From: Candidatus Wolfebacteria bacterium GW2011_GWB1_47_1 | GTDB lineage: Bacteria > Patescibacteriota > Minisyncoccia > UBA6257 > UBA9933 | Assembly (NCBI GenBank): GCA_001029635.1 | Contig: CP011209.1 | Span: 811,969 to 875,968, forward strand | DNA: 64,000 nucleotides | Direction of reading: 5' to 3' | In this document: positions 1 to 64,000 of the stretch, piece by piece | How positions within the stretch are numbered: the first letter of the stretch is position 1 | Layout of the letters: every line of letters starts with the position of its first letter | Program-made: the position numbers and the translations under genes | Notes under the pieces: generated by a model | Database searches by the model: none | Told to the model about the DNA's origin: nothing | The model's input: only the letters and a program-made list of their open reading frames with translations

Positions 1-670
1 TGTTCTTTGCATTGACTGATCCTCCGTACAGCACCCGAACCCCCGAAAGTTTATAATTCGCTTCTATAACCTCTTTTATGTATGCGATCACCTCCACCGC
101 CTGTTCCGGCGTTGCTGCTTTACCCGTTCCGATCGCCCAGATCGGCTCATATGCAAAGATCACTCGCTTATTCGTGACAACCTTGTCGGAGGTAAGGTTC
201 TTCATGGCACCTATAACCTGCTTTTTTATATGTTGCCGTATCGCGGCCTTGCCCTTGTTTCTGATCGTCAACGATTCCCCTACGCAAATGATCGGGGCCA
301 TAATCCCCGCGCCAAGTACCGCCTTCGCCTTTGCGTTGACCATTTCGTCGGTCTCGCCAAAATACGTCCTTCGCTCGCTATGCCCCACGATCACATAATC
401 GATGCCAAAATTCTTTCCCATCTCTGCCGACAGTTCCCCTGTTAATGCACCCTCGTGCTCCCATGAGCAGTTTTGCAATGCAAGACTGATATCTGCCTTG
501 AGTTCGTAAAATACGCTTGAAATAAGCGGCAAGTACACCGCAGGCGGAGCAATTGCTATCTCGTATGTATCCAAGTCAATATCGACTCCGTCAAACGCCA
601 TCAGAACTCCTTCGACGTCCTTTAGCTTGTTTGGGTGCATTTTCCAATTAAATGCGATCAGTTTTTTCAT
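1..670 (-). CDS. tpiA: Triosephosphate isomerase. The C-terminus is truncated by the window edge.
   Basis: Reverse-strand translation from the ATG at 668-670 gives MKKLIAFNWKMH...VGHSERR...YEPIWAIGTG...YGGSV, which are canonical TIM motifs. It runs off the window start. Confidence 0.85.
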   Translation of the reverse strand, partial: MKKLIAFNWKMHPNKLKDVEGVLMAFDGVDIDLDTYEIAIAPPAVYLPLISSVFYELKADISLALQNCSWEHEGALTGELSAEMGKNFGIDYVIVGHSERRTYFGETDEMVNAKAKAVLGAGIMAPIICVGESLTIRNKGKAAIRQHIKKQVIGAMKNLTSDKVVTNKRVIFAYEPIWAIGTGKAATPEQAVEVIAYIKEVIEANYKLSGVRVLYGGSVNAKN

Positions 671-704
671 AGAGTAATTACGAATAATTAAAATGCTTAG
701 TATA

Positions 705-1136
705 TCATCCCAAGGCGTCGAACCCGTCCAATACCTGCTTCGACGGGAAGTATAGCGGTTCGGGCAATTCGTCCAAATCGAACCACTGCCACTCGACGAT
801 CTCGTCGGGCTCTCGTACTTCCGCTTCACCAGTAAACGTTTCACACAGGTAGCCGAGCGTTACAAAATGGGCATTTTCGACAATATTATTTGTCGTACTA
901 ATATGGCGCAAACATGAACGATCAATCTCAATACCGGTCTCTTCCAACACCTCCCGATACGCGCCATCTTCGAAGGTTTCCTGATAATGTAGTTTTCCTC
1001 CCGGCATCGTCCACTTGCCCGCCCCCTCTAATTCGCTATCCGCTTTTTCAGGATCGTCGTGGCGCTTACCTAAAAGAACCTTGCCGTCCTTTAGAAGCAA
1101 TACACCAAAACCAACCCCTGGTTTTTTGGTTTCCAT
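705..1136 (-). CDS. NUDIX hydrolase
   Basis: 143 aa ORF carrying the Nudix box GGKLHYQETFEDGAYREVLEETGIEI (GX5EX7REVXEEXGI). Confidence 0.8.
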   Translation of the reverse strand: METKKPGVGFGVLLLKDGKVLLGKRHDDPEKADSELEGAGKWTMPGGKLHYQETFEDGAYREVLEETGIEIDRSCLRHISTTNNIVENAHFVTLGYLCETFTGEAEVREPDEIVEWQWFDLDELPEPLYFPSKQVLDGFDALG

Positions 1137-1207
1137 ACCTTGAAATTATACCGTAAAAACAAAAAAATTGCCCGCCGAAACGGGCAATTTACTAGCGGTC
1201 TGTGTTA

Positions 1208-1432
1208 TTACTTCTTCGTAAAACCGAGCAGACCCATGAGCGCGATACACGGCGCACCCAATACAATAAGCCCTGCAAAGCCCATCGCAGGCAGCATCGT
1301 CATCTCATGTGTCACCATAAGTTTCATAGCGACACCCCTAATATACTCGGCTCCTGTCGTGGCCTCGTGAACTACGAGTCCGAAATACGCGAGCGCCATC
1401 ACTACCCCAAATAATCTTATTACAGCGCTCAT
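1208..1432 (-). CDS. Small hypothetical membrane protein
   Basis: 74 aa ORF with two hydrophobic segments. No recognisable family. Confidence 0.35.
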   Translation of the reverse strand: MSAVIRLFGVVMALAYFGLVVHEATTGAEYIRGVAMKLMVTHEMTMLPAMGFAGLIVLGAPCIALMGLLGFTKK

Positions 1433-1524
1433 AGGCGCCTCCTTTTATGCGTGGCATAATATGCTATTTTAGTTAAAGCATATCTATTACATTGTGTCAA
1501 TTTTTTCAAAAAGTGCTGCTTTTT

Positions 1525-1850
1525 ATCTGCGAGCTGTAAAGAAGCGATCAGAATGAACGCAAAAAATTCCCACAGAATCCGAGGTGCGGGGACCCGTTAA
1601 AAAACGGGCGCACCCTCGGACTCGTAAGGAATTTTTAAGGCCATTCCGCTTTTTTAGTTTGCTCGCAAGCTTTTTGGTACTTTTTCTGGAAAAAGTACAG
1701 GAGGCTAGATTCAGTCCGCTTCGCAGGAAAATGGATGCTCTGCGGACACTCTGGCGCGCTACACACTCGCTCCGCTCGTTAGCAACGCCAAGTTGCGCCC
1801 TTCGCGGGAATGACACCCCAAGGGTGTCACCACTCCTCGATCATTAGCAT
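1525..1850. repeat. MITE-like interspersed repeat, family A, copy 1. It is rearranged: the 3' module is inverted and placed before the 5' module.
   Basis: It starts with tctgcgagctgtaaa, the reverse complement of the family 3' end tttacagctcgcaga. It contains the gtactttttctggaaaaagtac hairpin and the ttagcaacgccaag core shared with the copies at 11021, 15950 and 34665. Confidence 0.6.
1796..1832. repeat. REP-like palindromic element, family R
   Basis: cgcccttcgcgggaatgacacc followed by the hairpin gacaccccaagggtgtc. Same family as 24228, 37541 and 55636. Confidence 0.5.
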
Positions 1851-3965
1851 TTTACCATCGTTGCCGGGCAGATTGTCATACACCGTTTCGGTAACGAACG
1901 GCATAAACGGATGCAGGAACTTCAATGATCCCCGCAAAATCGTGTTGAGCACATGCTGCGCTGCATGCCTATCACTCTCATTTTCACTCTTTAGACGTTC
2001 CTTATTTTCTTCAATGATGACATCAGCAAAGGTATGCCAGAAATAATGATATGCGTTCTCTGCGGCCAAGTGGATCATGAACTTATCGAGCAGGTTCGTT
2101 ATGTTTTCCTTCATGTCAGAAAACTCCTTCAATACTTCTTTGTCCCGCTCGGTCAACTGTGGCTCGCGAGTATCGTCGAATCCTTCAGAATTCATCAATA
2201 CGAATCGAGTCGCCTGCCAAATCTTGTTGGCAAAATTGCGATACCCTTTCACTTTGCTTTCGGAGAATGATGTATCATTGCCCGGCGTATTGCCGACGAC
2301 AAGTGCCATGCGCAATGCATCGGTGCCAAACTTTTCAATAATGTCGATTGGGTTCACTACATTCCCCTTACTCTTACTCATCTTTTTCCCCTTCTCATCG
2401 TTCACCAATCCATGTAGATACACCGTCTTAAACGGTACTTCACCCGTGAGATATAGCCCGAATATCACCATGCGCGGGATCCATTTAAAAATCAGATCAT
2501 ACCCCGTCTCCATGACATCGGTCGGATAGAATTGCTTAAAATCCTTCCCGTCAGGGTAGTTCAACGTCAACAACGGCCACTGCCCCGATGAAAACCAGGT
2601 ATCAAACGTGTCAGTATCCTTGCGTAATTGCGATCCACACTTCGGGCAGATATCAATATCCTCCGCCGTGCCGAAATTACAGTCATCACAGACCTTCGCC
2701 GGAATCGGAATACCCCAGACGATCTGTCTTGATATGTTCCAGTCGATCGTATTATTCATCCAGTACAAAAATATCTTGCGATAGTTGTCGGGGATGAATT
2801 CGATGCGTCCGTCCTCGACGGCTTTTGCCGCTTTCTCTGCAAGTCCACCTTGGGCGGACATCTTCACGAACCACTGCGGTAATAAGCGCGGTTCTATGGT
2901 CGTGCCACACTTATAACAGGTCGGAACTACGTGCTTATATTCTTCGATCTTTTCGATCAGACCCATCGCCTCGAGATCCTCCACAACCTTCGTGCGCGCT
3001 TCCGCGATCTTCATGCCTGCGTATTTGCCGGTTCTCTCATTCAATTTTCCAAATTGGTCGATCACCACGACTGCCGGAAGCCCATGCTTCTGAGACATTG
3101 CAAAGTCATTATTGTCGTGGGCTGGGGTTATCTTCAATGCTCCTGTTCCAAATTCGATGTCCACCGCCTCATCGGCGATCACCTTTACCATTAACTTGCC
3201 ATTTGGGTTTTCGATCTCGATCTCCTGTCCGATGTATTGCGCATATCGCTCATCGTTCGGATTTACCGCGATCGCAACATCACCGAAGATCGTCTCCGGG
3301 CGAACAGTCGCCACCACAAATGGGCCATACTTTATATAGTACAGCTTGTCGATTTTTTCCACAGATTCCGTCTCCACATCAGACAATGACGTCTGATGCT
3401 TCGTACACCAATTAACCGTTCTTGATCCCCGATAGACGAGTTTGTCATCGAACATCTTCTTAAAGGTCTTTTGCACTTCCACTACGATATCTGGATCAAG
3501 TGTAAACCGTTCGCGCGACCAATCGCACGATGCGCCCACACGTTTCACCTCCTCTTCCATATACTTCTTATTCTCGAGCGTAAACGCCATGATTTCATCA
3601 TAGAGCTCCTTTGGATCCATTTTAAAGCGTGAACGGCCCTCCTTTTCGAGCTTCTTTTCATATACGATCTGCGTTTCAAACCCGGCATGGTCAGCTCCCG
3701 GCACCCATAATGCCCGGTACCCCTGCATGCGCTTATAGCGGGTCATGATATCTTCCAGCGTGATAAACACGGCATGCCCCGCATGCAAGTGCCCATTCGC
3801 ATTGGGAGGTGGCATGATGATCGTAAATGGCCCCTTGTCATGCCGACTCGGCAAATTATCCGGATTGAAATATCCGGATTCTTCCCATTGCCTATATATA
3901 TCCTGTTCAAATTCCTTCGCCTCGTATGGCTTATTAAAAATTTCGTTCATATAATTAACCAACAA
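1827..3965 (-). CDS. valS: Valyl-tRNA synthetase. Short form with no C-terminal coiled-coil region.
   Basis: HIGH motif PPPNANGHLHAGHA and KMSKS motif GKKMSKSKGNVV. VPGADHAGFETQ, CDWSRERFTLD, GTDALRMALV and NKIWQATRFVLMN match ValRS signatures. 712 aa. Confidence 0.85.
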   Translation of the reverse strand: MLVNYMNEIFNKPYEAKEFEQDIYRQWEESGYFNPDNLPSRHDKGPFTIIMPPPNANGHLHAGHAVFITLEDIMTRYKRMQGYRALWVPGADHAGFETQIVYEKKLEKEGRSRFKMDPKELYDEIMAFTLENKKYMEEEVKRVGASCDWSRERFTLDPDIVVEVQKTFKKMFDDKLVYRGSRTVNWCTKHQTSLSDVETESVEKIDKLYYIKYGPFVVATVRPETIFGDVAIAVNPNDERYAQYIGQEIEIENPNGKLMVKVIADEAVDIEFGTGALKITPAHDNNDFAMSQKHGLPAVVVIDQFGKLNERTGKYAGMKIAEARTKVVEDLEAMGLIEKIEEYKHVVPTCYKCGTTIEPRLLPQWFVKMSAQGGLAEKAAKAVEDGRIEFIPDNYRKIFLYWMNNTIDWNISRQIVWGIPIPAKVCDDCNFGTAEDIDICPKCGSQLRKDTDTFDTWFSSGQWPLLTLNYPDGKDFKQFYPTDVMETGYDLIFKWIPRMVIFGLYLTGEVPFKTVYLHGLVNDEKGKKMSKSKGNVVNPIDIIEKFGTDALRMALVVGNTPGNDTSFSESKVKGYRNFANKIWQATRFVLMNSEGFDDTREPQLTERDKEVLKEFSDMKENITNLLDKFMIHLAAENAYHYFWHTFADVIIEENKERLKSENESDRHAAQHVLNTILRGSLKFLHPFMPFVTETVYDNLPGNDGKMLMIEEW

Positions 3966-3992
3966 TCTACTCCCTACAACTTGTAGGTTGTT

Positions 3993-5036
3993 TTACTTTA
4001 TCGAGTCCACATACAACCTCGTCTTGCTCGTATCAACTCTGTCTATTGGCACCGTCTTTGGGAATAGTATCTTGAATATTCGCTCTTCCGCGCCCCGTAG
4101 ATTATCCAACTCCGTTTTCGATCCGCCAACTTGTATACCCATCGCATCATAGAGCAATCCTGTGATCACTACCTTCGAGGCATCGCTAATGTCATCGTTC
4201 TTTATATTCCCATTGATCGAAACCGAACCATCCGGGCTAATGATTGCCTTAGTCACCCGTTCGATATCTGCATTTACATTAGTCCTTGTCTCTGCATCAA
4301 AGATGCCACTTTCGGGCGATATATTATTCGCCTTCTGATACGCCGTCAACGCAATCTTTGTATCCAAATCGAATGTCTCGTCACTCAACTTCATGAAGAA
4401 TTGTTTTTTGTACAGGAACTCTTCCAGCTTCTGCACATCCTCTCCGGTCGCCTTCATCGCAAGGTCCTTTGTAAATACATACAGCGGTTCAGTCACTATT
4501 CTTACGCCTACAACATCCGTTGAAGACCGTTTGATATTAACCCGTGGCTCGATAAAATCTTCCCTCGCAACCACCTCCGGAGCAGAAAATGTCATTACAA
4601 GATCATCAATCTCTTCAATTCCTGCGTCAATCGTGGCAACAACATATCGCCCGATCTTTGACGACCGATCGTAGAGAAATATGTGATCACTTGACGCTTT
4701 AATCGTCATTCCATTTTTGTCCGTTGCCGTGATCGTATAGGTTACATCCTTAAACCCAAATTCCCGATTTGGGTTTTCAAGATATGCAACAACCACCGTT
4801 CGCGTATCTCCTGCTGCAAACCTTGCGATAGAATCAACCCCTATGTCCTGTGCATACTTTTGGCCGCAGGGGGCACATCCGCCGCCACAATCGATGCCTG
4901 TTTCTGTTCCATTCTGCCTCGCGTCAAAGCATGTTGGCATTGATCTAAACAGTAATACATATCCGCTAAATATAATCGCTCCCCAAAATGCCAAAAATCC
5001 CACCCCGTATGTGAATCGTTTTAGTCCTCTACTCAT
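3993..5036 (-). CDS. Hypothetical membrane-anchored protein
   Basis: 347 aa ORF with an N-terminal TM helix and a CGGGCAPCG motif. No family recognised. Confidence 0.55.
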   Translation of the reverse strand: MSRGLKRFTYGVGFLAFWGAIIFSGYVLLFRSMPTCFDARQNGTETGIDCGGGCAPCGQKYAQDIGVDSIARFAAGDTRTVVVAYLENPNREFGFKDVTYTITATDKNGMTIKASSDHIFLYDRSSKIGRYVVATIDAGIEEIDDLVMTFSAPEVVAREDFIEPRVNIKRSSTDVVGVRIVTEPLYVFTKDLAMKATGEDVQKLEEFLYKKQFFMKLSDETFDLDTKIALTAYQKANNISPESGIFDAETRTNVNADIERVTKAIISPDGSVSINGNIKNDDISDASKVVITGLLYDAMGIQVGGSKTELDNLRGAEERIFKILFPKTVPIDRVDTSKTRLYVDSIK

Positions 5037-5169
5037 TACATTTCAGTATACCCTGAAATTTCTTTATCACAAAATCTATTGACTTTTCTATAAAAAATGG
5101 CATAATTTATTCAGTAATTTTTATCTCATTTTAGTGCTTCTTACTTATCAGCAAGAAAAGGAGACTCAC

Positions 5170-5730
5170 GTGAAGATCAAACGAAGCGGGTTTGTATATC
5201 GTTGTGCTTACGGACTCATGGATAAAGACGCGCGCCCCAGCACGGTCAATCTCTGCCCGCTCTTCTGGAAATTCGTTTTTATGTTCTTGCTTGGATGGTG
5301 GTTTTTCTTCCTTAGCTACATGATCGGATGTGTCATAATCGTCATAATCTACGTTTTTGGCTTTTTCTTCGCTGCGCGTCCCACAATATTTAAAGGCGAA
5401 GAGAATATCCTATTCCCAATGATGCATTATACAACGTGGCCCACAACGCCGAACGGCAAGCGCATCTGGCCGATCTGGTTCGTCCTCGGCGGACTTGCAA
5501 TCTGGCTTGCCTACGCAAAGAGAAGCGTTGCCACCTCTGCTGTCATCGACTTGGCAGCATCGCTCGCCGCACCCACCGCCTTCTGGAATGGTTTCGGTAT
5601 GACCGCAACCTGCTTCATTCTTTTCTCTCTTGGATATAAATTTTTAAAATCCGAATCCTGGCTACTGTTCAGATTCTGGTGCCGAGCGAAGAAAGAGAAG
5701 GTCTGCCCAATCATTGAAGTCGTCGACTGA
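5170..5730 (+). CDS. Hypothetical integral membrane protein
   Basis: A GTG start lies 7 nt after AGGAG (aaaggagactcacGTG). Multiple hydrophobic helices. The six-frame ORF 5134-5730 is trimmed to this start. Confidence 0.55.
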   Translation: MKIKRSGFVYRCAYGLMDKDARPSTVNLCPLFWKFVFMFLLGWWFFFLSYMIGCVIIVIIYVFGFFFAARPTIFKGEENILFPMMHYTTWPTTPNGKRIWPIWFVLGGLAIWLAYAKRSVATSAVIDLAASLAAPTAFWNGFGMTATCFILFSLGYKFLKSESWLLFRFWCRAKKEKVCPIIEVVD

Positions 5731-5778
5731 CGACACCCATGCGCCCCATCCGGGGCGCATTTTTCGTCTTTCTTATTT

Positions 5779-5803
5779 ATGTACGTCATCGGATGACGTA
5801 CAT
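5779..5803. promoter_or_regulatory. Perfect 25 bp palindrome ATGTACGTCAT-CGG-ATGACGTACAT, copy 1 of 3
   Basis: Exact inverted repeat with 11 bp arms. The same element occurs at 6576-6600 and 35791-35815. It lies 10-15 nt past the minus-strand terminator hairpin at 5825-5843. Confidence 0.6.
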
Positions 5804-5812
5804 ATTATTTTA

Positions 5813-5848
5813 TCAACAAAAAAAGGACCGCATCATGCGGTCCTAAAG
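5813..5848 (-). terminator. Rho-independent terminator for the DUF218 gene
   Basis: Hairpin ggaccgcatcatgcggtcc followed on the minus strand by a T-run. Confidence 0.6.
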
Positions 5849-5850
5849 GA

Positions 5851-6501
5851 TCAGGCTATACAATACAGTTTGACAGTTTGTACTGCTGAGCGTATATGCG
5901 GAGGTATCTCTACTGTCTCAATATCACCTTTTTCCGCATACTGATCCAATCGGTCAACCTCTGCCACAATTCGCATGAGGCGATCCCAAGAAAACCACTC
6001 GTCCTCCCGCATCTTAAATGCGCTTCCGTGCACGACGGTATTAGGGCATTGCTTTCGCAATGTAGCGCACGACCTGCGCAGGAGTAGCGGAATTGAGCAT
6101 GCGATGATCGTTTTTGGATCAATTCCCGCCGCTTTCCAAACCTCCATCCCTTTCTGCACATTCTCTAGGGAATTAGTTGATGTCTTCTCGAGAAGTATCG
6201 CTTCTTTAGGTATGCCACGCCCAATCATCAGTGCGGCATAGAAATCTGCCTCCGTTTCATACTCTCTCGGAATCCCACTTCCTCCCTTGCCCGCAATGAT
6301 GATGTGCCGTGCCTTGCCCATCTGCCACAGATACGCTGCTTGTTGTGCGACTCGCTGATCATAGTGGCCGAACACAACGATAATATCGGCATCCGGCAAC
6401 TCTTCGAATCGAGTATGCTCTGTGAAAAATTCCAGCAATTTCTTTGTCGCCGATTCCACCTGCATATTCATGGTGCATACCCCCTTCTTCTTTTTCCTCA
6501 T
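5851..6501 (-). CDS. YdcF/DUF218-family protein
   Basis: 216 aa with the DUF218-like pattern IIVVFGHYDQR...IIIAGKGG...EADFYAALMIGRGIPKEAILLEKTSTNSLEN. Confidence 0.55.
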   Translation of the reverse strand: MRKKKKGVCTMNMQVESATKKLLEFFTEHTRFEELPDADIIVVFGHYDQRVAQQAAYLWQMGKARHIIIAGKGGSGIPREYETEADFYAALMIGRGIPKEAILLEKTSTNSLENVQKGMEVWKAAGIDPKTIIACSIPLLLRRSCATLRKQCPNTVVHGSAFKMREDEWFSWDRLMRIVAEVDRLDQYAEKGDIETVEIPPHIRSAVQTVKLYCIA

Positions 6502-6575
6502 TTAAATTTCTGCCTTTGTCATACCATATCCTTGCCTATAAATCAAAATTTCCCGCGAGACTCAAGCTGCGCGAT

Positions 6576-6600
6576 ATGTACGTCATCGAATGACGTACAT
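6576..6600. promoter_or_regulatory. Perfect 25 bp palindrome ATGTACGTCAT-CGA-ATGACGTACAT, copy 2
   Basis: Same 11 bp arms as 5779-5803. It sits between the start of the DUF218 gene and the terminator of the next minus-strand gene. Confidence 0.6.
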
Positions 6601-6606
6601 ATTTTG

Positions 6607-6640
6607 CAACAAAAAGGAGCCGCGCTTGCGCGGCCCTTGC
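6607..6640 (-). terminator. Rho-independent terminator for gene 6650-7279
   Basis: Hairpin ggagccgcgcttgcgcggccc with a T-run on the minus strand. Confidence 0.55.
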
Positions 6641-6649
6641 GAGTTCTCC

Positions 6650-7279
6650 TTACCCGTTGTTGCTCCAGAAGGCGGAGCTTTTCTGCGGATCGATGAAGTC
6701 GAATTCCGGGAGGAGTGTCCCATCGGGGCGGGCGATCAGCATGTAGAAGTTGACGATCTCCTCCGTCATACAGGAAAGCATTCCTCCTGACTCCAGTAGC
6801 TTCGCGTTTTTTGCGAACACCCGACTTATACCGACCGCTTTACAGAGGTTATTAATGCTTTCGATGAACTTCTGTCGCTCGGACCCGCCACAGCTATTAA
6901 TCTGGGGAAAGCTTCGTCCGCTCGGATCGCCGTCAAACACCAGAAACCGCGCACGAAATTCGTGCACTTTAATCGCGAGTTGACCTAAGTCGATGCCGAT
7001 CGGGCAACCCCAAAGCAAAACACCGCAGCTGCGAAGCTTGCCGGACTTGCTCGTTACTAAGGAAACATTAAGGTCGCCCTTTTCCCAAACTGAATAGACC
7101 TTGATGGTGGAGTAAAAACGAGCGACGTCCTTCAGGTACATTTCGTCGCATACCAGCATTTCGATTGCCTGCTTATTTCTCTCTATTTCAGCCTGCAGTT
7201 TGACCTCTATTGCAATCAAGCGTTTAAACTCCTCGATCATATCGCGCTCCACCATAGCATCCTCCCGTATTTTTTCCAT
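6650..7279 (-). CDS. Hypothetical protein
   Basis: 209 aa ORF with an N-terminal coiled-coil-like region. No family recognised. Confidence 0.5.
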   Translation of the reverse strand: MEKIREDAMVERDMIEEFKRLIAIEVKLQAEIERNKQAIEMLVCDEMYLKDVARFYSTIKVYSVWEKGDLNVSLVTSKSGKLRSCGVLLWGCPIGIDLGQLAIKVHEFRARFLVFDGDPSGRSFPQINSCGGSERQKFIESINNLCKAVGISRVFAKNAKLLESGGMLSCMTEEIVNFYMLIARPDGTLLPEFDFIDPQKSSAFWSNNG

Positions 7280-7351
7280 TAAACAGCTGCCCTTCTTTTA
7301 CCATTTAAAATTAATCCCGTCAAATTTCCCTTATCAGTATATAAAATCAAA

Positions 7352-7378
7352 ACACCCGCGAACGGGTGTTTTGAGTAT
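7352..7378 (-). terminator. Terminator after the 5S rRNA
   Basis: Hairpin aacacccgcgaacgggtgtt flanked by T-runs. Confidence 0.6.
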
Positions 7379-7421
7379 TGCCGATAGTCGCGGACGATTA
7401 TTGGCAATGAATTCCAGGCGA

Positions 7422-7535
7422 AGCCTACTTTCCCCACCGGCGAACCAGTTAGTATCATCGGCGCTTATCACTTTTACCTCCGAGTTCGGAATGGGATCGA
7501 GTAGATCATGATAAGCTAAATCACCAGGAAATCAT
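7422..7535 (-). rRNA. rrf: 5S ribosomal RNA
   Basis: The reverse complement contains CCGAACTCGGAGGTAAAAGTGATAAGCGCCGATGATACTAACTGG...GGAAAGTAGGCTTCGCCTGGAAT, collinear with the E. coli 5S rRNA. Confidence 0.75.
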
Positions 7536-7594
7536 TGACAACAATCGAAACGCATATACTATCACCAACCATTTTATTTTTTGGGTTACTTTGC

Positions 7595-10688
<3,094 letters not shown>

Positions 10689-11020
10689 CCCAAAAAATAA
10701 AATTGTTGATAATATTTTTTATACTATTTCTCTTGTTTGATTTCTATTCAATTATCAAGATACGGTCGGTTCTCGTAATGGAGAGTGTAAGATATTTTTC
10801 GAAAAAAATATCCGCTTTCACGGACACAACATTCGGGTCAAAGATTGAACCGTTTGTTATCCGCGTTGCCTCTTCTCTCTATTACTTAGCATGAAGATAA
10901 GTATATAGATTTATAAGTCCTTGTCAAGGGCTTTTTAATCCCTACGTAACAGCCCAAAACCCGCAGTAAAATTACCCCAATTACCTTCCCCATAGAGCCA
11001 GTAATTTATTTCAAATACTC

Positions 11021-11485
11021 CTTATTTCCGGCAGATGTCGAACTCATCTTTTTCGTACTTTTTTAATAAAGTACGGCAAAAATCGCGAGCGGAATAAAAA
11101 CGTGGGCTGAGTTCAAAAATTTCTTACAAAACGAGACATCGCCCATCTATTGATGGGACCCGGATGCCTCGTTTTTGAGGAAATTTTTATTACTCAGCTG
11201 ATCCACGTTTTTACATGCTCGCAGACTCGGATTGCGGGGGCATCTATTCATCCAGTGTACCCCTGTTCGCTGCCACAGGATGCGGGAATTTTTGCGCTCA
11301 TTCTGATCGCTTTTTTACAGCTCGCAGATTTAATAAGGCAAAAAATATCCCAGCCTAATCTTCTCTCTTGCCCTGCTTCGTCGGTGCCGTTGAATACATA
11401 CCGTCACCGACGCTCCGGCGCGTTGCACGCTCTCCCACTCTCCGAGTAAACGAATAGAGAGCGTTTCGCTAGCAACGCCTAGTTA
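11021..11485. repeat. MITE-like repeat, family A, copy 2. Composite or nested copy.
   Basis: Order of parts: the X-start hairpin gtacttttttaataaagtac, a Y-module (cgcgagcggaataaaaa...tttttacatgctcgcagac), a second partial Y end (ttttgcgctcattctgatcgcttttttacagctcgcagat), then the X-tail with cgctagcaacgcctag. Confidence 0.6.
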
Positions 11486-11486
11486 A

Positions 11487-11512
11487 AAAGGCACCCGTTT
11501 CCGGGTGCCTTA
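11487..11512 (-). terminator. Terminator for gene 11515-12129
   Basis: Hairpin ggcacccgtttccgggtgcc with a T-run on the minus strand. Confidence 0.55.
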
Positions 11513-11514
11513 GG

Positions 11515-12129
11515 CTACCATGAGTAGTGCTTTTCAATATACGCGACATCGCGCGCGATGTACGGTTGCATGAGTAGACCGATCCTGCTACACCACTCCA
11601 TTGCTCCTGCGTATACATCTACGCCCTGCTCTCCGAGAAACCGTATACTCTTCATTGCCATCTCGCGATGCGGAATGAATAGCGATCGCCCGCGTGCGAT
11701 CGCCGGATCATTCTCGATAAGCAGTTTTAGTTCCGACGTATACCCTTTTTCATCATGATCGGAGTGAAATGTATAATGCACAAATCGTTTCAGCAGCGCC
11801 CGTAATATACCTTCGGGCGTTGATCCATCGAATTTATTATGAAACACTTCCTCGCATGACTCGAGTATATCATTCAGCCGGTCTTGCCATCCGAAATCCT
11901 GGTTATATTCTTGGCCAGACCAATCATGACGCCCCGAGAAGAATGTTTTTGTTCCCGTAACATCCTCCCCTATTGCCGCGACCAATTCGCTCGATAGCCA
12001 CTCTTGTTCCGTTGGAATTTCAAACCTTCCCTCGTCGCATGCGTGCCACAGGATCAGTCGCCAAACCATGGCGGCCAACTTCATTTCCTCACACTCTTTC
12101 TTATATCGTTCCAGTGCGTTGGTCATCAC
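11515..12129 (-). CDS. Hypothetical protein
   Basis: 204 aa ORF. No confident family assignment. Confidence 0.5.
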   Translation of the reverse strand: MMTNALERYKKECEEMKLAAMVWRLILWHACDEGRFEIPTEQEWLSSELVAAIGEDVTGTKTFFSGRHDWSGQEYNQDFGWQDRLNDILESCEEVFHNKFDGSTPEGILRALLKRFVHYTFHSDHDEKGYTSELKLLIENDPAIARGRSLFIPHREMAMKSIRFLGEQGVDVYAGAMEWCSRIGLLMQPYIARDVAYIEKHYSW

Positions 12130-12234
12130 CCACTCCTCCTTTCCATCTTTTATTATTAGCTACTGTCGAAAGAATAGGTCTTGGGTATATAAATGTCAAT
12201 GAAAAAACGTACGCACAAGGAGTACGTTTTCTTC

Positions 12235-12864
12235 CTATATACCCCCCTCCTTCCGCCCGCTCTTGCGGCGGAAATGATCCCACACCCACCAACCAAAGCC
12301 AAGCAATATCAAGGCGACAATCGCATAATCAAACTTTCTATAGTATAGTTCAATACTTTGCCAATTCTCCCCCAATACAAACCCGATCTTTGCCAATACA
12401 TACGACCAGATGAACGCGCCTACAAATGTCAGCCAGGTAAATCGCCATACGGAATGCACTTTAATGACGCCTAGCGGAAACGAAATAAATGTGCGCACTA
12501 CCGGCAGCATGCGCGAGATCAAGATTGCCCAATCCCCGTATTTATCCATCCACACATGCGCCCGTGCTATTTCTGCCTGCACGCGTTCGCTTCGGCGCAT
12601 TGTGCGGCGTCCGCGCACCAAATATCCAATATAGTAGGAGATCAGCGAGCCGAGCACATTACCCATCGTCCCGGCAAGTACGACCCACCAAAAGCCAAAT
12701 ATGCTTTGCGAGGCAAGGAATCCGGAAAACGGCAGGATGACCTCCGACGGGATCGGGATGTTCATCGACTCAAGTGCCGATAACAATAAGATGCCCGCGT
12801 ATCCCATTTGCGTAATCACTGCAAGCACCCAGTTTGAAATTATTGCGAGAATTGTATGTATCAT
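12235..12864 (-). CDS. DedA/SNARE-associated (VTT domain) membrane protein
   Basis: 209 aa, multi-TM, with the typical DedA layout (GYAGILLLSALESMNIPIPSEVILPFSGFLAS...GNVLGSLISYYIGY). Confidence 0.7.
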   Translation of the reverse strand: MIHTILAIISNWVLAVITQMGYAGILLLSALESMNIPIPSEVILPFSGFLASQSIFGFWWVVLAGTMGNVLGSLISYYIGYLVRGRRTMRRSERVQAEIARAHVWMDKYGDWAILISRMLPVVRTFISFPLGVIKVHSVWRFTWLTFVGAFIWSYVLAKIGFVLGENWQSIELYYRKFDYAIVALILLGFGWWVWDHFRRKSGRKEGGI

Positions 12865-12909
12865 AAATTAGAGTTTAGAGGTTCGATAGCGAACCGATTA
12901 CCCACTTCT

Positions 12910-13938
12910 TTATATTGCATTTTTCTTACCTCTCATCTCTTTTTTCTTGTCCTCACCCCGCAACATCGCCACGGCATCGTCCGGATCTACAACATTAACT
13001 TCCACCCCCGTTCCCAATTCAAATCCTGCCGCAATACTTGTCTTCGGCTGGATCTCGATATGCCAATGGTAGTGGCCGTACTTTTCCTTATCCCGGATCG
13101 GAGCCGTATGGATAAAGAAATTGTAATCCGGATCGTGCAACTGCACTTCCAAAAGGAGAAGCGCCTTTTGTAATGCATCCACTATGTATTTCATCGTTCG
13201 TTCATCCGTATCCTCGAAATAGGGTAAGTGCTTCTTTGGGAAGACTCTCAATTCAAATGGCTCTCGTGACACAAATGGCGCAAACACGATCGCCTCCTTA
13301 TTCTCGTAGATCACCCGCAGTTTTTTCTTCTTTTCAAACCCAATCATCGTGCAATGTACGCAAGTGCCATGCTTTTCAAAATAACCAGCAGAACCGCGCA
13401 GCGACCGGAATACGTCAGGCGGAATGATCGGTAATGATAATATCTGAAAATGCGGGTGATAGATCGATGCTCCTGCGGATGCTCCCCAGTTGTGGAATAT
13501 GGATACATACTTCACACATGCGTCATGCATCATTGCCACATACCGCTCCTTAAATGCTTTAAACACTATATCCGCCATAAAGTCGCTCAAGTGTGCGAAA
13601 TTCGTATTGTGGTCGCGGGTAATGACGATATCGTGGTGTCCCACCCCCTCCATAACCTGATAGGGACCCTTTTCGGACTTTGCAGCGCATAGCTCGCGAT
13701 GCGCAAGCACGGGGAACTTATTAGGAATCACTTGCAGGGTCCACGTTTTTTCATCAGTATACAATAACACCGGCTCATCGTTTCCGTTCTTTTGCGGATC
13801 TTCAAATGGACATTTACTCTTTGAAATTCGTTTTCGTTTTGTCTTTGAAAAAAATTGCTCTGGGCGTGCGGCACGCTTGGGGGCAACGACCACCCAGTCG
13901 CCGGATACCATATCTTGTCGGAATTCGGAATTCTGCAT
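12910..13938 (-). CDS. galT: Galactose-1-phosphate uridylyltransferase (HIT superfamily, class I GalT)
   Basis: CPFE zinc-site region, HNWGASAGASIYHPHFQI aligning to GalT NKGAAMGCSNPHPHGQI, and a second half-site HYHWHIEIQPK. Confidence 0.75.
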   Translation of the reverse strand: MQNSEFRQDMVSGDWVVVAPKRAARPEQFFSKTKRKRISKSKCPFEDPQKNGNDEPVLLYTDEKTWTLQVIPNKFPVLAHRELCAAKSEKGPYQVMEGVGHHDIVITRDHNTNFAHLSDFMADIVFKAFKERYVAMMHDACVKYVSIFHNWGASAGASIYHPHFQILSLPIIPPDVFRSLRGSAGYFEKHGTCVHCTMIGFEKKKKLRVIYENKEAIVFAPFVSREPFELRVFPKKHLPYFEDTDERTMKYIVDALQKALLLLEVQLHDPDYNFFIHTAPIRDKEKYGHYHWHIEIQPKTSIAAGFELGTGVEVNVVDPDDAVAMLRGEDKKKEMRGKKNAI

Positions 13939-14008
13939 GCAAAATGAAAAACGGAATATGAAATATGGGAAGAGATTTTAGCGCACCCTTTTCCCTATTC
14001 CATTTTTC

Positions 14009-15883
14009 CTATTTCGATATTCTGTTTTCATAATACCATCTAAACACATCGTATGCCACCGGGACGGAATTACTTCCTCCCTCGCGCGCATCTTCGATTA
14101 ATACCAAAATTACGATCTTCTTTTCTTCTCCCACTGGACCGTATCCGGTAAAGAACGCGTTCGTTTTCTGCTTCATCGAAACCTGCGCGGACCCCGTCTT
14201 TCCCGCGACAACGAATGGCAGATTTTTTAATAGCTTCGCCGTACCATACTCCTTTTGCGTCGTTTCGATCATTCCTTTTTCCACCTCATTCATCGAACCC
14301 GCCAATTGTGAAATGTCGCGTAATATTTCCGGTTGCTGTTCCTTGATCGTCTCTCCTTTCTCATTTACCAACTTCTTCATAATGAAGGGTCTATACATCT
14401 TTCCTTTTGTCGAAATGGATGCAATGTAGTTTATCAGCTCGATCGGCGTTGTCGTCAGATCTCCCTGTCCGATACTTACGTTATAGGTATCACCGATGCG
14501 CCACGGCAATTTAGTTCGCTCTTCCTTTTCTTCGATACTCGGCAAAAATCCAACCTTTTCTCCCGGCATATCAATTCCCGTCTTTTCATCCAATCCGAAT
14601 GTATGCCAATACGAACGCAATCGTTCAATACCAAGCCCCTTGATATCCTCAAATCCCCCTCCGGTCGCATAAAAATAGATATTACTCGATCGCGCAAGCG
14701 CAGAATATACATTCACCCATCCGTGCGCCTTCCAATCAACAAACCGCGATGGTTGATCCGGATGATACGGATTGGGAATCTCGATATACCCCTTCGAATA
14801 GACGCTTTTATTCGTATCCACCACACCTTCATGCAATGCGGCGGTCGCAACCAACGGCTTAATGGTCGATGCGGGGTTATACAACCCCGAAACGACACGA
14901 TTAAACAACGGCCTATTGGGATTAACCAGATCTTCGCGCGTTATCTCATTATTATCAAATGTCGGCAAACTTACCATTGCCAATATCTCCCCCGTATCGG
15001 GATCCATGGCAATGCCCGCCCCCGCCGTCCGCCCCATATTTTCCAGCTGTTCCTTAAGGCGTCCATAAAAATAGGTCTGCAAACCTCCGTCGATTGTCAG
15101 GTACGCATTTCTTCCCCGCTCCGGCGCGATCTCCGTCTGTTGCCCTAAGCTTTCATTCTTTGCATTACGATAGTCTATCGTGGCACCGTTAGTGCCGCGC
15201 AATTCTTCGTCATATTGCAATTCAAGACCTGACTTTCCGATTAGGTCATTGAGCAGCAGATCAGAATCCTTTTCCATATCTTTGTCCGAAACCAGTCCAA
15301 CATATCCCGTAACATGGCTGAACATCCCCGGCTCTTCATATTGTCGCGTAAAATCATTTTCAATCTGGATATCGTCAAATGAGAGGTTTTTTATTATTGC
15401 TACTTGTTCGATACTCAGCTCGCGCGCGATTACGATGGCACTTTGCCGTTCAAGATTCACGTTCGCAAGCCATGACTGCATATCTTCCTTATTAATGGCA
15501 ACGATCTGCGCCAACTGATCCAATTCCTGCCCCTGCACATCAGCCGGCTTCTTCAAAAAATCCGAAAGATTCAGCACGACACGAAATGTTGCAATATTTC
15601 TTACGAGTGGCGTATCATTGCGATCAAAAAAGATCCCCCGCTCTGCGGGCCGAACGGTAACATCACTTACATTCGCGACCGCCCTATTTTTATAAAACGT
15701 CCCCGCATTGACGCCCAAGAAAAAAACCTTTCCGGATACTATCGCAACCACGATCGCAGCCATTGCTATTACTAGCGTAAATGTCCCTTTTGAGAGCGGT
15801 ATTTCCATGCAATCCAAACTAGACGTCATGTCGTCAAGCACCGATTCTTCCAAAAAAAGCTCCGAATCCTTTTGTCGCCACAT
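14009..15883 (-). CDS. mrdA: Penicillin-binding protein 2 / peptidoglycan D,D-transpeptidase
   Basis: N-terminal TM, SxxK (ASTIKP), SxN (SSN) and KTG (GKTGSAQV) motifs. 624 aa. Confidence 0.8.
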   Translation of the reverse strand: MWRQKDSELFLEESVLDDMTSSLDCMEIPLSKGTFTLVIAMAAIVVAIVSGKVFFLGVNAGTFYKNRAVANVSDVTVRPAERGIFFDRNDTPLVRNIATFRVVLNLSDFLKKPADVQGQELDQLAQIVAINKEDMQSWLANVNLERQSAIVIARELSIEQVAIIKNLSFDDIQIENDFTRQYEEPGMFSHVTGYVGLVSDKDMEKDSDLLLNDLIGKSGLELQYDEELRGTNGATIDYRNAKNESLGQQTEIAPERGRNAYLTIDGGLQTYFYGRLKEQLENMGRTAGAGIAMDPDTGEILAMVSLPTFDNNEITREDLVNPNRPLFNRVVSGLYNPASTIKPLVATAALHEGVVDTNKSVYSKGYIEIPNPYHPDQPSRFVDWKAHGWVNVYSALARSSNIYFYATGGGFEDIKGLGIERLRSYWHTFGLDEKTGIDMPGEKVGFLPSIEEKEERTKLPWRIGDTYNVSIGQGDLTTTPIELINYIASISTKGKMYRPFIMKKLVNEKGETIKEQQPEILRDISQLAGSMNEVEKGMIETTQKEYGTAKLLKNLPFVVAGKTGSAQVSMKQKTNAFFTGYGPVGEEKKIVILVLIEDAREGGSNSVPVAYDVFRWYYENRISK

Positions 15884-15949
15884 ATATTGGCTATAATATA
15901 CGAGAATTGTGGGGAAATCAAAAGGTTATTTTTATCCTCCCCATATCTC

Positions 15950-16155
15950 ACTCCCCGCAGATGCGGGATTTATCTTCTCCCTACTTTTTTAGTAGAAGTA
16001 GGGCAAAAAGCGCGAGCAAACTAAAAATAGGACTAGGCTCAAAAATCTCTGACAAAATTAAAAATCACCCGTTTAGCAACAGGACCCAGATTTTTAATTT
16101 TTATGGAGATTTTCTTCGCCCACTTAACCCTATTTTTTACAGCTCGCAAATGGAA
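15950..16155. repeat. MITE-like repeat, family A, copy 3. Short variant: X-start hairpin plus Y-module.
   Basis: cgcagatgcggg...ctacttttttagtagaagtaggg followed by gcgcgagcaaactaaaaatag...cccgttt...gacccagatttttaatttt...ttttcttcgccca...ttttttacagctcgcaaat. Confidence 0.6.
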
Positions 16156-16192
16156 TACAAAAAGAGGCGCGATGCGCCTCTTTCGCATTTTC

Positions 16193-17512
16193 TCACTCTT
16201 CACTGAATGACATTTCTTGTGGCGGAATGAGCGTCGGATCAGTCGGTATTGTGATATGAAACACACTTCCCCGATTCAGCTGCGACTCTGCCCAGATGTC
16301 TCCCCCGTGGCGCCGCACAATGTTTTTTGTGATATACAAGCCCAACCCAGTTCCATCGGCAACGGTCTTTTGTGCGTTATCCGCGCGGAAGAACTTCGTG
16401 AATAACCGCTGCATTTCCTCTGCCGGAATCCCGATTCCCGTATCCCTTATACTCATTTCCACATATGGTTTTTCTACCTGCTGTTCGATCTCGACAGTCA
16501 CCTCTCCGTTTTCGATATTATATTTAATCGCGTTCGATACCAGATTCGACAGCACAATACCAAGCTTTTGTGGATCTATGGATACGGGAATCGGGTTTGC
16601 CGATTTTTTCAAATACAATTTAATTCCCATTTCCTGCGCATACGGCATAATCTCACTTAATACCTGTTCCGCAAACACATTAATATCCATATCCTGGAAT
16701 TTGTACCCATAGCGGCCCTCCTCAATCTGCGACACATCGAGTAGGTCATTCACTGTCTTTAATATATTGCTCGCGGCCATAACCCCCATATCAACCATCT
16801 CCTTCTGACTCTCCGGCATCGTTTCCTTTGCTAGTGACTCGAATATCCAATTAATGGAAGTCAGCGGAGTGCGCAATTGGTGCGCTGCAACTTCGATAAA
16901 TTCGCTCTTTGACTTGAGCATCGACACCTCTCTGGTTCGGTTATGAATAATTTTCACAAATCCCAGTAGTACGCCATTGGGGTCGACGATCCGGTCTGTC
17001 GTAATTCGTAACTCCGTCGTTGGGTTTGTGAACGACATATCAACCACCTGCGGGTATGCGCCCCCCTCGGAACGGCGCACGACTGATGGCGCTATCGACG
17101 GGTACAATATCTGTGTTAGTACGGTAAATTTCGCATCCTTCGCGTACTCAGGAGTCATCATCTTACCAATCACATCCGCAGCCACAACGCCCGTCACTTG
17201 CTCGGCTGCCTTGTTTATCATCACAATCCGAAAATTCTGATCGTACGCGATCAATCCATCAAGCAGATTTGCCATAATACTCCCTAGCTCATTGCGCTCT
17301 ATCTTGATCTCTCCGTTGAGCCGCGCAATGCGGACACCATTCAGCAAGATAATAGACCCCATTACGATAAAGATACCTGCACTGATTACAATCCAGATCG
17401 GCTCCAAATAAAACGAGTTAATACCCAATACTACGATTGCAAGCGGCAAAAAATACCAGAAAGGACGCATTTCCGGCATTTTTAAATATGATGTTTTCAT
17501 TCCGCTTACCAT
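16193..17512 (-). CDS. Sensor histidine kinase (two TM, PAS-like, HisKA, HATPase_c)
   Basis: H-box AAHQLRTPLTSI, N-box LSNLVSNAIKY and G-box GTGLGLYITKNIV. Its start overlaps the stop of the upstream gene (ATGA). Confidence 0.85.
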   Translation of the reverse strand: MVSGMKTSYLKMPEMRPFWYFLPLAIVVLGINSFYLEPIWIVISAGIFIVMGSIILLNGVRIARLNGEIKIERNELGSIMANLLDGLIAYDQNFRIVMINKAAEQVTGVVAADVIGKMMTPEYAKDAKFTVLTQILYPSIAPSVVRRSEGGAYPQVVDMSFTNPTTELRITTDRIVDPNGVLLGFVKIIHNRTREVSMLKSKSEFIEVAAHQLRTPLTSINWIFESLAKETMPESQKEMVDMGVMAASNILKTVNDLLDVSQIEEGRYGYKFQDMDINVFAEQVLSEIMPYAQEMGIKLYLKKSANPIPVSIDPQKLGIVLSNLVSNAIKYNIENGEVTVEIEQQVEKPYVEMSIRDTGIGIPAEEMQRLFTKFFRADNAQKTVADGTGLGLYITKNIVRRHGGDIWAESQLNRGSVFHITIPTDPTLIPPQEMSFSEE

Positions 17513-18621
17513 TATTGCAATTGCAGACTGTAGAGTTTTCTATCGTATCGGTTTATAAACAGTATCTTGTCGTCCAATACGGTCAAATCGGTCGCATCGA
17601 TCTTTGGTTCTTCGTCCTCAAATATCGCACGAATGCCATTCGTTGTCAGATCGATCTGATATATTCCATCCTGGAAATATACGCTTCGCTTCAGATATTC
17701 ATCCGGAAGAACCATATGCGTCAATGCTTCCTGATCACGGGGAATAGCACAATACATTTGCGTCGATGTCGCCATAACACACTTATCGGGCAGGGTAATA
17801 AACCGCAAGGACATTGATTCCACTCCCTTATCGTCGATAACCGCCAATTTATGCCCCCTCCCTTCAGTGGTCGTGAACTTCAATGCCCGGTCTCCTAACG
17901 GAGACCACTGTACCATGAGACCACGTCCTGATAAAAACTTTGAGAGCTTCTTCGTCCCCAAATCAATCTTCCATAGGTCAGATACATATTCGGCCGATGG
18001 GGGTTGTGTTAAATAGAGCGATTCTTTTTGTGGCCATTGCAAGTCAAATCCTTTCACGTTTAAACTTATGATCTTCTGAGGAGCTGCTTGTTCATTTTTT
18101 ATATCTTGAACCATAATCTGCGGTACGATAGTTCCTGAGTCATTCCCCGCTATTATCATTGCTATTTTCCCATCCCCCCCCCATGCAACATTATCAACGC
18201 CAATAAAATCCCTAATACGATCAATACTTATTCCGTCATATATTACACCATCCCCATCTTGACCTAATTTCGAAAAAATCCATCTACCTGAAGATGATAC
18301 CTCAATATCAACCCCTTGCAGTCCACTTTCGCTAGTTATCTCTGTTCCGTTGCTTTCTATTTCCACAACTGATCCATTTTCTGCAATATATATAATCTTT
18401 GAAGATGTAGCTACTTCCTGCACCCAATATGTCTTCACTTGTCGAGAACTCATCATTAGCAACTTCTCCACTTTAGGTTCTATCGGAGTAATCCCCCCTC
18501 CTATTATCTCCGGAATTACTTCTATTATCTGCTTCCTATTTTGCCATGCGAAATACGCACCAACACCAAGTGCAACAACCCCTAAAATAATTCCAATTGT
18601 GATAAGCCACTTTTTATTCAT
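17512..18621 (-). CDS. Hypothetical membrane-anchored secreted protein with a beta-rich (propeller-like) domain
   Basis: 369 aa with an N-terminal TM. Translationally coupled to the histidine kinase. It is the last gene of the T4SS-like cluster. Confidence 0.55.
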   Translation of the reverse strand: MNKKWLITIGIILGVVALGVGAYFAWQNRKQIIEVIPEIIGGGITPIEPKVEKLLMMSSRQVKTYWVQEVATSSKIIYIAENGSVVEIESNGTEITSESGLQGVDIEVSSSGRWIFSKLGQDGDGVIYDGISIDRIRDFIGVDNVAWGGDGKIAMIIAGNDSGTIVPQIMVQDIKNEQAAPQKIISLNVKGFDLQWPQKESLYLTQPPSAEYVSDLWKIDLGTKKLSKFLSGRGLMVQWSPLGDRALKFTTTEGRGHKLAVIDDKGVESMSLRFITLPDKCVMATSTQMYCAIPRDQEALTHMVLPDEYLKRSVYFQDGIYQIDLTTNGIRAIFEDEEPKIDATDLTVLDDKILFINRYDRKLYSLQLQ

Positions 18622-18635
18622 TGCTCTTAGCCATA

Positions 18636-19643
18636 TTATAATCGTACATGCAGGTGCCCCCCGGTCGTCGTCGTAAATGATTGCGGATTGCTCCCCACTG
18701 AATACTCATTCACCACATTTAACCCCGCCGCTCGCGCAGCATTTATAAAAGCGTTCACTCTCGCTGCGGTTATACTCCCCATCAATCCAATATCGACACA
18801 TGTTCCATTAAAATGGCAACTCGACATATGATCCACCGTTGGTGGATACCCTTCAGTCATGCGCCATTGCAACCCAGCAGCTGTTGCTTTTGTCTGTAGC
18901 ACATTCAGGGCCGCTATCAAATTTCTATTAGTCTGGCACCCTGCCCCAAAACAGGCTCCTTGCTTTACAATAAACGTCCCTCCTCCTCCGAAACTAGGCG
19001 AAGCGCAATCTACGCATGACTGAAGTTTTGCCGCCAACTCGGGCTTCGCTCCTCCGTATAAATTCACCGCGCCTTGTATTGTCTGTGCCGCTGTTATCGC
19101 TGTCGACGTCGCACCTTCATCGGTCATCGATATACCTATCTCCGTAAACTGCCTTGGCGTTATCTTTTCCTTCGGTTGCAATGCACTTTGGATGCGTGAG
19201 ATGTTGATAATATTCGGGTTGATCGTATTAAAGATTACCTGAGCCCCAAACAATAGCACAATCCCTTTGAGCGCATTTTTTATATACTCATTGCTTTGTT
19301 TTATTTTACCAATATCGGCGGAAACAGTACGCAACACTCCTCCGTAGATAATCACCCCTACTGCCACAATCCCCACCAGCCCCATGAGGTACTTGTAGAT
19401 CAAAAAAACAAGGTCTGCAGGACCCATTGCCCCCTGTACGATCGGGGGTAGATACCTTGGCGTATATAATTCACCTCCGGTCTGCCCCGGGTTTGCGGCT
19501 GCTGTCGATTGCGCATTCACCAACTCCGGAACAAACAATACGCCGACACATACTAACGCAAAACAAATAACTACTTCTATTACTGCAGCCTGTGATCGAC
19601 GTACCATATGATTCATTATATCGAAAAATGTCTTGATTGTCAT
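18636..19643 (-). CDS. T4SS-associated fusion protein. N-terminal VirB2/TrbC-like pilin-type double-TM domain, C-terminal M15-type (LAS) zinc peptidase.
   Basis: N-terminal half: two hydrophobic helices (VICFALVCVGVLFV, LMGLVGIVAVGVIIYGG). C-terminal half: SCHFNGTCVDI (SxHxxGxAxD) and GGHLHV (HxH) motifs. Confidence 0.5.
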   Translation of the reverse strand: MTIKTFFDIMNHMVRRSQAAVIEVVICFALVCVGVLFVPELVNAQSTAAANPGQTGGELYTPRYLPPIVQGAMGPADLVFLIYKYLMGLVGIVAVGVIIYGGVLRTVSADIGKIKQSNEYIKNALKGIVLLFGAQVIFNTINPNIINISRIQSALQPKEKITPRQFTEIGISMTDEGATSTAITAAQTIQGAVNLYGGAKPELAAKLQSCVDCASPSFGGGGTFIVKQGACFGAGCQTNRNLIAALNVLQTKATAAGLQWRMTEGYPPTVDHMSSCHFNGTCVDIGLMGSITAARVNAFINAARAAGLNVVNEYSVGSNPQSFTTTTGGHLHVRL

Positions 19644-19666
19644 GCACTTATTGTGACCTTCCTCAT

Positions 19667-20374
19667 TTACGGCATCTCCACAAAAACCTTGTTTCTGACG
19701 TTTTCAATCGCCTTACGCTGATTAATGATGATCGCTTCTATCGTCGATCTCGATCCAGGCGGAATGTCGCTCCCTACAGTGAATAGCAATGCTGCCTCAT
19801 CCGCCTTCTTCGTATCAAGTGCCTTCCCGTCGATAGTCCACTGGAGATTCAGTGTGCGCACATCCGTCGTATTAAAAAAGAATGGCCATGCATACATTGC
19901 GTTCTCGCCCCGCTCGATGCCCTTTTTAAAATAGGGCACATCAATGACCACTTCCGGCTTTCGTATCGGAATATCGAATGTCTTTTCATACAGCTTCCCG
20001 TTGTAGCTGGGGATCGTTATCTTTATCGATGAGACTCCTCCGCCATACTTCTTATTCACGATAATAACCCTCTTTATTCCCAATCCATTTAGCTCGTTCT
20101 TTACCAGCTTACCGTCCACATACCATCTAACCCCGGTTTGAGACAAATCCGCTATCTTCCCATCTTCGATAAGTTCAAAAGTGATTGTTATCGCGCTTTC
20201 ATGCGTCGGGAATGCGCGACCTTCATACCACGCAGGTACATACGTACGCGTCTGCCAGTTTGTCATGAACTCGGTTTCCGCATGCGCATGCGCAACTCCA
20301 CCCAATAGCACCACCATAGCTCCAACGACACCATACCAATATTTTTTTATATTCCGACGGGTTTTTTTCATCAT
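19667..20374 (-). CDS. Hypothetical secreted protein
   Basis: 235 aa with a signal peptide (MVVLLGGVAHAHA). Confidence 0.5.
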   Translation of the reverse strand: MMKKTRRNIKKYWYGVVGAMVVLLGGVAHAHAETEFMTNWQTRTYVPAWYEGRAFPTHESAITITFELIEDGKIADLSQTGVRWYVDGKLVKNELNGLGIKRVIIVNKKYGGGVSSIKITIPSYNGKLYEKTFDIPIRKPEVVIDVPYFKKGIERGENAMYAWPFFFNTTDVRTLNLQWTIDGKALDTKKADEAALLFTVGSDIPPGSRSTIEAIIINQRKAIENVRNKVFVEMP

Positions 20375-20397
20375 GCTTTTATAGTTAGATGCATTTC

Positions 20398-21012
20398 TTA
20401 TTCTCCCATTGCTATTTTACGACGTAGCTCTGCTGCTCGAATCTCATTCGACTCTCTTCTTTCGGCCATACGATCACCCACTCCACTTACCCTGCGCTGC
20501 GTAGGCATCTCCATACGCTGTCCAACCGCCGATGCATTTACCGTTACCACTTCCCTTCTTGCCGTTTCTGCGGTCGTTGCCGCTGTCTGAGCGCTTGCCG
20601 CAACGGTCGCGTTTCGCGCCGTAGCAGTTACAGCCCCTTTTCCTCTAGTTGCAATGATCTGCCCTGCAGGTCCCACGATCTTCTCGATCTTTTCTGAATT
20701 GTTGATCATCCAAATTCCGATCATTGTTGATATGGTCTTAATGGGCAATATCGTCCCCAGTATGCCATCTAAAACCCCCCCCAATGGTTGCACAATCAAT
20801 CGCTTGATCCCGACACCTCCGCGGAATATCATGTACATTTCCAATAGCGCAACCATTCCAATATTCATTATCTCAACCACCCCTATACCAGCTCCGAGCG
20901 TAACCAACAAAATAGCGACCTCAACAAGTTCTTCGATTCCTACAAGGAGTACGAGGAATATTGTTTCTGCCAGCCCGACTGTTTTTGTCTTTATTTCTTC
21001 GTCCATAGTCAT
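20398..21012 (-). CDS. Hypothetical multi-TM membrane protein, in the position of VirB3 or another T4SS inner-membrane component
   Basis: 204 aa with three hydrophobic helices. Directly downstream of VirB4. Confidence 0.45.
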   Translation of the reverse strand: MTMDEEIKTKTVGLAETIFLVLLVGIEELVEVAILLVTLGAGIGVVEIMNIGMVALLEMYMIFRGGVGIKRLIVQPLGGVLDGILGTILPIKTISTMIGIWMINNSEKIEKIVGPAGQIIATRGKGAVTATARNATVAASAQTAATTAETARREVVTVNASAVGQRMEMPTQRRVSGVGDRMAERRESNEIRAAELRRKIAMGE

Positions 21013-21027
21013 CGTTCGCTCCAGTCA

Positions 21028-22800
21028 TTACAATTTTCCTTCTTCCGCTATTTCCAATAGTTGCTCCGGATTTGTCGTTATGATCCGGTCCTCGAAATAG
21101 GACGGGATGATCTTGATCGCCACGTGCTTCATCCCCACAAGGAAAATCCCCTCTCCCACTCCCGCCGACAACACAAGACTCTTTTCCGCTTCACTGAGCG
21201 AAAAAGTCTTTGCAAGTGTTTCAATGCTCGATGGAGCCTGCTTCAATAGCAGCTGCAGCGACGAGTTCGATACAATCGGTACACCAAACGGCGAGTTCAT
21301 AAAGTCATCCACGTTCTGCGTAATCGTGGTCATTCCCAAGTAATATTTACGACATCGTTTTGCGAGTGCAAACAAGAACGACGCACTGTCTGCGTGCTTC
21401 ATCAAGACCCAAGCCTCATCGATGATCAGGATGCGCTTTTTCATCTCTGCGCGGATCAAATTCCAAATATAGCTCAGCATCATGTACATTGCGATTGGCC
21501 GTAACTCCTCTTCAAGATCGCGTGTCGAAAAGATCACCAACCGATTGTTGACATCCACATTCGTTGCCCGATTGGCAAACCCCGCATAAGTACCTTGGGT
21601 AAATTTGTACAGCTTCGCCGCCATACTCTTCCCTCCTTCCATGTTTTCCAAGACTGTCTGCAAATCGCTCAGTAATGGCGCTTCCAATGTCGAGAAATCC
21701 TTAATGTCACTCGTGATACCGCGCGATGCGTATGTTTCATTGATTGCTCGATCCAGCAGCGCATCTTCTTCCGGTGTGATCGCCCCCATCATCAGCTTGA
21801 GTAGGCCAACGATGTTCAAAATATGCGACTTGTACACATCGGCAGGGTCTTCTCCTTGCGGTACGACAGGGATATCCAACGGATTGATTGCCGTATCGGA
21901 TGTCAGCGATATCTTCAACAAGCTTCCTCCAACCGCATCGGCCAACTTTTGGTACTCGTTTTCCGGATCGATGACGATGACGTCAATGCCCATCATTAAC
22001 GAACGCAAAATTTCCAATTTTGTACCATACGATTTACCGGCACCGGATTTTGCGAATACCACCTGGTTCGCGTTTTCCAATGAGAATCGGTCAAAAATAA
22101 TCAACGAATTGTTATGCTGATTAATACCGTACAATACACCCTTATCTGACGTGAGGTCTTCCGATACGAATGGAAAAAATGACGAGATCGGACTCGTATT
22201 CAATGCAGTGTGGATCTGCAATTTGTCCTGCGCAATTGGTAATGTCGAAATAAATCCTTCAATATGTTGAAAGATCGACGGCTTCACATACACCATCTGA
22301 CTATCCAGCATTGACGTGATACGATCTTCCGCCCGCGCAAGCTCATCGACAGAATTCGCGTAGATCGTTATATATACCCCCACATCAAATAACTTCTCTT
22401 CCGCCTGCTGCAATTGATCGCGCAGGGCTTCGATATCCTGATATGCCGTTTCCAATGCCGGGTCTCGGACCAATCCTTTTTCATCACGCTCCGAAAGCTG
22501 CGCCTCTACCTGAGTCACTTTTCTTCGCAACTTCGATAGCGCCGCCGATGTATCGATCGGATGCACAAAAATGGAAATGTCTAGAAGATTTGGCAAATTA
22601 ATGATCACGTCAAACCACCCGGTCGACAGATATCGCGGATAGGTGAACACGAAAATCGTCTTTGCGTACGTATCTCCGAGTCTTATGTAATTAGGATTTG
22701 CTTCAAGCGCAGCAGGAGCGATGACATTCTTTACGTCGTCCCCCTCCTCATATGCCTGCGGTACGGTTATTTTTTCCATTTTTGTAGTTAGTGTTGTCAT
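21028..22800 (-). CDS. virB4: VirB4/TrbE/CagE-family type IV secretion ATPase, catalytic portion
   Basis: Walker A FAKSGAGKSYGT and Walker B LIIDEAW. 590-614 aa depending on start. Listed ORF reaches 22872 via GTG; the more plausible start is ATG 22798-22800 (MTTLTTK). A REP-like insertion lies at 22791-22875. Confidence 0.8.
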   Translation of the reverse strand: MTTLTTKMEKITVPQAYEEGDDVKNVIAPAALEANPNYIRLGDTYAKTIFVFTYPRYLSTGWFDVIINLPNLLDISIFVHPIDTSAALSKLRRKVTQVEAQLSERDEKGLVRDPALETAYQDIEALRDQLQQAEEKLFDVGVYITIYANSVDELARAEDRITSMLDSQMVYVKPSIFQHIEGFISTLPIAQDKLQIHTALNTSPISSFFPFVSEDLTSDKGVLYGINQHNNSLIIFDRFSLENANQVVFAKSGAGKSYGTKLEILRSLMMGIDVIVIDPENEYQKLADAVGGSLLKISLTSDTAINPLDIPVVPQGEDPADVYKSHILNIVGLLKLMMGAITPEEDALLDRAINETYASRGITSDIKDFSTLEAPLLSDLQTVLENMEGGKSMAAKLYKFTQGTYAGFANRATNVDVNNRLVIFSTRDLEEELRPIAMYMMLSYIWNLIRAEMKKRILIIDEAWVLMKHADSASFLFALAKRCRKYYLGMTTITQNVDDFMNSPFGVPIVSNSSLQLLLKQAPSSIETLAKTFSLSEAEKSLVLSAGVGEGIFLVGMKHVAIKIIPSYFEDRIITTNPEQLLEIAEEGKL

Positions 22801-22830
22801 TCCGTGCTTGACACGGAATCTTATTATTAG
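22791..22830. repeat. REP-like element, family R, at the VirB4 split site
   Basis: gtcattccgtgcttgacacggaatc hairpin, then caggatgacac at 22860-22870. Confidence 0.5.
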
Positions 22831-22875
22831 CCTTCCGATACGAGATTCTGAAACAAGTTCAGGATGACACACTTA

Positions 22876-23526
22876 TTATTTCTGTTTCGCGATTCCTATT
22901 CCCTTCTTCTCGGTTGCCGCAGGATTATATAAATTATAAAATAGTTCGATCAGCTCGGCATCATTTAATGTGACTGCGCGCAATCCGATTCCTGAAAGTC
23001 CCGTCGCAACGTGGTCGGCGCGCTGATTCAACTGTTCTATCTGTTCATTTAATGTCTTTTCGTCCTCCGTTTTCGTATCCTTTTTCTTTCCAAAAAATGG
23101 AATGCCGCTCATTATTCCTCCCGATGTCGGTAATCCAGCAGTGTCGTACGAAACCACAACAAAGAACGACTTGCCCATGATGTCGCTTTGTTCGACGAAT
23201 GACTTGATGAATTCGCCATATTCGGCGATCTGCTCTCGAAGCAATTCATTTTCCTCGTGTTCCTTGCGTTGTTCCAGCCCCTCCAAGTAGCCCTGAATAT
23301 TGAGTCTTCTCGAATGGACAATAATCTGCAGCGAAAAATCGAGTGAGTTTAAAAAGCTCTGGTATGCCTGTAAAATAATATTTTTATCCTCTTCGGATTT
23401 TAACGCAAAATTGATCCCACTTACCAGTAAGATCTTGCGCAATGAACCTCCCTTAAGAATCACCGTTCCCCTCTGTACCCGTTCTACATCTACAAATTGT
23501 TGCGTTGCCTGTGCTTCTACTGCCAT
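22876..23526 (-). CDS. VirB4 N-terminal-domain-like protein. It is in the same frame as virB4 and separated from it only by tandem TAA TAA.
   Basis: 216 aa, soluble. It ends AKQK with stop codon 22876-22878; the next codon 22873-22875 is also TAA; GTG at 22870-22872 is the listed virB4 ORF start. Confidence 0.5.
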   Translation of the reverse strand: MAVEAQATQQFVDVERVQRGTVILKGGSLRKILLVSGINFALKSEEDKNIILQAYQSFLNSLDFSLQIIVHSRRLNIQGYLEGLEQRKEHEENELLREQIAEYGEFIKSFVEQSDIMGKSFFVVVSYDTAGLPTSGGIMSGIPFFGKKKDTKTEDEKTLNEQIEQLNQRADHVATGLSGIGLRAVTLNDAELIELFYNLYNPAATEKKGIGIAKQK

Positions 23527-23624
23527 ATATCACGTATTATACACTAAGATTTGCCCTTTTGCATTCTCCCCATCCTTCTTTCTATCGATTAATTTTGCAA
23601 TTGATCAATCGTCCAATCAACTCT

Positions 23625-24175
23625 CTACCTAAAATCCACCCGTTTCGCCACCTCCTGCTCACCTGTCTGCCTTCTAAATATGCTCAGCTTTTCCGCAACT
23701 GCCGCAGGGATTGCCTTCTCGCGTTGCGGGATTGGATTCTTTCTTGTCGTAAGATCCGATGACAGCTTATTAATCGATGGCATTTGGGCAGTAAATTGCT
23801 TCAGCGTGTTTCTTTGGTCGATAATCTTTTCTTCAGGAACCGGTGCTGTTGTCGGTTTAATGTTTGCAAATTCCGGCACTTCAATCACGCGCTCCTTTAT
23901 TTCCCGCTTCCATAGATATAACCTTGGCTTCCAGAAGAATCCTACAGCCGCAAATGCAATGCGTGTCAGGGGCTGTCCGTTAACCTTTACCAGCGCCAAT
24001 GCAAGCGCCCCTCCGAGCGATATAAGCGCAACTATCGCACCTGCCAAAAAAGGCATCGTTGTAAACGCTAAAAATGCCACTACTCCTCCTCCAACCACGT
24101 ACAGCAACTGTCGTAACGAAAAAGGACCGGCGATTTTGTCTTCTATTTCAATAAATTGAGGTATTTGGAATTGCA
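23625..24175 (-). CDS. T4SS-associated small membrane protein (two TM)
   Basis: Start taken as MQFQIPQFIEIEDKIAGPFSLRQLLYVVGG. The longer listed ORF 23625-24350 begins inside REP copies. Confidence 0.45.
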
Positions 24176-24227
24176 TGGGTAGCTCGATAGCAAATAGCTT
24201 ATTAGCTCGTTGGTGGCATGTGGATAT

Positions 24228-24300
24228 TTTGTCATTCCGGCGGAGGCCGGAATTTATTTTGATCTGGACCCCGGCCTCCGCCGGGGTGACAATTTGGTCC
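24228..24300. repeat. REP-like elements, family R, tandem inverted pair
   Basis: tgtcattccggcggaggccggaat ... ccccggcctccgccggggtgacaa. Confidence 0.6.
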
Positions 24301-24306
24301 GATTTA

Positions 24307-25464
24307 TTACTTCTTATCCTGTACCCGCTCCAGCATCCGCAGGTCGACAATGTCGTCGTTTACCGGAATCTGCGCAAGTTGTGGTTCCTTCGCTGCGGGC
24401 GCTTGCTGAGCAACTACACCAACCCGTTGCGGCGTCTTCATTATCGTAGCTTCAGGAATCTTTGGCATCGATGCCATCGGCTTGCCCTCCTCCGGCATTG
24501 CCGGTACGGGAATGGCAACGGATGAGATCACTTCATTCTGCGCGCCAAGATCAACAACCCTTGGCTCAAAGTCTACCACATGCTCCTGCTTTGTCGTAGG
24601 GACGAATATCGGCTCTATACCCTTTTGTTGTGCCTGCTCTTGCTGGCCAAACATATCCTGAGGAGCCTTTGCACTCGTATAATGGACCACTTTCACCTCC
24701 TGTTGCGGTGTTTTTGCCACCTCCTCCGACTTCTTCCCCAACCCCTCAATCATACTTATCTGAGCCGTTACGGCAGGGCCTGCGGATTTTTGCTCCTGAT
24801 TACGCTTAAATCCAAATACTCCTCCAAATGAACTCAGCGGTCTTCTCTTTTGTGTCACCGGCACAAGATCAGCTTCGGCATGTATAATTGTCGGGGCCGG
24901 CATACCGACTCCATCTTCCGCTGCCCCCGTTGGGACACTTACATTCCTACCCATATCCCCTTCGATTCGCACCTTTCTTATTTCCACAGATGCTTCCTGC
25001 TCTTCCGTTACTATCGCAGGATTTATACGATCAGTCGCGATCATTGCAGGGGTTTGCGCAGTCGCCTCCCCGCTCGTTTGCGCTGCATTCTGCTCTCGTG
25101 CGGGCCCCTCCTCCGCCATAATAGCCGGACTTTCTCCTGATACATCCGCGCGTAACTTCAAAATTAACCCTTTAACCGGATCGAATATCCGTTTATCAAT
25201 TTGAAAAATGATCGGGTCGATCGCCTTTTGATCCATCCCCGGGATGGATTGCAATTCCTTTGCTAAGTCGTTGATATGAGTAAATCCAAGCAGTATGTTA
25301 CCCATAACTATCAATACCACATCAATAATTTCTTCCGACAATCCAGCGTCCTCGCATGCCTTCCATATAATTTCCCCATTATCCACAGAGAAAAAGGCCT
25401 CCTTAAGCTCGTCAGGCACCTGTCCCCATCGGTCATAGATTTGTTCGTTGGTCACTGTTTGCAT
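24307..25464 (-). CDS. Hypothetical protein with a low-complexity C-terminal half
   Basis: 385 aa. Lies between the VirB6-like gene and the small membrane protein. Confidence 0.45.
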   Translation of the reverse strand: MQTVTNEQIYDRWGQVPDELKEAFFSVDNGEIIWKACEDAGLSEEIIDVVLIVMGNILLGFTHINDLAKELQSIPGMDQKAIDPIIFQIDKRIFDPVKGLILKLRADVSGESPAIMAEEGPAREQNAAQTSGEATAQTPAMIATDRINPAIVTEEQEASVEIRKVRIEGDMGRNVSVPTGAAEDGVGMPAPTIIHAEADLVPVTQKRRPLSSFGGVFGFKRNQEQKSAGPAVTAQISMIEGLGKKSEEVAKTPQQEVKVVHYTSAKAPQDMFGQQEQAQQKGIEPIFVPTTKQEHVVDFEPRVVDLGAQNEVISSVAIPVPAMPEEGKPMASMPKIPEATIMKTPQRVGVVAQQAPAAKEPQLAQIPVNDDIVDLRMLERVQDKK

Positions 25465-25479
25465 TGCCGTTACTTTTGG

Positions 25480-27771
25480 TTATGCTTTTTTCTCTTCTTC
25501 CTTACTTGCCGTATACAAACGACTTGCCCCCGACTTTCTCATTGAATCCTGCATGCGCACTATATGTTGATAATCCTCAGACTCCTTCTTCATCGATGAG
25601 AAGTCCGCACTGTCCCGTGCATGCAACATCTTCATCTGCGCTTCGATATCATTTAGTACGCGTTCTCCTCCGAGATTCTTATATGCCTTTGCATCATGTT
25701 CTTCGATCCATGTCAGCATTTCCTTAATATCTTTTGTTTTCGCTATATCCTCATTTGTTGCCTTAAGCTCTTTCATAACCGAAACCAATTCTTTATTGGT
25801 TGCTCCGGCGATCTCAGCACCCTTCGTCGCCTTGATTCCGTCGATCACTCCCTGCTTTATTTCGGCACCAATCCCTTCTATCTTACCCATGAATTTTTTC
25901 ACCTCCGGACCCTTACCAATACCTTTCGTAAGAGAAGCGAGGGCACGTGGATCGTTCATCATTAATGACTGTAGCGCTTCCTTACCGTATTTGCCTTTAT
26001 CATAGAAATCAAATCCCAGAGCAACGCGATCCTTTTCGGCAAATGAATCAAAGAACTTCTTCGCCTCCTCCTGATACTTCTTCTTTGCACTTACAATAGC
26101 ATCTGTCTTGGCCACGCCTGGTGGCAATGCATTTGCTGCGTCAACGCCCTTTTGTGCGGTCAGCATCTCGGCATTCCTTCCTGCTGCCTTAGTTAGCTTT
26201 GCATATGCTCCTGCGCCACCAATGCCATCGAACTGCCCCTTAATGCCAGTCGCACCCGTGCTCATAATATCCGCATCAAGGATCTTTTCGTTGATCTTCC
26301 CTAGGTTGCCACCCTTAGCGAGCTGCTGTTGCGCAAAGAACTTCTCGTCGGTAGCCATGGTCGCATAGCGGCCGGCCAAGCTGTCGTCGGACATTCCCTT
26401 GAACTTCTCGTCGAATGCCTTCTTAAGCGCTGCCTGCTGCGATTGCGATATCGCCTGCCCTGCGCGTCCCAAAGCACCAGCAGTCCTCCCTTTGGCCCAA
26501 CCCATAACACCCGGCTTACGCTCCGCCTCCATCTTGCGTAGATCGGCCGCACTTACGCCATACTTCTTGGCAACATAGCCTGCCCCAGCAATGCCTGCTG
26601 CCGCGCCCCGCGCACCCATGCGGCGCGCTCCGCGTTCAGTCTCTCTGCGCACATATGCCTGCGTGCCCTTGCCCATCTTTTCGAGCCTCGCCTTACTCCA
26701 GCCAGACATATTACTGATCATGTCCTTGCTTCCTTTTGCTCCCTTCAAGCTGATGCTATTTGCCGCGATCAACGACATCATCATGAACATGATCGCCATG
26801 GCGGCCTGCACAACGGAACTCATCGTAAACAGAAGGCCATCTCCAAACGCATACGTTGCGTTGCCACCGCTACCGGCAGCTGTCGGAGCGGGATTATCGA
26901 ATGCATTTAGCGATGTTAGTGACAGCCACATGAAAAATATCATGACCGGTGGGAACATCGTCCATCGCACAAAGTCATTCCACCATTTGTCCCAATGACT
27001 ACGCGTTGACGGAAATATCCTGGAAACGAATACGATCGGTGTAAGCACCAGCAAAAATGTCAACGTAAAATACCGGATGAATAACATCGCCGCGATCGTC
27101 ATCATAATGACCGATGCGATAAGCGTGAAGATGATAATGAACACCATACTTCCGATAATGCTCAATATCCCTGATCCGAATTTGTCCATTGCTCCCGCAA
27201 TGCTTGTAGCTCCGCTTTTTGTACTCAAAAATCCTGAAATATCAAACCCACTCGCGAGCGCAGACGTTATATTCCCTCCCGACAATCCAGACTGCTGTAC
27301 AAAAAACTCGGTCACCATTCCTGAAAAATCAATCAGCACTCCAGGAATCACCAAACTGAAGTTCACAAGAAGTGAAATGACGATCAGAGGCACTAATGCC
27401 TTCTTCATGCCGTATGACTCAAAATTCAGCATCGTCGCAAATGCGATGACGATCAACGCTATTACGAGCGCCAGATCTGCTACGTTTACGAATACCGTCC
27501 ACCCCTTAAAGAGAAATACGTTCTTTGCCGGATCCAATATTGTATTATTCAGATTCATGCCCAGTTCGATGAACGAACCTCCAAGCATAAAGAACTTCTG
27601 GGCAACCCAAGTAAAAATTACTAAAATAGCCTGACTCGCCTTGGTGATTACGGACGTCCCTAAAGAATCAATATATCCCGCCACCTGTGCGTATGTAAAC
27701 TGCGTAAGCGCGATTTCAAAAATCGCGCTTACAAGTCCGATTAAAAGAATTTTTTTATAGATCGATTTCAT
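25480..27771 (-). CDS. VirB6/TrbL-like polytopic membrane protein with a long hydrophilic C-terminal tail
   Basis: 763 aa. At least 6 TM helices in the N-terminal 350 aa, then a charged Ala/Lys/Gly-rich tail, typical of TrbL/VirB6-type components. Confidence 0.6.
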   Translation of the reverse strand: MKSIYKKILLIGLVSAIFEIALTQFTYAQVAGYIDSLGTSVITKASQAILVIFTWVAQKFFMLGGSFIELGMNLNNTILDPAKNVFLFKGWTVFVNVADLALVIALIVIAFATMLNFESYGMKKALVPLIVISLLVNFSLVIPGVLIDFSGMVTEFFVQQSGLSGGNITSALASGFDISGFLSTKSGATSIAGAMDKFGSGILSIIGSMVFIIIFTLIASVIMMTIAAMLFIRYFTLTFLLVLTPIVFVSRIFPSTRSHWDKWWNDFVRWTMFPPVMIFFMWLSLTSLNAFDNPAPTAAGSGGNATYAFGDGLLFTMSSVVQAAMAIMFMMMSLIAANSISLKGAKGSKDMISNMSGWSKARLEKMGKGTQAYVRRETERGARRMGARGAAAGIAGAGYVAKKYGVSAADLRKMEAERKPGVMGWAKGRTAGALGRAGQAISQSQQAALKKAFDEKFKGMSDDSLAGRYATMATDEKFFAQQQLAKGGNLGKINEKILDADIMSTGATGIKGQFDGIGGAGAYAKLTKAAGRNAEMLTAQKGVDAANALPPGVAKTDAIVSAKKKYQEEAKKFFDSFAEKDRVALGFDFYDKGKYGKEALQSLMMNDPRALASLTKGIGKGPEVKKFMGKIEGIGAEIKQGVIDGIKATKGAEIAGATNKELVSVMKELKATNEDIAKTKDIKEMLTWIEEHDAKAYKNLGGERVLNDIEAQMKMLHARDSADFSSMKKESEDYQHIVRMQDSMRKSGASRLYTASKEEEKKA

Positions 27772-27816
27772 GTGGCGATAGCACCAATTCCAGTCTCACT
27801 TTTTCTTCCTAGACTC

Positions 27817-29334
27817 CTATGGAGTTGCAGGCGTCCCAGCTCCCTGCACAGTCCTGCATGTTTGCAGTCGTGTTAAAACAAGATCCAGCTCTCCTTTCCA
27901 TGCAACAGACTGATCCTTCGCATCTTGCAGTTGTTGTGGGTATGCTGTGGTTGGATCAGTAATCAAGGCGCCGCGCGCGTACTTGTCCATGAAGTCCTTC
28001 ACGGCATTTGTTGCCAGAATAGCCTCTCTCGTATTAAGCATATTCGCCCCTTCAACCCTGCTAATAGCCCCCTGCGCCTCATCGAGTTTCGCCTGCAGGT
28101 CCGCCAGTTCCGTTGTAAGTAATCCGCCGCGCGCCGTCACTTCTGCAATCTCATTTTCCGTAACTTGTGGCGGACATAGCACACCCGCCTCCTGGATCCC
28201 TTTGATCGCGCTGAGGTTTGCCGTTATTTGCTCGCTATAAGTTACCGATAAGCGCTTTTGCGCAACCAATGCACTCCACTGATCTTTAAACGGCTTTACT
28301 TGATCCGTCAGATCCTTCTTGTCGTCATTCGTAAGTGCGTCGATCTCCGGAGCGAGTTGCGTTGATGGATTAAACCCATTCTGAGGGTTCTCATTTCCCG
28401 TCATCAGTGCTAGTCCTTCGCTCATCATGCGATTGATTCCCGCATTGATCGCAGCCGAAATAATGCTCTGTACTCCCGATACATAGATATTGTCAGATCC
28501 GATCATATTTTTCACCGCCCCCGCGACAGCGTCTCCTGGTGTCTGGACCTGTTCCTTCGTACATGTCGCTGCCTCCGTGGCATAGTCGTAACAATAGTTT
28601 GGATCGCCCGTATCAAAATAATTATTTGCGACACAGTAATCGTACATTTCCTGCGAGTTGTCCTCGATACACTTACTCACCGACAAGAATCCACTACCTG
28701 CACCCGCTTCCTGCTTCTTTTTCTCTGCGCTCACGGTCGATCGCGTCTTCATGTCGTCATCAAACATAACCAACTGCATGTAGAGATTGTTCTCCGGCTT
28801 TATCGAGGCGCCATACGCAAGCCATCCTCCATTTTCAAAATTTTCATAAAAATCCTCCACATTCGCCACGATATCCGAAATGGTACAGCTTGCCTGTTGG
28901 CTTACCGGCTGCTCTTCCGGGATCATTGCGATCTTCAGCTGTAATGCGAATGGCGTACACAGGTTCGCGAGCTGCGTCTGGCTTATCGTTTGGTTGACTC
29001 CTTCCATTGCGGCATCCTTCAGGAGCCCTCCCCAATCGCTAACAAATTTCGGCTTTCCGTTCCCTTGGATCCACGCAACCGTCTGCTTGTTGATCTCGTT
29101 AACGATTGCCTTTACAACCTGATCGCGCAACGTATTCCATAATTCGGTCTTCGCCCACTGCGCAACTTGCGTCACCCAATTCATACTGTTCGCAGCCGAG
29201 CCAATCGCCGTCAATGCGTTAAGCGGTCCATCAATGACTGGAATCGCGTATGACTTCTGTGGCGTCGCTAATCCAACCATAAGCACAGCAACGCACATCA
29301 TCGAAACGATAATTTTTTTCACTGTAGTATGCAT
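27817..29334 (-). CDS. Secreted T4SS-associated protein, possibly a VirB5/TrbJ-like minor pilin or adhesin
   Basis: 505 aa with a signal peptide (MCVAVLMVGLATPQKSYA) and coiled-coil-prone segments. Confidence 0.45.
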   Translation of the reverse strand: MHTTVKKIIVSMMCVAVLMVGLATPQKSYAIPVIDGPLNALTAIGSAANSMNWVTQVAQWAKTELWNTLRDQVVKAIVNEINKQTVAWIQGNGKPKFVSDWGGLLKDAAMEGVNQTISQTQLANLCTPFALQLKIAMIPEEQPVSQQASCTISDIVANVEDFYENFENGGWLAYGASIKPENNLYMQLVMFDDDMKTRSTVSAEKKKQEAGAGSGFLSVSKCIEDNSQEMYDYCVANNYFDTGDPNYCYDYATEAATCTKEQVQTPGDAVAGAVKNMIGSDNIYVSGVQSIISAAINAGINRMMSEGLALMTGNENPQNGFNPSTQLAPEIDALTNDDKKDLTDQVKPFKDQWSALVAQKRLSVTYSEQITANLSAIKGIQEAGVLCPPQVTENEIAEVTARGGLLTTELADLQAKLDEAQGAISRVEGANMLNTREAILATNAVKDFMDKYARGALITDPTTAYPQQLQDAKDQSVAWKGELDLVLTRLQTCRTVQGAGTPATP

Positions 29335-29338
29335 GAAA

Positions 29339-30160
29339 TTATAATCCTACTTCAGTATACATTTTTTGCAGCAACTTTTGTAGTAGCGATGAATTTTGAC
29401 CAAACTCAGACAAGGACTGAGCAACCGAATATCCTTTCAATGGATCGGCCGCGCATCCCGCTATCCCGGAAAAAATAACGCTTCCTTGTAAATAATGCGT
29501 GATCCCTTGCTTGTGAAACACCACCCATTGCGATGGCGTTTGTATCTTCATCATATCCCTTGCGATTGCAGTATAGTCATCAGACAATTCTTTGCTGATA
29601 TTCGTCTGTTGACCCGCGCAGGATTGCTCTATCAATCCCTCCAATCCTCCGGGGATATTTTTATATGATTCCTTTACCGGATGGCGCGCCAGCATCGCTT
29701 CAAGGTCCTTCAAATACCGCCGCTTCGCATCCCGCGTGTTGTTCATAATCGTCTTTAAATCGGAATTCTTTACCACGATTCCTTCAAATACCGCATTGGT
29801 CGATTCAGCAACTGACCGCTCGACTGCATTGCGCACCTCTGCCGTATCACTGTTCTTTTCATCAAACGGACTCTTCCCTTGCTGATCAAGTGTCTTCATT
29901 TGTTCGAACGTTGCGCGCGCGATCACCTTTGTCATGTTTGCGCCATCATCCCCTTTACCCTCGCTCAACAAATCCGCACCCATCAGCCCCGCTCCCAATC
30001 CCTCCAGTTCAGTCAATGCGGATGTTCCGTCGAGCGTTGCATTGCCTCTACCCTCCAGCTTGTCCACTTGACCGGCCTCATTTCTACTTGCGACTCCATA
30101 TGCGGCAAAAAGTACCGCCGCAAGTCCTATAAACATAATTGCTATTCCTTTTTTCTCCAT
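29339..30160 (-). CDS. Secreted or membrane-anchored hypothetical protein. First gene of the cluster.
   Basis: 273 aa with an N-terminal signal/anchor (IAIMFIGLAAVLFAAYGVAS). Confidence 0.45.
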   Translation of the reverse strand: MEKKGIAIMFIGLAAVLFAAYGVASRNEAGQVDKLEGRGNATLDGTSALTELEGLGAGLMGADLLSEGKGDDGANMTKVIARATFEQMKTLDQQGKSPFDEKNSDTAEVRNAVERSVAESTNAVFEGIVVKNSDLKTIMNNTRDAKRRYLKDLEAMLARHPVKESYKNIPGGLEGLIEQSCAGQQTNISKELSDDYTAIARDMMKIQTPSQWVVFHKQGITHYLQGSVIFSGIAGCAADPLKGYSVAQSLSEFGQNSSLLQKLLQKMYTEVGL

Positions 30161-30215
30161 ACTATTTTTATAGTATAGCCGTAAACATAATTAACGGCAA
30201 ACGTTTTTCATTGCG

Positions 30216-31757
30216 TTATTGAGCCAATACCATTCCGTAATAGAATGCCATGTTCCTCGCAAAATATTCGTTCATCAATGGACTCATAAGTCGCTCCACA
30301 GGCGCATATGTATCCGTCAGAATAATGGTATCTTCATCCGTCATGGACCGATCAATACTTCGCTTTGCGAGAAATGCCCCATTTTCCCCTCGCAGTATCT
30401 TTGTTCGCAGTTCCTGCACACCAATGGGTATTTTCGTATTCACCCCCACTAGTACGATATTCTGCGCATCATATGCATCCGCACCAAAGGCAAAAACGTA
30501 ATAGTTTTCAAATACCAACCCGAATGTCTTTTCCATACTTTTAAAAAACTCTTCCCCCGCTCCTTTTCGTACCGAACTGAAGTTTACCGCAAATACTCCC
30601 CCTTCGTTTAGACGTGCTTTTGCTTCCTCAAAAAATTCTTTCGTCGCCATATGCCATGGTACTGAAATGAACGAATTATACGCATCAGAAAAAATGAGAT
30701 CATACCGTCTGTCCGTCTGACGCAAAAAATTTCTCCCGTCTCCCACTCTTTGCCGTACCGGATAGTCATTTAATTGAAAATACTCATCGGCGACCCGCTG
30801 TACCTTCGGATCAATCTCAACGGTCGTCACGTCAGCTCCTTTATAAAAATCGGCTAATTTTTTTGATAAGTCATACGACCCCCCGCCTATCACCAACATA
30901 TCCTGCATTCTCTCATGTATCGCGCCGAAGATCGGATATATTTCCGGATATGTCCCCAGATGCTGCCCCTCAACCCCCTCAACACTATGGGAATCCGTGT
31001 CGAGCAACAACATTCTTACCCTACCTCTATCTCCCAACTCTCTATCAATAATCCTGATCTTATAATATTCACTCTCCGCGGCAAACACGACCCCTCGTAC
31101 ATCCGCAAACAAATACATCGCGTAGGTCATCATCCCCACTATTGAGAACAGTAAACCGATCAATCCTATCGTCGTTTTTTTGATCCGAGCCAATACCATT
31201 GCATTGGTCAATACAAGCAGAGCCATCAGCAGTATCGTCGTCACGCTGCCGATATATCCGATAAAATAGAACCCCGTTAAAAATGTCCCCGCAATACTTC
31301 CCAACGACCATGCCGCCGATATCTGGCCTGATCGAATTCCTGTCGCATCGATGGTTTGCAAATGCAACTTCAGTATCCCCGGATAGAGCGTCCCGAAGAA
31401 CACTGCCGGAATAAAAAACAAAAGGAACGCCAACAAGATCGTTGTCATTGACATCGACAACCCCGAAAGTGCAACAATGGGGGAAAAATATGAGAACAGC
31501 GGTATAAAAAACGTTGCAACTGATGCCGCAATAAACAGCATTGCCAATGACCGATGAGACTTCTTTCGATCGATATACACTCCTCCTGCATAGTTCCCTA
31601 CCGCCATACCAAGTAGAATCACGCCAATAACCGACGTCCACGTATAGATGGACGATCCTACATATGGCGCCATCAGACGGGTAGCAATCAATTCGATCGT
31701 CATCAGCGCGAAACCCGCTATAAACGCCGATACAATCAATATATTTAACTTCTTCAT
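30216..31757 (-). CDS. speE: Polyamine aminopropyltransferase (spermidine synthase domain) fused to an N-terminal polytopic membrane domain
   Basis: C-terminal MLVIGGGSYDL...VTTVEIDPKV...DLIFSDAYN...GGVFAVNF are SpeE/class I methyltransferase-fold motifs. The N-terminal roughly 220 aa carries more than 6 TM helices. Confidence 0.7.
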   Translation of the reverse strand: MKKLNILIVSAFIAGFALMTIELIATRLMAPYVGSSIYTWTSVIGVILLGMAVGNYAGGVYIDRKKSHRSLAMLFIAASVATFFIPLFSYFSPIVALSGLSMSMTTILLAFLLFFIPAVFFGTLYPGILKLHLQTIDATGIRSGQISAAWSLGSIAGTFLTGFYFIGYIGSVTTILLMALLVLTNAMVLARIKKTTIGLIGLLFSIVGMMTYAMYLFADVRGVVFAAESEYYKIRIIDRELGDRGRVRMLLLDTDSHSVEGVEGQHLGTYPEIYPIFGAIHERMQDMLVIGGGSYDLSKKLADFYKGADVTTVEIDPKVQRVADEYFQLNDYPVRQRVGDGRNFLRQTDRRYDLIFSDAYNSFISVPWHMATKEFFEEAKARLNEGGVFAVNFSSVRKGAGEEFFKSMEKTFGLVFENYYVFAFGADAYDAQNIVLVGVNTKIPIGVQELRTKILRGENGAFLAKRSIDRSMTDEDTIILTDTYAPVERLMSPLMNEYFARNMAFYYGMVLAQ

Positions 31758-32551
31758 GAAAAAATCACCATTAGCTTGTAAATATCTTCCATAGAAAGAT
31801 CATGCGATCGCATCTTCGCGTCAAACCCAGCACGCTGCAGTGCTTCTATGATTACTTCTTTATCCCCGTCCTTTCCCGCAAGATTATTTATGATCGTCTT
31901 ACGCGGCTGTGAGAACAACTGTCTGATAAACGCATAGTACCGGATACTATCTCCTTCAGTCGGATGCACATCCAATCGAATGGTCGCACTATCAATCTTC
32001 GGTGGCGGATTAAAATCCTTCTTCGGTACAATATCGATAATCGATGCTGTCGCCCAATACTGCACACTTGCGGCGAGCAGGTTCATCTTCGGCGACTGTG
32101 CGCAAATGCGTTCGGCAACCTCTTTCTGAATCGTCATCACGACACGCATCGGCTTATGTTCCAATTCTTCGATCACCCGCAACAGGTATCCTGTTATATA
32201 GTAGGGAATATTTCCTGCGATCATGTAAGGCTCCCCTTGTCGCTCCAACTCTTCTACTACCATCGGCAACAATTCCAACGCGTTTCCTTCGATGACTTCA
32301 AACCCGGGGTGGATTCCCGCCTCCGCGGGAATGACAAAAGAAGCGAATTTTTCCTTCAATGGTTCGATCAGTGCCTTATCGCGCTCAAGTGCCGTCACTC
32401 GCGCTCCAGCTTCTAAAAGATATTGTGTCAGCTCGCCATGACCTGGACCAACTTCAATAACAACACTGTCCCTTGTTATTTCAAGTGCATCCGATACCTT
32501 CTTTAACTTCTCCAAATTGATCAAAAAATGTTGTCCAAGCTTTTGTCCCAT
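31754..32551 (-). CDS. rsmA: 16S rRNA (adenine1518/1519-N6)-dimethyltransferase
   Basis: QHFLIN, VIEVGPGHGELT and GNIPYYIT motifs. It carries an in-frame REP-like insertion encoding IPAEAGIH at 32322-32348. Confidence 0.85.
   Translation of the reverse strand: MGQKLGQHFLINLEKLKKVSDALEITRDSVVIEVGPGHGELTQYLLEAGARVTALERDKALIEPLKEKFASFVIPAEAGIHPGFEVIEGNALELLPMVVEELERQGEPYMIAGNIPYYITGYLLRVIEELEHKPMRVVMTIQKEVAERICAQSPKMNLLAASVQYWATASIIDIVPKKDFNPPPKIDSATIRLDVHPTEGDSIRYYAFIRQLFSQPRKTIINNLAGKDGDKEVIIEALQRAGFDAKMRSHDLSMEDIYKLMVIFS
32322..32348. repeat. REP-like element, family R, embedded in-frame in the ksgA/rsmA coding sequence
   Basis: ggattcccgcctccgcgggaatgacaaaag, translated as IPAEAGIH. The same peptide appears when the intergenic copies are translated. 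Confidence 0.55.
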
Positions 32552-32591
32552 ATCAGGACAGTATACAGGTAATCAGTAATATGCGACAAGG

Positions 32592-32720
32592 AGCACCTGT
32601 ATACAACGTTTGTCCGCCGACTGGCGGACAAACGTTGTATGTTTTTTATCAGGCAATCCCAATTATCTCTGCACCTATTCGGCAATAAAAATTCGGCAGA
32701 TGCCTGCCGAATTTTTATTG
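32592..32720. promoter_or_regulatory. Two long perfect hairpins between pcrA and ksgA
   Basis: atacaacgtttgtccgcc-gact-ggcggacaaacgttgtat followed by a T-run, and ttcggcaataaaaattcggcag-atg-cctgccgaatttttattgccgaa with a 22 bp stem. Confidence 0.5.
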
Positions 32721-32763
32721 CCGAACTCCATATTCCCTTTTTCCTTTTCCTTTTTCCACCCTC

Positions 32764-34557
32764 TTAATCCATATCAATATATCGCTCTTCATCATCAAAT
32801 CCCCTCCCTCCTTCAAATTCCATCAATCCCGATGGGATTTCGCTCAAAAATCGTGATGGCAAATGATAGAAGGTCAGATACAGTTCCTTACGCGCACGAG
32901 TCATCGCCACGTACATCAAGCGCCGTTCTTCTTCTATCTCATTTTCATTATGATACGACATCTGGTGCGGCAGCAATCCATCATTCACACCGATCACGAA
33001 TACCGCATCGAATTCCAAACCTTTTGCCATATGGATGGTCATCAAGTTCACGACACTGTCCTGCACCTTCTTGAGATCCTTCTTCTTTACCGTATCAGTT
33101 GATTCGAGCAGCGAGATACGCTCCAAGAAGTCTTCCATCTTCTCGAATCCGCTCGCAAACTCGATAAGCTCCTTGATGTTTTCAATGCGTTCGGTCGAAT
33201 TAGTCTGCGTGCGCTCGATATAATTGAAGTAATCGGTCGTCATCAAGATGTATCCGATCAACTCCACCGGTCGCAGTACCGCCGCTTTACTCGGCAGCTC
33301 CTCCTTGAGTTGTGTATACGGCTTCTTGAGGAAGCTCTTTTTGAGACGATCGAGACTTACGCTGTCCTGCGGATTGGACCCATATCGCAATGCGGCCACG
33401 ATATCCTTGATCTCCTTGCGTTCGTAGAACTTCAACCCTCCAAATATCCGATATGATAGTCCCCGCTCGATCAGCGCCTGCTCAATAGCACGTGACTGCG
33501 CGTTTGTGCGATAGAGAATCGCAATCGAGCCATAATCCGAGAACATGCGAATCGTATCAATGTGCCCGGCTATCCATTCCGCTTCTCCGTCAGCCGTATA
33601 TTGTTCAACTACCTTCACGCGCCCTCCTTCGGGGTTGTTCGTCCACAGCGTCTTCGACTTCTGTAAATGATTATGCGCGATGACCGCCGATGCCGCTTTA
33701 ATGATGTTTTGCGTCGAACGATAATTCTCTTCGAGTAATACCACTTTCGCATCCGGCCAATCCTTTTCGAAGTTCAAGAAGTTTCGGAAGTCCGACCCAC
33801 GAAATTTGAAGATTGATTGTTGGTCGTCTCCCACTACACTCAGATTACGATATTTATTTGCCAACAATTTAATAAGCGTATATTGAGCTGTGTTGGTGTC
33901 CTGGTATTCGTCTACCAAGATGTAGCGGAATTTTTCCTGATACTGGTCCAATATCTCCGGGTTGCCCAAAAACAACATTCCCGGTTTTTGGATTAGGTCG
34001 TCAAAGTCGAATGCATTGTTCGCCTGCAGTGCCTGCTCGTAGAGTTTAAATAGCTTATAGACGGTTTCATCTTCCGCCGCTTCCGGGTCGATCATCTCGT
34101 CCTTGATCTTTGAGAACTCGCGCCGTAAGACCAATGGCGTTAACCGCTTTACATCGCGCTCAGAAAGTCCCGCCCCGGCAGCCACCTTTTTGATCAATGA
34201 CTTACTGTCGTCCGCATCGAAGATGGTGTAGTTCGAGTTTCTCCCGAATAGCCGCGCCTCCTTCTTCAATATCCGCGCTCCAAATGAGTGGAACGTGCCC
34301 AAGAACATCGCCTTAAACGATTCCTTGTCCTGCGCAAGCAGCTTTTCCGTGCGCTCCTTCATTTCTCCCGCCGCCTTGTTCGTAAAGGTGATGGCGACGA
34401 TATTCTCCGGCTTCACGCCGCTGTGCAACAAAGCAGCCAACCGGCTCGTCAGTGTCTTAGTCTTCCCCGATCCTGCACCCGCAACGATCAAGAGCGGGCC
34501 TTCGCCATGTTCCACCGCCGCGCGTTGTTTATCATTCAATTCTTCAAAATGTATCAT
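32764..34557 (-). CDS. pcrA: UvrD/PcrA-family ATP-dependent DNA helicase. Short form, 597 aa.
   Basis: Walker A AGAGSGKTKTLTSR and the UvrD helicase motif series. It lacks the extended C-terminal domain. Confidence 0.8.
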   Translation of the reverse strand: MIHFEELNDKQRAAVEHGEGPLLIVAGAGSGKTKTLTSRLAALLHSGVKPENIVAITFTNKAAGEMKERTEKLLAQDKESFKAMFLGTFHSFGARILKKEARLFGRNSNYTIFDADDSKSLIKKVAAGAGLSERDVKRLTPLVLRREFSKIKDEMIDPEAAEDETVYKLFKLYEQALQANNAFDFDDLIQKPGMLFLGNPEILDQYQEKFRYILVDEYQDTNTAQYTLIKLLANKYRNLSVVGDDQQSIFKFRGSDFRNFLNFEKDWPDAKVVLLEENYRSTQNIIKAASAVIAHNHLQKSKTLWTNNPEGGRVKVVEQYTADGEAEWIAGHIDTIRMFSDYGSIAILYRTNAQSRAIEQALIERGLSYRIFGGLKFYERKEIKDIVAALRYGSNPQDSVSLDRLKKSFLKKPYTQLKEELPSKAAVLRPVELIGYILMTTDYFNYIERTQTNSTERIENIKELIEFASGFEKMEDFLERISLLESTDTVKKKDLKKVQDSVVNLMTIHMAKGLEFDAVFVIGVNDGLLPHQMSYHNENEIEEERRLMYVAMTRARKELYLTFYHLPSRFLSEIPSGLMEFEGGRGFDDEERYIDMD

Positions 34558-34664
34558 AAGTATGGTATCGCTTTCTCTTTTGTGTTCTCTATCTTACCTA
34601 ACTATTACTCCGTTGTCATCCTTCATGATTACTATTCAACCTCAACTGCGCTAACGCTATTATG

Positions 34665-34975
34665 CCCGCAGATGCGAGCTCATCTTTTTCGTACTTTTTT
34701 AGTAAAAGTACGGCCGTCGGCTCCGTGCAGGAAAAAATACTACGCCGACATGCCGGCACGTTGCATGCGATCCGTCAGCTCGCGGATCGCTAGCAACGCC
34801 AAGGCTCAAAGCGCGAGCAAAGTAAAAATAGAGAGTGGACTCTAAAATTTCTTACAAAACTAAAAATTACCCGTTTTCCCAACGGGACCCAGATTTTTAG
34901 TTTTTGATGAAATTTTCTTCGCCCATCTAATCTCTATTTTTACAGCTCGCAGATAAAATGCGCTTCAGCACTTTC
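34665..34975. repeat. MITE-like repeat, family A, copy 4. Most complete, taken as the canonical copy.
   Basis: gcagatgcgagctcatc...gtacttttttagtaaaagtac...cgctagcaacgccaagg...gcgcgagcaaagtaaaaatag...cccgttttcccaacgggacccagatttttag...ttttcttcgccca...tttttacagctcgcagata. The ends are imperfect inverted repeats (cagatgcgagct / agctcgcagat). Confidence 0.65.
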
Positions 34976-35119
34976 AATATAAAAATAAAAGCCATATCCA
35001 ACATGCGTGGTACAGCTTTATTGCTTGCGGATATCCCTCCGCTGAGTCCTACCTAATTTACCTTTCTACTGCTTTACATCATCAATGACTAAGAGGTGGC
35101 GTTTTATGGTACAGCCTTA

Positions 35120-35584
35120 CTACTTAACAAATAGTACGTTGGACGAGAGCCATACCGCATTCTCGCTCCAATACTCCTCAAATGCTTCTTGAGACTCGGT
35201 CCACTCGTCCATCGCCTGCATGTACTCTTCTTCGAGTTCTCCCATGAGCGCAAGTAGGGCCTTGTCTCTGGCGTGAAACCTGATCGCATTCCCCGCCTCT
35301 TCCACAACGATCCCGTTTGGGAGTAATACGAACAGGCTTGAATTAAAGAGTACTCCTGGGAGAGCGTTTTCGACCTCCGCTGCTACTTCGTCGAAGTAGC
35401 CGTCTTCATTTACTTCCAGAATCTCGTACGCCTTTTTATTGAGGTACGAGCGCTCCGCCTGGGTGATATTCCCAAACAAGAGTTTCTTCCCAATCCCACA
35501 TAATCTCCTGATCTTTTCCTGGATTGCGGCTGGTGCGTCTTCAAACTTCCTATCACTCCTAAAATATTCCTCAAACGTTTTCAT
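35120..35584 (-). CDS. Hypothetical protein
   Basis: 154 aa acidic ORF. No family recognised. Confidence 0.45.
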   Translation of the reverse strand: MKTFEEYFRSDRKFEDAPAAIQEKIRRLCGIGKKLLFGNITQAERSYLNKKAYEILEVNEDGYFDEVAAEVENALPGVLFNSSLFVLLPNGIVVEEAGNAIRFHARDKALLALMGELEEEYMQAMDEWTESQEAFEEYWSENAVWLSSNVLFVK

Positions 35585-35790
35585 ACTGCCTCCTCTTTCC
35601 TTTAAGATTTAACAGCGCATTTCTCTGCTGCTCCCAATGAGCAGCAGAGAAAATGACTGCCAAATCCCGCATGTGGTTTTCAATGTTCTTGTTATATTTA
35701 TATCATAATTATTATAAATTGTCAATGTCTTCGCTTGAAGGGGGTGCCCTGGACCTCATCCTTCGCCGAAATGAAATGACAGATAAAAAA

Positions 35791-35815
35791 ATGTACGTCA
35801 TCGGATGACGTACAT
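35791..35815. promoter_or_regulatory. Perfect 25 bp palindrome ATGTACGTCAT-CGG-ATGACGTACAT, copy 3
   Basis: Identical to the 5779-5803 copy. Intergenic, between a hypothetical gene and comM. Confidence 0.6.
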
Positions 35816-35985
35816 TTTAAACTATAGATCCCTCGGTTCCGTTCCACTCCGCTTCACTCGAGATGACACACTCCGTCATTCCGAGCTCGGCCCTCGGCGT
35901 TACTAGCGAGTGCAGCGAGTATGCAACGTGCCAAAATACTCGAGGCACATAAGGTCCCGCGCTTCGCATGTCGAGGAATCTGCTT

Positions 35986-37518
35986 TTATATTTCCCTTAT
36001 CCTATATTGAAATGCTTCGCTCAGGTGGTTATTAGTAACCTTGTCGGACCCTTCGAGGTCCGCTATCGTGCGCGCCGTCTTGAGCATGCGGTAATAGCCA
36101 CGAGCGGAGATGAACGATTTTTCGAGCATCCTTTTTACAAATTGTTTTCCTGCATCATCCAATTGCACTACCTTATCCGCCAATTTCGATGGCATCTCGG
36201 CATTTGTATAGATCCTTGGTATTATATCCGTAAAACGACGAGCCTGTATCAGGCGGGCGTTTAGTACCTGTTCGCGGACCGCGTCACTTTCATCTGATTC
36301 CTTTTCCTTGGATAATTCCTCTATCTTTACCCTTGGCACTTTTATCTGTATATCTATGCGATCGAGCAATGGCCCGGAAAGCTTACGCTGATAGCGTGCG
36401 ATTTCGTGTGCGCCACACTGACACGTCTTTTCTTCGTCACCGTAGTATCCGCATGGGCATGGGTTCATTGCCGCGACTAATGTAAATCGAGCCGGAAACT
36501 TCAATACGCTCTTTGCACGCGCGACGCATACATCCCCATTTTCGAGTGGCTGTCGTAATGATTCGAGCAGATCCCGCCGGAACTCCGGTAACTCATCCAA
36601 AAACAATACACCCCGGTGCGCAAGCGATATCTCTCCCGGGCGCGGATTTGCACCGCCCCCAATGACCGATGCCGGCGATGCGCTGTGATGTGGCGCTCGA
36701 AACGGGCGCGTCATTGCAAGCACATCGCTATTAGCGATCCCCGCCGCACTATATATCTGCATCACCTCCATAGCCTCGTCCACCACTAGCGGAGGCAAAA
36801 TAGAAACCAATGCTTGTGCCAGCATTGTCTTTCCCGCTCCCGGTGAACCACTCATCAGTAGATTGTGCCCACCCGCCGCTGCGATCATCAGCGCACGTTT
36901 TGCATTCATTTGTCCTTTTATCTCGGAAATGTCAGTGCTATATCTTGCCGTATCCCACTCCAGCTTCGTCAGTGGATACGGTTCGATCAGCACACGCCCT
37001 TCCAGATGATCGATTAATGTCACCATATCAGTAATTGGGATCACATCAACTCCACTCACAATCGCAGCTTCTTGCGCATTTTCTACGGGAATAAATACCT
37101 TGGCTATATGCAACTCCTTTGCGAGACGAGCAATCGCGAGCGCACCTTTTATCGAACGTGCCTTCCCATCAAGCGATAACTCGCCAATAAAGAGCTTATC
37201 AGCCGTTTCGAATTCCTTAATCTGCTTGGTTGCCAACAAATATCCCATCGCTATTGCGAGATCATATTGCGACCCCGCCTTTTTGATATCCGCCGGGGCA
37301 AGATTTACCGTAATTCTTCTATTTTCTCGATTGGGCGGTTTTATATTCGAGTTCTTCAATGCGGCGTTGACCCGCTCCTTTGCCTCGTTTAGTGCCTTGT
37401 CGGCAAGACCCACAATTGTAAACGAATGAAGACCGACGTTTATGTCGGTCTCCACTTCGATTAATTTTGCTTCAATCCCCTCAAGTTCTGCCGAGTATAC
37501 CTTTGAGAAGTGTTCCAT
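35986..37518 (-). CDS. comM: Mg-chelatase-like AAA+ ATPase, YifB/ComM family
   Basis: Walker A LMSGSPGAGKTMLAQA and conserved ComM/YifB blocks (NRENRRITVNLAPADIKKAGSQYDLAIAMG...). Confidence 0.8.
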   Translation of the reverse strand: MEHFSKVYSAELEGIEAKLIEVETDINVGLHSFTIVGLADKALNEAKERVNAALKNSNIKPPNRENRRITVNLAPADIKKAGSQYDLAIAMGYLLATKQIKEFETADKLFIGELSLDGKARSIKGALAIARLAKELHIAKVFIPVENAQEAAIVSGVDVIPITDMVTLIDHLEGRVLIEPYPLTKLEWDTARYSTDISEIKGQMNAKRALMIAAAGGHNLLMSGSPGAGKTMLAQALVSILPPLVVDEAMEVMQIYSAAGIANSDVLAMTRPFRAPHHSASPASVIGGGANPRPGEISLAHRGVLFLDELPEFRRDLLESLRQPLENGDVCVARAKSVLKFPARFTLVAAMNPCPCGYYGDEEKTCQCGAHEIARYQRKLSGPLLDRIDIQIKVPRVKIEELSKEKESDESDAVREQVLNARLIQARRFTDIIPRIYTNAEMPSKLADKVVQLDDAGKQFVKRMLEKSFISARGYYRMLKTARTIADLEGSDKVTNNHLSEAFQYRIREI

Positions 37519-37540
37519 GAAATTTATGCAAAGTACAAAT

Positions 37541-37572
37541 TAGAAAAACTGGATTCCGGCCTCCGCCGGAAT
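37541..37572. repeat. REP-like element, family R
   Basis: ctggattccggcctccgccggaatgacacagaaaac. Confidence 0.6.
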
Positions 37573-37586
37573 GACACAGAAAACTC

Positions 37587-37937
37587 TTAAGCGTTTTCTT
37601 CCTCACGAGCTAATTTTTTGCACGAGCGACACAACTTCGATGTACTGTTTACCTGCAACATGTCCATGCCAATATCCTCTCCGCATTCCTCGCATTTACC
37701 AAAAGTCCCTTTCTCCATACGCGCCAGTGCGGAATCGATATCGGCTAGTCGTTCACGTAAAACCTGGGATGCCGCTGTTTGATTTTGCCATTCGGTCGAT
37801 TCATCCGCCTCTTCTTCGAGCGAATCAATATCATCCCCAAAATCTTCCCCCTGCTCCAGGGTATCAATCTTTACTTCAAGCATCGCTTTTTCATCCTCAA
37901 GCTCATTTTTTATTGATTCCAATTTTTCTTTGTTCAT
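37587..37937 (-). CDS. DksA/TraR-family C4 zinc-finger protein
   Basis: 116 aa with an N-terminal coiled coil and a C-terminal CxxC...CxxC (GKCEECGEDI...KLCRSCKKL). Confidence 0.6.
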   Translation of the reverse strand: MNKEKLESIKNELEDEKAMLEVKIDTLEQGEDFGDDIDSLEEEADESTEWQNQTAASQVLRERLADIDSALARMEKGTFGKCEECGEDIGMDMLQVNSTSKLCRSCKKLAREEENA

Positions 37938-37940
37938 ATA

Positions 37941-38402
37941 TTAGCCAATTAATTTAAATATGTACGGGAACACTACGAAATATCCCAATAATCCAAGACC
38001 AACAATACCTATAACAATACCTATTGTTATCAATACCATGTTCATCGTTCCGGACGATGTTTGCCCTTGCGGAGCTTTTTGAATTGGTACCGTAGGCATT
38101 TGCGGAGCCATAGGCGTTTCAAACAGCGGTTTCTCCGGTCCCGTGTATGCCGGGGCTTGCGGAGCGGCATCACGCTGCGATGCAAACGCTTCCTGCGCTC
38201 CCTGGGTCGGAACTTCTCCTCCACCTTCTCTGAAAGCCTTGAGGTCTGATTCCATAGTTCGGATATCGATCTCCAGCGCGGGCGGCTCGGGAACTTTCTT
38301 TTCCGGAGCTGCCGGATCTTGTGTCGGATTTGTCTGATTATCCATATGAATAGTATAAAGGAAAAAGGAAAAAGGAAAAAGGGGGATGCATTGACATGAC
38401 AA
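37941..38402 (-). CDS. Hypothetical Pro-rich protein with a C-terminal TM anchor
   Basis: 153 aa, low complexity, with one C-terminal hydrophobic helix. Confidence 0.4.
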   Translation of the reverse strand: MSCQCIPLFPFSFFLYTIHMDNQTNPTQDPAAPEKKVPEPPALEIDIRTMESDLKAFREGGGEVPTQGAQEAFASQRDAAPQAPAYTGPEKPLFETPMAPQMPTVPIQKAPQGQTSSGTMNMVLITIGIVIGIVGLGLLGYFVVFPYIFKLIG

Positions 38403-38466
38403 ATAAAAAGTGGTTACGTTATTCCAGTACTACAAAATCGAATATCTTAACTAAAGGAGAGAACAT

Positions 38467-39169
38467 TATGCCGTGTATCATTTGGTTAGTCCTGTGCATC
38501 TTCGGAGCCGCCATCTGCGCAATCGTGTATCCCTACAAAGACGGGACCGGAGCGAAAGCAGAATTCTGGGCGACAAAAAAGCCGCGGGTAAAAACCTGCG
38601 CCAAATACATGATCTTTGCATCTTTCGGTACCATCTTCCTCTCGCCCGTCTACTATGAATTCCCGGGGTCAGATTCAACCGTCGTTACGTTTGAGGGCGC
38701 CAAGGCGATCAAGCATCCTTTTGGGGCGTTCTGCTGGGAATGGTCAGAATATTCAAACCTCCCTACCGGAGCGATCAACGTTTCAAGTGGCGTAACATTC
38801 CTCACGGAAAATCCAAAGGTTCGCCACTTAAAGTACAGAGTCGGCTCACAAATTTCCGATCCGGAACTTTTCTACCGCAACAAAGGACGACGGATCCACT
38901 CTTCCGAGATGGACAGTAACTCCGGCGGCGCGGATACGAGGACCTTTATTCACTCTTCCGGATACTCGGTCAAAAACGAAACTCAGGCAATTGTCGCTTC
39001 GCAGCTGTTCGAATTCAACAATCGGTTTTCGAAGCAGCTGGCGCAGCTCTACAATCCGCTTGAAGCGAATCAGCAACGCGAGTTCCGATCGTTGATCGAG
39101 CCGTGGCTAAATGCTCAGCTCGCAAAGGATGGCATTGCAGTTGTGGTCGGAAACTTCTCGATCGAGTGA
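38467..39169 (+). CDS. Hypothetical membrane-anchored protein
   Basis: ATG preceded by AGGAG (ctaaaggagagaacattATG), then an N-terminal TM helix. The six-frame ORF 38396-39169 has an upstream alternative start. Confidence 0.5.
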
Positions 39170-39187
39170 CTTTCCCTGTGCTCCCTA

Positions 39188-39218
39188 TCAATCGCCGACC
39201 ATCATGGTCGGCTTTTTT
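39188..39218 (+). terminator. Rho-independent terminator
   Basis: cgccgaccatcatggtcggc followed by ttttttg. Confidence 0.6.
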
Positions 39219-39382
39219 GTTGGTTGGATTGGGGAGTAAATACGGGGATGTTTATATTCTTTCCCTCTGTTCGTAGTCTGCCGTGCCCACAGCCGAATCG
39301 CGCCGCCTACTAGCGGCTGCGATTCTATGAGGCACACAAACGCAAAACCGACATTCATTCGAATGTCGGTTTTGCGTTTGTG

Positions 39383-39454
39383 TGCCCCCAAGGAGAATCG
39401 GACTCCTCTTTACAGGATGAAAACCTGTTGTCCTGACCACTAGACGATGGGGGC
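39383..39454 (-). tRNA. tRNA-Glu (anticodon UUC)
   Basis: GCCCCCATCGTCTAGTGGTCAGGACAACAGGTTTTCATCCTGTAAAGAGGAGTCCGATTCTCCTTGGGGGCA. It has a 7 bp acceptor stem, a TTTTCAT anticodon loop and a GTCCGATTC T-loop. Confidence 0.8.
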
Positions 39455-39463
39455 GCATGTAAT

Positions 39464-39718
39464 TTACTTTATATCAAATCCTAGCTTAGTTAGCAATTCT
39501 TTTCTCGTTTGATAGCTTCTTTTTAATTGCAATTCCCGTTTTCTTGCCTCTGATTTTATGACGTAGTTTTCTGTATACTTCAAAATAAACAGGATTCTAT
39601 GTTTTATTGACTTAGTCTTTCCCGAATTATGCTCCTTTAACCTTTTATCAACATTATCGGTTATGCCAATATAATACCCAAAATCAATCGTGCTTTGCAA
39701 AATGTATAGAAAATACAT
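39464..39718 (-). CDS. GIY-YIG nuclease-domain protein (YhbQ/UPF0213-like)
   Basis: 84 aa: MYFLYILQS...GYYIGITDNVDKRLKEHNSG, which is the GIY...YIG...R...E...N catalytic motif series. No strong SD. Confidence 0.7.
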   Translation of the reverse strand: MYFLYILQSTIDFGYYIGITDNVDKRLKEHNSGKTKSIKHRILFILKYTENYVIKSEARKRELQLKRSYQTRKELLTKLGFDIK

Positions 39719-39766
39719 AAATGATTTTAAAGGATGCCCGCCGAAGGCGGGTCCGCTCTCTGGCGG

Positions 39767-39803
39767 AAAAACCTGTTGTCCTAACCATTAGACGATGGGA
39801 GCT
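39767..39803 (-). pseudogene. 5' half-copy of tRNA-Glu, ending in the anticodon loop
   Basis: GCTCCCATCGTCTAATGGTTAGGACAACAGGTTTT matches positions 1-35 of the adjacent tRNA-Glu, with 3 mismatches in the first 35 nt. It then diverges into the hairpin ccgccagagagcggacccgccttcggcgggc. Confidence 0.6.
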
Positions 39804-40114
39804 TACGTATTTATAAGCGTTTTAAATCATACACGACCCACCCAAAAAAATCAACCAAAAATAAGGGGTATTTGCGCACCCCTTATTAATTGCCACACCG
39901 ACAACCCAACTTATTTTCAACACAAGTCAGGACATTTGCCTATCGACTCAGATTCCGCAAGTATTCTTTCTGCAATAGCCCCGAAATAGATTCTTTGCTT
40001 CTTAGGATGGTGCCCTTAGCTTATCCGATTCGGCCCTTCCGAAACCATTCCTAATATCTTTTCCAGCCTCCCTACCTTTCTTTTTTCTTTCCTTTCCCCC
40101 TATAATTACCCTAT

Positions 40115-41617
40115 ATGAGCCAACAGAGATTTTTTGAGATCCTTCCGGGAGTTCTTTCCTGGTCTACATTACTTGCCATCGTTATATTGTCTTGGATCTA
40201 TCCGGTCTTTATGGCGGTATTCATCATTTTCTTCGATATTTATTGGTTCCTTAAAACCCTCTACCTATCCATCCACCTCCGCATTAGTTACCACCGAATG
40301 AATACCAATATGAAGGTTGATTGGCTCGCAAAACTGAAGGCAGACCCGACAACCAATACCTGGGACCAATTCTATCATGTTCTGATCTTTCCCTTCTATA
40401 AAGAGCCGTACGAGGTCATCAGGGAAACCTTTGATGCCCTTATTAAGGGTAACTACCCGATGGATAAATTTATCGTCGTTCTTGCTGCCGAAGGACGCGC
40501 CGGTGACCAGGCACAGACCGTAGCAAAACAACTCGAACAGGAGTTTGCGAACCATTTCTTTAAATTCCTAATTACCACACACCCGCAAGACCTGCCCGGC
40601 GAAATTCCCGGGAAGGGCTCAAATGAAACGTGGTCCATCAAGCAGACTAAGGAATTAATCATTGATCCGCTCGCCATTGATTATAACAAAATCCTGGTAT
40701 CTATTTTTGATTGCGACACGCAGATCTTCCCGAACTACTTCGGCATATTGACGCACACCTTCCTGACAACCGAGGACAATCTGCACGCCAGCTACCTACC
40801 TGTGCCGTTCTTCCTGAACAACATCTTCCAGGCTCCGGCACTGGCACGCGTCATTTCCTTCTCCGCATCGGTCTACCATATGATGCAGCAGGCGCGCCCG
40901 CATCGACTCACCACCTTCTCCTCGCACACCATCCCCTTCAAGGTACTTGTCGACGTTGGTTATTATAAAACGAATATCGTGAACGAGGATTCTCATATTT
41001 TTTGGCAATCCTATATTCACTACAACGGCAACTATCGCACCATCCCGCTAAACTACCCCGTCTCCATGGATGCGAACGTAGCTCCGACATTCTGGCGTAC
41101 TATGGTTAATCAGTACAAGCAACAGCAACGCTGGGCATGGGGTGGTGTCGAGAATATTCCGTTCTTTATGCGGGGGTTTATTAAGAACAAAAAGATCCCC
41201 TTCAAGCGTCGCTTCTCCTGGGCGTTCTTCTACATTGAAGGTTTTCACTCCTGGGCGACTAATGCCCTAATTATCTTCACTCTTTCTTGGCTCCCTATCG
41301 CTATTGGCGGGCCGGAATTCCGATTCTCGCTTCTTTCCTACTCCCTGCCAAAGGTGACTAATATGATTATGAACTTTGCGGCCATTGGTATCCTTACCTC
41401 TGCATTCCTTGGTATCGTATTACTCCCGCCAAAGCCGATCTGGTTCAAAAAGTACCACTACATCTGGTATGTTCTCCAATGGATGTTCCTTCCTATCACC
41501 ATGATTATATTCGGATCCATTCCCGCATTGGATTCGCAGACTCGTGGAATCTTGGGTGGCAAATATCGTCTTGGGTTTTGGGTCACACCAAAGCATCGAG
41601 AATCAAAAAATCCCTAA
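40115..41617 (+). CDS. Family 2 glycosyltransferase, membrane-embedded processive type (cellulose-synthase-like)
   Basis: 500 aa. DCD motif (SIFDCDTQ) and QxxRW motif (QQQRWAWG). TM helices flank the catalytic domain. Confidence 0.7.
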   Translation: MSQQRFFEILPGVLSWSTLLAIVILSWIYPVFMAVFIIFFDIYWFLKTLYLSIHLRISYHRMNTNMKVDWLAKLKADPTTNTWDQFYHVLIFPFYKEPYEVIRETFDALIKGNYPMDKFIVVLAAEGRAGDQAQTVAKQLEQEFANHFFKFLITTHPQDLPGEIPGKGSNETWSIKQTKELIIDPLAIDYNKILVSIFDCDTQIFPNYFGILTHTFLTTEDNLHASYLPVPFFLNNIFQAPALARVISFSASVYHMMQQARPHRLTTFSSHTIPFKVLVDVGYYKTNIVNEDSHIFWQSYIHYNGNYRTIPLNYPVSMDANVAPTFWRTMVNQYKQQQRWAWGGVENIPFFMRGFIKNKKIPFKRRFSWAFFYIEGFHSWATNALIIFTLSWLPIAIGGPEFRFSLLSYSLPKVTNMIMNFAAIGILTSAFLGIVLLPPKPIWFKKYHYIWYVLQWMFLPITMIIFGSIPALDSQTRGILGGKYRLGFWVTPKHRESKNP

Positions 41618-41632
41618 CGGGATTTTTTGATT
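41603..41632. terminator. Bidirectional terminator between convergent genes
   Basis: aaaaatccctaacgggattttttg. Confidence 0.6.
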
Positions 41633-41656
41633 CTCGATGCAATTTCAAATTTTAAA

Positions 41657-43834
41657 TTACTCAAGATGCACCTTGTCGTGAAATTTTCTCACGATGTCTT
41701 TTAGCTGAGGATGACTTGTTAGATCAGGATCCATCCCCAGAATACCCTCAGCAGCCTCACGGGCGCTCTTGACGAGCTTCAGATCGTGCAGAGAGCGCAT
41801 CGCCAAATCAGGCAACCCCGTCTGCGATTGCCCCATGAATTCGCCGGGGCCACGCAGCTGCAAGTCTTTCTCCGCAAGCTCGAATCCATTCTTCGCACCT
41901 ACCAATGCTTCAAGCCTATCCTTGGTTGTTTGCGCCGATGAATCAGTGAACAGCAGACAAAATGACTGATGCTCCCCGCGCCCAACGCGCCCTTTAAATT
42001 GATATAATTGCGACAATCCAAATCGATCCGACCCTTCGATCATCATGATGCTTGCATTAGGAATATCAACACCGACCTCTATCACCGAAGTTGCCACAAG
42101 CACATCAATATCGCCCTTCTTCATCGATTGCATGATCGCATCTTTTTCTGCCGGCTTTAGCTTGCCGTGCAACATCGCAACCCGCATATCGGGAAAGATC
42201 TTCTTGGAGAGCTTCTCGTATTCCTCCTTAACCGTCTTCGTATCGACCGCGAACCAATTCTTTTTATCTTCATCCTCTTCAGCCTTTTCAATGCGTGGAC
42301 AAATAACGAAGACCTGCCTCCCTTTTTTCACCTGACCCCGAATGAATGCGTATGCGTCCGTCCTACTCGCCGGAGGGACGATCTTTGTAATGATTTCCTT
42401 TCGCCCCTTTGGCAGCTCTCCTATGACCGAAATATCAAGATCACCGAACAAGGTCAGCGACAGCGTACGCGGTATCGGCGTCGCCGACATTGACAAAAAA
42501 TGCGGCAAATACTCCCCGTCGCCTTTCTTGTGCCCCGCAAGCGCCTGACGTTGACGCACACCGAAACGATGCTGTTCATCGATGACCACCAATGCTAGAT
42601 TCGCAAACTCCACTCCTTTCTGTATCAGCGCATGCGTTCCGATCGCTATCTTTATTTCCCCCTTCGCCAATTTTTTTATGACCTCGGGCTTCTTCGCCTC
42701 ACTTTCCAATCCTTCTCCATAGAATACCTTTGCGCCCGAAGCCGTCAGTAACGCCACTCCTTTTTCATAATTGCCGAATATCTTCTTAAACGTTTGATAA
42801 TGCTGATTCGCAAGAATCTCCGTTGGCGCCATAAACGAGGCTTGTAGGCCATTTTCTGCAGCAATAATTGCCGCCATGATCGCCACGATCGTCTTTCCTG
42901 AGCCGACATCCCCTTGAAGTAACCGGTTCATCGGATGCGGTTTTGCCAGGTCAAGCACAATCTCATCTACCGTTTTTCTTTGTCCATCCGTCAGTTCGAA
43001 TGGCAGGCGTTCCAATAATTCCTTGAACCATTTCTGATCGATCCCGCACGCATGTGCGTTTTCTTTTGCCAAGCGGGAGCGCTCGAGTATGTTTACTAAC
43101 TGCAAATAAAAAATATCCTCAAATGCGAACCGGCGGCGTGCATACAACACATCATCCATTGTGTCCGGGAAGTGTATCTTGCGGAGCGCATCGTTTATCT
43201 CCGCGACGCCTGCGCGCACAAGCATGCCTTCCGGGAGTGTCTCCGGCAATCGCTCCATCTCATCCAGTAACGGCTTTATTAGAAAGCGCAATCCCTTCGA
43301 TGTTACGCCACGTGTTTCCGGATATACTGGCACCAGGCGCCCCGTATGCTTAAATGATTCAATCTCCTCGCGATATTCAGCCGCATCCTCCATGAACTGT
43401 TCCTCGTCTTCTGAAAATCCCACAATCTCGTAGGACGGATGCGAAAAACTCAACCCATTCTTCCCGTCGCTTATTTTCCCCGCAAGATTAATCACCATAC
43501 CTTTTTTCAGCATCGCGACTAGAAACTTTTGGTTAAACCAAGTCGCCCGGATACTTCCCGTATTATCCACCACGGTCGCCTGTATAATAAACATCTTTTT
43601 CCTAAACGACCTCAGTATTTTAATATCATGAATTACCCCCTGAATAGTCGCCGGCTCCCCCGGGATCAGATCAGCAATATTAGTAATCTTCGAAAAATCC
43701 TCGTATCGGGACGGGAAGTGCCATAATAGATCCTTGACCGTCTTAAGACCAAGTTTCTCGAGGCGAGTCGCAAAAGCCAGGCCGATGCCTTTCACGTACC
43801 GCAATTCCGTTTCGAGTCGTACTCCTTGGGACAT
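41657..43834 (-). CDS. recG: ATP-dependent DNA helicase RecG
   Basis: 725 aa with a wedge-domain N-terminus, Walker A GDVGSGKTIVA, DEQHRFGV and helicase C motifs. Confidence 0.9.
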   Translation of the reverse strand: MSQGVRLETELRYVKGIGLAFATRLEKLGLKTVKDLLWHFPSRYEDFSKITNIADLIPGEPATIQGVIHDIKILRSFRKKMFIIQATVVDNTGSIRATWFNQKFLVAMLKKGMVINLAGKISDGKNGLSFSHPSYEIVGFSEDEEQFMEDAAEYREEIESFKHTGRLVPVYPETRGVTSKGLRFLIKPLLDEMERLPETLPEGMLVRAGVAEINDALRKIHFPDTMDDVLYARRRFAFEDIFYLQLVNILERSRLAKENAHACGIDQKWFKELLERLPFELTDGQRKTVDEIVLDLAKPHPMNRLLQGDVGSGKTIVAIMAAIIAAENGLQASFMAPTEILANQHYQTFKKIFGNYEKGVALLTASGAKVFYGEGLESEAKKPEVIKKLAKGEIKIAIGTHALIQKGVEFANLALVVIDEQHRFGVRQRQALAGHKKGDGEYLPHFLSMSATPIPRTLSLTLFGDLDISVIGELPKGRKEIITKIVPPASRTDAYAFIRGQVKKGRQVFVICPRIEKAEEDEDKKNWFAVDTKTVKEEYEKLSKKIFPDMRVAMLHGKLKPAEKDAIMQSMKKGDIDVLVATSVIEVGVDIPNASIMMIEGSDRFGLSQLYQFKGRVGRGEHQSFCLLFTDSSAQTTKDRLEALVGAKNGFELAEKDLQLRGPGEFMGQSQTGLPDLAMRSLHDLKLVKSAREAAEGILGMDPDLTSHPQLKDIVRKFHDKVHLE

Positions 43835-43914
43835 ATCTGTTTATTGTACGCAAAAATAATCCCCTTCGCCACCGCAAATAGAAATGCCACGCATAATGCA
43901 TGGCATTTCTATTG

Positions 43915-43930
43915 TATGTGCCCCTGTGTG
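43915..43930. repeat. Direct repeat of the 3' terminal 16 nt of tRNA-Arg(GCG), possibly an att-like scar
   Basis: atgtgcccctgtgtgg recurs at 44060-44075, which is the tRNA 3' end. Both copies are preceded by long perfect hairpins. Confidence 0.5.
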
Positions 43931-44063
43931 GCACCCGCTTCGCACTTCTCCACTTCGTTCCGCAGTGCTCGGGGGTGGGCTCAATTGAACCATAGCTCCG
44001 CTGGTTCGATCCCACGATACATAAAAGAATACCCAGGCCGATTGGCCTGGGTATTCTTTTATG

Positions 44064-44135
44064 TGCCCCTGTGTGGAATCGAACCACAATTTTAACTTCC
44101 GCAAAGTCATGTCCTATCCATTGAACGACAAGGGC
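44064..44135 (-). tRNA. tRNA-Arg (anticodon GCG as read; the D-arm is identical to the other Arg tRNAs)
   Basis: GCCCTTGTCGTTCAATGGATAGGACATGACTTTGCGGAAGTTAAAATTGTGGTTCGATTCCACACAGGGGCA, with anticodon loop TTGCGGA. Confidence 0.65.
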
Positions 44136-44232
44136 AAAATGACAAATAACAGGTAACCAATAACTTATAACGGGATACCCATTAGCGTCATTCAGTTATA
44201 GCAAATCCTATTTCATTTTACAATAATCCCCC

Positions 44233-44824
44233 CTAGAATCCGACCCAGCGCTCCAGTAGCTCCATAAATGTCACTTCAATCTCGCCTCGCTCTACCCGCC
44301 CTTCCAAGAGATCCTCGATAGCATCCACGTCTTCGGCGGGTACGAATATCTTTATGTAGTGAGTCATCTTTGACCTTGTCTTTAATAGCAACTCGTAATA
44401 TTCATCTGAGAATTCATGGATGTCATACAATACGACATCCTTATATCGGTAGGTTTTATGCTTTTCGATCGTAATACCCTTATCGTCAATGGCAAACCTC
44501 CACATCTTTGGCTTTTCTCCCGCAAACATAAATATGGCAAGCTCCGCCACCACTATAAACACAGCGAATAGAAAGTTCTTTTGCCACAGCGCTATCGCGA
44601 TAAGAACAATGGCGATCGCCATACTGCTCCAATACCATGTAGTGCTTTTTTCGATATGCTCAAACTCCGGAGCTTCCCAGGTAATCCCGTTCTGTATCGG
44701 CATTTCAAGTTCCTCCTCTTCATCGGTCACCTCATCCGAAACTTCCTGATCTTCGTCTCCATATTCTTCCCGATTCATATCTTCGTCGGTTTTTGTAAGA
44801 AAAACATCGTTTTCTTGTTCCATG
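44233..44824 (-). CDS. Hypothetical membrane protein with an acidic N-terminus
   Basis: Start taken as MEQENDVF. Two TM helices in the middle. Confidence 0.45.
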
Positions 44825-44901
44825 GTTTTATTATACCTTAAAAATCTAAGAAACGGTATATTACTTTTATTAACACACCAACAGAAGCATATCACTCCTT
44901 C

Positions 44902-45111
44902 TTAGGGATGCTTTGTCTGTGTTGCAACAATGCGCCACGCTGTAATTATCAAGAATACAACAATAAGATATATGGTGAAATTTTCGACTATGCCCACCCC
45001 ATTTGCATACGTCCCCTGCTGAATATCTGGGTAGTAGATTCCATCATTCACTTGGATTGCATGCATTGAAAATCCGTAATCAATAGATAGAATGTACCGG
45101 AGCGCAATCAC
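44902..45111 (-). CDS. Small hypothetical membrane protein
   Basis: 69 aa ORF. Confidence 0.25.
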   Translation of the reverse strand: MIALRYILSIDYGFSMHAIQVNDGIYYPDIQQGTYANGVGIVENFTIYLIVVFLIITAWRIVATQTKHP

Positions 45112-45362
45112 TACCTGGGACTATATTATTTGCGAGGCATTCGGTGGCATCTGTTTTTCCTGGAAACACAACACTATTAGGATACGTTTGCGCCGGGCTT
45201 TTAATATACGTCTATACAATTGTAAGTAATCCACTAGCTACTACAATGATGCCAATCTTATAGTATTTCATTTATTTTAATAATAGCACATCACTATACA
45301 GCCCTTTGTAATCCGCCAGCCGACTGTTATACGAGCTTAAGATGCTCTTTTGTTATTTTAAA

Positions 45363-45396
45363 AAAATGACATCGGCTTTGATGTCATTTTTTCGGC
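45363..45396. terminator. Bidirectional terminator downstream of the minus-strand tRNA cluster
   Basis: aaaaaaatgacatcggctttgatgtcattttttcgg. Confidence 0.55.
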
Positions 45397-45431
45397 TATA
45401 AACTCTCTACTTATCATTATTCCATCCACTG

Positions 45432-45516
45432 AGGAGGCGAGAGGATTCGAACCTCCGATGCCTTGCGGCATACTTGTTTTCAAGACAAGCCGTTTCAACC
45501 GCTCACGCACGCCTCC
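45432..45516 (-). tRNA. tRNA-Ser (UGA), type II with a long variable arm
   Basis: GGAGGCGTGCGTGAGCGGTTGAAACGGCTTGTCTTGAAAACAAGTATGCCGCAAGGCATCGGAGGTTCGAATCCTCTCGCCTCCT. Confidence 0.8.
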
Positions 45517-45566
45517 CTCCTATTTCTTACCGTAAACTACCCAGCTACAGGTTGTATTCAATAAGG

Positions 45567-45639
45567 TGGACCTTACCGGGATCGAACCGGTCACCTCTTC
45601 CATGCCATGGAAGCGCTCTACCAAATGAGCTAAAGGCCC
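45567..45639 (-). tRNA. tRNA-Ala (GGC)
   Basis: GGGCCTTTAGCTCATTTGGTAGAGCGCTTCCATGGCATGGAAGAGGTGACCGGTTCGATCCCGGTAAGGTCCA, with G3:U70 present. Confidence 0.8.
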
Positions 45640-45726
45640 TACAGATGACACTTATCTTATCTAAAAAATGTCTCCTTGGCAAGAATCCCGGTACAAAAAC
45701 CACCCCTTGCGGGGCGGTTTTTATTT

Positions 45727-45800
45727 GTGGACCTTACCGGGCTCGAACCGGTCACCTCTACATTGCAAATGTAGCGCTCTACCAGATGAGCTAAAGGCCC
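45727..45800 (-). tRNA. tRNA-Ala (UGC)
   Basis: GGGCCTTTAGCTCATCTGGTAGAGCGCTACATTTGCAATGTAGAGGTGACCGGTTCGAGCCCGGTAAGGTCCA, with G3:U70 present. Confidence 0.8.
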
Positions 45801-45813
45801 TGGTAGTTTTTTT

Positions 45814-45865
45814 ATTCTATAGAACTTTTTAAAAACTTGCAACCCACCTTTCCCTACTTTATCAT
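45814..45865. promoter_or_regulatory. Putative divergent promoters sharing a palindromic -35 TTGCAA
   Basis: Minus strand: TTGCAA, 17 nt, TAGAAT, pointing at the tRNA-Ala/Ser cluster. Plus strand: TTGCAA, 17 nt, TATCAT, pointing at the LAGLIDADG-like ORF. Confidence 0.35.
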
Positions 45866-45940
45866 ATTTTTATATATTAGTACTTATAATTATATATTTG
45901 GGACTTATTTATTCGATCCATAGAATGTATTTCATTATAT

Positions 45941-46573
45941 ATGCGTATTTATTCCGACGAAACAATTGCCAATCTTAAGAAACGTCGCAAGGCTGGGCGG
46001 AGTATACAAGAGCTGATGCAAGAATTTTCAATGCCAAAAACAACCATCTGGCATCATATTCAAGACATAACATTATCCGAAGAACAGGCCGCAACCATTA
46101 GAGCAAAACAAGGCGGGAGTAAAATAAGAAGCCAAAAAGATTGGGCTAAAGCCGAGGAGTGCGCGCGCGAGCTATTAAATGGACCAAGCAAATACCCCTG
46201 TTCTCTCGTTGCTATGCTGTATTGGGCCGAAGGAAGCCAACGACAATTTACATTCACCAACACAAACGGGCAAATGATCCACTTATTTTTGGATATCCTT
46301 AAAAATCACTTCGGCGTTGAAGAAAGTCGCATTAAAATAACAGTACGGATCTTTTCGAATCTGAATCTAACAAAAGCGGAATGTATACAATACTGGACTC
46401 ATTCTACCGGACTACCTAAAGATACTTTTAAAGTATACCTTGACGATGGCGGAACCAAAGGAAAGGCAGCGCACGGAATATGCAGAATTATTGTCCAAAA
46501 AAGCGGCTATCTTCATAAATTGATTACATCCTTGATAAAAATCATTCCTCATGAAATAATGGACGGGCAATGA
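45941..46573 (+). CDS. LAGLIDADG-family homing-endonuclease-like protein with an N-terminal HTH
   Basis: 210 aa. HTH-like AGRSIQELMQEFSMPKTTIWHHI. LAGLIDADG-like block SLVAMLYWAEGSQ. The C-terminal region is typical of single-motif LAGLIDADG enzymes. Free-standing between tRNA genes. Confidence 0.45.
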   Translation: MRIYSDETIANLKKRRKAGRSIQELMQEFSMPKTTIWHHIQDITLSEEQAATIRAKQGGSKIRSQKDWAKAEECARELLNGPSKYPCSLVAMLYWAEGSQRQFTFTNTNGQMIHLFLDILKNHFGVEESRIKITVRIFSNLNLTKAECIQYWTHSTGLPKDTFKVYLDDGGTKGKAAHGICRIIVQKSGYLHKLITSLIKIIPHEIMDGQ

Positions 46574-46580
46574 TAGTAAA

Positions 46581-46652
46581 GCTCTCGTCGTTCAACGGAT
46601 AGGACTACGCATTCCTAATGCGTCAATGGGGGTTCGATTCCCTCCGAGAGCA
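46581..46652 (+). tRNA. tRNA-Arg (CCU)
   Basis: GCTCTCGTCGTTCAACGGATAGGACTACGCATTCCTAATGCGTCAATGGGGGTTCGATTCCCTCCGAGAGCA. Confidence 0.8.
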
Positions 46653-46716
46653 CATCCGTATTTCTTGAAAAACATAGGGTTTTCTGCTACCTTCTATAGG
46701 TGTCTTTGATACGACC

Positions 46717-46788
46717 GTCCTCGTCGTTCAACGGATAGGACGCAAGGTTCCGAACTTTGTAATGGAGGTTCGATTCCTCCCGGGGGCA
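46717..46788 (+). tRNA. tRNA-Arg (CCG)
   Basis: GTCCTCGTCGTTCAACGGATAGGACGCAAGGTTCCGAACTTTGTAATGGAGGTTCGATTCCTCCCGGGGGCA. Confidence 0.8.
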
Positions 46789-46892
46789 CACGCTAGTGAG
46801 ACCGACCGAAAGGCCTGTTTCATGAATATTTTTAGAAAAGCAGTTTTAGTCTAAGACCCTCCGGGGAGACCGAAGGAGCCGTATCAAGCGAA

Positions 46893-46922
46893 ACAAAAGC
46901 CCGCTATCAAATAGCGGGCTTT
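46893..46922. terminator. Bidirectional terminator
   Basis: aaaagcccgctatcaaatagcgggcttttgttt. Confidence 0.6.
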
Positions 46923-46925
46923 TGT

Positions 46926-47918
46926 TTAAGTAATTTTATATGCGCCGACCGCTTTTTGCAGGTTATGCGTATTGCCGTGTTTCAGTAATCCTAAATATGA
47001 GCCCATTATTTCTTCGCTATTATTTTCAACTAACCGCTTCATCATACGCTGCTTTGTTGTAGTGCGTAATATCCTATGATCGATAAAATTAATCCAACCT
47101 AAAAAATCAACGCCCGTCGCAACCGTCTTTATATATAGTTTATCCGGATGCAATTCCAACCTAAGCTTTTCATATAAGAAATTTTTAACAGCAGGGATAT
47201 ATCCCTCTAATATACTTCTATCGTCAGCGAAAAACACAAAGTCATCGCTGTATCTAATATAGTATTTATTTTTTAATTCATGCTTCACATATTGATCGAA
47301 CTCATTCATATATATGTTGACCAATAATTGCGATGTAAGATTGCCCAACGGTAGCCCTACCCCACTCCGAGCGACTGAAAAACTTCCAACCACCTCGCCA
47401 AGCAGAATGAGCAATTCCCTATCGTCAATATATTCCCTTAATATCGCCAGTAAAATACTATGGTCAATATTGGCAAAGAATTTTCTGATGTCGCACTTTA
47501 ATACCCAGCAGGTCCGCGTATTGTTCTTGCTCACGCGATATGAAAAATCCCTAAATCGATCTATCACCTTATAGGTACCCTTCCCGATCCGGCACGAATA
47601 CGAATCGGCAATAAATTTTTTGTCAAAAAACGGGCACAAAACCCGATGAATCGCATGATGCAGCAGCCGATCGCGAACGCTCGCTTTGTGGATATCTCTC
47701 GGCTTCGGATCATCTACCTTAAATGCTTCATACCCGCCATGCCGATACGCATGATTGGCAAGGTCATCATGCAATGCTATGATATTATCCATCAGGCGCA
47801 ACGAAAACTCCTGCACATCCAATTTATTTCGCTTGCCCCTCACAAATTCCTCCCATGCGCACAGTAGATTCTCGACAGAAATTATTTCTTCATAACTATG
47901 GCACAATCTGATTTTCAT
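46926..47918 (-). CDS. Reverse transcriptase of a diversity-generating retroelement
   Basis: 330 aa. RT motifs GLPLGNLTSQLLVNIYMNEFD (motif 4/B') and YIRYSDDFVFF (YxDD). GAGGAA RBS. TR, Avd and VR lie adjacent. Confidence 0.85.
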   Translation of the reverse strand: MKIRLCHSYEEIISVENLLCAWEEFVRGKRNKLDVQEFSLRLMDNIIALHDDLANHAYRHGGYEAFKVDDPKPRDIHKASVRDRLLHHAIHRVLCPFFDKKFIADSYSCRIGKGTYKVIDRFRDFSYRVSKNNTRTCWVLKCDIRKFFANIDHSILLAILREYIDDRELLILLGEVVGSFSVARSGVGLPLGNLTSQLLVNIYMNEFDQYVKHELKNKYYIRYSDDFVFFADDRSILEGYIPAVKNFLYEKLRLELHPDKLYIKTVATGVDFLGWINFIDHRILRTTTKQRMMKRLVENNSEEIMGSYLGLLKHGNTHNLQKAVGAYKIT

Positions 47919-47929
47919 AATTCCTCGTA

Positions 47930-47943
47930 CCCCCCCCCCCCCC
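47930..47943. repeat. Homopolymeric C14 tract (G14 on the minus strand) in the divergent intergenic region between RT and avd
   Basis: cccccccccccccc lies immediately upstream of the RT RBS. Confidence 0.7.
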
Positions 47944-48007
47944 GATCAATAATGTAACCATTATTGATCATACGGTACGACTATACAAGCTTTGGCAAGA
48001 GTACCTG

Positions 48008-48313
48008 TTGCAATTTCCAAAGACATCGCGATATTCCCTCGGGATAAAAATCGACAATCTTCTGCTTGAAATTGCCACATTGTTTTTTACCGCAAGCTAC
48101 GCCCCCAAAGACCCGAAGTTGATCTGCCTCATCCAAGCAAGCAAAAGGCTCGACACGCTTAAATTTCTCATAAAAGTTGCATGGGAGATAAAGTCGCTTG
48201 ACAACAATCGCTACGCCGAGCTCTCAAAAAAACTGGATGCCATCGGTAAAATGCTCGGAGGATGGCAAAAACAAGTGGAAAAACAAAACCCCGCACCAAC
48301 GGCGGGGAAATGA
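48008..48313 (+). CDS. avd: Avd-like accessory variability determinant (four-helix-bundle DGR protein). TTG start as listed.
   Basis: The C-terminal LDAIGKMLGGWQKQVEKQ resembles Bordetella phage bAvd IAEVGRILGSWIARVNRK. The central region also aligns loosely. No in-frame ATG upstream. Confidence 0.55.
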   Translation: MQFPKTSRYSLGIKIDNLLLEIATLFFTASYAPKDPKLICLIQASKRLDTLKFLIKVAWEIKSLDNNRYAELSKKLDAIGKMLGGWQKQVEKQNPAPTAGK

Positions 48314-48323
48314 AGAGATTTTC

Positions 48324-48446
48324 GCACAAACGCGAACCGACACCGCTGATTCCAACTGTCATCGAAGTAGTTCAGGTTCAGGTTGCGGTTCCTGTCATCG
48401 CAGTTGAGTACCAGCACGTTCAGGTTGCCGTTCGGGTTCTGCCATT
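48324..48446 (-). repeat. DGR template repeat (TR)
   Basis: 123 bp repeated at 48824-48946 (the VR). About 23 mismatches, every one at a position that is A on the minus (sense) strand of the TR. The minus-strand TR codes ...NCDDRNRNLNLNYFDDSWNQRCRFAFVRK and is rich in AAC codons. Confidence 0.85.
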
Positions 48447-48737
48447 ATGCATGCGATATCATCCAATCCACCACCCCTCGTCCGCCCCTGGCGGACTCGG
48501 AGTTGTATCGTATTTGTGAGCAAGACTCATCCAATACCACATACCAAGTATCTTCATTTTTTGAAGTTCCTACCCGCAATACTACGTATAGCGTTGCAGA
48601 CGGGTCTGCATATATCACTCTATCCCAAGCCGTAACCAAAGATATTCTCGACATATGGATACTGGATTCGGCAGCGGGAAGCCGTAACCGCCCGCATATT
48701 CACCTACTACCACATACAGCATAACATAAAAAATTAA

Positions 48738-48762
48738 GCCCCTCGCATAGCGAGGGGTTTTG
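48738..48762. terminator. Bidirectional terminator downstream of the DGR target gene
   Basis: aagcccctcgcatagcgaggggttt. Confidence 0.55.
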
Positions 48763-48815
48763 AAGGTTCCAAGGGTTCAAGCGCCCAACAAGGCACGAGA
48801 TCCCCAGAACCCAAG

Positions 48816-49400
48816 TTACTTGCGCACAAACGCGAACCGACACCGCTGAAACCAACTGACATCGAAGTAGTACAGGAACAGGCGGCGGTGCCTGCCATCG
48901 CAGCCGAGCACCAGCACGAACAGGAAGCCGCCCGGGCTCTGCCAAGGTTTGTGCAGGAACACGATCGGAGCATTGCGCTGTTCCTCGGGATACTGCTCAC
49001 CAAAGAATAGCGCATCTTCGTACAGAGGGCGCTCCAATCCCTGGCGCTGTGCTTCGACGAGTACTTCTTCGGACCCGGGATCATGATCGAATTCCAGGAA
49101 CACGATCTCGCGGGGTCCTTCGGGCATGGGCCGCATCGGGAAGTTCTTGCCGTTGACCATGTCATTCGTCCAGCCATAGTTGCCGGCTTCAATGACTTCG
49201 TCGGTTGTGCGGGTACCCCCGGTCATGATACGAAATGCATTCCTAGCCTGCTGGAGACACATCATAAAAGCATCGACGAACATACCGACTGCCGACACTC
49301 CGCCTTTTTCGATGACCGATTCGATATCCGCCTCGGTCACGCCTTTTTTCTCCAGTTCCGGACCAACATGCTCATCGATGAACGCTCCAAGCTTTGCCAT
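48816..49400 (-). CDS. DGR target protein; the last 41 codons are the variable repeat (48824-48946)
   Basis: 194 aa. AAGGAG RBS. C-terminus ...VLVLGCDGRHRRLFLYYFDVSWFQRCRFAFVRK, versus ...LVLNCDDRNRNLNLNYFDDSWNQRCRFAFVRK in the TR. The IMH-like invariant 27 nt cgcacaaacgcgaaccgacaccgctga is at its 3' end. Confidence 0.75.
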   Translation of the reverse strand: MAKLGAFIDEHVGPELEKKGVTEADIESVIEKGGVSAVGMFVDAFMMCLQQARNAFRIMTGGTRTTDEVIEAGNYGWTNDMVNGKNFPMRPMPEGPREIVFLEFDHDPGSEEVLVEAQRQGLERPLYEDALFFGEQYPEEQRNAPIVFLHKPWQSPGGFLFVLVLGCDGRHRRLFLYYFDVSWFQRCRFAFVRK

Positions 49401-49702
49401 GACTTACATCTCCTTTCTGCGGTTTGATCACAAATATTCTATGGGATTTTTAAAGCAAATTCTAGTTTTACTATATACTTTTATATTAGATATGTCAAGT
49501 TTTCTAAAAGCCTCTTTCCTTTAAAGTAGCACGTCTGCGTATGTCATTTGTTATTTTATGTAGGTTTTTAGCCCTGACCGAGGTGCCTCAAATAGAATCT
49601 TGAAAGAGGGCTGGAAAACCCTTATACTGCTTGCACGTCCCAATTCTGAGACCGTGAGGGGGCACTTGAAGTCTGTTTCTGTATATTGTTATAGGTTATC
49701 AT

Positions 49703-49791
49703 GGAGGCGTGCCAGAGCGGTTGAATGGGACGCACTCGAAATGCGTTATACTGGTCAAACAGTATCGGAGGTTCGAATCCTCTCGCCTCCT
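49703..49791 (+). tRNA. tRNA-Ser (CGA), type II
   Basis: GGAGGCGTGCCAGAGCGGTTGAATGGGACGCACTCGAAATGCGTTATACTGGTCAAACAGTATCGGAGGTTCGAATCCTCTCGCCTCCT. Confidence 0.8.
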
Positions 49792-49813
49792 CATTAAGCG
49801 AAGTGACTACACA

Positions 49814-49842
49814 AAAAATCGCCATCATGGCGATTTTTTGTT
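49814..49842. terminator. Terminator
   Basis: aaaaatcgccatcatggcgattttttg. Confidence 0.6.
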
Positions 49843-50105
49843 TAGTGCGTACTCTCCTTTATTTGTTTATGGTCTCGCTCAAGCACCACAAAATCTCCCC
49901 TATTCACAACGATCCATCCCTCCTTCTCGAACTTTTTAACATGCTCGGTAAGTCCGGGCATATCCGCTTTGAATGTCCTTAAATCATACTCCGATCCCTC
50001 TCCACGATGCACAACAATATCTTCTTCGGGAGTATGCTTCACCGTATCCCATGAAAATTTTTTTACAGGATCACTTGCCTGCTCCTGCTGAAATGATTCG
50101 TTCAT
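49842..50105 (-). CDS. Hypothetical small protein
   Basis: 87 aa ORF. No family recognised. Confidence 0.35.
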   Translation of the reverse strand: MNESFQQEQASDPVKKFSWDTVKHTPEEDIVVHRGEGSEYDLRTFKADMPGLTEHVKKFEKEGWIVVNRGDFVVLERDHKQIKESTH

Positions 50106-50193
50106 ATTCGTTTGCGTTATTACCCCATTATATGCTGATTTTTCTCACCGAACAACATCCCCCTACACGGGGGGATGTTTTGTGTTTATGTTC

Positions 50194-51201
50194 TTAGTCG
50201 AGCTTGATCTCCTTCCGCGCGGCCAACTGTCCGCACGCGCCATCGATATCCTCTCCAAACGTATAACGCTGCACTACGGTAATGTGTCCATCTTCAAGAA
50301 TCTTTTTAAATGCCTCTATACGCTCCCGTGTCGATGATTCAAACACATCGGTCTGGTTATAGTTAATCAAATTCACGTATCCCAACCACCCAGACAGTAG
50401 CTTTACCAACTCGTGCGCCTGCTCCGGGCCGTCGGTAACACCCTTAATCATGATGTATTCGAACATGATCTTTCGATTAGTCAACTGTACGTATTCCGCC
50501 AATGCTTCCATAACGCTCTCCAGCGAGTGATGCGTACTAACTGGCATTATCTTGCACCTCAGCTCATTATTGGGCGCGTGCAGGGAAAGTGCCAGGTTCA
50601 CCTCCAACCCCTCTCGGGCAAATTTTCGAATTCCATCCGGAATGCCAGATGTCGAAACAGATATGCGCCGAGCACCCAAGTTGAATCCTTTTGGATTATT
50701 TAAGGTTCGAATGGCGGTCATTACATTGTCATAATTTATCATCGGTTCCCCCATTCCCATAAACACGACGTTTGTCACCCTTTTATGTTCTTTCTTAAGT
50801 TGTCTGGCAAAATAAAGCACCTGCTCGACGATCTCATCTGCGGTCAAGCTTCGCTTAAGTCCCAGACGCCCCGTTGCGCAGAATGCACACTTCATCGGGC
50901 ATCCTACCTGCGAAGACACGCATACCGTATTGCGGTCGCCCTGATGCATCATAAGCACCGCTTCAATCTTAAGCCCATCCTCTAGTACAATCAGTGCCTT
51001 ACGGCTATCACCTCCAGAAATCGTGTCATCGGCCCGTATCTCCAGTGGACACGCCTCGGCGAGCCTCCTGCGCAACTCTTCCGGCAATGCAATTACTTGC
51101 GACCAATCTTCTATTTGATCGCCATAAAGAGCCTTCTCGACCTGCTGTTGTCGATAGTTTGGTTGTCCTGTCAATATTTCTTTTAGTGCCGAAATATTCA
51201 T
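50194..51201 (-). CDS. rlmN: 23S rRNA/tRNA m2A methyltransferase, radical SAM, RlmN/Cfr family
   Basis: CPMKCAFCATG (CxxxCxxC) and other RlmN family blocks. 335 aa. Confidence 0.85.
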   Translation of the reverse strand: MNISALKEILTGQPNYRQQQVEKALYGDQIEDWSQVIALPEELRRRLAEACPLEIRADDTISGGDSRKALIVLEDGLKIEAVLMMHQGDRNTVCVSSQVGCPMKCAFCATGRLGLKRSLTADEIVEQVLYFARQLKKEHKRVTNVVFMGMGEPMINYDNVMTAIRTLNNPKGFNLGARRISVSTSGIPDGIRKFAREGLEVNLALSLHAPNNELRCKIMPVSTHHSLESVMEALAEYVQLTNRKIMFEYIMIKGVTDGPEQAHELVKLLSGWLGYVNLINYNQTDVFESSTRERIEAFKKILEDGHITVVQRYTFGEDIDGACGQLAARKEIKLD

Positions 51202-51302
51202 AGTAGTTTGCCTCGTATATCATGTAATACCTTTTTTTTACCGAAATGTCCAGTACTCCGCTAATGCGTTTACCTTTCTGCGTTCTCGGCTTATAATTTC
51301 TT

Positions 51303-51779
51303 ATGGCTTTAATTTATGAAACTAAAAACTTTATTGTTGAATCACACGAAAAACCCTTTCTTCCCCGAACAGATGGTGGGCATATTAGAATAAAGGTAAC
51401 GGATACTTCAATTACTGACCGGACGAAACTTGATGCAAAAACTGCCATCGAGCTAATGCGCTTAACGATGATCGTCGGGGAAGCATTTGAGATTGCAATG
51501 AACAATCGTGGCATCCCTGTAATAAAAATCAACTACCAAGATATGGGAAACTGGGCTTTTAAAACCGGAAGTGCCCCATTTCTTCACGTGCATGTCTTTG
51601 GACGTGCCATAAACGCCGTGCATCAGCTTTGGCCAGAAAGTATGTATTTACCCGATAGAGGCACTGGTTTTTATGAAGGATTTGAAGCACTTGATCAAGA
51701 AGACATTAGAGAAATACGCGAACAGATTGATATAATTTCGGCAAAAGAAAAGTATGCGGAGGGAAAATGGTGCCTATAG
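51303..51779 (+). CDS. HIT-like hydrolase-fold protein
   Basis: 158 aa with PFLHVHVFGR resembling a histidine-triad motif. No SD. Confidence 0.4.
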   Translation: MALIYETKNFIVESHEKPFLPRTDGGHIRIKVTDTSITDRTKLDAKTAIELMRLTMIVGEAFEIAMNNRGIPVIKINYQDMGNWAFKTGSAPFLHVHVFGRAINAVHQLWPESMYLPDRGTGFYEGFEALDQEDIREIREQIDIISAKEKYAEGKWCL

Positions 51780-51902
51780 GCACCATTTTTATTATATACA
51801 GAGGCTATAGCGTAGTCAGGCACCGTTAATTAATACGATTTCGAGAGCATAAATAGACACCCATCAGTATAGCCTTCGGCCGTTCGATTGATCCCCCGTG
51901 AG

Positions 51903-51943
51903 GCAAAAGAAATAGCCACCCAAATGGGTGGCTATTTCTTTTT
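51903..51943 (-). promoter_or_regulatory. Long perfect hairpin abutting the 3' end of tRNA-Glu(CUC)
   Basis: aaagaaatagccaccc-aaat-gggtggctatttcttt. The flanks gcctcacgg / ccgtgagggc extend the pairing with the tRNA acceptor 3' strand. Confidence 0.5.
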
Positions 51944-51944
51944 G

Positions 51945-52016
51945 TGCCCTCACGGAGAATCGAACTCCGATTTATAGGATGAGAACCTATTGTCCTAACC
52001 ATTAGACGATGAGGGC
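51945..52016 (-). tRNA. tRNA-Glu (CUC)
   Basis: GCCCTCATCGTCTAATGGTTAGGACAATAGGTTCTCATCCTATAAATCGGAGTTCGATTCTCCGTGAGGGCA. Confidence 0.8.
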
Positions 52017-52162
52017 GTTGCACGAAACATGGGACACGGAAAATGAAAAATGGCCCCAAAATGCCTTTCTACATTATCGTATCAGGATAAAAAAATCAAC
52101 ATTTTTATAGGCTCTGGATCCCCCCCACACCGGAGATGGCGCGGGGACATACTTGTGGACTG

Positions 52163-52200
52163 GAATGACGGGATACTGGATTTCCGCCTTCGCGAGAATG
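52163..52200. repeat. REP-like element, family R
   Basis: actggatttccgccttcgcgagaatgacaaaacgg. Confidence 0.5.
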
Positions 52201-52226
52201 ACAAAACGGCATAATGATGATGACAT

Positions 52227-53537
52227 TTATGCCATCTCGCGAATTTCTTCAACTACCCTATCCAATGCCATAGCTCTCGATGCCTTTACCAACACTAGAT
52301 CGCCTTTTGTCACCGTATTCTGTATCTCTGGCAACATTTCATCCGCCGTATCAAATATCCGTACATTTGCCTTACTCATGCCGTTTTTGATCGCCGATTC
52401 GGCGATAAACTTCCCTCGCGGCCCTACCGTAAACAGGACGTCGATAACTCCCGGAACCATTTTTCCGATACTCTCGTGCGCCTCAACGGACAACTTACCT
52501 AATTCCAACATATCTCCCAATACGGCGATCTTTCGCGTCGCAGCGAGGTCTTTTACGGTCAGTAGGGCTTCTTTTACCGACAGCGGTGCCGCATTGTAGC
52601 TATCGTCGATAATCCAGCATCCCTTGATACCCTCAACAAGGTTCATGCGTCGCTTTGCGGGAATATAATATCGTTCTACCAGCTCTGCTATCTCTACCAA
52701 ATTCAAGCCGAATGTCAGCCCCACTGCAAAAGCAATGGCAATGCTATAGCCTTGCGCACGCCCGAATACATTCTTGATCGTTACCGGAACAAAGCTTCCT
52801 TCGTGCTCGATCTTGAAGGCGATACCCTCGGGCCGTCCATCGACGGATTGATTTTCGAACTGTGAAATCCGCACATCGGCTCCTTCTCCAAATCCGAATG
52901 TCTTTACCCGTGCGCGGGTCTTTTCTTTCATACCGATAACCAGATCATCATCATAATTCAATATCGCCCACCCTCCCGCAGGCAACGACTCCACTAGCTT
53001 TCCCTTCTCTCGCGCCACTGCTTCGGTATCCGGATAATATTCCCCATGCGAAGGCGTTTCTCCTATCGCAGTGACGATGCCTATCTTTGGACGGGCGATG
53101 CCCAAGAGATATTTTATATCGCCTTGCCTATCCGCCCCATATTCAAGCACCAATACCTGCGGATAGCGCTTGCTTCTCGGCAATATGACATGCGCTACGG
53201 CTACAGATAACACACGCAGCCAAAATGCCGCCTTCTGTACTCGTTTTGTCCCTGCCGGAGTTTCTCGACTAACCAACTTCAAATCATCTTCCGTCCAATT
53301 TCCGATGATATTGAGCGGGGTCCCGATCTCGTTGTTGAAATTTCCTTTTGACTTTCGAACGCGCCATCGCTCCTTCTCGCTCAAACTTGATTCCCCTTTT
53401 TTTGAGAGCACCGCAAAGATAGCATCCTTTGCAGACGTCTTTCCTACGCTTCCGGTGATTGCCACCACCTCCGGCTTATAGTTCCAGATAATCATTCGCG
53501 CGCACCTTCGTAATAGTTTTCTCAATAATCGTATCAT
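52227..53537 (-). CDS. murF: UDP-N-acetylmuramoyl-tripeptide--D-alanyl-D-alanine ligase
   Basis: Mur ligase P-loop ITGSVGKTSAKD and NFNNEIGTPLNIIG, as in MurF. 436 aa. Sits in the dcw cluster. Confidence 0.75.
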   Translation of the reverse strand: MIRLLRKLLRRCARMIIWNYKPEVVAITGSVGKTSAKDAIFAVLSKKGESSLSEKERWRVRKSKGNFNNEIGTPLNIIGNWTEDDLKLVSRETPAGTKRVQKAAFWLRVLSVAVAHVILPRSKRYPQVLVLEYGADRQGDIKYLLGIARPKIGIVTAIGETPSHGEYYPDTEAVAREKGKLVESLPAGGWAILNYDDDLVIGMKEKTRARVKTFGFGEGADVRISQFENQSVDGRPEGIAFKIEHEGSFVPVTIKNVFGRAQGYSIAIAFAVGLTFGLNLVEIAELVERYYIPAKRRMNLVEGIKGCWIIDDSYNAAPLSVKEALLTVKDLAATRKIAVLGDMLELGKLSVEAHESIGKMVPGVIDVLFTVGPRGKFIAESAIKNGMSKANVRIFDTADEMLPEIQNTVTKGDLVLVKASRAMALDRVVEEIREMA

Positions 53538-53543
53538 ATCGTT

Positions 53544-55199
53544 TTATCGTTCACTCGGCTTGTCAGGGGCTATGTTGTAATAATTCAGGATGAATTGCGA
53601 AAGCTCCTTAAATGCCGGCACTACCGTCTGTCCCGCCAATGGAGCCCCCTTTGGGCGCTCTACCTTGATCAGAATGACGAACTTGGGGTCATACGCCGGA
53701 GCAAATCCTTCATACGTGTTTACTACGTCATCACTGTATCCCCTCCCTCCGAAGTTTGGCACATACGCGGTTCCCGTCTTTCCCGCAACTTGGTATTTTG
53801 GTATTTCTGCCAACTTATTTACATATACCGCACTTACCATCATTTCCGCAACTTTTCGGGCCGCGTCTTCTGATATTACCCTGCGCACTTCTTGCGGTTC
53901 TTCGTCCGCAAGAATCAACGGCTTCATTAGTACTCCGTGGTTTGCAATTGCCGACATCACAGACACCATCTTCAATGGCGTCACTGCAATACCCTGTCCG
54001 AATGCCGCCGTTGCATAGTTTACTGCCTGCCCACTTTTAAGCGGCGACACGTTGCCATCGCGCTCACCCGGCAGCGCGATACCCGTCTTTTCTCCAAATG
54101 TATATCGATTCAAAAAATAGTCCTTAAATATCTCATCTCCCATCTGCTGCTGAGCAAATACCGTTCCTACATTTAGTGAATGCTCAATAACTCCGGTCAT
54201 TGTCGTACGTCCATACGCCTTCAGGTCCCAATTTTTAATCGTGCGCTTATTCAGCGTCACCGACCCGGTATCGTTATATGCTGTATCCGGAGTTATCTTC
54301 CCCGAATCGATCCCCGCAGACATAGTAATCGGCTTCATGACCGAGCCCGGCTCGTACAGTGACTGGACAGCGATATTTATAAAATCCTTCATCTCCGCCT
54401 CCTTATAATTATTCGGATCGAATGTAGGGTAGTTTCCCATCGCGAGAATTTTCCCCGTCTTCGGCTCTTGTACGATTACTGTGCCACTTTCCGCCCCCCA
54501 CTTTTCAACGAGATTGCGAATGATTTCCTCTCCCTGCGCCTGAATGTTTCGATCGATCGTCAATACAATATCTCGACCATCCTGCGGATAGACAATACGG
54601 TCCCCTTTGACCTTACCCATGCTACCCATAAGTTCTTCATTGAACTGTTTTTCGATCCCATACATTCCTTTTTCGCTATATCCACCCTCTTTCTTCTCTT
54701 CTTCGTTTACCGGCCCCACATATCCCAATACATGGCTTACCAATGTGCCAAGCGGATAAAATCTCCCCTGCTGCTTCTTGATATAAATACCCCGTGCGTC
54801 CAGTTTTTTTATCGCATCAACTTCTTCGTTGGTCGCCTTAAACTTCAACAATTCGTATTGATCATTAGTCTTTACCAGCATTGCTTTCACGTCCGGTTGT
54901 GACAATCCCAATATCTTACTTACGTTCAATGCAACAACATCCGGATCGGAAACTTCTTTCGGTACGGCATAGATCAGGCTGAATTCCTTATTCATAATCG
55001 CCTGAATGCGATTCCCATTCTTGTCCGTCACATACACATTCCCGCGATTCGGCTGCAAAACACCCGATGCAACCTGTTGCGATTCCGCCTTTGCCTCATA
55101 CAATGCATTCTTCTTGAACTGCAAATTATACAGTTGAAAAACCAGCGCAATATACAATACGCCGAAGAATGAGATTAATGATCCAATGCGCCACTTCAT
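53544..55199 (-). CDS. ftsI: Peptidoglycan transpeptidase FtsI/PBP3
   Basis: N-terminal TM, SxxK (GSVMKP), SxN (HSLN) and KTG (GKTGTA). In the dcw cluster after ftsL. Confidence 0.85.
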   Translation of the reverse strand: MKWRIGSLISFFGVLYIALVFQLYNLQFKKNALYEAKAESQQVASGVLQPNRGNVYVTDKNGNRIQAIMNKEFSLIYAVPKEVSDPDVVALNVSKILGLSQPDVKAMLVKTNDQYELLKFKATNEEVDAIKKLDARGIYIKKQQGRFYPLGTLVSHVLGYVGPVNEEEKKEGGYSEKGMYGIEKQFNEELMGSMGKVKGDRIVYPQDGRDIVLTIDRNIQAQGEEIIRNLVEKWGAESGTVIVQEPKTGKILAMGNYPTFDPNNYKEAEMKDFINIAVQSLYEPGSVMKPITMSAGIDSGKITPDTAYNDTGSVTLNKRTIKNWDLKAYGRTTMTGVIEHSLNVGTVFAQQQMGDEIFKDYFLNRYTFGEKTGIALPGERDGNVSPLKSGQAVNYATAAFGQGIAVTPLKMVSVMSAIANHGVLMKPLILADEEPQEVRRVISEDAARKVAEMMVSAVYVNKLAEIPKYQVAGKTGTAYVPNFGGRGYSDDVVNTYEGFAPAYDPKFVILIKVERPKGAPLAGQTVVPAFKELSQFILNYYNIAPDKPSER

Positions 55200-55277
55200 G
55201 TCGTTACAAGATGTTCATATTATTTTACACAACAATTTTTCTATTATAACCGATTATTAAAAAAACAAAAATCATTT

Positions 55278-55586
55278 TTATAAATTAATACTTACAACCT
55301 GCCTCTTTACATAGTTTGGATTTTTTTCAACGATCAAATTATTCTTTACCGCAAACTCCTGTACGCGCTGCGCTTCGGTCAGCTCATACAATTTACCCTT
55401 CAGCTCCGCATTTTTCACCTCAACATCCCGAAGATCCCCTTTTCGTTGTGTCATCTCATGGCTGTTATTGACCACAAGGTTATATGAAAATATTCCTGCG
55501 ATCGCTACGCATGCAACAGTGATTGACAATACCGTCCCCCACACCTTTAGTAAATCAATATCCTTTTTTTGTCTGATGATGGTCAT
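55278..55586 (-). CDS. ftsL: Cell division protein FtsL-like
   Basis: 102 aa with a single TM then a coiled coil. Lies between rsmH and ftsI. Confidence 0.55.
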   Translation of the reverse strand: MTIIRQKKDIDLLKVWGTVLSITVACVAIAGIFSYNLVVNNSHEMTQRKGDLRDVEVKNAELKGKLYELTEAQRVQEFAVKNNLIVEKNPNYVKRQVVSINL

Positions 55587-55635
55587 ATATTGGTGTCTAA
55601 AATTTGTTAGTTGATAATCGTTACTTTAGTCACTA

Positions 55636-55670
55636 TCACTGGTAGATCCCCGCCTTCGCGGGGATGACAC
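55636..55670. repeat. REP-like element, family R
   Basis: ggtagatccccgccttcgcggggatgacactccgtg. Confidence 0.55.
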
Positions 55671-55702
55671 TCCGTGTCGATTATTATAGGTTTGTATTCT
55701 GA

Positions 55703-56599
55703 TTAGTTAGATGCTATTTCGAAGCCTCGGAGTTTTGCGGAGCGAGAACGGGGGTTTTGACGAATTTCTTCCTCCGTTGCGATGATCGGTTTTTTGGTCA
55801 GAATGCGGCCTTTCTTTGTTTTTTCCATCTCTCTAAAACGCGTTTTTACGATTCGATCCTCCAGTGAATGAAACGAGATAATCGCTATCCTTCCTCCCGG
55901 CTTTATGATTGCATCGCATTCACTCAATATCTTTTCGAGATTCTCAAGCTCTTTGTTTACATAGATGCGTAACGCCTGGAATACGCGCGTTGCGGGATGA
56001 ATCCTTCCTTTTTCATATCCCCTTCCGACCGCGCCAACCACGGCATCGGCAAGTTCTTTGGTCGTGGTTATACGCTTACGTTTTCGTTCTTCAACGATAC
56101 GCTTTGCTATTCTCCTCGACATGCGTTCTTCTCCGTATTGAAATATCACATTTGCGAGTTCCTCCTCAGTCAAGCCATTAACCACGTCCGCAGCCGTCGG
56201 TAGATCTCCCGTGAGATCATATCGCATATCCAACAGCTCATCCTTCTGAAAGCTCATTCCTCGCTCTTGTTCTAGCTGTGTCGATGAAAATCCAAGATCA
56301 AGCAACAGTCCATCCGCCTTGGGTAGCCCCAATCGCTCCATAACCTCCTTTACTTCAGCATAGTTGGAATATTCGAGCATGATCTTACCCTTCTTTCCAC
56401 TAAACGTTTCCTTGAGTCGCTCTACCATCCCCTTGTCCCAATCAAGACCCAAGAACATCCCTTTTTCTCCTATTCGTTCAATCACCGCCGCCGCATGCCC
56501 TCCTCCATCCGTCGTACCATCGATGAAGAACCCTTCCGGTTTGGGGTCAAGCAGTTGTAGCACTTCATTTAGGAGTACTGAGATGTGAGGCGTTTGCAT
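55703..56599 (-). CDS. rsmH: 16S rRNA m4C1402 methyltransferase RsmH/MraW
   Basis: MQTPHISVLLNEVL...FIDGTTDGGGHAAAV N-terminal signature. 298 aa. Confidence 0.85.
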   Translation of the reverse strand: MQTPHISVLLNEVLQLLDPKPEGFFIDGTTDGGGHAAAVIERIGEKGMFLGLDWDKGMVERLKETFSGKKGKIMLEYSNYAEVKEVMERLGLPKADGLLLDLGFSSTQLEQERGMSFQKDELLDMRYDLTGDLPTAADVVNGLTEEELANVIFQYGEERMSRRIAKRIVEERKRKRITTTKELADAVVGAVGRGYEKGRIHPATRVFQALRIYVNKELENLEKILSECDAIIKPGGRIAIISFHSLEDRIVKTRFREMEKTKKGRILTKKPIIATEEEIRQNPRSRSAKLRGFEIASN

Positions 56600-56658
56600 T
56601 TCGGTGGATTGGTTATTCTTCGTATTCCGATGTTGTTGGTTATTGGTTGTCGGTTATT

Positions 56659-57090
56659 CTATATGCCGAGATCGGAAAGCTTTTCCGCTATCTCATCGGA
56701 AGAAGCCTCTGTTTTTGTTTTATATGCCTTCCACTGTTCGCTATCCCACAGTTCGATTCTGTTATACAATCCCGTAACCACAACACCTTTTGTCAGTCCT
56801 GCGTATTCGCGCAAATAGTCGGGGACCAATATTCTCCCCTGTTTATCGATTTCCACATCCATTGCGCCCGCAAGCATCAACCGCGTAAATGCACGCGAGT
56901 TTGCCTGTGTGATCGGCAACGACACTAATTTCTCCGCAAGCTTTTCCCACTCTTCGGCTGTGAACACAAATAAACATGCATCAAGACCACGCGTAATGAT
57001 CGCACTCCCCCGAAGCTTTGAGCGAAATTTCGCAGGCAATGCCATGCGTCCTTTATCGTCCAGATTGTGCGTATATTCGCCGATGAACAT
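56659..57090 (-). CDS. mraZ: Transcriptional regulator MraZ
   Basis: Starts MFIGEYTHNLDDKGRMALPAKFR with the duplicated MraZ/SpoVT-AbrB fold. 143 aa. The longer listed ORF to 57246 is an unsupported N-terminal extension. Confidence 0.8.
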   Translation of the reverse strand: MFIGEYTHNLDDKGRMALPAKFRSKLRGSAIITRGLDACLFVFTAEEWEKLAEKLVSLPITQANSRAFTRLMLAGAMDVEIDKQGRILVPDYLREYAGLTKGVVVTGLYNRIELWDSEQWKAYKTKTEASSDEIAEKLSDLGI

Positions 57091-57289
57091 ATTGATTAGA
57101 GGTTGGAGACTTGAGATTAGAGGCAAGAGAGGTTCGGATATGGCTTTTGCTTTCTCCTCCCCACTTTTCCCCATTTTACACCATTCGCAATAACAATGCA
57201 ATAAAAAAGCCGTCGATACATGATCGACGGCTTTCAAATGAGCCAATATCTATACGGTTATTTTATACCCGCAAAAAGTTATCCACTTT

Positions 57290-57550
57290 TTATTTTTCCG
57301 TTAACAAGTCGAGTTCGATATCTAGATCGTCCATGCGCTCCTTTAATAACTTTTTCACATCGCCAACCGCTTTTTTATATACATCATCCCCTATCGTCTG
57401 TAAAAAGAAATCCAATATTTCTTCCGCGGCAATAATGCCGATTTTCTCGCCCCGTTCATCTTGAAAGAAGGCGATGATGCTATCAATCGCCTCGTTATGC
57501 CTCTCCTTTGTTAAAAAATCGAATTTTGAGCTTTTATTTTTGATCATCAC
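57290..57550 (-). CDS. Hypothetical small protein
   Basis: 86 aa. No SD. Confidence 0.35.
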   Translation of the reverse strand: MMIKNKSSKFDFLTKERHNEAIDSIIAFFQDERGEKIGIIAAEEILDFFLQTIGDDVYKKAVGDVKKLLKERMDDLDIELDLLTEK

Positions 57551-57584
57551 TTATACATAAAACGCAAAGGATTTAGTGAAATAC

Positions 57585-57672
57585 GATGCGCGAAAACGGC
57601 ACGAGGAAGCCGTACTAAGCTGTACGGCGACTGAAGTGCCGAGGGTCCGCAACGAAGTAGTTCGCAAATCTT
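57585..57672. repeat. Family B roughly 100 bp 3'-UTR repeat, copy 1 (downstream of the ABC permease)
   Basis: gcgcgaaaacggcacgaggaagccgtactaagctgtacggcgactgaagtgccgagggtccgcaacgaagtagttcgcaaatc. Confidence 0.55.
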
Positions 57673-57679
57673 TTGCGTT

Positions 57680-58909
57680 TTATCTTGTTTTGAATGCTTC
57701 TTTAGGGGATAGTGTCGTCGACCGATGCGCCGGCCAGAATCCTGCGATCAAGCCGATCATCGAGGACAGGATGAGCGTAGTCACCACAAACCACCCTGGC
57801 GTGATGAACAGTCTGATCGGATCTCCACCCAGGCGCTGTGCGAGAATACTCAAGATGAAGTTCACCGATTTACCGGCGACAATACCAAGTGTTACACCTC
57901 CCAACCCTCCGGACAATCCCATAAGCAGCGATTCCATCAGAAAGAGGTTTTTTACATCACGGTCCGTTGCTCCAAGCGATTTCATAATACCCACCTCATA
58001 GATACGTTCCAAAAATCCGACAATCATCGTATTGAACATTCCGATCGCGGAAACGATGAGCGCTGCGATGCCAAACACACCAAGAATGGTCGTAATGATA
58101 TTCATAACCTTTTTTGCCTGATTCACAAGATCAAGTCGCGCAGAAATAATAAACCCCTGCTCGATCAATTCATCCCTTAGTGCTTCCACAAAATCGATAT
58201 TGGTCGCCTTAAGCAATACTTCCTTATAAAAGGGTGGTTTTTTACCAATCGCCACAGCCGATACGAACGCAAATGGTGCTTGCGTATCATCCGCAATGAT
58301 CCCACTCAACTTGATCGGCTCCCCCAATACAATCTCCTCTCCCGCCCCCTCCTGGTCGTTCATCCCCTGATAGGTCAGTTTAAGACCGATCTCCTTACCG
58401 ATCGATGTTTGATCAGGAGGCAAGTTCAGCAGCTTCGCCGCCTGACTCGACAATACAATTCCCCTTTCTCCCGCCTCGAATGCCTTTCCCGTGTCCGGAA
58501 TCAGCCCCGACAATCTGAAGTAGCTCGGCTCGATCACCTTTGCAACGATCAATCCCGTAGACCCCTCCACCTTGATTTCCGCAGGGAATTCCGCCATCGG
58601 ACTAATCTCCCCCACATTCGGCATGTCGGTGATCGCTTGGACCGTCTGTGGATTGATATTCAATTCACTCTCAGCCGGATAGCTAACCCCAAGCGCCATT
58701 AGTGAATCTTCGGTCGTCACCAGCTTACCAATCAAAATGAATTGCAATCCGTATCCCATGGAAATAAGAAACATAACCGTTCCGATGCCTACCGACATAC
58801 CCATGATCGTCAAAAACGTACGGATCGGTTTTGTCTTAAATACGCGCAACGAAAGACGCAACAAGTCTGTTGCCGCTAGATGTTTCAATTGTTGCGCTTG
58901 TTCCTCCAT
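57680..58909 (-). CDS. ABC transporter permease, MacB/FtsX fold
   Basis: 409 aa. TM1, then a large extracytoplasmic domain, then three C-terminal TM helices. Downstream of the ATPase. Confidence 0.75.
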   Translation of the reverse strand: MEEQAQQLKHLAATDLLRLSLRVFKTKPIRTFLTIMGMSVGIGTVMFLISMGYGLQFILIGKLVTTEDSLMALGVSYPAESELNINPQTVQAITDMPNVGEISPMAEFPAEIKVEGSTGLIVAKVIEPSYFRLSGLIPDTGKAFEAGERGIVLSSQAAKLLNLPPDQTSIGKEIGLKLTYQGMNDQEGAGEEIVLGEPIKLSGIIADDTQAPFAFVSAVAIGKKPPFYKEVLLKATNIDFVEALRDELIEQGFIISARLDLVNQAKKVMNIITTILGVFGIAALIVSAIGMFNTMIVGFLERIYEVGIMKSLGATDRDVKNLFLMESLLMGLSGGLGGVTLGIVAGKSVNFILSILAQRLGGDPIRLFITPGWFVVTTLILSSMIGLIAGFWPAHRSTTLSPKEAFKTR

Positions 58910-58927
58910 AGTTATCTTTACTTCTGA

Positions 58928-60235
58928 TTACAATTTCATTGACTTTGCCACTCCCTCCGATCCTCCCAATATTGACTCCAGCTTCTCAGCCATGCGGTTC
59001 GATGAGCGCATTGAGATGCCCAACCCAAATTTACCCTTTGATAGATTTAGTATCTGCTCGAAATTTTGCGGCGTAATGATGTTTCGCACGCGTTCTCCAA
59101 TCAACTCATCTAAACGCAGTATCTGCTGTTCATCCATCTTGCCCTTGTATTCTTCCAAGAGCCATCTGCGCACCTTTTGAATTTCTTCGGCGAGCGGAGC
59201 CTCAGGATTCTTTTCCAATACTTCGTGCACTTGTTCGATTGTATGGCGCTGACTCATAACCCCCTCTACAAGGAAGCTTATCTTCGCAGCCTTCCCCTTC
59301 CAGAGTCCAACACCGCCATTGCGGTATGCCCGGTCGAGCACTTCGCGAAATACGTCCTCATCAATATTACCCGAAAGACGCTGTAGCAAAAAGAATTCAA
59401 ACCGCTTCACTTCGCTTGCTGAGTATCCTCTTAAGAGCAGATCCGCCAAGGACTTTGCCATAATCTGATTCTCTCCCATATTTGGGTTTAGCTGCTTGTA
59501 CATCAGCTTGGATACCGCCTGGGCAACGTCACCACTTTCCTTTGGCTCTTCCACCTTCAATATCTTCCCGTCCTTCATATAGAAGATCTTACGCGCATCG
59601 CGCAAGCTCCACGCTTCATGAGTAACCATAATAACGGTCCTTCCATCCTTGGTATTCAACTCCTTCATAAACTCCAGCACCTTGTTCGCATTCTCAGAAT
59701 CGAGGTTCCCTAGCGGTTCATCACAGATAATGATTGGAGGGTTGTTAGCAAGCGCCCGGGCGATACCCACGCGCTGTTGTTGTCCTCCCGAAAGTTCTGA
59801 CGGCAACCGATTTGCGTAGGGAGCGATGTTTAACCGCTCGAGTAGCTTTTGTGCCTCCGCACGACGACGCTCAAGGGAAATACCCAAAAATGCCATCGGT
59901 AGCGCGACATTGTCCAGTACCGAAATAGATGGAATAAGGTTAAATTGTTGGAACACGATACCTACACCGATCTGACGAAAGACCGCAAGTTCACGCTTCG
60001 TGAATTTTGCAATATCGCGTCCGTTGATCAGTACCTGTCCACTCGATACACGCTCTGATTCCATGCCGCTCAATACATACAGTATAGTCGTTTTACCGCA
60101 GCCAGATGGACCAAAGAAGGCGCAATATTCGCCTTTGTTTATTTCAAGAGCAACATCCTTCAGCGCCCATACTTCGGTCGGCTTCCCCTTATCATAATAC
60201 AGATTAATACCTTCCAGTTTGATAATCGGTTCCAT
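58928..60235 (-). CDS. ABC transporter ATP-binding protein with a roughly 200 aa C-terminal extension
   Basis: Walker A GPSGCGKTT, signature LSGGQQQRVGIARAL, Walker B IIICDE. 435 aa. Confidence 0.85.
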   Translation of the reverse strand: MEPIIKLEGINLYYDKGKPTEVWALKDVALEINKGEYCAFFGPSGCGKTTILYVLSGMESERVSSGQVLINGRDIAKFTKRELAVFRQIGVGIVFQQFNLIPSISVLDNVALPMAFLGISLERRRAEAQKLLERLNIAPYANRLPSELSGGQQQRVGIARALANNPPIIICDEPLGNLDSENANKVLEFMKELNTKDGRTVIMVTHEAWSLRDARKIFYMKDGKILKVEEPKESGDVAQAVSKLMYKQLNPNMGENQIMAKSLADLLLRGYSASEVKRFEFFLLQRLSGNIDEDVFREVLDRAYRNGGVGLWKGKAAKISFLVEGVMSQRHTIEQVHEVLEKNPEAPLAEEIQKVRRWLLEEYKGKMDEQQILRLDELIGERVRNIITPQNFEQILNLSKGKFGLGISMRSSNRMAEKLESILGGSEGVAKSMKL

Positions 60236-60240
60236 ACTCC

Positions 60241-60690
60241 TTATTTAGAAAATTGATAGAGCGAGCCGTCTTTCTTTGCTAATCCGTCAAATATCCTGAT
60301 GAGATCTTGCGGCAAGTGTTCTTCTTTTGCTAAATACATATCCGCCCCACTCTTTTTTGCCTCCTCGATATCCTTCTTGTCGGTATAGCCAGAAAAAACG
60401 ATCACCTTGATGTGCTTCATAGTTGCATCGCTCTTTATTGTTCGCAACACACTCAGCCCTGCTTCGGACGTCGTAATTTCCTTCCCATCTTTTTTCAAGG
60501 GCATCACGAGATCCAAAAATACGACGTCGATCTTTTTCTCCGGATCCCGCACAATCGCCAACGCTTCATCAACGCCTGACGCTATTTCCAAATGAAATTG
60601 GTTTCCCAACCCATGGAGCCAAAAAATGTCTTTAAAAAAGATTCTGATCACCTCATTATCGTCAACGAGGAGAATGTTTATTTTATCCAT
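60241..60690 (-). CDS. Single-domain response regulator (CheY-like receiver)
   Basis: MDKINILLVDDNEVIR...DVVFLDLVMP...KVIVFSGY. Start trimmed to the conserved N-terminus. Confidence 0.7.
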   Translation of the reverse strand: MDKINILLVDDNEVIRIFFKDIFWLHGLGNQFHLEIASGVDEALAIVRDPEKKIDVVFLDLVMPLKKDGKEITTSEAGLSVLRTIKSDATMKHIKVIVFSGYTDKKDIEEAKKSGADMYLAKEEHLPQDLIRIFDGLAKKDGSLYQFSK

Positions 60691-60886
60691 AGATACAATG
60701 CGTACTTTGCTATTACTATCATTATACAATATTCCCCTTTTTTTTGCACCCTCGGCAAACATAAAAGACGCTCCGTGCGTCTCTTTCTGTCCCCTTATCG
60801 ATCACAATACTACCGAGCAACGACATCAACACGTTGTTACACATCACCAAAAACGTCTACAGTAAACTAACTAATTTCTAACGAGG

Positions 60887-60960
60887 TGGACCCAACAGGA
60901 TTCGAACCTGTGACCTCTCGAATGTGAATCGAACGCTCTAACCAACTGAGCTATGAGTCC
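60887..60960 (-). tRNA. tRNA-Val (CAC)
   Basis: GGACTCATAGCTCAGTTGGTTAGAGCGTTCGATTCACATTCGAGAGGTCACAGGTTCGAATCCTGTTGGGTCCA. Confidence 0.75.
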
Positions 60961-61285
60961 TTTTGCTATGTATTTTTAAAACCGCCTCAACCTACGCTAC
61001 CCGCAGGGTTCTAACTACCGCCTCGCTTTTGAACATATGCTCGGCGGCATCCCGGCACGTTGCACGTTCGTTTCACTCACTAGGCAGCGCGCGCGGAAAA
61101 ATAATGCGCGCCCTGCATTTCGTCGCGTTGCACACTCTCCGCCTATGGCGGATCCTTAGCAACGACACAAAGTCACAACGCCGAGGGTCAACTGAGCTAA
61201 GCGACCTCTTTATTCGTGTTTCCAGTATATACGATTTTCTTATATTTTCAACAAAAAAGAGGGCGGATTCCCGCCCCCCGCTGTG

Positions 61286-61693
61286 TTACGAAAGAAATTC
61301 ACTTCGCTCCCTTTCCGACAGAAAACCGTCGAACTGGCGCCAGAGGCGATTCGCTATCCCCTCGTCGTTCGTCAGATCCCATTCGTCTCTACTTCCATAC
61401 ATACACCAGGTATACTTCCCCCGATGCACGCAAAATACCGCGTCGTATCGCTTGCTCCCATCTCCAGCCGATACCTTCCATACTCTGATCGATATTTTAT
61501 GCTTCTTTGCCTTTTTCAGAATAAATGCGACGCCTTCCTTTTTTGACACGATCTTATGCCATATTTTTTCCTTGCGAGAACATACACCCTGAATCATGGC
61601 GACCATCGCCAACACCAGCATTACTGCCATCAGAAGTAATCCTTCTTTTTCTTCCGGCTGCTCATCGAACTCAGACTGCAATTCCTTCGCCAT
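61286..61693 (-). CDS. Hypothetical protein with one TM
   Basis: AGGAGG RBS. 135 aa. Confidence 0.5.
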   Translation of the reverse strand: MAKELQSEFDEQPEEKEGLLLMAVMLVLAMVAMIQGVCSRKEKIWHKIVSKKEGVAFILKKAKKHKISIRVWKVSAGDGSKRYDAVFCVHRGKYTWCMYGSRDEWDLTNDEGIANRLWRQFDGFLSERERSEFLS

Positions 61694-61764
61694 AGCAAAC
61701 CTCCTATTTTATATAAGCTACTGGCAATACTATATCTATATTCTTTATATTTAGTCAAACAAAA

Positions 61765-61790
61765 AAACGACCCCAATGGGTCGTTTTTTT
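61765..61790 (-). terminator. Terminator of the rplJL operon
   Basis: aaaacgaccccaatgggtcgttttttt. Confidence 0.6.
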
Positions 61791-61814
61791 GTTGTAACGG
61801 TTATGCATTCGGAT

Positions 61815-61905
61815 GAAATGCGAGGCGCGGGGAAATTGCCGAGGAAGATGTGCGGTAGCACTTCGACCGAGACAATAGGGTCCCGCAACACAGCAATTCG
61901 CCGAA
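61815..61905. repeat. Family B 3'-UTR repeat, copy 2 (between the rplL stop and the terminator)
   Basis: gcgaggcgcggggaaattgccgaggaagatgtgcggtagcacttcgaccgagacaatagggtcccgcaacacagcaattcgccgaatcc. Confidence 0.55.
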
Positions 61906-61921
61906 TCCATAGACGTTGAGC

Positions 61922-62278
61922 TTATTTCAACTCAACCACTGCTCCTGCATCCTCCAACTGCTTCTTCAAAGCTTCGGCATCTTCCTTCTTCATGCCTTCC
62001 TTGATTGCCTTCGGTGCTCCATCGACAAGGTCCTTTGCTTCCTTAAGACCCAATCCGGTTGCTTCCTTTACAACCTTGATGACATTGATCTTCTGCTCTC
62101 CCGCTGCCTTCAAGACAACGTCGAATGCAGACTTTTCTTCTGCCTCAACTGCTCCAGCACCTGCTCCAGCTGCTGCCGGCATTGCTGCTGATACGCCAAA
62201 CTTTTCTTCCAATGCGTGTACCAATTCCGCCAATTCAACGACGGTCATGGTTTCAATTTTTGCGATAATATCTTTCAT
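61922..62278 (-). CDS. rplL: 50S ribosomal protein L7/L12
   Basis: [29 protein letters not shown]...[25 protein letters not shown]. Confidence 0.9.
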
Positions 62279-62329
62279 AATAGTTTACATTAAATAATTA
62301 TTTTCACGGTAAGATTTTTATATTTAGAT

Positions 62330-62425
62330 GGAGTGCGAGGCGCGGGAATGTCGACGAGGAGGGCGTACTAGACAGTACGACGACCGAGGCGACAAGGGCC
62401 CGCAACACAGCAATCCGCCAAATAT
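62330..62425. repeat. Family B 3'-UTR repeat, copy 3 (between rplJ and rplL)
   Basis: gcgaggcgcgggaatgtcgacgaggagggcgtactagacagtacgacgaccgaggcgacaagggcccgcaacacagcaatccgccaaat. Confidence 0.55.
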
Positions 62426-62431
62426 ATAATC

Positions 62432-62935
62432 TTACTTTGCTTCGACCATCTTACCTCTCTCAGTCAAGATATAGAGGAACATGCTGATTGGTGCTGAAAG
62501 CACGCCAACGAGCTGTGAAAGAAGTACTTCACGTGACGGCAACTGACCGATCTTCTTGGTCGTAACCGCATCCATGAACACCTTTCCTTCCATGTCGTAT
62601 GCTCCGTAGATATTGAATCCTTTCTTTTCCTTCGATTTGAAGAATTTAAAGACCGGACCAGCAACTTCAGAGATATCGGCGGTTGAGAAGATAGTTGCGA
62701 GTTGTGTCTCAAACTGCTCCGGATTGCATGCAACCCCGGCCTTTTCGAGCGACACGCGCAACAGCTTCTTGTTCACGACTCGCACAGTCGATCCGAGCGG
62801 ACGCAAGGTCTTTTTCAATTCCTTGATATCCTCCACGCCAGTTCCTGTGAAGTTGACGAACATCATATTCTTACTATTCTTGATCAGTTCCTGCGTTTCC
62901 GCAATGATCACTTTCTTTTGATCTCTTGTTTTCAT
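62432..62935 (-). CDS. rplJ: 50S ribosomal protein L10
   Basis: 167 aa, MKTRDQKKVIIAETQELIKNSKNMMFVNFTGTGVEDIKELKKTLRP. Confidence 0.9.
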   Translation of the reverse strand: MKTRDQKKVIIAETQELIKNSKNMMFVNFTGTGVEDIKELKKTLRPLGSTVRVVNKKLLRVSLEKAGVACNPEQFETQLATIFSTADISEVAGPVFKFFKSKEKKGFNIYGAYDMEGKVFMDAVTTKKIGQLPSREVLLSQLVGVLSAPISMFLYILTERGKMVEAK

Positions 62936-63105
62936 TGTGTTCTGCTTTTTGTTTTTTATCCTCGACCTTTTAAGCCATTTTTTTATTAAAAAAACGGCAT
63001 ACCGCCGCAGAATAGTCCCTTTAGCGGGCTCAGGGCAAGCCCTAACCCACGCTGGGAGTTTCCTCGGTAGGGCTTACAAATGCCTACTGTCTACGGTATT
63101 GGGTT
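62936..63105 (-). ncRNA. Possible ribosomal protein L10 leader (autoregulatory 5' UTR)
   Basis: A roughly 170 nt GC-rich structured region between the putative promoter at 63126-63143 and the rplJ start. Placement and function inferred by analogy only. Confidence 0.3.
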
Positions 63106-63170
63106 TATATTAGCAGAATAACCAAATATGTCAATTGACATATTTAGCTTCCGAGGTATATAACCAATAC
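63100..63170. promoter_or_regulatory. Divergent promoters built around the perfect 18 bp palindrome ATATGTCAATTGACATAT
   Basis: TTGACA occurs on both strands. Plus strand: TTGACA, 18 nt, TATAAC, toward ORF 63215. Minus strand: TTGACA, 16-17 nt, TAATAT, toward the rplJ leader. Confidence 0.45.
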
Positions 63171-63214
63171 AGATTCATCACAATTTCACATACCATTATT
63201 GGAAGGAGCTACCC

Positions 63215-63739
63215 ATGGCCACAAGTCACGACGTAGTAAAACTACATCAACGCGGTATTCGTAAGATCTGCGATATGGTCGGTCAAGCCATCGGCCTCGC
63301 AACGCGATCACTGGCCGATCCCACCAAAACCGGCGGATATTTCTGCCTCATGGATCTGCAAACCGGCGCAATTCTGACTACGACGATCATCGGCTCCGTA
63401 ACTCCCGAAAAGGCAATCAGATACAAATGGCTTGCGGAAGAAAAGGCTCTTCGCCTCTTCCGCCTCCATACCCTGTCCGATTCTCCTCATATCTCAAGCT
63501 ACCAAAGCAAGGATGAGAAAGAGGACAAATGGGGAGGCTCCGTCTTAGGGAACCGTTTCATCTATTCGTTTTCCGGCTTCCCGCAGATCATCGACGAGAT
63601 AGCCATGCTCGCCACGGCTCTTAACTTTGGCGACATGCCACTCGACAGAGCCCAGGAGATCATGCTCATTTCCAAAGCTCAAACACTCACGGCAGACGAA
63701 GCCAGAGCCAGGGACGCTATCCTACAGATAACAGTGTAG
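63215..63739 (+). CDS. Hypothetical protein
   Basis: GGAGG RBS. 174 aa. Followed by the terminator at 63757. Confidence 0.5.
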   Translation: MATSHDVVKLHQRGIRKICDMVGQAIGLATRSLADPTKTGGYFCLMDLQTGAILTTTIIGSVTPEKAIRYKWLAEEKALRLFRLHTLSDSPHISSYQSKDEKEDKWGGSVLGNRFIYSFSGFPQIIDEIAMLATALNFGDMPLDRAQEIMLISKAQTLTADEARARDAILQITV

Positions 63740-63756
63740 TATGAACCTTCCCAAAT

Positions 63757-63785
63757 CAATCCCCGCATTACTGCGGGGTTTTTTA
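63757..63785. terminator. Bidirectional terminator
   Basis: aatccccgcattactgcggggtttttt. Confidence 0.6.
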
Positions 63786-64000
63786 TTCCCTCCAATCTTC
63801 CATTTCGCGAATGATCTCTGCCGGTAGCGGCTCTCCCGGTACTGTCTTCCCTGGATAGCGCCATGCCGAGATAACTCTTCGCTCGCTCGGCGTTTCCACA
63901 AGCATGACCCAGATTTCCTGATTCCAATCTTCGGCGCCTTTGATCGTGCTTATCATCGACACCGGTTGCATTATAGCGATCGTATTTTCAGCAACACCCT
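63783..64000 (-). CDS. Hypothetical protein, probably partial
   Basis: ORF running toward the window end. The true start may lie beyond 64000. Confidence 0.3.
   Translation of the reverse strand, partial: GVAENTIAIMQPVSMISTIKGAEDWNQEIWVMLVETPSERRVISAWRYPGKTVPGEPLPAEIIREMEDWRE

Follow-up and report, generated by a model that had tools for sequence, protein, structure and literature searches.

The three perfect 25-bp palindromes found in this 64-kb stretch of Wolfebacteria DNA ('the window', by which we mean the whole stretch that was analysed) are probably dispersed REP-like hairpins, the cognate element of a single-copy, RAYT-like Y1 (HUH) enzyme conserved in Patescibacteria, with which they would make up a system of the REP/RAYT type. 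The repeat itself recurs in other genomes, hairpins of its design are associated with the Y1 gene and co-vary with it, two of the window copies have counterparts at orthologous positions elsewhere, and individual copies are present in one genome and absent from another.

The palindrome in the window and in other genomes

The element ATGTACGTCATNNNATGACGTACAT, that is ATGTACGTCAT-N3-ATGACGTACAT, has exactly three matches in the window even when three mismatches are allowed, all of them intergenic (Table 1). An earlier note made from the sequence had reported these three palindromes with centres CGG, CGA and CGG, and the count holds against an expectation by chance of 0.00 matches in 100 shuffles. 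Neither degenerate copies, nor spacer variants, nor solo half-sites were found in the window: the next-closest 25-mer differs at 7 positions, each of the six exact 11-nt half-sites lies inside a palindrome copy, and half-sites with one mismatch outside the palindromes amount to a single match where 1.0 is expected. The resemblance of the half-site to CRE/TGACGTCA, remarked upon in the earlier note, has no part in the explanation reached here.

The arms continue to pair past the 25 bp, out to the limits given in Table 1, and as single-stranded DNA the three copies fold into stems of 12-14 bp with a 3-nt loop at -10.7 to -13.3 kcal/mol (z -4.6 to -8.5; for copy 1, -10.7 kcal/mol and z -8.4). Because the window hairpins are fully symmetric, both strands give the same hairpin. 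Computed folds of the palindrome copies as RNA lie at -15 to -23 kcal/mol. Scored with a covariance model built for the hairpins of this wider family, whose members are described below, the three copies reach 33-42 bits, and the next matches in the window, at 17.5 bits or less, are ordinary A/T-flanked terminators. The window also contains 23S and 5S rRNA genes and ten tRNA genes, with a G+C of ~0.47 and a GC skew that is negative throughout; an Rfam scan returned rRNA and tRNA genes alone, and nothing at the palindromes.

Table 1. Palindrome copies and neighbouring terminator-like features of the window, with hairpins flanking Y1 genes at other loci
Feature	Position in window	Strand	Description
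Copy 1	5778..5804 (core 5779-5803)	.	Centre CGG; 12-bp stem and 3-nt loop as single-stranded DNA; between convergent genes, past both terminators
Copy 2	6574..6602 (core 6576-6600)	.	Centre CGA; between the terminator of minus-strand gene 6650-7279 and the DUF218 promoter region
Copy 3	35788..35818 (core 35791-35815)	.	Centre CGG; A4/T4 extension giving a 14-bp stem
Terminator-like hairpin, gene 5134-5730	5739..5760	+	Copy 1 begins ~18 nt past it
Terminator-like hairpin, DUF218 gene (5851-6501, minus)	5824..5844	-	Copy 1 is 14 nt past its T-tract
Terminator-like hairpin, gene 6650-7279 (minus)	6617..6636	-	Copy 2 is ~8 nt past its T-tract
T-rich tract after copy 3	35778..35787	-	TTTATCTGTC following the TTTT of the stem; from the terminator scan
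L038 flanks			TTTTCCGTC-ATCGAAT-GACGGAAAA
L040 and L050 flanks			ATATTATCGTC-TTGCGAT-GACGATAATAT (also with the reverse-complement loop ATCGCAA) and ATATTTGCGTC-TTGCGAT-GACGCAAATAT
L041 flanks			TAAGGAC-ATCGCAA/TTGCGAT-GTCCTTA
L047 flanks			TAACGAC-TTGCGAT-GTCGTTA
L051 flanks			Like L047, one mismatch
L045 flanks			TATCGAC-GTCNGAC-GTCGATA
L046 flanks			TATGGAC-GTCNGAC-GTCCATA

In a scan of one genome per species, the palindrome with an N3 centre was detected in 12 copies on four contigs (739 kb) of Wolfebacteria RIFOXYB1_FULL_54_12 (hereafter RIFOXYB1), and a metagenome scan recovered exact arms in at least three further distinct sequences (L019, L027, L031/L037, L032), at loci with a G+C of 0.34-0.47. 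Matches with a 1-nt centre in Proteobacteria, Acidobacteria and similar organisms were treated as unrelated, because they occur once per genome in unrelated flanks and about three such matches are expected by chance. All 46 copies in the ~474 kb of fetched DNA (redundant contigs counted) are exact. The centres seen are CGG, CGA, CAG, CTG, TCG, TGA and TCA, the 22 arm positions are invariant, and no copy with 1-4 mismatches was found in that DNA except for one variant with a different loop; as the earlier note suggested, the arms are under constraint. Strong selection fits this exactness at least as well as recent transposition does, and given perfect symmetry and no near-variants the same may be said of enzyme-mediated homogenisation. 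The sites are intergenic, two reported ORF overlaps (L012, L013) in repeat-dense DNA being apparently spurious; most lie within 75 nt of the 3' end of a gene, and solo hairpins occur that have no gene remnants beside them.

Few, perfectly conserved palindromes per genome, common to several species, are what one would also expect of a signal for chromosome organisation or DNA uptake, of the parS, matS or DUS type. We regard such a signal as extremely unlikely here, since the copies in RIFOXYB1 are spread over all four large contigs without clustering, their density is far too low for a DUS, half-sites never occur solo, and the link to a Y1 gene that is set out below would be left unexplained.

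A Y1 gene bracketed by hairpins of one design

At one RIFOXYB1 locus (L015) the palindrome stands 17 nt after the stop codon and again directly before the start of a gene for a protein of 229-242 aa, with a third copy 225 bp further away. The product matches the Pfam family Y1_Tnp ('transposase IS200-like') with E 1e-9 and 39 bits (cutoff 23), and its best NCBIfam match is REP_Tyr_transpos (REP-associated tyrosine transposase, NF047646), at 33.6 bits, below the cutoff of 80; a second, unrelated Y1 paralog in L021 scores 72.6 bits on NF047646. Across 35 sequences, its HUH motif (NHYH) and its tyrosine motif (YIHLNP) vary little or not at all. An AlphaFold model of the product, of moderate confidence (pLDDT 65 overall, 80-93 in the core), has hairpin-binding Y1 transposases as 30 of its 30 best PDB fold matches, namely ISDra2, IS608, IS200, a Sulfolobus enzyme and the E. 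coli TnpA-REP 4ER8; by sequence, the product is remote from the solved Y1 enzymes (ISDra2, E 6e-4; 4ER8, E 0.21).

The family is large, with 4302 homologs in a search of a protein collection. The 120 homologs listed are almost all of 221-259 aa and at least 55% identical to the query, and among the matches listed those sources that name an organism are all Wolfebacteria, Parcubacteria, Paceibacterota or 'Patescibacteria group'. A scan of viral contigs did not find the gene family, tblastn found no RAYT-like gene within the window, and the ~474 kb of fetched loci hold no second copy of the gene apart from a 27-29%-identical paralog.

Two proteins of the window match AKM78623 and AKM78622 exactly (locus tag UX70_C0001G0913), entries of a Candidatus Wolfebacteria genome (Patescibacteria/CPR) obtained from groundwater, and a protein that we refer to as P0006, which is AKM78360 (UX70_C0001G0649), is 75% identical to the L015 protein. 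Because these accessions and locus tags belong together, P0006 is encoded by the window's own genome, ~260 genes away. Its locus (L038/L039) carries TTCCGTCAT-N3-ATGACGGAA palindromes ahead of the start codon, within the reading frame and at the stop codon, sisters of the window palindrome with which they have the central CGTCAT-N3-ATGACG in common, and 140 nt upstream of the gene stands CATGTACGTC-TTGCGAT-GACGTACATG, which combines the window arms with an asymmetric loop. Because what flanks the gene of this genome is the sister and not the window palindrome itself, its enzyme would recognise the window copies through the central 15 bp that the two share.

The gene order uvrB-uvrA-MFS-gene-x-uvrC is conserved in L038 and L040, and the short contig of L050 agrees over MFS-gene-x-uvrC. 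The Y1 gene was found on 26 contigs, the same number as the single-copy gene comM. Conserved order and a contig number equal to that of comM indicate a gene that stays in place as a single copy, unlike an insertion sequence. That bears directly on whether the palindromes could be the ends or footprints of an autonomous IS200-like insertion sequence, and not of a domesticated REP/RAYT system. With its flanking hairpins the gene spans ~800 bp, as much as IS200 does, transposases of IS200/IS605 are its closest matches in both structure and sequence, and in more distant genomes the neighbourhood of the Y1 gene differs. We nevertheless hold an autonomous element to be very unlikely: the evidence indicates one copy per genome, three genomes whose proteins share 74-76% identity with that of L015 have kept the synteny, the tyrosine sits in Y---NP (class 2, TnpA-REP type) and not in the Y---Q of IS200 (Table 1 of PMC6006769), there is a C-terminal extension of ~90 aa, and the solo hairpins have no gene remnants.

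In all nine orthologs for which the context was fetched (L015, L038, L040, L041, L045, L046, L047, L050, L051), the Y1 gene is bracketed by hairpins of the same design. In the eight besides L015 the upstream hairpin is ~10-75 nt away from the start and the downstream one 0-30 nt away from the stop, with stems that are lineage-specific (Table 1). The common plan is an AT-rich foot, 3-5 variable complementary base pairs, a closure of (C)GTC/GAC(G) or GAC/GTC, and a 7-nt centre that is either asymmetric, TTGCGAT or its complement ATCGCAA, or symmetric, ATCNGAT, ATYSRAT or GTCNGAC; the window copies belong to the symmetric kind. In our reading, the asymmetric centre begins with a T.T or A.A mismatch, followed by a T-A pair that closes a 3-nt loop. 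Among 29 distinct hairpins, seven of nine stem pairs change on both sides and none of the nine on one side only, a count that is partly circular because only hairpins with a perfect stem of 7 bp or more were admitted to the set. In five of the nine orthologs the gene itself contains an in-frame hairpin of its own type, at codons ~49-62, within a variable linker. In RIFOXYB1 at least six different self-complementary stem types coexist, all with the same centre; several stems with one centre in single genomes fit recognition of a structure and not of a half-site in double-stranded DNA.

Setting and history of the three copies

Copies 1 and 2 lie on either side of the DUF218 gene, the former beyond its minus-strand terminator and the latter 75 nt upstream of the start of the longest DUF218 ORF (6501), and in both cases the earlier placement was accurate. 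At the side of DUF218 that corresponds to copy 1, no hairpin is present in L048 or L049, so that copy 1 is lineage-specific; L049 has no hairpin on either side of the gene. In L048, whose DUF218 is 73% identical to that of the window, the order of upstream gene, terminator, hairpin, and conserved DUF218 promoter and leader is kept, and the hairpin orthologous to copy 2 is ATATTTGCGTC-TTGCGAT-GACGCAAATAT, of a type identical to the one directly after the RAYT-like stop in L040 (L048 and L040 being taken as one genome on the basis of a shared sequencing run, G+C and hairpin type). Between copy 2 and this ortholog there are three stem changes, all of them compensated (GTA/TAC to TTG/CAA), and the loop differs too. 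The close strain L044 is 99.5% identical and has the palindrome, which makes an empty-site comparison uninformative. We also considered, and rejected, a mobile DUF218 cassette between two palindromes: L048 and L049 have DUF218 in conserved synteny (DUF218-x-PG_binding-ValRS), and variation in the hairpins is independent of the gene.

Copy 3 is situated 171 nt downstream of comM (35986-37518, minus) and 207 nt upstream of the gene at 35120-35584. It has positional orthologs (L005:448 / L034:6503) downstream of comM in the other Wolfebacteria species, RIFOXYB1, whose comM is 85% identical to that of the window in amino acids and 76.6% in nucleotides. When the downstream spacers of the two genes are compared, AAAATGTACGTCAT-N3-ATGACGTACATTTTT-TAT alone aligns and the remainder is unalignable. 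In both species a T-tract follows the hairpin on the comM strand (in L034, hairpin and T-tract come 6 nt after the comM stop) and a consensus scan flags the site as terminator-like, with an RNA fold of -18.2 kcal/mol for copy 3; the terminator scan detected no other terminator-like site between comM and the hairpin in either species. Copy 3 is thus probably the terminator of comM. On the plus strand, copy 1 is likewise picked out as terminator-like; no T-tract accompanies copy 2, and the stems are GC-poor. Read from these alignments, the history of the window copies appears to be one of long persistence, of concerted change with the hairpins that flank the gene, and of presence/absence polymorphism.

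If copy 3 ends the comM transcript, the palindromes might in principle be nothing other than host-selected RNA elements, terminators or 3'-end stabilisers that were spread by selection and are unrelated to the Y1 protein. Such elements would account for the hairpin and T-tract downstream of comM in two species (copy 3 and its L034 ortholog) where no other terminator was detected, for the terminator-like character of copy 1, for the stability of the RNA hairpins (-15 to -23 kcal/mol) and for the closeness of most copies to gene 3' ends. They would not account for sequence identity across unrelated genes, which termination does not need and which the window's other terminators, all different, do not have, nor for the bracketing of the Y1 gene, the copies within it and the conserved 7-nt centre; moreover, copies 1 and 2 lie past canonical GC-rich terminators and so are probably rarely transcribed. 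We consider an RNA element of this sort improbable as the whole explanation; an RNA role is compatible with a REP/RAYT system as a secondary, co-opted one.

The earlier note had proposed either a stable RNA hairpin or an operator for a dimeric regulator. Its hairpin survives, as a hairpin-forming palindrome presumably recognised by a protein and, in copy 3, as a probable terminator; the operator is not supported. A transcription factor with a small regulon, for example of a DNA-repair or SOS-like kind, could be imagined from the neighbours (comM and uvrD, and uvrABC by the Y1 gene). Perfect dyad symmetry around a variable centre is found in many operators, the arms are conserved across genomes at loci with a G+C of 0.34-0.52, copy 2 stands just upstream of the DUF218 promoter region, and copy 3 is ~60 nt upstream of a promoter-like site of the gene at 35120-35584, which is followed by uvrD. 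Against this, copy 1 stands in a promoterless stretch with convergent terminators on its two sides, none of the sites overlaps a -35/-10 element, degenerate sites are lacking, at least six self-complementary stems coexist in one genome, and the sites bracket a transposase-like Y1 gene in 9/9 orthologs and even occur in frame within it. The earlier observation that no regulator gene is adjacent can be extended to every locus, and the neighbouring genes are unrelated to one another. Taken together, this leaves an operator a distinctly unlikely candidate.

A proposed mechanism and comparison with known systems

We hypothesize that the element recognised by the REP/RAYT-type system is a perfect stem of 9-14 bp ending in ...ACGTC/GACGT..., with a 7-nt centre ATCNGAT whose outer bases can pair to leave a 3-nt loop. 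If it acts as IS608/ISDra2 TnpA and the E. coli TnpA-REP do, the Y1 enzyme would bind this hairpin on single-stranded DNA, for instance at the replication fork, and would then nick and rejoin the DNA beside it. Nicking and rejoining could seed, replace or homogenise copies in tolerated places, namely short spacers past gene 3' ends and terminators, and the host may co-opt copies once they have settled; copy 3 with its T-tract would most likely serve to terminate comM transcription. We infer binding, cleavage and mobilisation by the enzyme from its predicted fold and the behaviour of those better-known transposases, and the terminator activity of the copies is likewise put forward as an inference.

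Several features do not sit easily with a REP. Classical REPs occur in tens to hundreds of copies, and copy number here is low: 3 in the 64-kb window, 12 in the 739 kb of RIFOXYB1. In being perfect and symmetric the hairpins are unlike known REPs, and no conserved 5' guide tetranucleotide (e.g. GTAG) was found at their foot, where the adjoining sequence is simply AT-rich and lengthens the stem. CGTC does occur, but base-paired next to the loop end of the stem and not as the terminal tag that it forms in described REPs (PMC3733652). The earlier note had named a generic REP or a mobile palindrome as what would overturn its own view, and what we find is essentially that, save for the high copy number it had envisaged, the copies being few.

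It is tempting to go further and to propose that a domesticated Y1/HUH enzyme, present phylum-wide in Patescibacteria, keeps ~10-20 perfect hairpins per genome at gene ends, and that a stem at an orthologous site changes type together with the hairpins around and inside the enzyme gene. We offer this larger proposal tentatively, as one that is rather doubtful in its full form. Concerted switching, if it occurs, would imply enzyme-mediated replacement or homogenisation in situ and not simple transposition. A host function would then be implied as well, be it termination or insulation in very compact genomes or the processing of replication forks, and the internal in-frame hairpin would serve autoregulation.

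To our knowledge, the role of RAYTs and their REPs or REPINs for the cell is unresolved, and nearly all work on them has been done in Proteobacteria, whose genomes have such repeats by the hundred. The system described here sits in streamlined CPR genomes of ~1 Mb, with about a dozen hairpins per genome and an enzyme from a widespread family, and has a recurring layout (a hairpin upstream, a hairpin just after the stop, and an internal hairpin in five of nine orthologs) together with a compensated stem change at an orthologous site. It would offer a small, countable system in which to follow the co-evolution of hairpin and enzyme and to ask whether hairpins are retained because they serve the host, in termination for instance. 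Annotators of Wolfebacteria genomes gain an explanation for a recurrent 'mystery palindrome' and a caution against calling such sites regulator-binding.

Full-text literature searches did not turn up any REP/RAYT system described from CPR bacteria. In the REP/RAYT systems that are known (REPtrons; E. coli YafM, 4ER8, and the Pseudomonas REPINs), a single-copy Y1/HUH gene is likewise bracketed by short extragenic palindromes (PMC3116915, PMC5581495, PMC6006769), further palindromes are dispersed mostly downstream of genes, hairpin and gene co-evolve, and copies persist at orthologous sites. The Wolfebacteria hairpins differ in that they have no GTAG or other guide tetranucleotide, are perfect and do not form REPIN doublets; they number ~10-20 copies per ~0.7-1 Mb, their host belongs to the CPR, and the protein falls below the NCBIfam RAYT cutoff.

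Judged by motifs and length only, the Wolfebacteria Y1 protein would fit TnpA-Y1 subclass 2.1 (Bertels group 1; 'TIRYT', Di Nocera et al. 2013), with which it shares NH[YF]H, Y[IV]HLNP and the 'SS' motif of the C-terminal tail (PMC6006769 Table 1), and whose median length is 238 aa against its own ~228 aa (PMC6006769). Self-complementary inverted repeats, moderate in copy number, flank some of the TIRYT genes (PMC3733652), and subclass 2.1 was reported to be without REP-like hairpins near the gene (Quentin et al. 2018; PMC6006769). The TIRs of that subclass carry GGGGWSAS, whereas every CPR ortholog examined has flanking hairpins with a centre of the TTGCGAT type. REPs inserted within the tnpA-REP gene itself have been described for subclass 2.4, in Cyanobacteria and Bacteroidetes (PMC6006769), and the internal hairpin, in frame in 5/9 CPR orthologs, is a point of likeness; the motifs of subclass 2.4 (NH[IFV]H, YIxNNP) and its REP type ('long, double foot') are different.

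With IS200/IS605 (IS608, ISDra2), which supply the best structural matches of the modelled protein, the Wolfebacteria enzyme appears to share its catalytic fold, one that reads subterminal hairpins in single-stranded DNA, and the T.T/A.A mismatch under the 3-nt loop of the TTGCGAT variants may recall the irregular hairpins read by those enzymes. Unlike these elements, the Wolfebacteria gene is not multicopy, is not accompanied by tnpB, has Y---NP and not Y---Q, encodes a protein ~90 aa longer than theirs, which are short (~150 aa), and keeps conserved synteny. The known kind to which the palindromes and their gene come closest is REP/RAYT, from which they differ in the CPR host and in the small number of perfect, symmetric hairpins.

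Setting and internal hairpins of the RAYT-like gene

In the window's own genome (locus L038) and at a second ortholog locus (L040), the RAYT-like gene is bordered by uvrB-uvrA-MFS on one side and by uvrC on the other, and a third locus (L050), spanning MFS-gene-x-uvrC, agrees with this order; a nucleotide-excision-repair neighbourhood thus houses a single-strand DNA-processing enzyme. Five of the nine orthologs carry their own lineage-specific hairpin in frame within the coding sequence, at codons ~49-62, where the protein forms a variable, low-confidence linker. The stretch 'ANFPSFDDGKLE' in the RAYT-like protein of the window's genome exemplifies such an encoded hairpin.

Location of the features discussed
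Feature	Position
RAYT-like gene neighbourhoods	L038:4187-13318, L040:228-8397, L050:1-5583
In-frame internal hairpins	L038:10158-10190, L041:6147-6167, L045:10145-10175, L046:10153-10173, L047:6345-6365
23S and 5S rRNA genes, minus strand	window 7413-10666
Hypothetical gene	window 6650-7279
Degenerate repeat CTGGATTCCGGCCTCCGCCGGAATGACA	window 24264-24291, 32309-32336, 35749-35776, 37549-37576, 52176-52203, 55642-55669
ksgA/rsmA ORF	window 31754-32551
Intergenic module, ~290 nt	window 11039-11335, 15965-16157, 34675-34960
uvrD/pcrA, minus strand	window 32764-34557
Long perfect palindromes, 18-26 bp arms	window 32601-32640, 32678-32725, 39331-39386, 41593-41640, 44019-44064
Palindrome-containing repeated module	L001:2740-2830, L001:4010-4100, L008:2361-2450
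Second Y1 paralog	L021:6757-7479

Other repeats and the rRNA region of the window

Besides the three-copy palindrome, the window contains another family of palindromic repeats, CTGGATTCCGGCCTCCGCCGGAATGACA; this one is degenerate, its copies being 68-86% identical to one another. One copy lies within the ksgA/rsmA ORF, where it translates as 'VIPAEAGIH', and another is only 15 nt from the third copy of the palindrome; in the other Wolfebacteria genome, RIFOXYB1_FULL_54_12, the same kind of element adjoins ATGTACGTCAT palindromes (loci L012 and L013). An intergenic module is also present three times, with 60-94% identity in pieces, and its last copy is close upstream of uvrD/pcrA; the module may act as a shared leader/promoter or encode a small RNA. 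The perfect palindromes of unusual length, intergenic, each of unique sequence and with feet formed by an A-run and a T-run, are probably bidirectional terminators. Directly downstream of the 5S gene are the hypothetical gene and the DUF218 gene, and no 16S gene adjoins the 23S and 5S genes within the window.

Palindrome modules and a second Y1 paralog in RIFOXYB1_FULL_54_12

A low-G+C island of this genome, with DUF3800, RhuM and zeta-toxin genes, holds the palindrome within a longer repeated module (loci L001 and L008) that runs from palindrome to bidirectional terminator to a promoter-like TTGGTTA...TAAGAT, and that stands ahead of successive genes. The same genome, whose RAYT-like gene is at L015, encodes a second Y1 paralog (L021), 27-29% identical. 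No hairpins were detected flanking this paralog, which is 3.4 kb from a hairpin cluster, with GIY-YIG and LAGLIDADG-like ORFs near; with 72.6 bits against NCBIfam REP_Tyr_transpos, its score is nearer to those of canonical RAYTs.

Follow-up and report, generated by a model that had tools for sequence, protein, structure and literature searches.

The locus described here lies in a 64,000-nucleotide stretch of DNA, referred to below as the window, from a groundwater Candidatus Wolfebacteria (class Paceibacteria, Patescibacteria/CPR). According to the window's ORF list, positions 17512–30160 hold 11 consecutive ORFs on the minus strand (12,649 bp), and the gaps between g1 and g11 measure 4–130 nt when counted with corrected starts (Table 1). 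This layout and the component checks confirm a real, chromosomal, 11-gene cluster resembling a type IV secretion system (T4SS), as a first-pass annotation of the sequence had proposed for ~12.6 kb of genes on one strand. That annotation also held that most components lack a recognisable family, which was too strong, as a family or fold can now be assigned to six of the 11 products: a VirB6-like protein, a PrgI/VirB3-like protein, a TrsD-like protein, the VirB4 ATPase, a VirB2-like pilin-LAS peptidase fusion and a TolB-like propeller. The other five (g1, g2, g4, g8 and g9) gave neither a family in Pfam and NCBIfam nor an assignable fold, and no VirB8-like component was recognised in the cluster. 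The window is uniform in both GC content and GC skew.

Table 1. Genes of the T4SS-like cluster and its neighbours (window positions; TM, transmembrane)
Gene	Positions	Strand	Product and features
uvrD/pcrA-type helicase	32764–34557	-	Pfam UvrD-helicase, E = 7e-83; anchor upstream of cluster
ksgA	31754–32551	-	Pfam RrnaAD, E = 5e-42; anchor upstream of cluster
g1	29339–30160	-	273 aa; N-terminal TM segment or signal anchor (hydrophobic 6–24); first module slot
g2	27817–29334	-	505 aa, secreted; conserved cysteines; cleavable-looking signal peptide ...SYA/IPV
g3	25480–27771	-	VirB6/TrbL-like polytopic membrane protein, 763 aa, ~5 TM segments
g4	24307–25464	-	385 aa; conserved ~100-aa N-terminal domain, then low-complexity Q/E/P/A-rich tail
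g5	23625–24176	-	PrgI/VirB3-like, two TM segments; start most likely M59 of mechanical ORF 23625–24350
g6	22876–23526	-	TrsD-like; VirB4 N-terminal domain as own gene
g7	21028–22779	-	VirB4 ATPase, 583 aa from M32; mechanical GTG ORF reaches 22872
g8	20398–21012	-	Small polytopic membrane protein, 204 aa, 2–3 TM segments
g9	19667–20374	-	Secreted beta-rich protein, 235 aa; signal peptide ...AHA/ETE
g10	18636–19643	-	VirB2-like pilin hairpin (~75–141) and C-terminal LAS-fold zinc-peptidase domain (~200–335)
g11	17512–18621	-	Membrane-anchored TolB-like beta-propeller, 369 aa, TM segment 6–24; last module slot
histidine kinase	16193–17512	-	PAS-HisKA-HATPase sensor kinase adjoining g11

The most readily recognised component is the VirB4 ATPase of g7, which matches the NCBIfam model NF045971 (VirB4-like CD1110 family) over positions 179–733 of 752 (E = 8e-116; 388 bits, cut-off 325), as well as Pfam P-loop_TraG (E = 8.5e-24) and AAA_10. 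Its Walker A (G-x-G-K-S, 246–250) and Walker B (D-E-A-W, 454–457) motifs are invariant in 19 sequences. More than 8000 homologues were found, the best of them from Wolfebacteria (67–97% identity); since these are ~580 aa long, M32 is the most likely start. The separate g6 product aligns only to the N-terminal part of VirB4 models (VirB4_plasma, E = 6.4e-12, positions 104–233; CD1110, positions 2–105), and it also matches NCBIfam TrsD/TraD (E = 1.2e-10, 41.5 bits, below the cut-off of 200) and positions 30–175 of Pfam TraC_F_IV (E = 4.8e-5). Its counterpart is a gene of its own, of ~215 aa, in 76 of 80 Paceibacteria loci, and is joined to VirB4 in locus L079 (769 aa).

The neighbouring g5 scores above the cut-off for Pfam PF12666 PrgI (E = 6.5e-9, 36.6 bits versus 27), with its TM segments at residues 85–121 of the mechanical ORF, whose TTG start at 24350 runs into g4; orthologues of ~135–180 aa occur in 71 of the 80 loci. 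The g3 protein carries a hydrophilic C-terminal extension of ~400 aa of the "extended VirB6" type. Its match to Pfam TrbL covers positions 3–212 of 215 and stays below the gathering score (E = 1.6e-3, 18.7 bits versus 25.9), four of 25 orthologues match the same family (best E = 1.1e-6), and the orthologues of two close Wolfebacteria relatives (L085 and L086) have precomputed PF19590 TrbL_3 matches. In PDB searches with the g3 family profile, the sole match was TrwI, the VirB6 of R388 (E = 0.097). Several matches of the window's own proteins (TrbL, PF18895 and TrsD) thus fall under curated cut-offs, and these assignments rest on family-level evidence. The first-pass identification of g3, g6 and g7 is backed by these HMM matches, and since support extends to PrgI/VirB3, TrsD, VirB6/TrbL and the PF18895 pilin, VirB4 is not the only component that can be recognised. 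The PrgI/VirB3-like protein, the VirB4 ATPase in its two parts (TrsD-like N-domain protein and motor) and the extended VirB6-like channel protein form the core of a membrane translocon.

That pilin is g10, in which structure prediction and fold search bear out the proposed fusion of a pilin-like part with an M15 peptidase: the C-terminal domain adopts a predicted M15/hedgehog-like LAS fold with the motif H-x6-D...H-x-H. The PF18895 pilin family is matched by 29 of 32 positional orthologues, while g10 itself reaches 20.6 bits against a cut-off of 26.6 and matches the Mbov_0395 pilin-like model at E = 4.4e-5. An identical protein (100%) occurs in Ca. Wolfebacteria GW2011_GWE1_48_7. Across the Paceibacteria loci, the cell-wall enzyme domains found in the pilin slot are interchangeable. 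From the predicted fold, g10 is probably a cell-wall hydrolase, either membrane-tethered or pilus-borne; a globular domain of 190 aa on a VirB2-like pilin may fit poorly into a pilus, and the hairpin may be a mere membrane anchor.

Among the components that lack a family, g1 gave only noise in Pfam and NCBIfam, and a profile of six orthologues found no match in the PDB; BLAST detects orthologues in only 3–4 of the 80 loci, yet an ORF of 250–330 aa fills the slot in most. The g2 protein is mostly alpha-helical with a long helical bundle at its end, and its orthologues (35 of 80 loci by tblastn) share invariant cysteines C126, C150, C222, C258 and C387. An AF2 model was confident in the C-terminal bundle alone (~330–500) and poor in the conserved N-terminal domain, and a Foldseek search returned only generic helical bundles; g2 is possibly a surface or adhesin component. 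Single orthologues bear extra F5/8-type-C or PKD domains. No match to g4 was found in Pfam, NCBIfam or PDB profile searches; 13 orthologues are detectable by BLAST, and an ORF of 200–500 aa fills the slot in nearly all loci. BLAST, PDB and HMM searches were likewise without matches for g8. In most loci, the ORF directly downstream of virB4 encodes 100–230 aa with 2–4 TM segments, and the proteins in this slot share an acidic residue in TM1, K-G-V, and E-x-I-P...L-P-x-x-T, so that g8 is a member of a divergent family kept by position. The g9 protein probably consists of two Ig-like repeats. With tblastn, orthologues are found in 32 of 80 loci, and clustering raises this to 64; three of 26 family members weakly match the beta-sandwich BiPBP_C, and its profile found no match in the PDB.

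The last slot is better defined, as a profile of 25 g11 orthologues matches TolB structures with E-values from 7e-12 to 1e-10, and the orthologues, which tblastn places in 40 of 80 loci, lie downstream of the pilin slot in every case. The kinase that follows matches Pfam HATPase_c (E = 1.3e-30), HisKA (E = 6.8e-12) and, weakly, PAS. Its proposed translational coupling to g11 is consistent with the 1-nt overlap (TAATG) between the g11 stop and kinase start codons. The linkage itself holds within the Wolfebacteria lineage only, outside the class-wide module: a kinase also follows g11 in L004 and, with gaps, in L085 and L086, and is absent from most Paceibacteria loci.

The chromosomal setting provides a further line of evidence. 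The order uvrD-ksgA-g1 to g11 recurs across 80 Paceibacteria genomes, as well as in the two Wolfebacteria relatives; KsgA precedes the cluster in 35 of the 80 loci and UvrD does so in 27, counts that are limited by flank length. This recurring order beside ksgA and uvrD marks the locus as an inherited chromosomal feature rather than an integrative element. When each sizeable ORF of the window was scanned against Pfam, neither a VirD4/T4CP nor a relaxase, VirB11 or integrase came up, as first noted, and ~10 kb past each end (~84 kb in total) contained housekeeping genes only, with none of these four and no att sites. A coupling protein may be encoded elsewhere in the genome, beyond the ~84 kb inspected.

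These features place the cluster among the monoderm (MPF-FATA-like) T4SSs, in the branch specific to Patescibacteria. It typifies a system, with a presumed role in host contact rather than in self-transfer of the plasmid kind, that Wang et al. 2023 (Cell; PMC10633639) and Quinonero-Coronel et al. 2025 (Microb Genom; PMC12102498) have published phylum-wide. The latter paper reports VirB4 in 2,417 of 3,035 Patescibacteria genomes, as a monophyletic clade nested within MPF-FATA; its usual neighbours are TrsD, PrgI, VirB6 and VirB2-like pilins, often with ksgA and rarely with a relaxase nearby, and VirD4-like proteins occur in 2,918 genomes, mostly distant from virB4. According to the former, the T4SS of Southlakia epibionticum (SEML1_0006-0019), pilins included, is essential for epibiotic growth, and its cluster has no recognisable coupling protein or relaxase. 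Tubular structures at a parasite-host interface, possibly T4SS pili, have also been described (bioRxiv preprint 10.64898/2026.06.21.733656). The published system and the Wolfebacteria locus are both chromosomal with ksgA near, encode VirB4 and, close to it, a separate TrsD-like protein, PrgI/VirB3, VirB6 and a PF18895/VirB2-like pilin, have cell-wall hydrolase functions downstream of virB4, are of monoderm-type composition (no VirB7, VirB9 or VirB10) and lack a relaxase or coupling protein in the cluster.

The explanation that we consider best, and likely to be correct, is a chromosomal T4SS, vertically inherited and conserved among relatives, that serves an epibiotic lifestyle and not conjugation of the cell's own DNA. 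In such a machine, VirB4, with PrgI and TrsD as anchors, would drive assembly of a channel from VirB6 as well as of a short pilus or tube, and the g10 peptidase domain could cut through the cell's own or the host's peptidoglycan in the role of VirB1/PrgK. The extracellular, wall-spanning or host-contacting part might be formed by g1, g2, g9 and the g11 propeller. Conceivably, the machine would export proteins to a host cell or import host material, own-DNA transfer by conjugation would not be among its tasks, and the adjoining histidine kinase may couple expression to a signal in Wolfebacteria.

The first-pass annotation had suggested a T4SS-like DNA-uptake or cell-contact system of the CPR/Patescibacteria kind, not self-transmissible, and all of this stands except the DNA-uptake half, which found no support here. 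A machine importing environmental or host DNA or nucleotides, in the manner of H. pylori ComB or archaeal Ced, is improbable. Both of those systems are chromosomal and function without a relaxase or VirD4-type coupling protein, neither of which was found within the ~84 kb, and ComM (35986–37518), RecG (41657–43834) and UvrD lie within 15 kb of the cluster, much as comF, recG and radA neighbour the T4SS of class ABY1 (PMC12102498). However, ComM, RecG and UvrD have ordinary housekeeping roles, and uvrD alone is syntenic with the cluster. The g7 protein weakly resembles CedB (E = 1.2e-11), but scores only 44 bits where the cut-off is 700, far less than its match to the Gram-positive conjugative VirB4. 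Neither CedA-like nor ComB-specific components came to light, and ComB has the diderm core proteins ComB7, ComB9 and ComB10. Moreover, DNA uptake is disfavoured because competence in Saccharibacteria relies on a dispensable ComEC, whereas the T4SS is essential (PMC10633639, via PMC12857230).

A mating-pair-formation module, either a degraded ICE or a working conjugation machine with its coupling protein and relaxase elsewhere in the genome, is less probable still. The nearest families outside Patescibacteria are indeed conjugative, namely the CD1110/CTn2-type VirB4, pGO1 TrsD, pCF10 PrgI and mycoplasma ICE Mbov_0395/Mbov_0397. With the Gram-positive MPF-FATA systems (pCF10 Prg/Pcf, pGO1 Trs and Clostridioides difficile CTn2 CD1110, the last giving the best curated VirB4 match), the locus shares TrsD and PrgI homologues, a VirB6-like channel protein, an associated cell-wall hydrolase (PrgK/TrsG analogue) and the absence of outer-membrane core components. 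It differs in lacking a T4CP (PcfC/TrsK), relaxase, oriT, PrgB-type adhesin and recognisable VirB8-like PrgL/TraM, in having a VirB2-like pilin, which those systems lack, and in being chromosomal and vertically inherited rather than carried on mobile elements. Mycoplasmas are likewise small-genome organisms without an outer membrane, and their Mbov_0397 VirB4 model matches both g6 (E = 6e-12) and g7 (E = 6e-90), as Mbov_0395 does g10, but every such score is below the curated cut-off, and the mycoplasma proteins belong to mobile ICEs with their own integration and transfer functions, whereas the locus has no mobility features. According to PMC12102498, Patescibacteria genomes commonly carry VirD4-like genes at other places; relaxase homologues number only 109, spread over 103 of the 3,035 genomes. 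A ~200-nt repeat, present in two copies, flanks an 18.8-kb segment that holds the cluster; it recurs at 11028–11225 and 1510–1697, and the bracketed segment takes in ksgA and uvrD, which marks the repeat as a dispersed intergenic element rather than an att site. A single chromosomal position class-wide argues for vertical inheritance, base composition is uniform, and no integrase, relaxase or T4CP occurs in the ~84 kb. The ICE version is already refuted by synteny, unless excision of the element were shown.

A decaying, non-functional remnant is hardly credible, even though VirB4 is spread over two ORFs (g6 and g7) and five proteins have no family match. The TrsD/VirB4 split is the normal state, kept in 76 of the 80 loci and matching the known TrsD family (PMC12102498), all 11 slots hold intact, class-conserved ORFs, and VirB4 retains high identity across many genomes with invariant catalytic motifs. 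The Saccharibacteria counterpart is essential (PMC10633639).

The chromosomal epibiotic T4SS favoured here differs from its described relatives in several respects. Essentiality has been shown in Saccharibacteria only. The Wolfebacteria locus has a single pilin-like gene, in contrast to arrays of 2–11 in Saccharimonadia and Microgenomatia, and the hairpin of its product is joined to a peptidase domain of the LAS/M15 fold. The TolB-like propeller, the Ig-like and Cys-rich helical secreted proteins and the small polytopic protein of the Paceibacteria module were not found named in the available text of PMC12102498 and PMC10633639. Three details may be new: the class-wide conservation of all 11 slots, the interchangeable cell-wall enzyme domains of the pilin slot and the TolB-like propeller in the last slot.

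The eleven-gene run claimed by the first-pass annotation was confirmed by the ORF listing, in which consecutive minus-strand ORFs, here called g1 to g11, extend across 17512-30160 (12,649 bp) with gaps of 4-130 nt between genes once starts had been corrected. Two starts in particular were revised. Since the mechanical TTG start of g5 overlaps g4, its start is most likely M59, and since hundreds of homologues of g7 are ~580 aa long, its start is most likely M32, giving a protein of 583 aa. The minus strand codes for nearly all of the 64 kb window, GC content (0.41-0.49) and the negative GC skew are uniform over it, and the cluster is compositionally not distinct. A scan of 15800-32800 returned as many promoter-like sites as the shuffled expectation and terminator-like sites modestly over theirs (21 vs 13.2, sd 3.3), and no site of either kind defined an operon boundary.

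Coordinates of the secretion cluster, its neighbours, the dispersed repeat and other features of the window
Feature	Position	Strand	Remark
g1	29339-30160	-	
g2	27817-29334	-	
g3	25480-27771	-	putative VirB6/TrbL-like
g4	24307-25464	-	
g5	23625-24176	-	PrgI/VirB3-like; from M59
g6	22876-23526	-	TrsD-like
g7	21028-22779	-	VirB4; from M32
g8	20398-21012	-	
g9	19667-20374	-	
g10	18636-19643	-	putative pilin with predicted LAS domain
g11	17512-18621	-	predicted TolB-like propeller
Histidine kinase	16193-17512		PAS-HisKA-HATPase
Spermidine-synthase-like protein	30216-31757		513 aa
ksgA	31754-32551		
uvrD/pcrA-type helicase	32764-34557		
Repeat copy	1510-1697		inverted
Repeat copy	11028-11225		plus 11287-11329
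Repeat copy	15940-16192		direct
Repeat copy	34665-34954		direct
5S rRNA	7413-7528	-	
23S rRNA	7685-10666	-	
GIY-YIG nuclease ORF	39464-39718		84 aa
ORF of 500 aa	40115-41617	+	
Diversity-generating retroelement (DGR)	46926-49400		
DGR reverse transcriptase (RT)	46926-47918	-	
DGR bAvd-like accessory gene	48008-48313	+	strand opposite to RT and target
DGR template repeat	48313-48444		
DGR variable repeat	48813-48944		3' end of 194-aa ORF
DGR target ORF, 194 aa	48816-49400	-	no Pfam match

Four proteins would make up the core of the translocon. The product of g7 is a VirB4 ATPase, matching NCBIfam NF045971 ('VirB4-like conjugal transfer ATPase, CD1110 family') at 388 bits (cut-off 325), over profile positions 179-733 of 752, and Pfam P-loop_TraG at E=8.5e-24. 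Its Walker A (GxGKS) and Walker B (DEAW) motifs were invariant in 19 sequences. That it may group with the Patescibacteria clade nested in MPF-FATA is supported indirectly: the best curated family is of the Gram-positive CD1110 type, and the best 120 homologues come from Patescibacteria throughout, mostly Wolfebacteria, the closest VirB4 sequences (67-97% identity) being from Wolfebacteria and Paceibacteria metagenome bins. The same contigs were found in Rifle-type groundwater metagenomes.

The N-terminus missing from this VirB4 is provided separately by the product of the adjacent g6, a predicted TrsD-like protein. It matches NCBIfam TrsD/TraD at E=1.2e-10, under the curated cut-off, covers the N-terminal parts of VirB4 models (CD1110 positions 2-105, TraC_F_IV positions 30-175), and adjoins virB4 in 76 of 80 comparison loci. 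A single fusion, in locus L079 (JAKJEF010000004.1, ~9400-11700), confirms g6 as a detached VirB4 N-domain; there, TrsD and VirB4 form one 769-aa protein, while nearly all other loci have two genes. That the split VirB4 is a pseudogene was rejected, because the split is kept at that frequency and g6 corresponds to the TrsD family. The two-TM protein g5 is PrgI/VirB3-like (PF12666, 36.6 bits vs cut-off 27). With ~5 TM segments and a ~400-aa hydrophilic tail, g3 has a topology that fits a VirB6/TrbL-like polytopic channel protein. Its own match to Pfam TrbL lies below cut-off (18.7 bits vs 25.9, E=1.6e-3), but 4 of 25 orthologues match TrbL (best E=1.1e-6), and TrbL_3 is matched by its orthologues on two Wolfebacteria contigs. 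In the PDB, the g3 family profile matched TrwI alone (E=0.097), which is the R388 VirB6.

The pilin-like component of the system is g10, whose N-terminal half holds a signal/TM segment followed by a two-helix hairpin, placed at residues 75-141 in the predicted model. It matches PF18895 ('T4SS pilin') at E=4.8e-4 and 20.6 bits, below the cut-off of 26.6, and the mycoplasma-ICE pilin-like family Mbov_0395 at E=4.4e-5; precomputed PF18895 annotation is present on many of its homologues. A putative VirB2-like pilin of the PF18895 type is thus encoded near virB4. The C-terminal ~135 residues gave no sequence match in Pfam or in phmmer searches of the PDB, and no Pfam Peptidase_M15 or VanY match was found for g10 at E<=0.1. 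Because phmmer vs PDB gave no relevant match, assignment of this domain required a structure model. In the AlphaFold2 model, built on 25 homologues, the domain was modelled confidently (pLDDT above 90) and adopts the hedgehog/DD-peptidase fold of the LAS zinc metallopeptidases (MEROPS M15). H277-x6-D284 is invariant across the 25-sequence alignment, and a C-terminal H-x-H (GGHLHV) is kept among full-length homologues; together these make up what we take to be the zinc-ligand signature of the LAS/M15 family, H-x(3-6)-D ... H. Fold and motif therefore bear out the earlier description of g10 as a pilin-like/M15 peptidase fusion, as a predicted enzyme. A hypothetical protein from Candidatus Wolfebacteria bacterium GW2011_GWE1_48_7 matches g10 at 100% identity.

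The g10 slot, defined as the position between the g9 and g11 orthologues in the 80 loci (L001-L080), allows this architecture to be compared across the class. PF18895 was matched by 29 of 32 positional orthologues, with a best E=6e-11. Single members carry other cell-wall enzyme domains at the C-terminus, namely VanY (E=4.4e-11), YkuD (6e-12), NlpC/P60 (4.7e-7) and CHAP. The complete pilin-LAS architecture occurs in one subgroup of Wolfebacteria only, and the hairpin alone is common to other relatives. Judged from these sequences, the pilin slot of Paceibacteria looks like a VirB2-like hairpin that acts as a carrier of exchangeable domains for peptidoglycan remodelling. This modular hairpin-plus-enzyme pattern is the most interesting detail of the locus, and no statement of it was found in the accessible portions of the literature on these systems.

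The last gene, g11, encodes an N-terminal membrane anchor followed by a predicted TolB-like beta-propeller. When its orthologues (n=25) were made into a profile, 12 TolB chains were matched, with E-values from 7e-12 to 9e-7, over profile positions ~164-274, which covers part of the propeller only. Tol-Pal partners are absent, so "TolB-like" is a statement of fold and not of Tol-Pal membership. Pfam, NCBIfam and PDB profile searches with g1, g2, g4, g8 and g9 revealed no recognisable family or fold; NCBIfam gave no meaningful match to these five or to g3, and the PDB profiles gave nothing usable for the five. In g2, a signal peptide and invariant cysteines are present, together with a C-terminal helical bundle that was modelled confidently; the model as a whole is weak (mean pLDDT 56.5, with the conserved N-terminal domain <50), and Foldseek returned generic helical bundles only. 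F5/8-type-C or PKD domains occur in some of the g2 orthologues, and a surface-exposed role would therefore fit. No VirB8-like bitopic protein was found among the cluster proteins by Pfam, NCBIfam or PDB profile matching.

Conservation of the locus was assessed by scanning one genome per species, which yielded the 80 loci of class Paceibacteria, including Wolfe-, Jorgensen-, Harrison-, Nomura-, Giovannoni-, Taylor-, Zambryski- and Azambacteria. Comparison of the loci by tblastn and by clustering of their ORFs gave a recurrent one-strand order: uvrD-ksgA-[g1 slot]-g2-g3-[g4 slot]-g5-g6-g7-[g8 slot]-g9-[g10 slot]-g11. Loci positive by tblastn numbered 76 for g6, 71 for g5, 50 for g3, 40 for g11, 35 each for g2 and KsgA, 32 for g9 and 30 for g10, all of which are lower bounds, since many loci are short. 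No BLAST match was obtained with g8, yet the ORF after virB4 is almost always 100-230 aa long, with 2-4 TM segments and common motifs. Two close Wolfebacteria relatives (VirB4 identity 86% and 76%) keep the whole order and, downstream of it, also the histidine kinase, PBP2 and GalT. Synteny in related genomes, a point raised by the first-pass annotation, is thus conserved, the 80 Paceibacteria genomes all having the cluster in the same position. Because the order is shared across Paceibacteria and by the Wolfebacteria relatives, the cluster is a chromosomal module passed on vertically and not an insertion.

The flanks are housekeeping in character, with PBP2, GalT, a VTT-domain protein and 23S and 5S rRNA downstream, and a spermidine-synthase-like protein, KsgA, a UvrD-type helicase, ComM and RecG upstream. 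Among all sizeable window ORFs, scanned with Pfam, and the genes annotated up to 10 kb past either end of the window, there was no relaxase of any MOB family, no VirB11 and no integrase, and no type IV coupling protein (VirD4 or TcpA) was found within the ~84 kb so covered. The reported absence of VirD4, relaxase, VirB11 and integrase from the window was accordingly upheld, and it extends to the checked flanks. The proposed coupling of g11 to a sensor histidine kinase fared less evenly. The g11 stop and the start of the PAS-HisKA-HATPase kinase do share one base (TAATG), but membership of the kinase in the system is only partly supported: it adjoins the cluster in the two close relatives (L085, L086) and in locus L004, and is missing there in most other Paceibacteria loci.

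At the other edge, a spermidine-synthase-like protein with an N-terminal multi-TM region and a methyltransferase domain sits between ksgA and g1, overlapping ksgA by 4 nt. It was seen elsewhere in locus L002 alone among the 80, as a lineage-specific insertion at the module edge. The 16S rRNA gene is absent from the 64 kb window, so the rRNA genes are unlinked.

Direct repeats bracket 18.8 kb running from the histidine kinase through uvrD, with the cluster included. The repeat copies are ~150-250 nt long, with mutual identity of 70-91%, and three lie directly upstream of the minus-strand PBP2, uvrD and 23S rRNA genes. No match to the repeat was found in Rfam. It is a dispersed intergenic element, for which a MITE-like element, a regulatory region and a small RNA are candidates. 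A role of the flanking repeats as att sites was rejected, since there are at least 4 dispersed copies and the bracketed segment holds ksgA and uvrD.

Compared with the published description of the Patescibacteria T4SS, the locus agrees feature by feature. The accessible text of Quinonero-Coronel et al. 2025 (PMC12102498) reports VirB4 in 2,417 of 3,035 Patescibacteria genomes, as a monophyletic clade nested in MPF-FATA, with TrsD, PrgI/VirB3, VirB6 and VirB2-like pilins nearby (PF18895 being among the profiles used) and ksgA as one of the frequent neighbours. In the same portions, VirB8 is described as mostly undetectable, and rarely detectable outside class ABY1, and VirB1-like hydrolases as linked to virB4 chiefly in Paceibacteria. 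According to the available sections of Wang et al. 2023 (PMC10633639), epibiotic growth of Southlakia epibionticum requires its T4SS, pilins included, and the cluster has no recognisable coupling protein or relaxase. The first reading of the locus as a T4SS-like system of CPR/Patescibacteria is therefore supported by the core families, the class-wide module and the lack of conjugation accessories nearby. The locus is a typical member of a published system and adds none of a new kind. For class Paceibacteria it serves as a clean and complete reference, a value that derives from the fixed 11-gene order, the single pilin-like gene fused to a predicted cell-wall peptidase, and the predicted TolB-like propeller.

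A working scheme for the system can be proposed. The VirB4 motor would be docked at the membrane by PrgI and TrsD, and VirB6 would form the channel. The pilin-like g10 could form or anchor a short extracellular tube, while its peptidase domain would open the peptidoglycan, taking the role of VirB1/PrgK in other systems. The wall-spanning or host-contacting part may be built by g1, g2, g9 and the TolB-like g11. Such a system would serve host-cell interaction, through effector export or uptake of host material, and not self-transfer. Wang et al. 2023, in the parts available, likewise suggested protein export or another role instead of DNA transfer (PMC10633639), and tubular structures at the parasite-host interface, maybe T4SS pili, have been described (2026 preprint, 10.64898/2026.06.21.733656). 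DNA uptake of the ComB/Ced type is an unlikely function for the locus; comEC-dependent competence has been reported as separable from T4SS essentiality (2025 review, PMC12857230). More improbable still is that the locus is an ICE remnant, or serves conjugation with accessory genes located elsewhere. The accessible text of PMC12102498 does describe VirD4-like genes as common in Patescibacteria, usually far from virB4, and relaxase homologues as only 109, in 103 of the 3,035 genomes. Against an ICE stand the lack of a detected integrase in the window and checked flanks, the dispersed nature of the repeat, the shared chromosomal place and the uniform composition. Least credible of all is a decayed remnant, which can hardly be entertained beside the invariant Walker motifs of g7.

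A bolder version of host-cell interaction, to which we would give a rather low probability, is that the Paceibacteria T4SS is an 11-protein host-penetration or feeding device in which the "pilin" is a modular envelope-cutting subunit. The VirB2-like hairpin would then carry interchangeable peptidoglycan enzymes, LAS/M15 here and VanY, YkuD, NlpC/P60 or CHAP in other lineages, and would work alongside the TolB-like propeller and two further proteins, one Ig-like and the other helical and Cys-rich. If this were so, an enzyme domain matched to the host wall would help to set host range, and by opening a conduit it would let biosynthetically minimal cells obtain host material. Such questions matter, as Patescibacteria account for a large part of the diversity of bacteria and seem to make their living from other cells, and no T4SS before theirs, studied in Saccharibacteria, had been shown to be essential for growth of the cell that carries it. 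The leads offered by the locus are the modular pilin-hydrolase fusions, the TolB-like component and five conserved proteins without a family. The g10 fusion, the propeller and the gene order are targets for structural and biochemical study of the route by which an ultrasmall monoderm passes through its own wall to a host.

Elsewhere in the window, strand and GC skew change briefly at 38-40 kb, the region of a small stand-alone GIY-YIG nuclease ORF (E=4.5e-12) and, near it, a 500-aa ORF without a Pfam match. Further along lies a diversity-generating retroelement, where 22 of 24 mismatches between the template and variable repeats fall at template adenines in minus-strand reading, the classic signature of such elements.

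Follow-up and report, generated by a model that had tools for sequence, protein, structure and literature searches.

Most CPR genomes that encode VirB2-like pilins are devoid of a VirB1 homologue (PMC12102498), which raises the question of which enzyme could open the peptidoglycan for the type IV secretion systems (T4SS) of these organisms. A gene in a T4SS-like cluster of Candidatus Wolfebacteria bacterium GW2011_GWB1_47_1 offers a possible answer. In a sequence-only reading of this DNA it had been described as a pilin-like double-transmembrane domain fused to an M15 (LAS-type) zinc peptidase, which might breach the peptidoglycan during pilus assembly. In the present analysis of a window of 64,000 nucleotides around the gene the fusion was confirmed and this interpretation was supported. 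The gene joins a VirB2-like T4SS pilin module to a Hedgehog-type zinc peptidase that is predicted to cut the bacterial cell wall.

Results

According to the ORF listing the fusion gene occupies positions 18636..19643 of the minus strand, on which the other features given below with coordinates are also located. It has an ATG start and a stop codon at 18636-18638, and it encodes a protein of 335 amino acids (aa). The product is 100% identical to the "hypothetical protein UY31_C0042G0004" of Candidatus Wolfebacteria GW2011_GWE1_48_7 (NCBI). Four parts follow one another, i.e., a long leader, a two-helix pilin module, a disordered linker of about 55 aa, and a C-terminal domain of 140 aa. The leader (residues 1-44, 19512..19643) has a basic N-tail and a hydrophobic core at residues 20-38 (Kyte-Doolittle peak 2.96), which is followed by the putative signal-peptidase site VNA/QS, where the leader would be cleaved; a helix at residues 3-36 was present in the full-length AF2 model. 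The pilin module (residues 62-141, 19221..19460, translation verified) is composed of an RYLP motif, a helix at 75-107, the basic loop RTVSADIGKIKQSNEYIK with four K/R residues, and a second helix at 111-140, and it was modelled with pLDDT values of 83-94. The linker (residues 142-195, 19059..19220) starts with a conserved NPN motif and is then of low complexity. For residues 163-181 the pLDDT was below 50, and the median linker length of 160 family members was 42 aa. The C-terminal domain (residues 196-335, 18639..19058) was assigned to the LAS / Hedgehog-DD-peptidase fold by an AF2 model, Foldseek, and a profile match to Sonic hedgehog (Shh).

The N-terminal part had been described as two hydrophobic helices in a VirB2/TrbC-like arrangement. 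The hairpin was verified, while the count has to be corrected to three hydrophobic or helical segments (20-38, 75-107, and 111-140). The Pfam model T4SS_pilin (PF18895) matched residues 82-141 of the query with 20.6 bits (E 4.8e-4), which is below the cut-off of 26.6. The same model matched all 41 of 41 homologues at E<=1 (best E 6.7e-11), and related fusions scored 27-41 bits, mostly over the cut-off. TrbC/VirB2 (PF04956 TrbC) was also weakly matched by 6 of the 41 homologues, and NCBIfam yielded a weak pilin-like conjugal transfer match. When a profile of the pilin module was compared with the PDB, the whole hairpin aligned with Agrobacterium tumefaciens VirB2 (8exh, 8cue), which was the best specific match, though weak and not significant (E 0.19-0.22). 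A match to ribosomal uL18 (E 0.07) in a single-sequence PDB search with the whole protein was discarded as spurious. With its leader, two hydrophobic helices, and short basic loop the protein has the layout of VirB2/TrbC-type pilins. In contrast to these small single-domain proteins, which have a mature length of about 70-100 aa, it comprises 335 aa and includes the globular C-terminal domain of 140 aa.

The fold of the C-terminal domain was predicted with high confidence when it was modelled alone with AF2 (pLDDT 90.2, pTM 0.86). In a Foldseek search with this model 25 Hedgehog N-domains ranked first (probability 1.00, TM 0.5-0.63), followed by the cell-wall enzymes ChiX, Ply500, LysB4, LdcB, MepA, and VanXY (TM 0.40-0.56). 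The best 45 structural matches in the PDB all had the LAS fold, with probabilities of 0.9-1.0 except for the 45th (VanXYg, 0.44) and E-values down to 1e-3. Sequence identities across the structural alignments were 13-22%, and about 16-22% for the Hedgehog domains. In BFVD the structural matches were phage M15A/B peptidases. A search of the PDB with the sequence profile of the domain yielded the N-domain of Sonic hedgehog (E 7e-4 to 3e-3), and Hedgehog proteins were the only PDB sequence matches. With the full-length model LAS enzymes were also ranked first, albeit only at E 0.09-0.26, because the helical N-terminus diluted the search, and this was remedied by modelling the domain alone. As Hedgehog N-domains and then M15-type cell-wall peptidases are the best structural matches, the domain has the LAS / Hedgehog-DD-peptidase fold.

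Therefore, of the proposed M15 (LAS-type) identity the LAS fold was borne out by structure prediction and Foldseek, while membership in a curated M15 family was not. The Pfam families VanY, Peptidase_M15, and M15_2/3/4 as well as HH_signal were matched neither by the query at E<=10 nor by the 41 homologues at E<=1. The C-terminal domain was covered by no Pfam model, and a PHROGs search yielded nothing. Among solved structures the closest relatives are not VanY or DD-carboxypeptidases, but Hedgehog N-domains. Identity with the VirB1-type SLT domain (PF01464) was also considered and rejected, because the query had no SLT match and its fold is LAS, and thus VirB1 would be a functional analogue only.

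The two motifs named in the sequence-only reading were found at the expected places in the translation, SCHFNGTCVDI at residues 275-285 and GGHLHV at residues 328-333. The first lies within the segment HMSSCHFNGTCVD (18792..18830), which contains H272-x4-H277-x6-D284, i.e., the predicted catalytic histidine and two zinc ligands, together with Cys276 and Cys282, a probable disulfide. The second includes H330-L-H332 (18648..18656), of which H332 is the predicted third zinc ligand. Between them is E313 (18705..18707, codon checked), the predicted catalytic glutamate and the equivalent of Shh E177. The HMM alignment placed H272/H277/D284/E313 on H135/H141/D148/E177 of Shh, and vvnEy of the fusion was aligned to VYYES of Shh. 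The pLDDT at the proposed ligand positions was 96-98 in the full-length AF2 model.

Conservation was determined with 172 relatives that were taken from representatives of 50%-identity clusters. H277 and D284 were present in all 172, H272 in 171, and E313 in 170 sequences, and H332 was found in 135 of the 136 sequences that were aligned at that column. The first histidine of the HxH motif is variable (88 of 138), and about a third of the relatives have N or S instead of H330. Both cysteines occurred in 164 sequences and neither in 8, while a single one was never observed. As judged from this alignment of 172 relatives, the motifs are not a chance match, and the near-invariance of the active-site residues in such diverse sequences argues for a live enzyme. 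H277, D284, and H332 would hold a zinc ion, E313 and H272 would activate a water molecule, and a Cys276-Cys282 disulfide would staple the metal-binding loop.

The fusion gene is part of a T4SS-like cluster, as had been claimed, and TrbL/VirB6-like, PrgI, TraC-like, and VirB4 P-loop ATPase genes around it were recognized with Pfam. At the upstream end of the cluster is o505 (27817..29334), a gene without a family that has homologues at the same position in the related loci L001, L002, and L015. It is followed by a VirB6/TrbL-like polytopic membrane protein (25480..27771; Pfam TrbL 1.6e-3, weak, and TrbL_3 in the orthologue of L001), by o385 (24307..25464), a conserved cluster gene without a family, the homologue of which in L002 (2e-104) is located at the corresponding place, and by a PrgI / VirB3-like protein (23625..24350; Pfam PrgI 6.5e-9). 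The VirB4-type ATPase is split into two genes, one for the TraC-like N-terminal part (22876..23526; Pfam TraC_F_IV 4.8e-5) and one for the P-loop part (21028..22872; Pfam P-loop_TraG 8.5e-24, AAA_10, DUF87). The N-terminal part is a separate gene in all related loci, and it matches the TraC-like family PF26593 in relatives. Between the VirB4 gene and the fusion gene synteny revealed o204 (20398..21012), which directly follows the VirB4 gene and encodes a small polytopic membrane protein, and o235 (19667..20374), which encodes a conserved exported protein; family searches with both were without a match. The relatives of o204 have only 130-142 aa, and thus the true start may be internal. Downstream of the fusion gene is o369 (17512..18621), which encodes a protein with an N-terminal transmembrane (TM) helix and without a Pfam or PDB match. 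It is a conserved partner that follows the fusion gene in at least 12 related CPR loci.

Nine further CPR loci have the gene order VirB6-PrgI-TraC-VirB4-x-x-pilin::LAS-o369. No virB4 lies within 10 kb of the pilin-LAS gene in about two thirds of the related genome loci, where the gene is localized in pilin arrays or only together with o369. As the fusion is often not linked to virB4, its association with the T4SS rests partly on pilin homology. In the window no further pilin genes were found with the family HMM, even with all filters off, and no other wall-hydrolase domain, coupling protein, or relaxase was found among the cluster genes and the other large ORFs scanned. A PBP2-type transpeptidase gene is located 3 kb downstream of the fusion gene. 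Two PBPs and a Mur ligase are encoded in the window, and thus the organism makes peptidoglycan. A PG_binding_1 protein is encoded 13 kb from the fusion. A phage origin was rejected, because PHROG matches were absent and the genes for 23S/5S rRNA, LeuRS, RecG, and UvrD mark the window as core chromosome.

The LAS domain forms a large family, which was seen only in CPR bacteria and comprises about 1,000 clusters at 50% identity. The notion that a pilin-peptidase fusion is unusual thus applies to T4SS in general, but not to CPR, in which it is common. Nearly all proteins with the LAS domain have the pilin module too (160 of 172, about 93%), and the pilin module always precedes the LAS domain. Of the 12 exceptions most have fewer than 200 aa. 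Some of these look like fragments at contig ends, while others are stand-alone forms (173-191 aa) that have one TM anchor and are encoded on long contigs, in some cases directly after a pilin-LAS gene. This indicates that the domain can work without the pilin module. At the other extreme is P0120 with 1,021 aa, in which the pilin module is at residues 758-835 and the LAS domain at 907-1020.

A close relative with a VirB4 of 92% identity has an orthologous locus in which the pilin module shares 58% identity, whereas the C-terminal domain is replaced by an unrelated sequence. The envelope genes evolve much faster than VirB4; o235 is only 56% and o369 only 50% identical. A BLASTP comparison of the C-terminal domains at this locus (see also L002/L003) yielded no match at E<=10. 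That the alternative domain, designated group 2 (SHANGYKWDM...HWD), might have diverged from the LAS domain was not supported by hhalign against the LAS profile, which twice gave a probability of 0.3%; the H-x6-D spacing is nevertheless kept. A PDB profile search, Pfam, and PHROGs were all empty for the group 2 domain, and a homologue search retrieved only 2 proteins. Adjacent pilin paralogues elsewhere in CPR carry SLT (8.5e-14, L035), SLT_3 (2e-6), or subtilase (2.5e-52) domains, and paralogues with lysozyme-like domains were also found among the neighbours elsewhere. Enzymes of several types are thus attached to the pilin module, which serves as a general carrier.

Discussion

We regard it as rather probable that the fusion protein serves the Wolfebacteria T4SS as its dedicated peptidoglycan peptidase, in place of a separate VirB1-type lytic transglycosylase. 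Apart from the fusion, no pilin-like gene was found in the window and no recognisable wall hydrolase in the conserved cluster. It is proposed that the protein would be exported by the Sec pathway and that its long leader would be cleaved. The helical hairpin would be oriented out-in-out with the basic loop in the cytoplasm, and with this topology the C-terminus would be outside the membrane. The LAS hydrolase would thus be located outside, tethered by a flexible stretch of about 55 residues, and the pilin module would deliver the enzyme to the T4SS machine and hold it there, or along a filament if one forms. There it would cut peptide stems or cross-links, and this would let the apparatus cross a cell wall, which may be the own wall or that of the host.

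Several other explanations have to be weighed against this proposal. The LAS domain might be a non-catalytic module, i.e., a Hedgehog-like adhesin or ligand for wall peptides or for a host surface molecule. The closest solved structures are indeed signalling proteins, the peptidase activity of which is debated (PMC6027127), and the variability of the first histidine of HxH would fit to this. Nevertheless, such a role is hardly credible, because E313, H272, and the three metal ligands are 99-100% conserved in about 170 divergent sequences. Drosophila Hh, which has likely lost peptidase activity, has lost exactly those catalytic and metal residues (PMC6027127). Only slightly better is the case for a housekeeping DD-/LD-carboxypeptidase of the LdcB/VanY type that would be anchored in the membrane by a generic hairpin and would trim stem peptides in normal growth, with an incidental T4SS neighbourhood. 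The structural matches include LdcB and VanXY, the PBP2-type transpeptidase gene is nearby, and many family members are not beside virB4. This explanation is nonetheless very unlikely, because the position after VirB4 is kept across distant CPR classes and the PBP neighbourhood is not (in L001 yidC/rnpA/dnaA follow), the pilin modules of all homologues matched curated pilin models, the LAS domain was seen only in CPR and is hardly ever found apart from the pilin module, and Hedgehog-type domains, not LdcB, are closest by sequence and by structure.

The fusion protein might also be a polyprotein, the linker of which is cut after Sec export by a maturation protease or by the LAS domain itself, so that a short pilin and a free peptidase arise in a 1:1 ratio where the system is assembled. 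The linker is long, disordered, and poorly conserved, and the single-TM LAS genes indicate that the domain does not depend on a pilin module. C-terminal trimming has a precedent in VirB2-family propilins; TrbC of RP4 is C-terminally processed, and TrbC and VirB2 are then cyclised. However, a conserved cleavage motif was not observed in the linker, no TraF-like maturation peptidase was found among the cluster genes scanned, and the obligate fusion in about 93% of the family suggests that the tethering itself is selected, so that we consider this route improbable. More serious, even if still rather doubtful, is the view that the peptidase is a host-directed effector, i.e., that a polymerised or contact-site pilin displays it as an armed pilus to digest the wall of a host and not the own wall. 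Both termini are on the outer surface in the solved VirB2/TraA pili, and thus a C-terminal domain could be displayed. The replacement of the C-terminal domain at the orthologous locus, the fast divergence of o235 and o369, and the differing hydrolases of arrayed pilin paralogues (SLT, SLT_3, and subtilase) are in accord with this view. In addition, Southlakia needs both the T4SS and the pilins to grow epibiotically (PMC10633639); it is the only CPR bacterium that can be manipulated genetically. On the other hand, a review grants CPR VirB2-like proteins only a "potential" to form filaments (PMC12857230), a variable immunity-like gene is missing after the fusion gene, where o369 is conserved whatever the C-terminal type, and one 15-kDa domain per subunit may be sterically hard to pack. 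The role as peptidoglycan peptidase of the own T4SS is preferred here.

The nearest precedent for the fusion is SEML1_0007 of Candidatus Southlakia epibionticum ML1 (Wang et al. 2023, Cell; PMC10633639). Its gene is downstream of virB4 in a T4SS cluster, its C-terminal domain (residues 951-1105) was assigned by structure to "Hedgehog/DD-peptidase" of ECOD, and the protein was essential for epibiotic growth in Tn-seq (PMC10633639 supplements). As described in the supplementary table, it differs in that it has 1,113 aa and no pilin module is reported. P0120 of the pilin-LAS family resembles it in layout. SEML1_0007 was not recovered in a homologue search with the LAS profile, which yielded mainly short stand-alone forms. 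The pilins of Southlakia, SEML1_0014-0019, are separate short genes, unlike the fusion. The CPR VirB2-like pilins of PF18895 (Quinonero-Coronel et al. 2025, PMC12102498) share the N-terminal module, the VirB4/PrgI-VirB3/VirB6 clusters, and the organization in arrays. They are described as small and C-terminal enzyme domains are unmentioned (PMC12102498), whereas the pilin analysed here carries a wall hydrolase.

Wall hydrolases of other T4SS clusters differ in fold and chemistry. A metallopeptidase-type domain (LytM) is present in PrgK too. VirB1 (SLT), PrgK of pCF10 (LytM-SLT-CHAP), TcpG, TrsG, and CD419 are likewise exported or membrane-anchored, and they are needed for the passage through peptidoglycan (PMC12102498). 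Hydrolases of the VirB1/PrgK type are lytic transglycosylases, CHAP, or M23 enzymes and none is fused to a VirB2 subunit, whereas the enzyme described here is of the Hedgehog/DD-peptidase type. The M15 peptidases (MEROPS clan MD) LdcB/VanY, VanXY, ChiX (an L-Ala-D-Glu endopeptidase), Ply500, and LysB4 as well as MepA (M74) have the same LAS fold and metal-ligand pattern and cut peptide bonds in peptidoglycan stems or cross-links, but structurally they match less well than Hedgehog. The design of a pilin as carrier is also known from modular type IV pilins, e.g., PilB and PilC of Streptococcus sanguinis, in which a functional module is attached to a pilin domain. These belong to type IV pili, their pilin fold is unrelated, and their modules are adhesive and not enzymes.

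With Hedgehog and the bacterial Hedgehog proteins (bacHh; Roelink 2018, PMC6027127) the domain shares H-x6-D, the catalytic glutamate, and H-x-H, and the bacterial Hedgehog domain is likewise C-terminal in larger exported proteins (PMC6027127). In contrast, bacHh are more than 50% identical to ShhN over about 145 aa, whereas the domain of the fusion is only about 16-22% identical, and thus it does not belong to bacHh. The Cys276/Cys282 pair and a PPT motif are additions of the pilin-LAS family that are both absent from Hedgehog. Plasmid-borne bacHh had 52% identity to ShhN and only 17-31 bits with the HMM of the CPR domain, and the two that were retrieved (Pararhizobium gei WP_275791455.1 and Bacillus tropicus WP_270185596.1) lacked pilin and TM modules, and a T4SS context was not visible. 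The idea that the "three-TM" bacterial Hedgehogs, e.g., of Rhizobium (Roelink 2018), could be pilin fusions was not supported by these two proteins. Among bacterial relatives of the Hedgehog signalling domain the pilin-LAS family is deep-branching, and all of its catalytic residues are intact.

For CPR bacteria the family provides a candidate answer to the question of how pili could function without VirB1, as they seem to do according to the most recent survey; the predicted hydrolase would be part of a pilin-like subunit in many CPR lineages. About 1,000 clusters that are now labelled only "hypothetical protein" or "pilin" offer a clear active site to mutate. The fusion is a fast-evolving, domain-swapping and probably surface-exposed component, and it may determine the host range. 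It is tempting to speculate, though the idea is a tentative and unlikely one, that CPR may use the VirB2 pilin as a modular carrier of swappable wall-degrading "warheads", borne by filament subunits or by pilin-like proteins docked to the machine, with an armed pilus that drills the host wall. The warheads so far would be the Hedgehog-type peptidase, SLT, lysozyme-like, subtilase, and other domains, and in the same speculative scenario they might be exchanged by recombination to track the wall chemistry of the host. If this is true, T4SS pili would include a new functional class, the armed pilus, and epibiotic feeding would have a mechanistic basis.

The Pilin-LAS Fusion Gene and Its N-Terminal Half

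The ORF at window 18636-19643 (minus strand) starts with ATG and encodes 335 aa. According to NCBI, the product is 100% identical to 'hypothetical protein UY31_C0042G0004' of Candidatus Wolfebacteria bacterium GW2011_GWE1_48_7, which belongs to the Candidate Phyla Radiation (CPR; another name is Patescibacteria). A sequence-only reading had proposed that a pilin-like domain with two transmembrane helices is fused to an M15 (LAS-type) zinc peptidase within a T4SS-like cluster. The translation verified the positions of its two motifs, SCHFNGTCVDI (residues 275-285) and GGHLHV (residues 328-333).

By hydropathy analysis, residues 20-38 form a strongly hydrophobic core that precedes VNA/QS, and a second core lies at residues 86-104. 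In a full-protein AlphaFold2 model, built on 41 homologues (mean pLDDT 79), an N-terminal helix (residues 3-36) and a low-confidence spacer precede a helical hairpin (residues 75-107 and 111-140, pLDDT 83-94), which is followed by a disordered linker (pLDDT <50 over residues 163-181) and a compact alpha/beta domain. The loop between the two helices of the hairpin contains four K/R. This layout, with a long leader, two hydrophobic helices and a basic loop, is that of VirB2/TrbC propilins. The Pfam model T4SS_pilin (PF18895) aligned with residues 82-141 of the query at 20.6 bits, which is below the cut-off of 26.6 bits, but it was matched by 41 of the 41 homologues (best E 6.7e-11), and six also touched TrbC/VirB2. 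NCBIfam yielded a weak match of the query to the 'Mbov_0395 family pilin-like conjugal transfer protein', and a profile of the pilin module aligned with both helices of Agrobacterium VirB2 (PDB 8exh, 8cue), with an E of only ~0.2. The proposed VirB2/TrbC-like half was supported by the modelled hairpin and the homologues. Because the leader is predicted to be cleaved and the basic loop to be cytoplasmic, the C-terminus would be extracytoplasmic.

The C-Terminal Domain

Residues 196-335 were covered by no Pfam, NCBIfam or PHROG model, neither in the query nor in any homologue. A profile of 17 C-terminal domains matched exclusively Sonic hedgehog (Shh) N-domains in the PDB (E 6.6e-4), and a more diverse profile of 33 sequences again retrieved Hedgehog only (21 distinct sequences, best E 2.7e-3). 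In the profile alignments H272, H277, D284 and E313 fell on Shh H135, H141, D148 and E177, which comprise two zinc ligands, an auxiliary His and the catalytic Glu (PMC6027127). The domain modelled alone reached a pLDDT of 90.2 and a pTM of 0.86. A Foldseek search of the PDB with this model placed 25 Hedgehog N-domains on top (probability 1.00, TM 0.5-0.63, E ~1e-3), followed by ChiX (an L-Ala-D-Glu endopeptidase), the endolysins Ply500 and LysB4, LdcB/VanY, MepA and VanXY, while a viral structure library returned M15A/M15B peptidases and endolysins. Taken together, the profile matches, the domain model and the Foldseek matches support a LAS (lysostaphin/DD-carboxypeptidase/Sonic hedgehog) fold, as had been proposed; the outcome named as refuting the reading, a predicted structure without this fold, did not occur. 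The label was refined from M15 to a LAS domain of the Hedgehog/DD-peptidase type, for which there is no curated family.

When 1.84 billion cluster representatives were searched exhaustively with the domain-profile HMM, 1,036 proteins had E<=1e-3, including 611 with E<=1e-10. From 150 representatives listed of the 1,036 and the first-round homologues, 172 LAS-bearing proteins were aligned to the domain HMM. H277 and D284 were conserved in all 172, H272 in 171 and E313 in 170; H332 was present in 135 of the 136 aligned sequences, and H330 in 88 of 138, with N or S in the others. Cys276 and Cys282, which flank the H-x6-D motif, were both present in 164 sequences and both missing from 8, while a single cysteine was never found. 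Such an all-or-none pattern would be expected of a disulfide in an exported domain. The conservation of the predicted active-site residues argues for a working enzyme; Drosophila Hedgehog, whose peptidase activity is described as likely lost, has lost exactly these residues (PMC6027127).

Architecture and Distribution of the Family

The pilin-module HMM was matched by 160 of the 172 LAS-bearing proteins, always in the order pilin before LAS, with LAS usually last in the protein and a median linker of 42 aa. Fusion to a pilin is thus the rule. Most of the other 12 proteins have fewer than 200 aa, and among them are apparent fragments at contig ends as well as stand-alone forms with a single TM helix. 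Stand-alone LAS proteins on long contigs also form a small set of 173-191 aa; they are anchored by one TM helix, lack a pilin module, and in some cases are encoded by a gene that directly follows a pilin-LAS gene. Examples are L004 9722-10255, with the same arrangement in L005-L007, and P0059 and P0200-P0203; where named, these proteins are annotated as hypothetical. Most fusions have lengths of 200-400 aa, and a few of 650-1,020 aa contain a large additional N-terminal ectodomain, one of them annotated as 'pilin [Candidatus Taylorbacteria]'.

A scan for CHx[NDA]GTC[VA]DI in one genome per GTDB species revealed 32 loci, all from MAGs whose labels either name CPR lineages (among them Moran-, Yanofsky-, Jorgensen- and Doudnabacteria, Paceibacterota and Saccharibacteria) or are coarse and automatic. 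For four MAGs the label is Bdellovibrionales or Gammaproteobacteria; a labelling artefact is suspected, because two of them (L013, L026) have the gene o369, the neighbor of the fusion in the window, at the same place.

Two bacterial Hedgehog-like proteins were seen on plasmids, WP_275791455.1 (Pararhizobium gei plasmid p2, L036 7179-8417) and WP_270185596.1 (Bacillus tropicus plasmid, L037 5139-8456). Both are annotated as hypothetical, and their C-terminal domains are ~52% identical to human ShhN. Unlike the CPR fusion they have no pilin or TM module; the CPR LAS HMM scored them with 17-31 bits, and no T4SS genes were found within 8 kb of either.

The T4SS Cluster and the Chromosomal Setting

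On the minus strand the cluster has the order o505, VirB6/TrbL-like, o385, PrgI (VirB3-like), a TraC-like N-terminal VirB4 piece, VirB4 ATPase, o204, o235, pilin-LAS and o369, followed by a histidine kinase and PBP2. The order from VirB6 to o369 recurred in L001 and eight more GTDB loci from different CPR lineages. With filters off, no second ORF in the window matched the pilin HMM; no wall-hydrolase domain was seen in the other cluster genes scanned, and neither a coupling protein nor a relaxase among the large window ORFs scanned. In the window (21028-23526, minus strand), two genes encode VirB4, one for a TraC-like N-terminal part (216 aa) and one for the P-loop part (614 aa); all the related CPR loci examined have the same split. 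In the distant relative L001 (12119-16462) the cluster that includes pilin-LAS borders on yidC, rnpA, dnaA and dnaN and thus lies beside the replication origin region, a location reported for CPR T4SS (PMC12102498).

The pilin-LAS gene had no virB4 within 10 kb in about two thirds of the related loci, where it was accompanied by o369 alone or formed part of an array of two or three pilin paralogues. The o369 product (17512-18621, minus strand) contains one TM helix, at its N-terminus, and matched neither a family nor a PDB entry. In at least 12 CPR loci, some of them without nearby virB4 and one with an exchanged C-terminus, its gene lies directly 3' of the pilin fusion, and it looks like a conserved partner of the latter.

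The whole window is ordinary chromosome, with a uniform base composition and genes for 23S and 5S rRNA, many tRNAs, LeuRS, RecG, UvrD and KsgA. It also contains a Mur ligase and two class-B PBPs, indicating that the organism builds peptidoglycan. A 347-aa protein whose only assigned domain is PG_binding_1 (3993-5036, minus strand; 1.3e-6) is encoded ~13 kb away from the T4SS cluster and may also act on the wall. The rRNA genes are 23S at 7685-10666 and 5S at 7413-7528 (together 7413-10666, minus strand); 16S rRNA is absent from the window. The lowest-GC stretch (0.41-0.42) includes a tRNA cluster (44064-46788) with tRNA-Ser(TGA) and two tRNA-Ala (GGC, TGC; 88% identical), just upstream of a diversity-generating retroelement (46926-49400, minus strand). 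The latter comprises a reverse transcriptase (46926-47918, RVT_1 1.8e-21) and a pair of 132-nt repeats (48313-48444 and 48813-48944) with 82% identity. Of the 24 mismatches, 22 are at T of the first copy on the plus strand, i.e., A on the coding strand, which identifies this copy as the template repeat. The second copy, the variable repeat, belongs to ORF 48816-49400 and lies at its 3' end; this ORF had no Pfam match.

Exchange of C-Terminal Modules

Sister pilins in arrays beside pilin-LAS genes have other C-terminal domains behind the same T4SS_pilin module, i.e., SLT (PF01464; L035 8101-9225, 8.5e-14), the lysozyme-like SLT_3 (PF18896; L033 207-1070, 2e-6, and a weak match in L029 7978-8928), a Peptidase_S8 subtilase (L023 689-5140, 1,484 aa, 2.5e-52) or cysteine-rich modules. 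In CPR the pilin module thus serves as a general N-terminal carrier of predicted extracellular hydrolases. PF18895 and PF18896 are consecutive Pfam accession numbers.

Another set of close homologues (P0017-P0035) shares the pilin module, but not the C-terminus, with the fusion. P0028 (L002 10001-11002, L003 3010-4011) occupies exactly the orthologous position to the window fusion. Between the two genomes the identity was 92% for VirB4, 81% for the histidine kinase, 58% for the pilin module, 56% for o235 and 50% for o369, while the C-terminal domains had no BLASTP similarity at E<=10, indicating that envelope-exposed cluster proteins evolve fast and that the C-terminal module was exchanged. 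The replacement domain (~140-180 aa; TSVTEG.H..G..SHANGYKWDM ... HWD) keeps an S-H-x6-D spacing, and no relation to the LAS profile, PDB, Pfam or PHROGs was detectable.

Proposed Function

The fusion predicted by the sequence-only reading is real, and its interpretation was supported, the enzyme activity being predicted. It is fairly probable that pilin-LAS is a T4SS-docked peptidoglycan peptidase that opens the wall and replaces VirB1. The precursor would be exported by Sec and its leader removed; judging from the positive-inside bias and the VirB2 precedent, the hairpin would insert into the membrane with the basic loop in the cytoplasm. The disulfide-stabilized LAS domain would be outside on a tether of ~55 residues. 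Fold and conservation suggest that it binds zinc via H277, D284 and H332 and uses E313 and H272 to hydrolyze a peptide bond of peptidoglycan. Homology and synteny suggest that the pilin module docks the enzyme to the T4SS, so that the wall would be opened at the point of passage of the machine or filament, as a stand-in for VirB1.

Other readings were weighed against the same data. The same enzyme could be placed on a filament and aimed at the wall of a host, which is rather unlikely; in its favor, T4SS genes and pilins are essential for epibiotic growth in Southlakia epibionticum (PMC10633639; review PMC12857230). That a polyprotein is cut within the linker is improbable; the linker is modelled as disordered, but the two modules stay together in nearly all family members. 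A housekeeping carboxypeptidase without relation to the T4SS is very improbable, given the many loci distant from virB4 on the one hand and the prevalent pilin module and recurring cluster order on the other. Hardly any weight was assigned to a binding module without catalysis; Hedgehog N-domains are the closest structures, but the predicted catalytic residues are nearly invariant.

CPR T4SS clusters and VirB2-like pilins, detected with PF18895 and often in arrays, are known and usually lack a relaxase; the pilins are treated as small proteins (PMC12102498). A pilin-enzyme fusion is not mentioned there, and full-text literature searches found none. In S. epibionticum SEML1_0007, which adjoins virB4 (SEML1_0008), has an ECOD 'Hedgehog/DD-peptidase' assignment at residues 951-1105 in the supplementary structure-based annotation and was scored essential; the next gene, SEML1_0006, encodes two lysozyme-like domains and a cysteine proteinase domain (PMC10633639, supplement). 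A Hedgehog-type peptidase linked to a CPR T4SS has therefore been recorded before, if only in a table. New are the direct fusion of the Hedgehog-type domain to a VirB2-like subunit, the large family and its restriction to CPR, the conserved active site including the Cys pair, and the evidence that the C-terminal module is exchangeable. The pilin-LAS fusion is of interest for three reasons: it can be tested, it concerns a question about CPR T4SS that is explicitly open, and it uncovered a large unannotated family.
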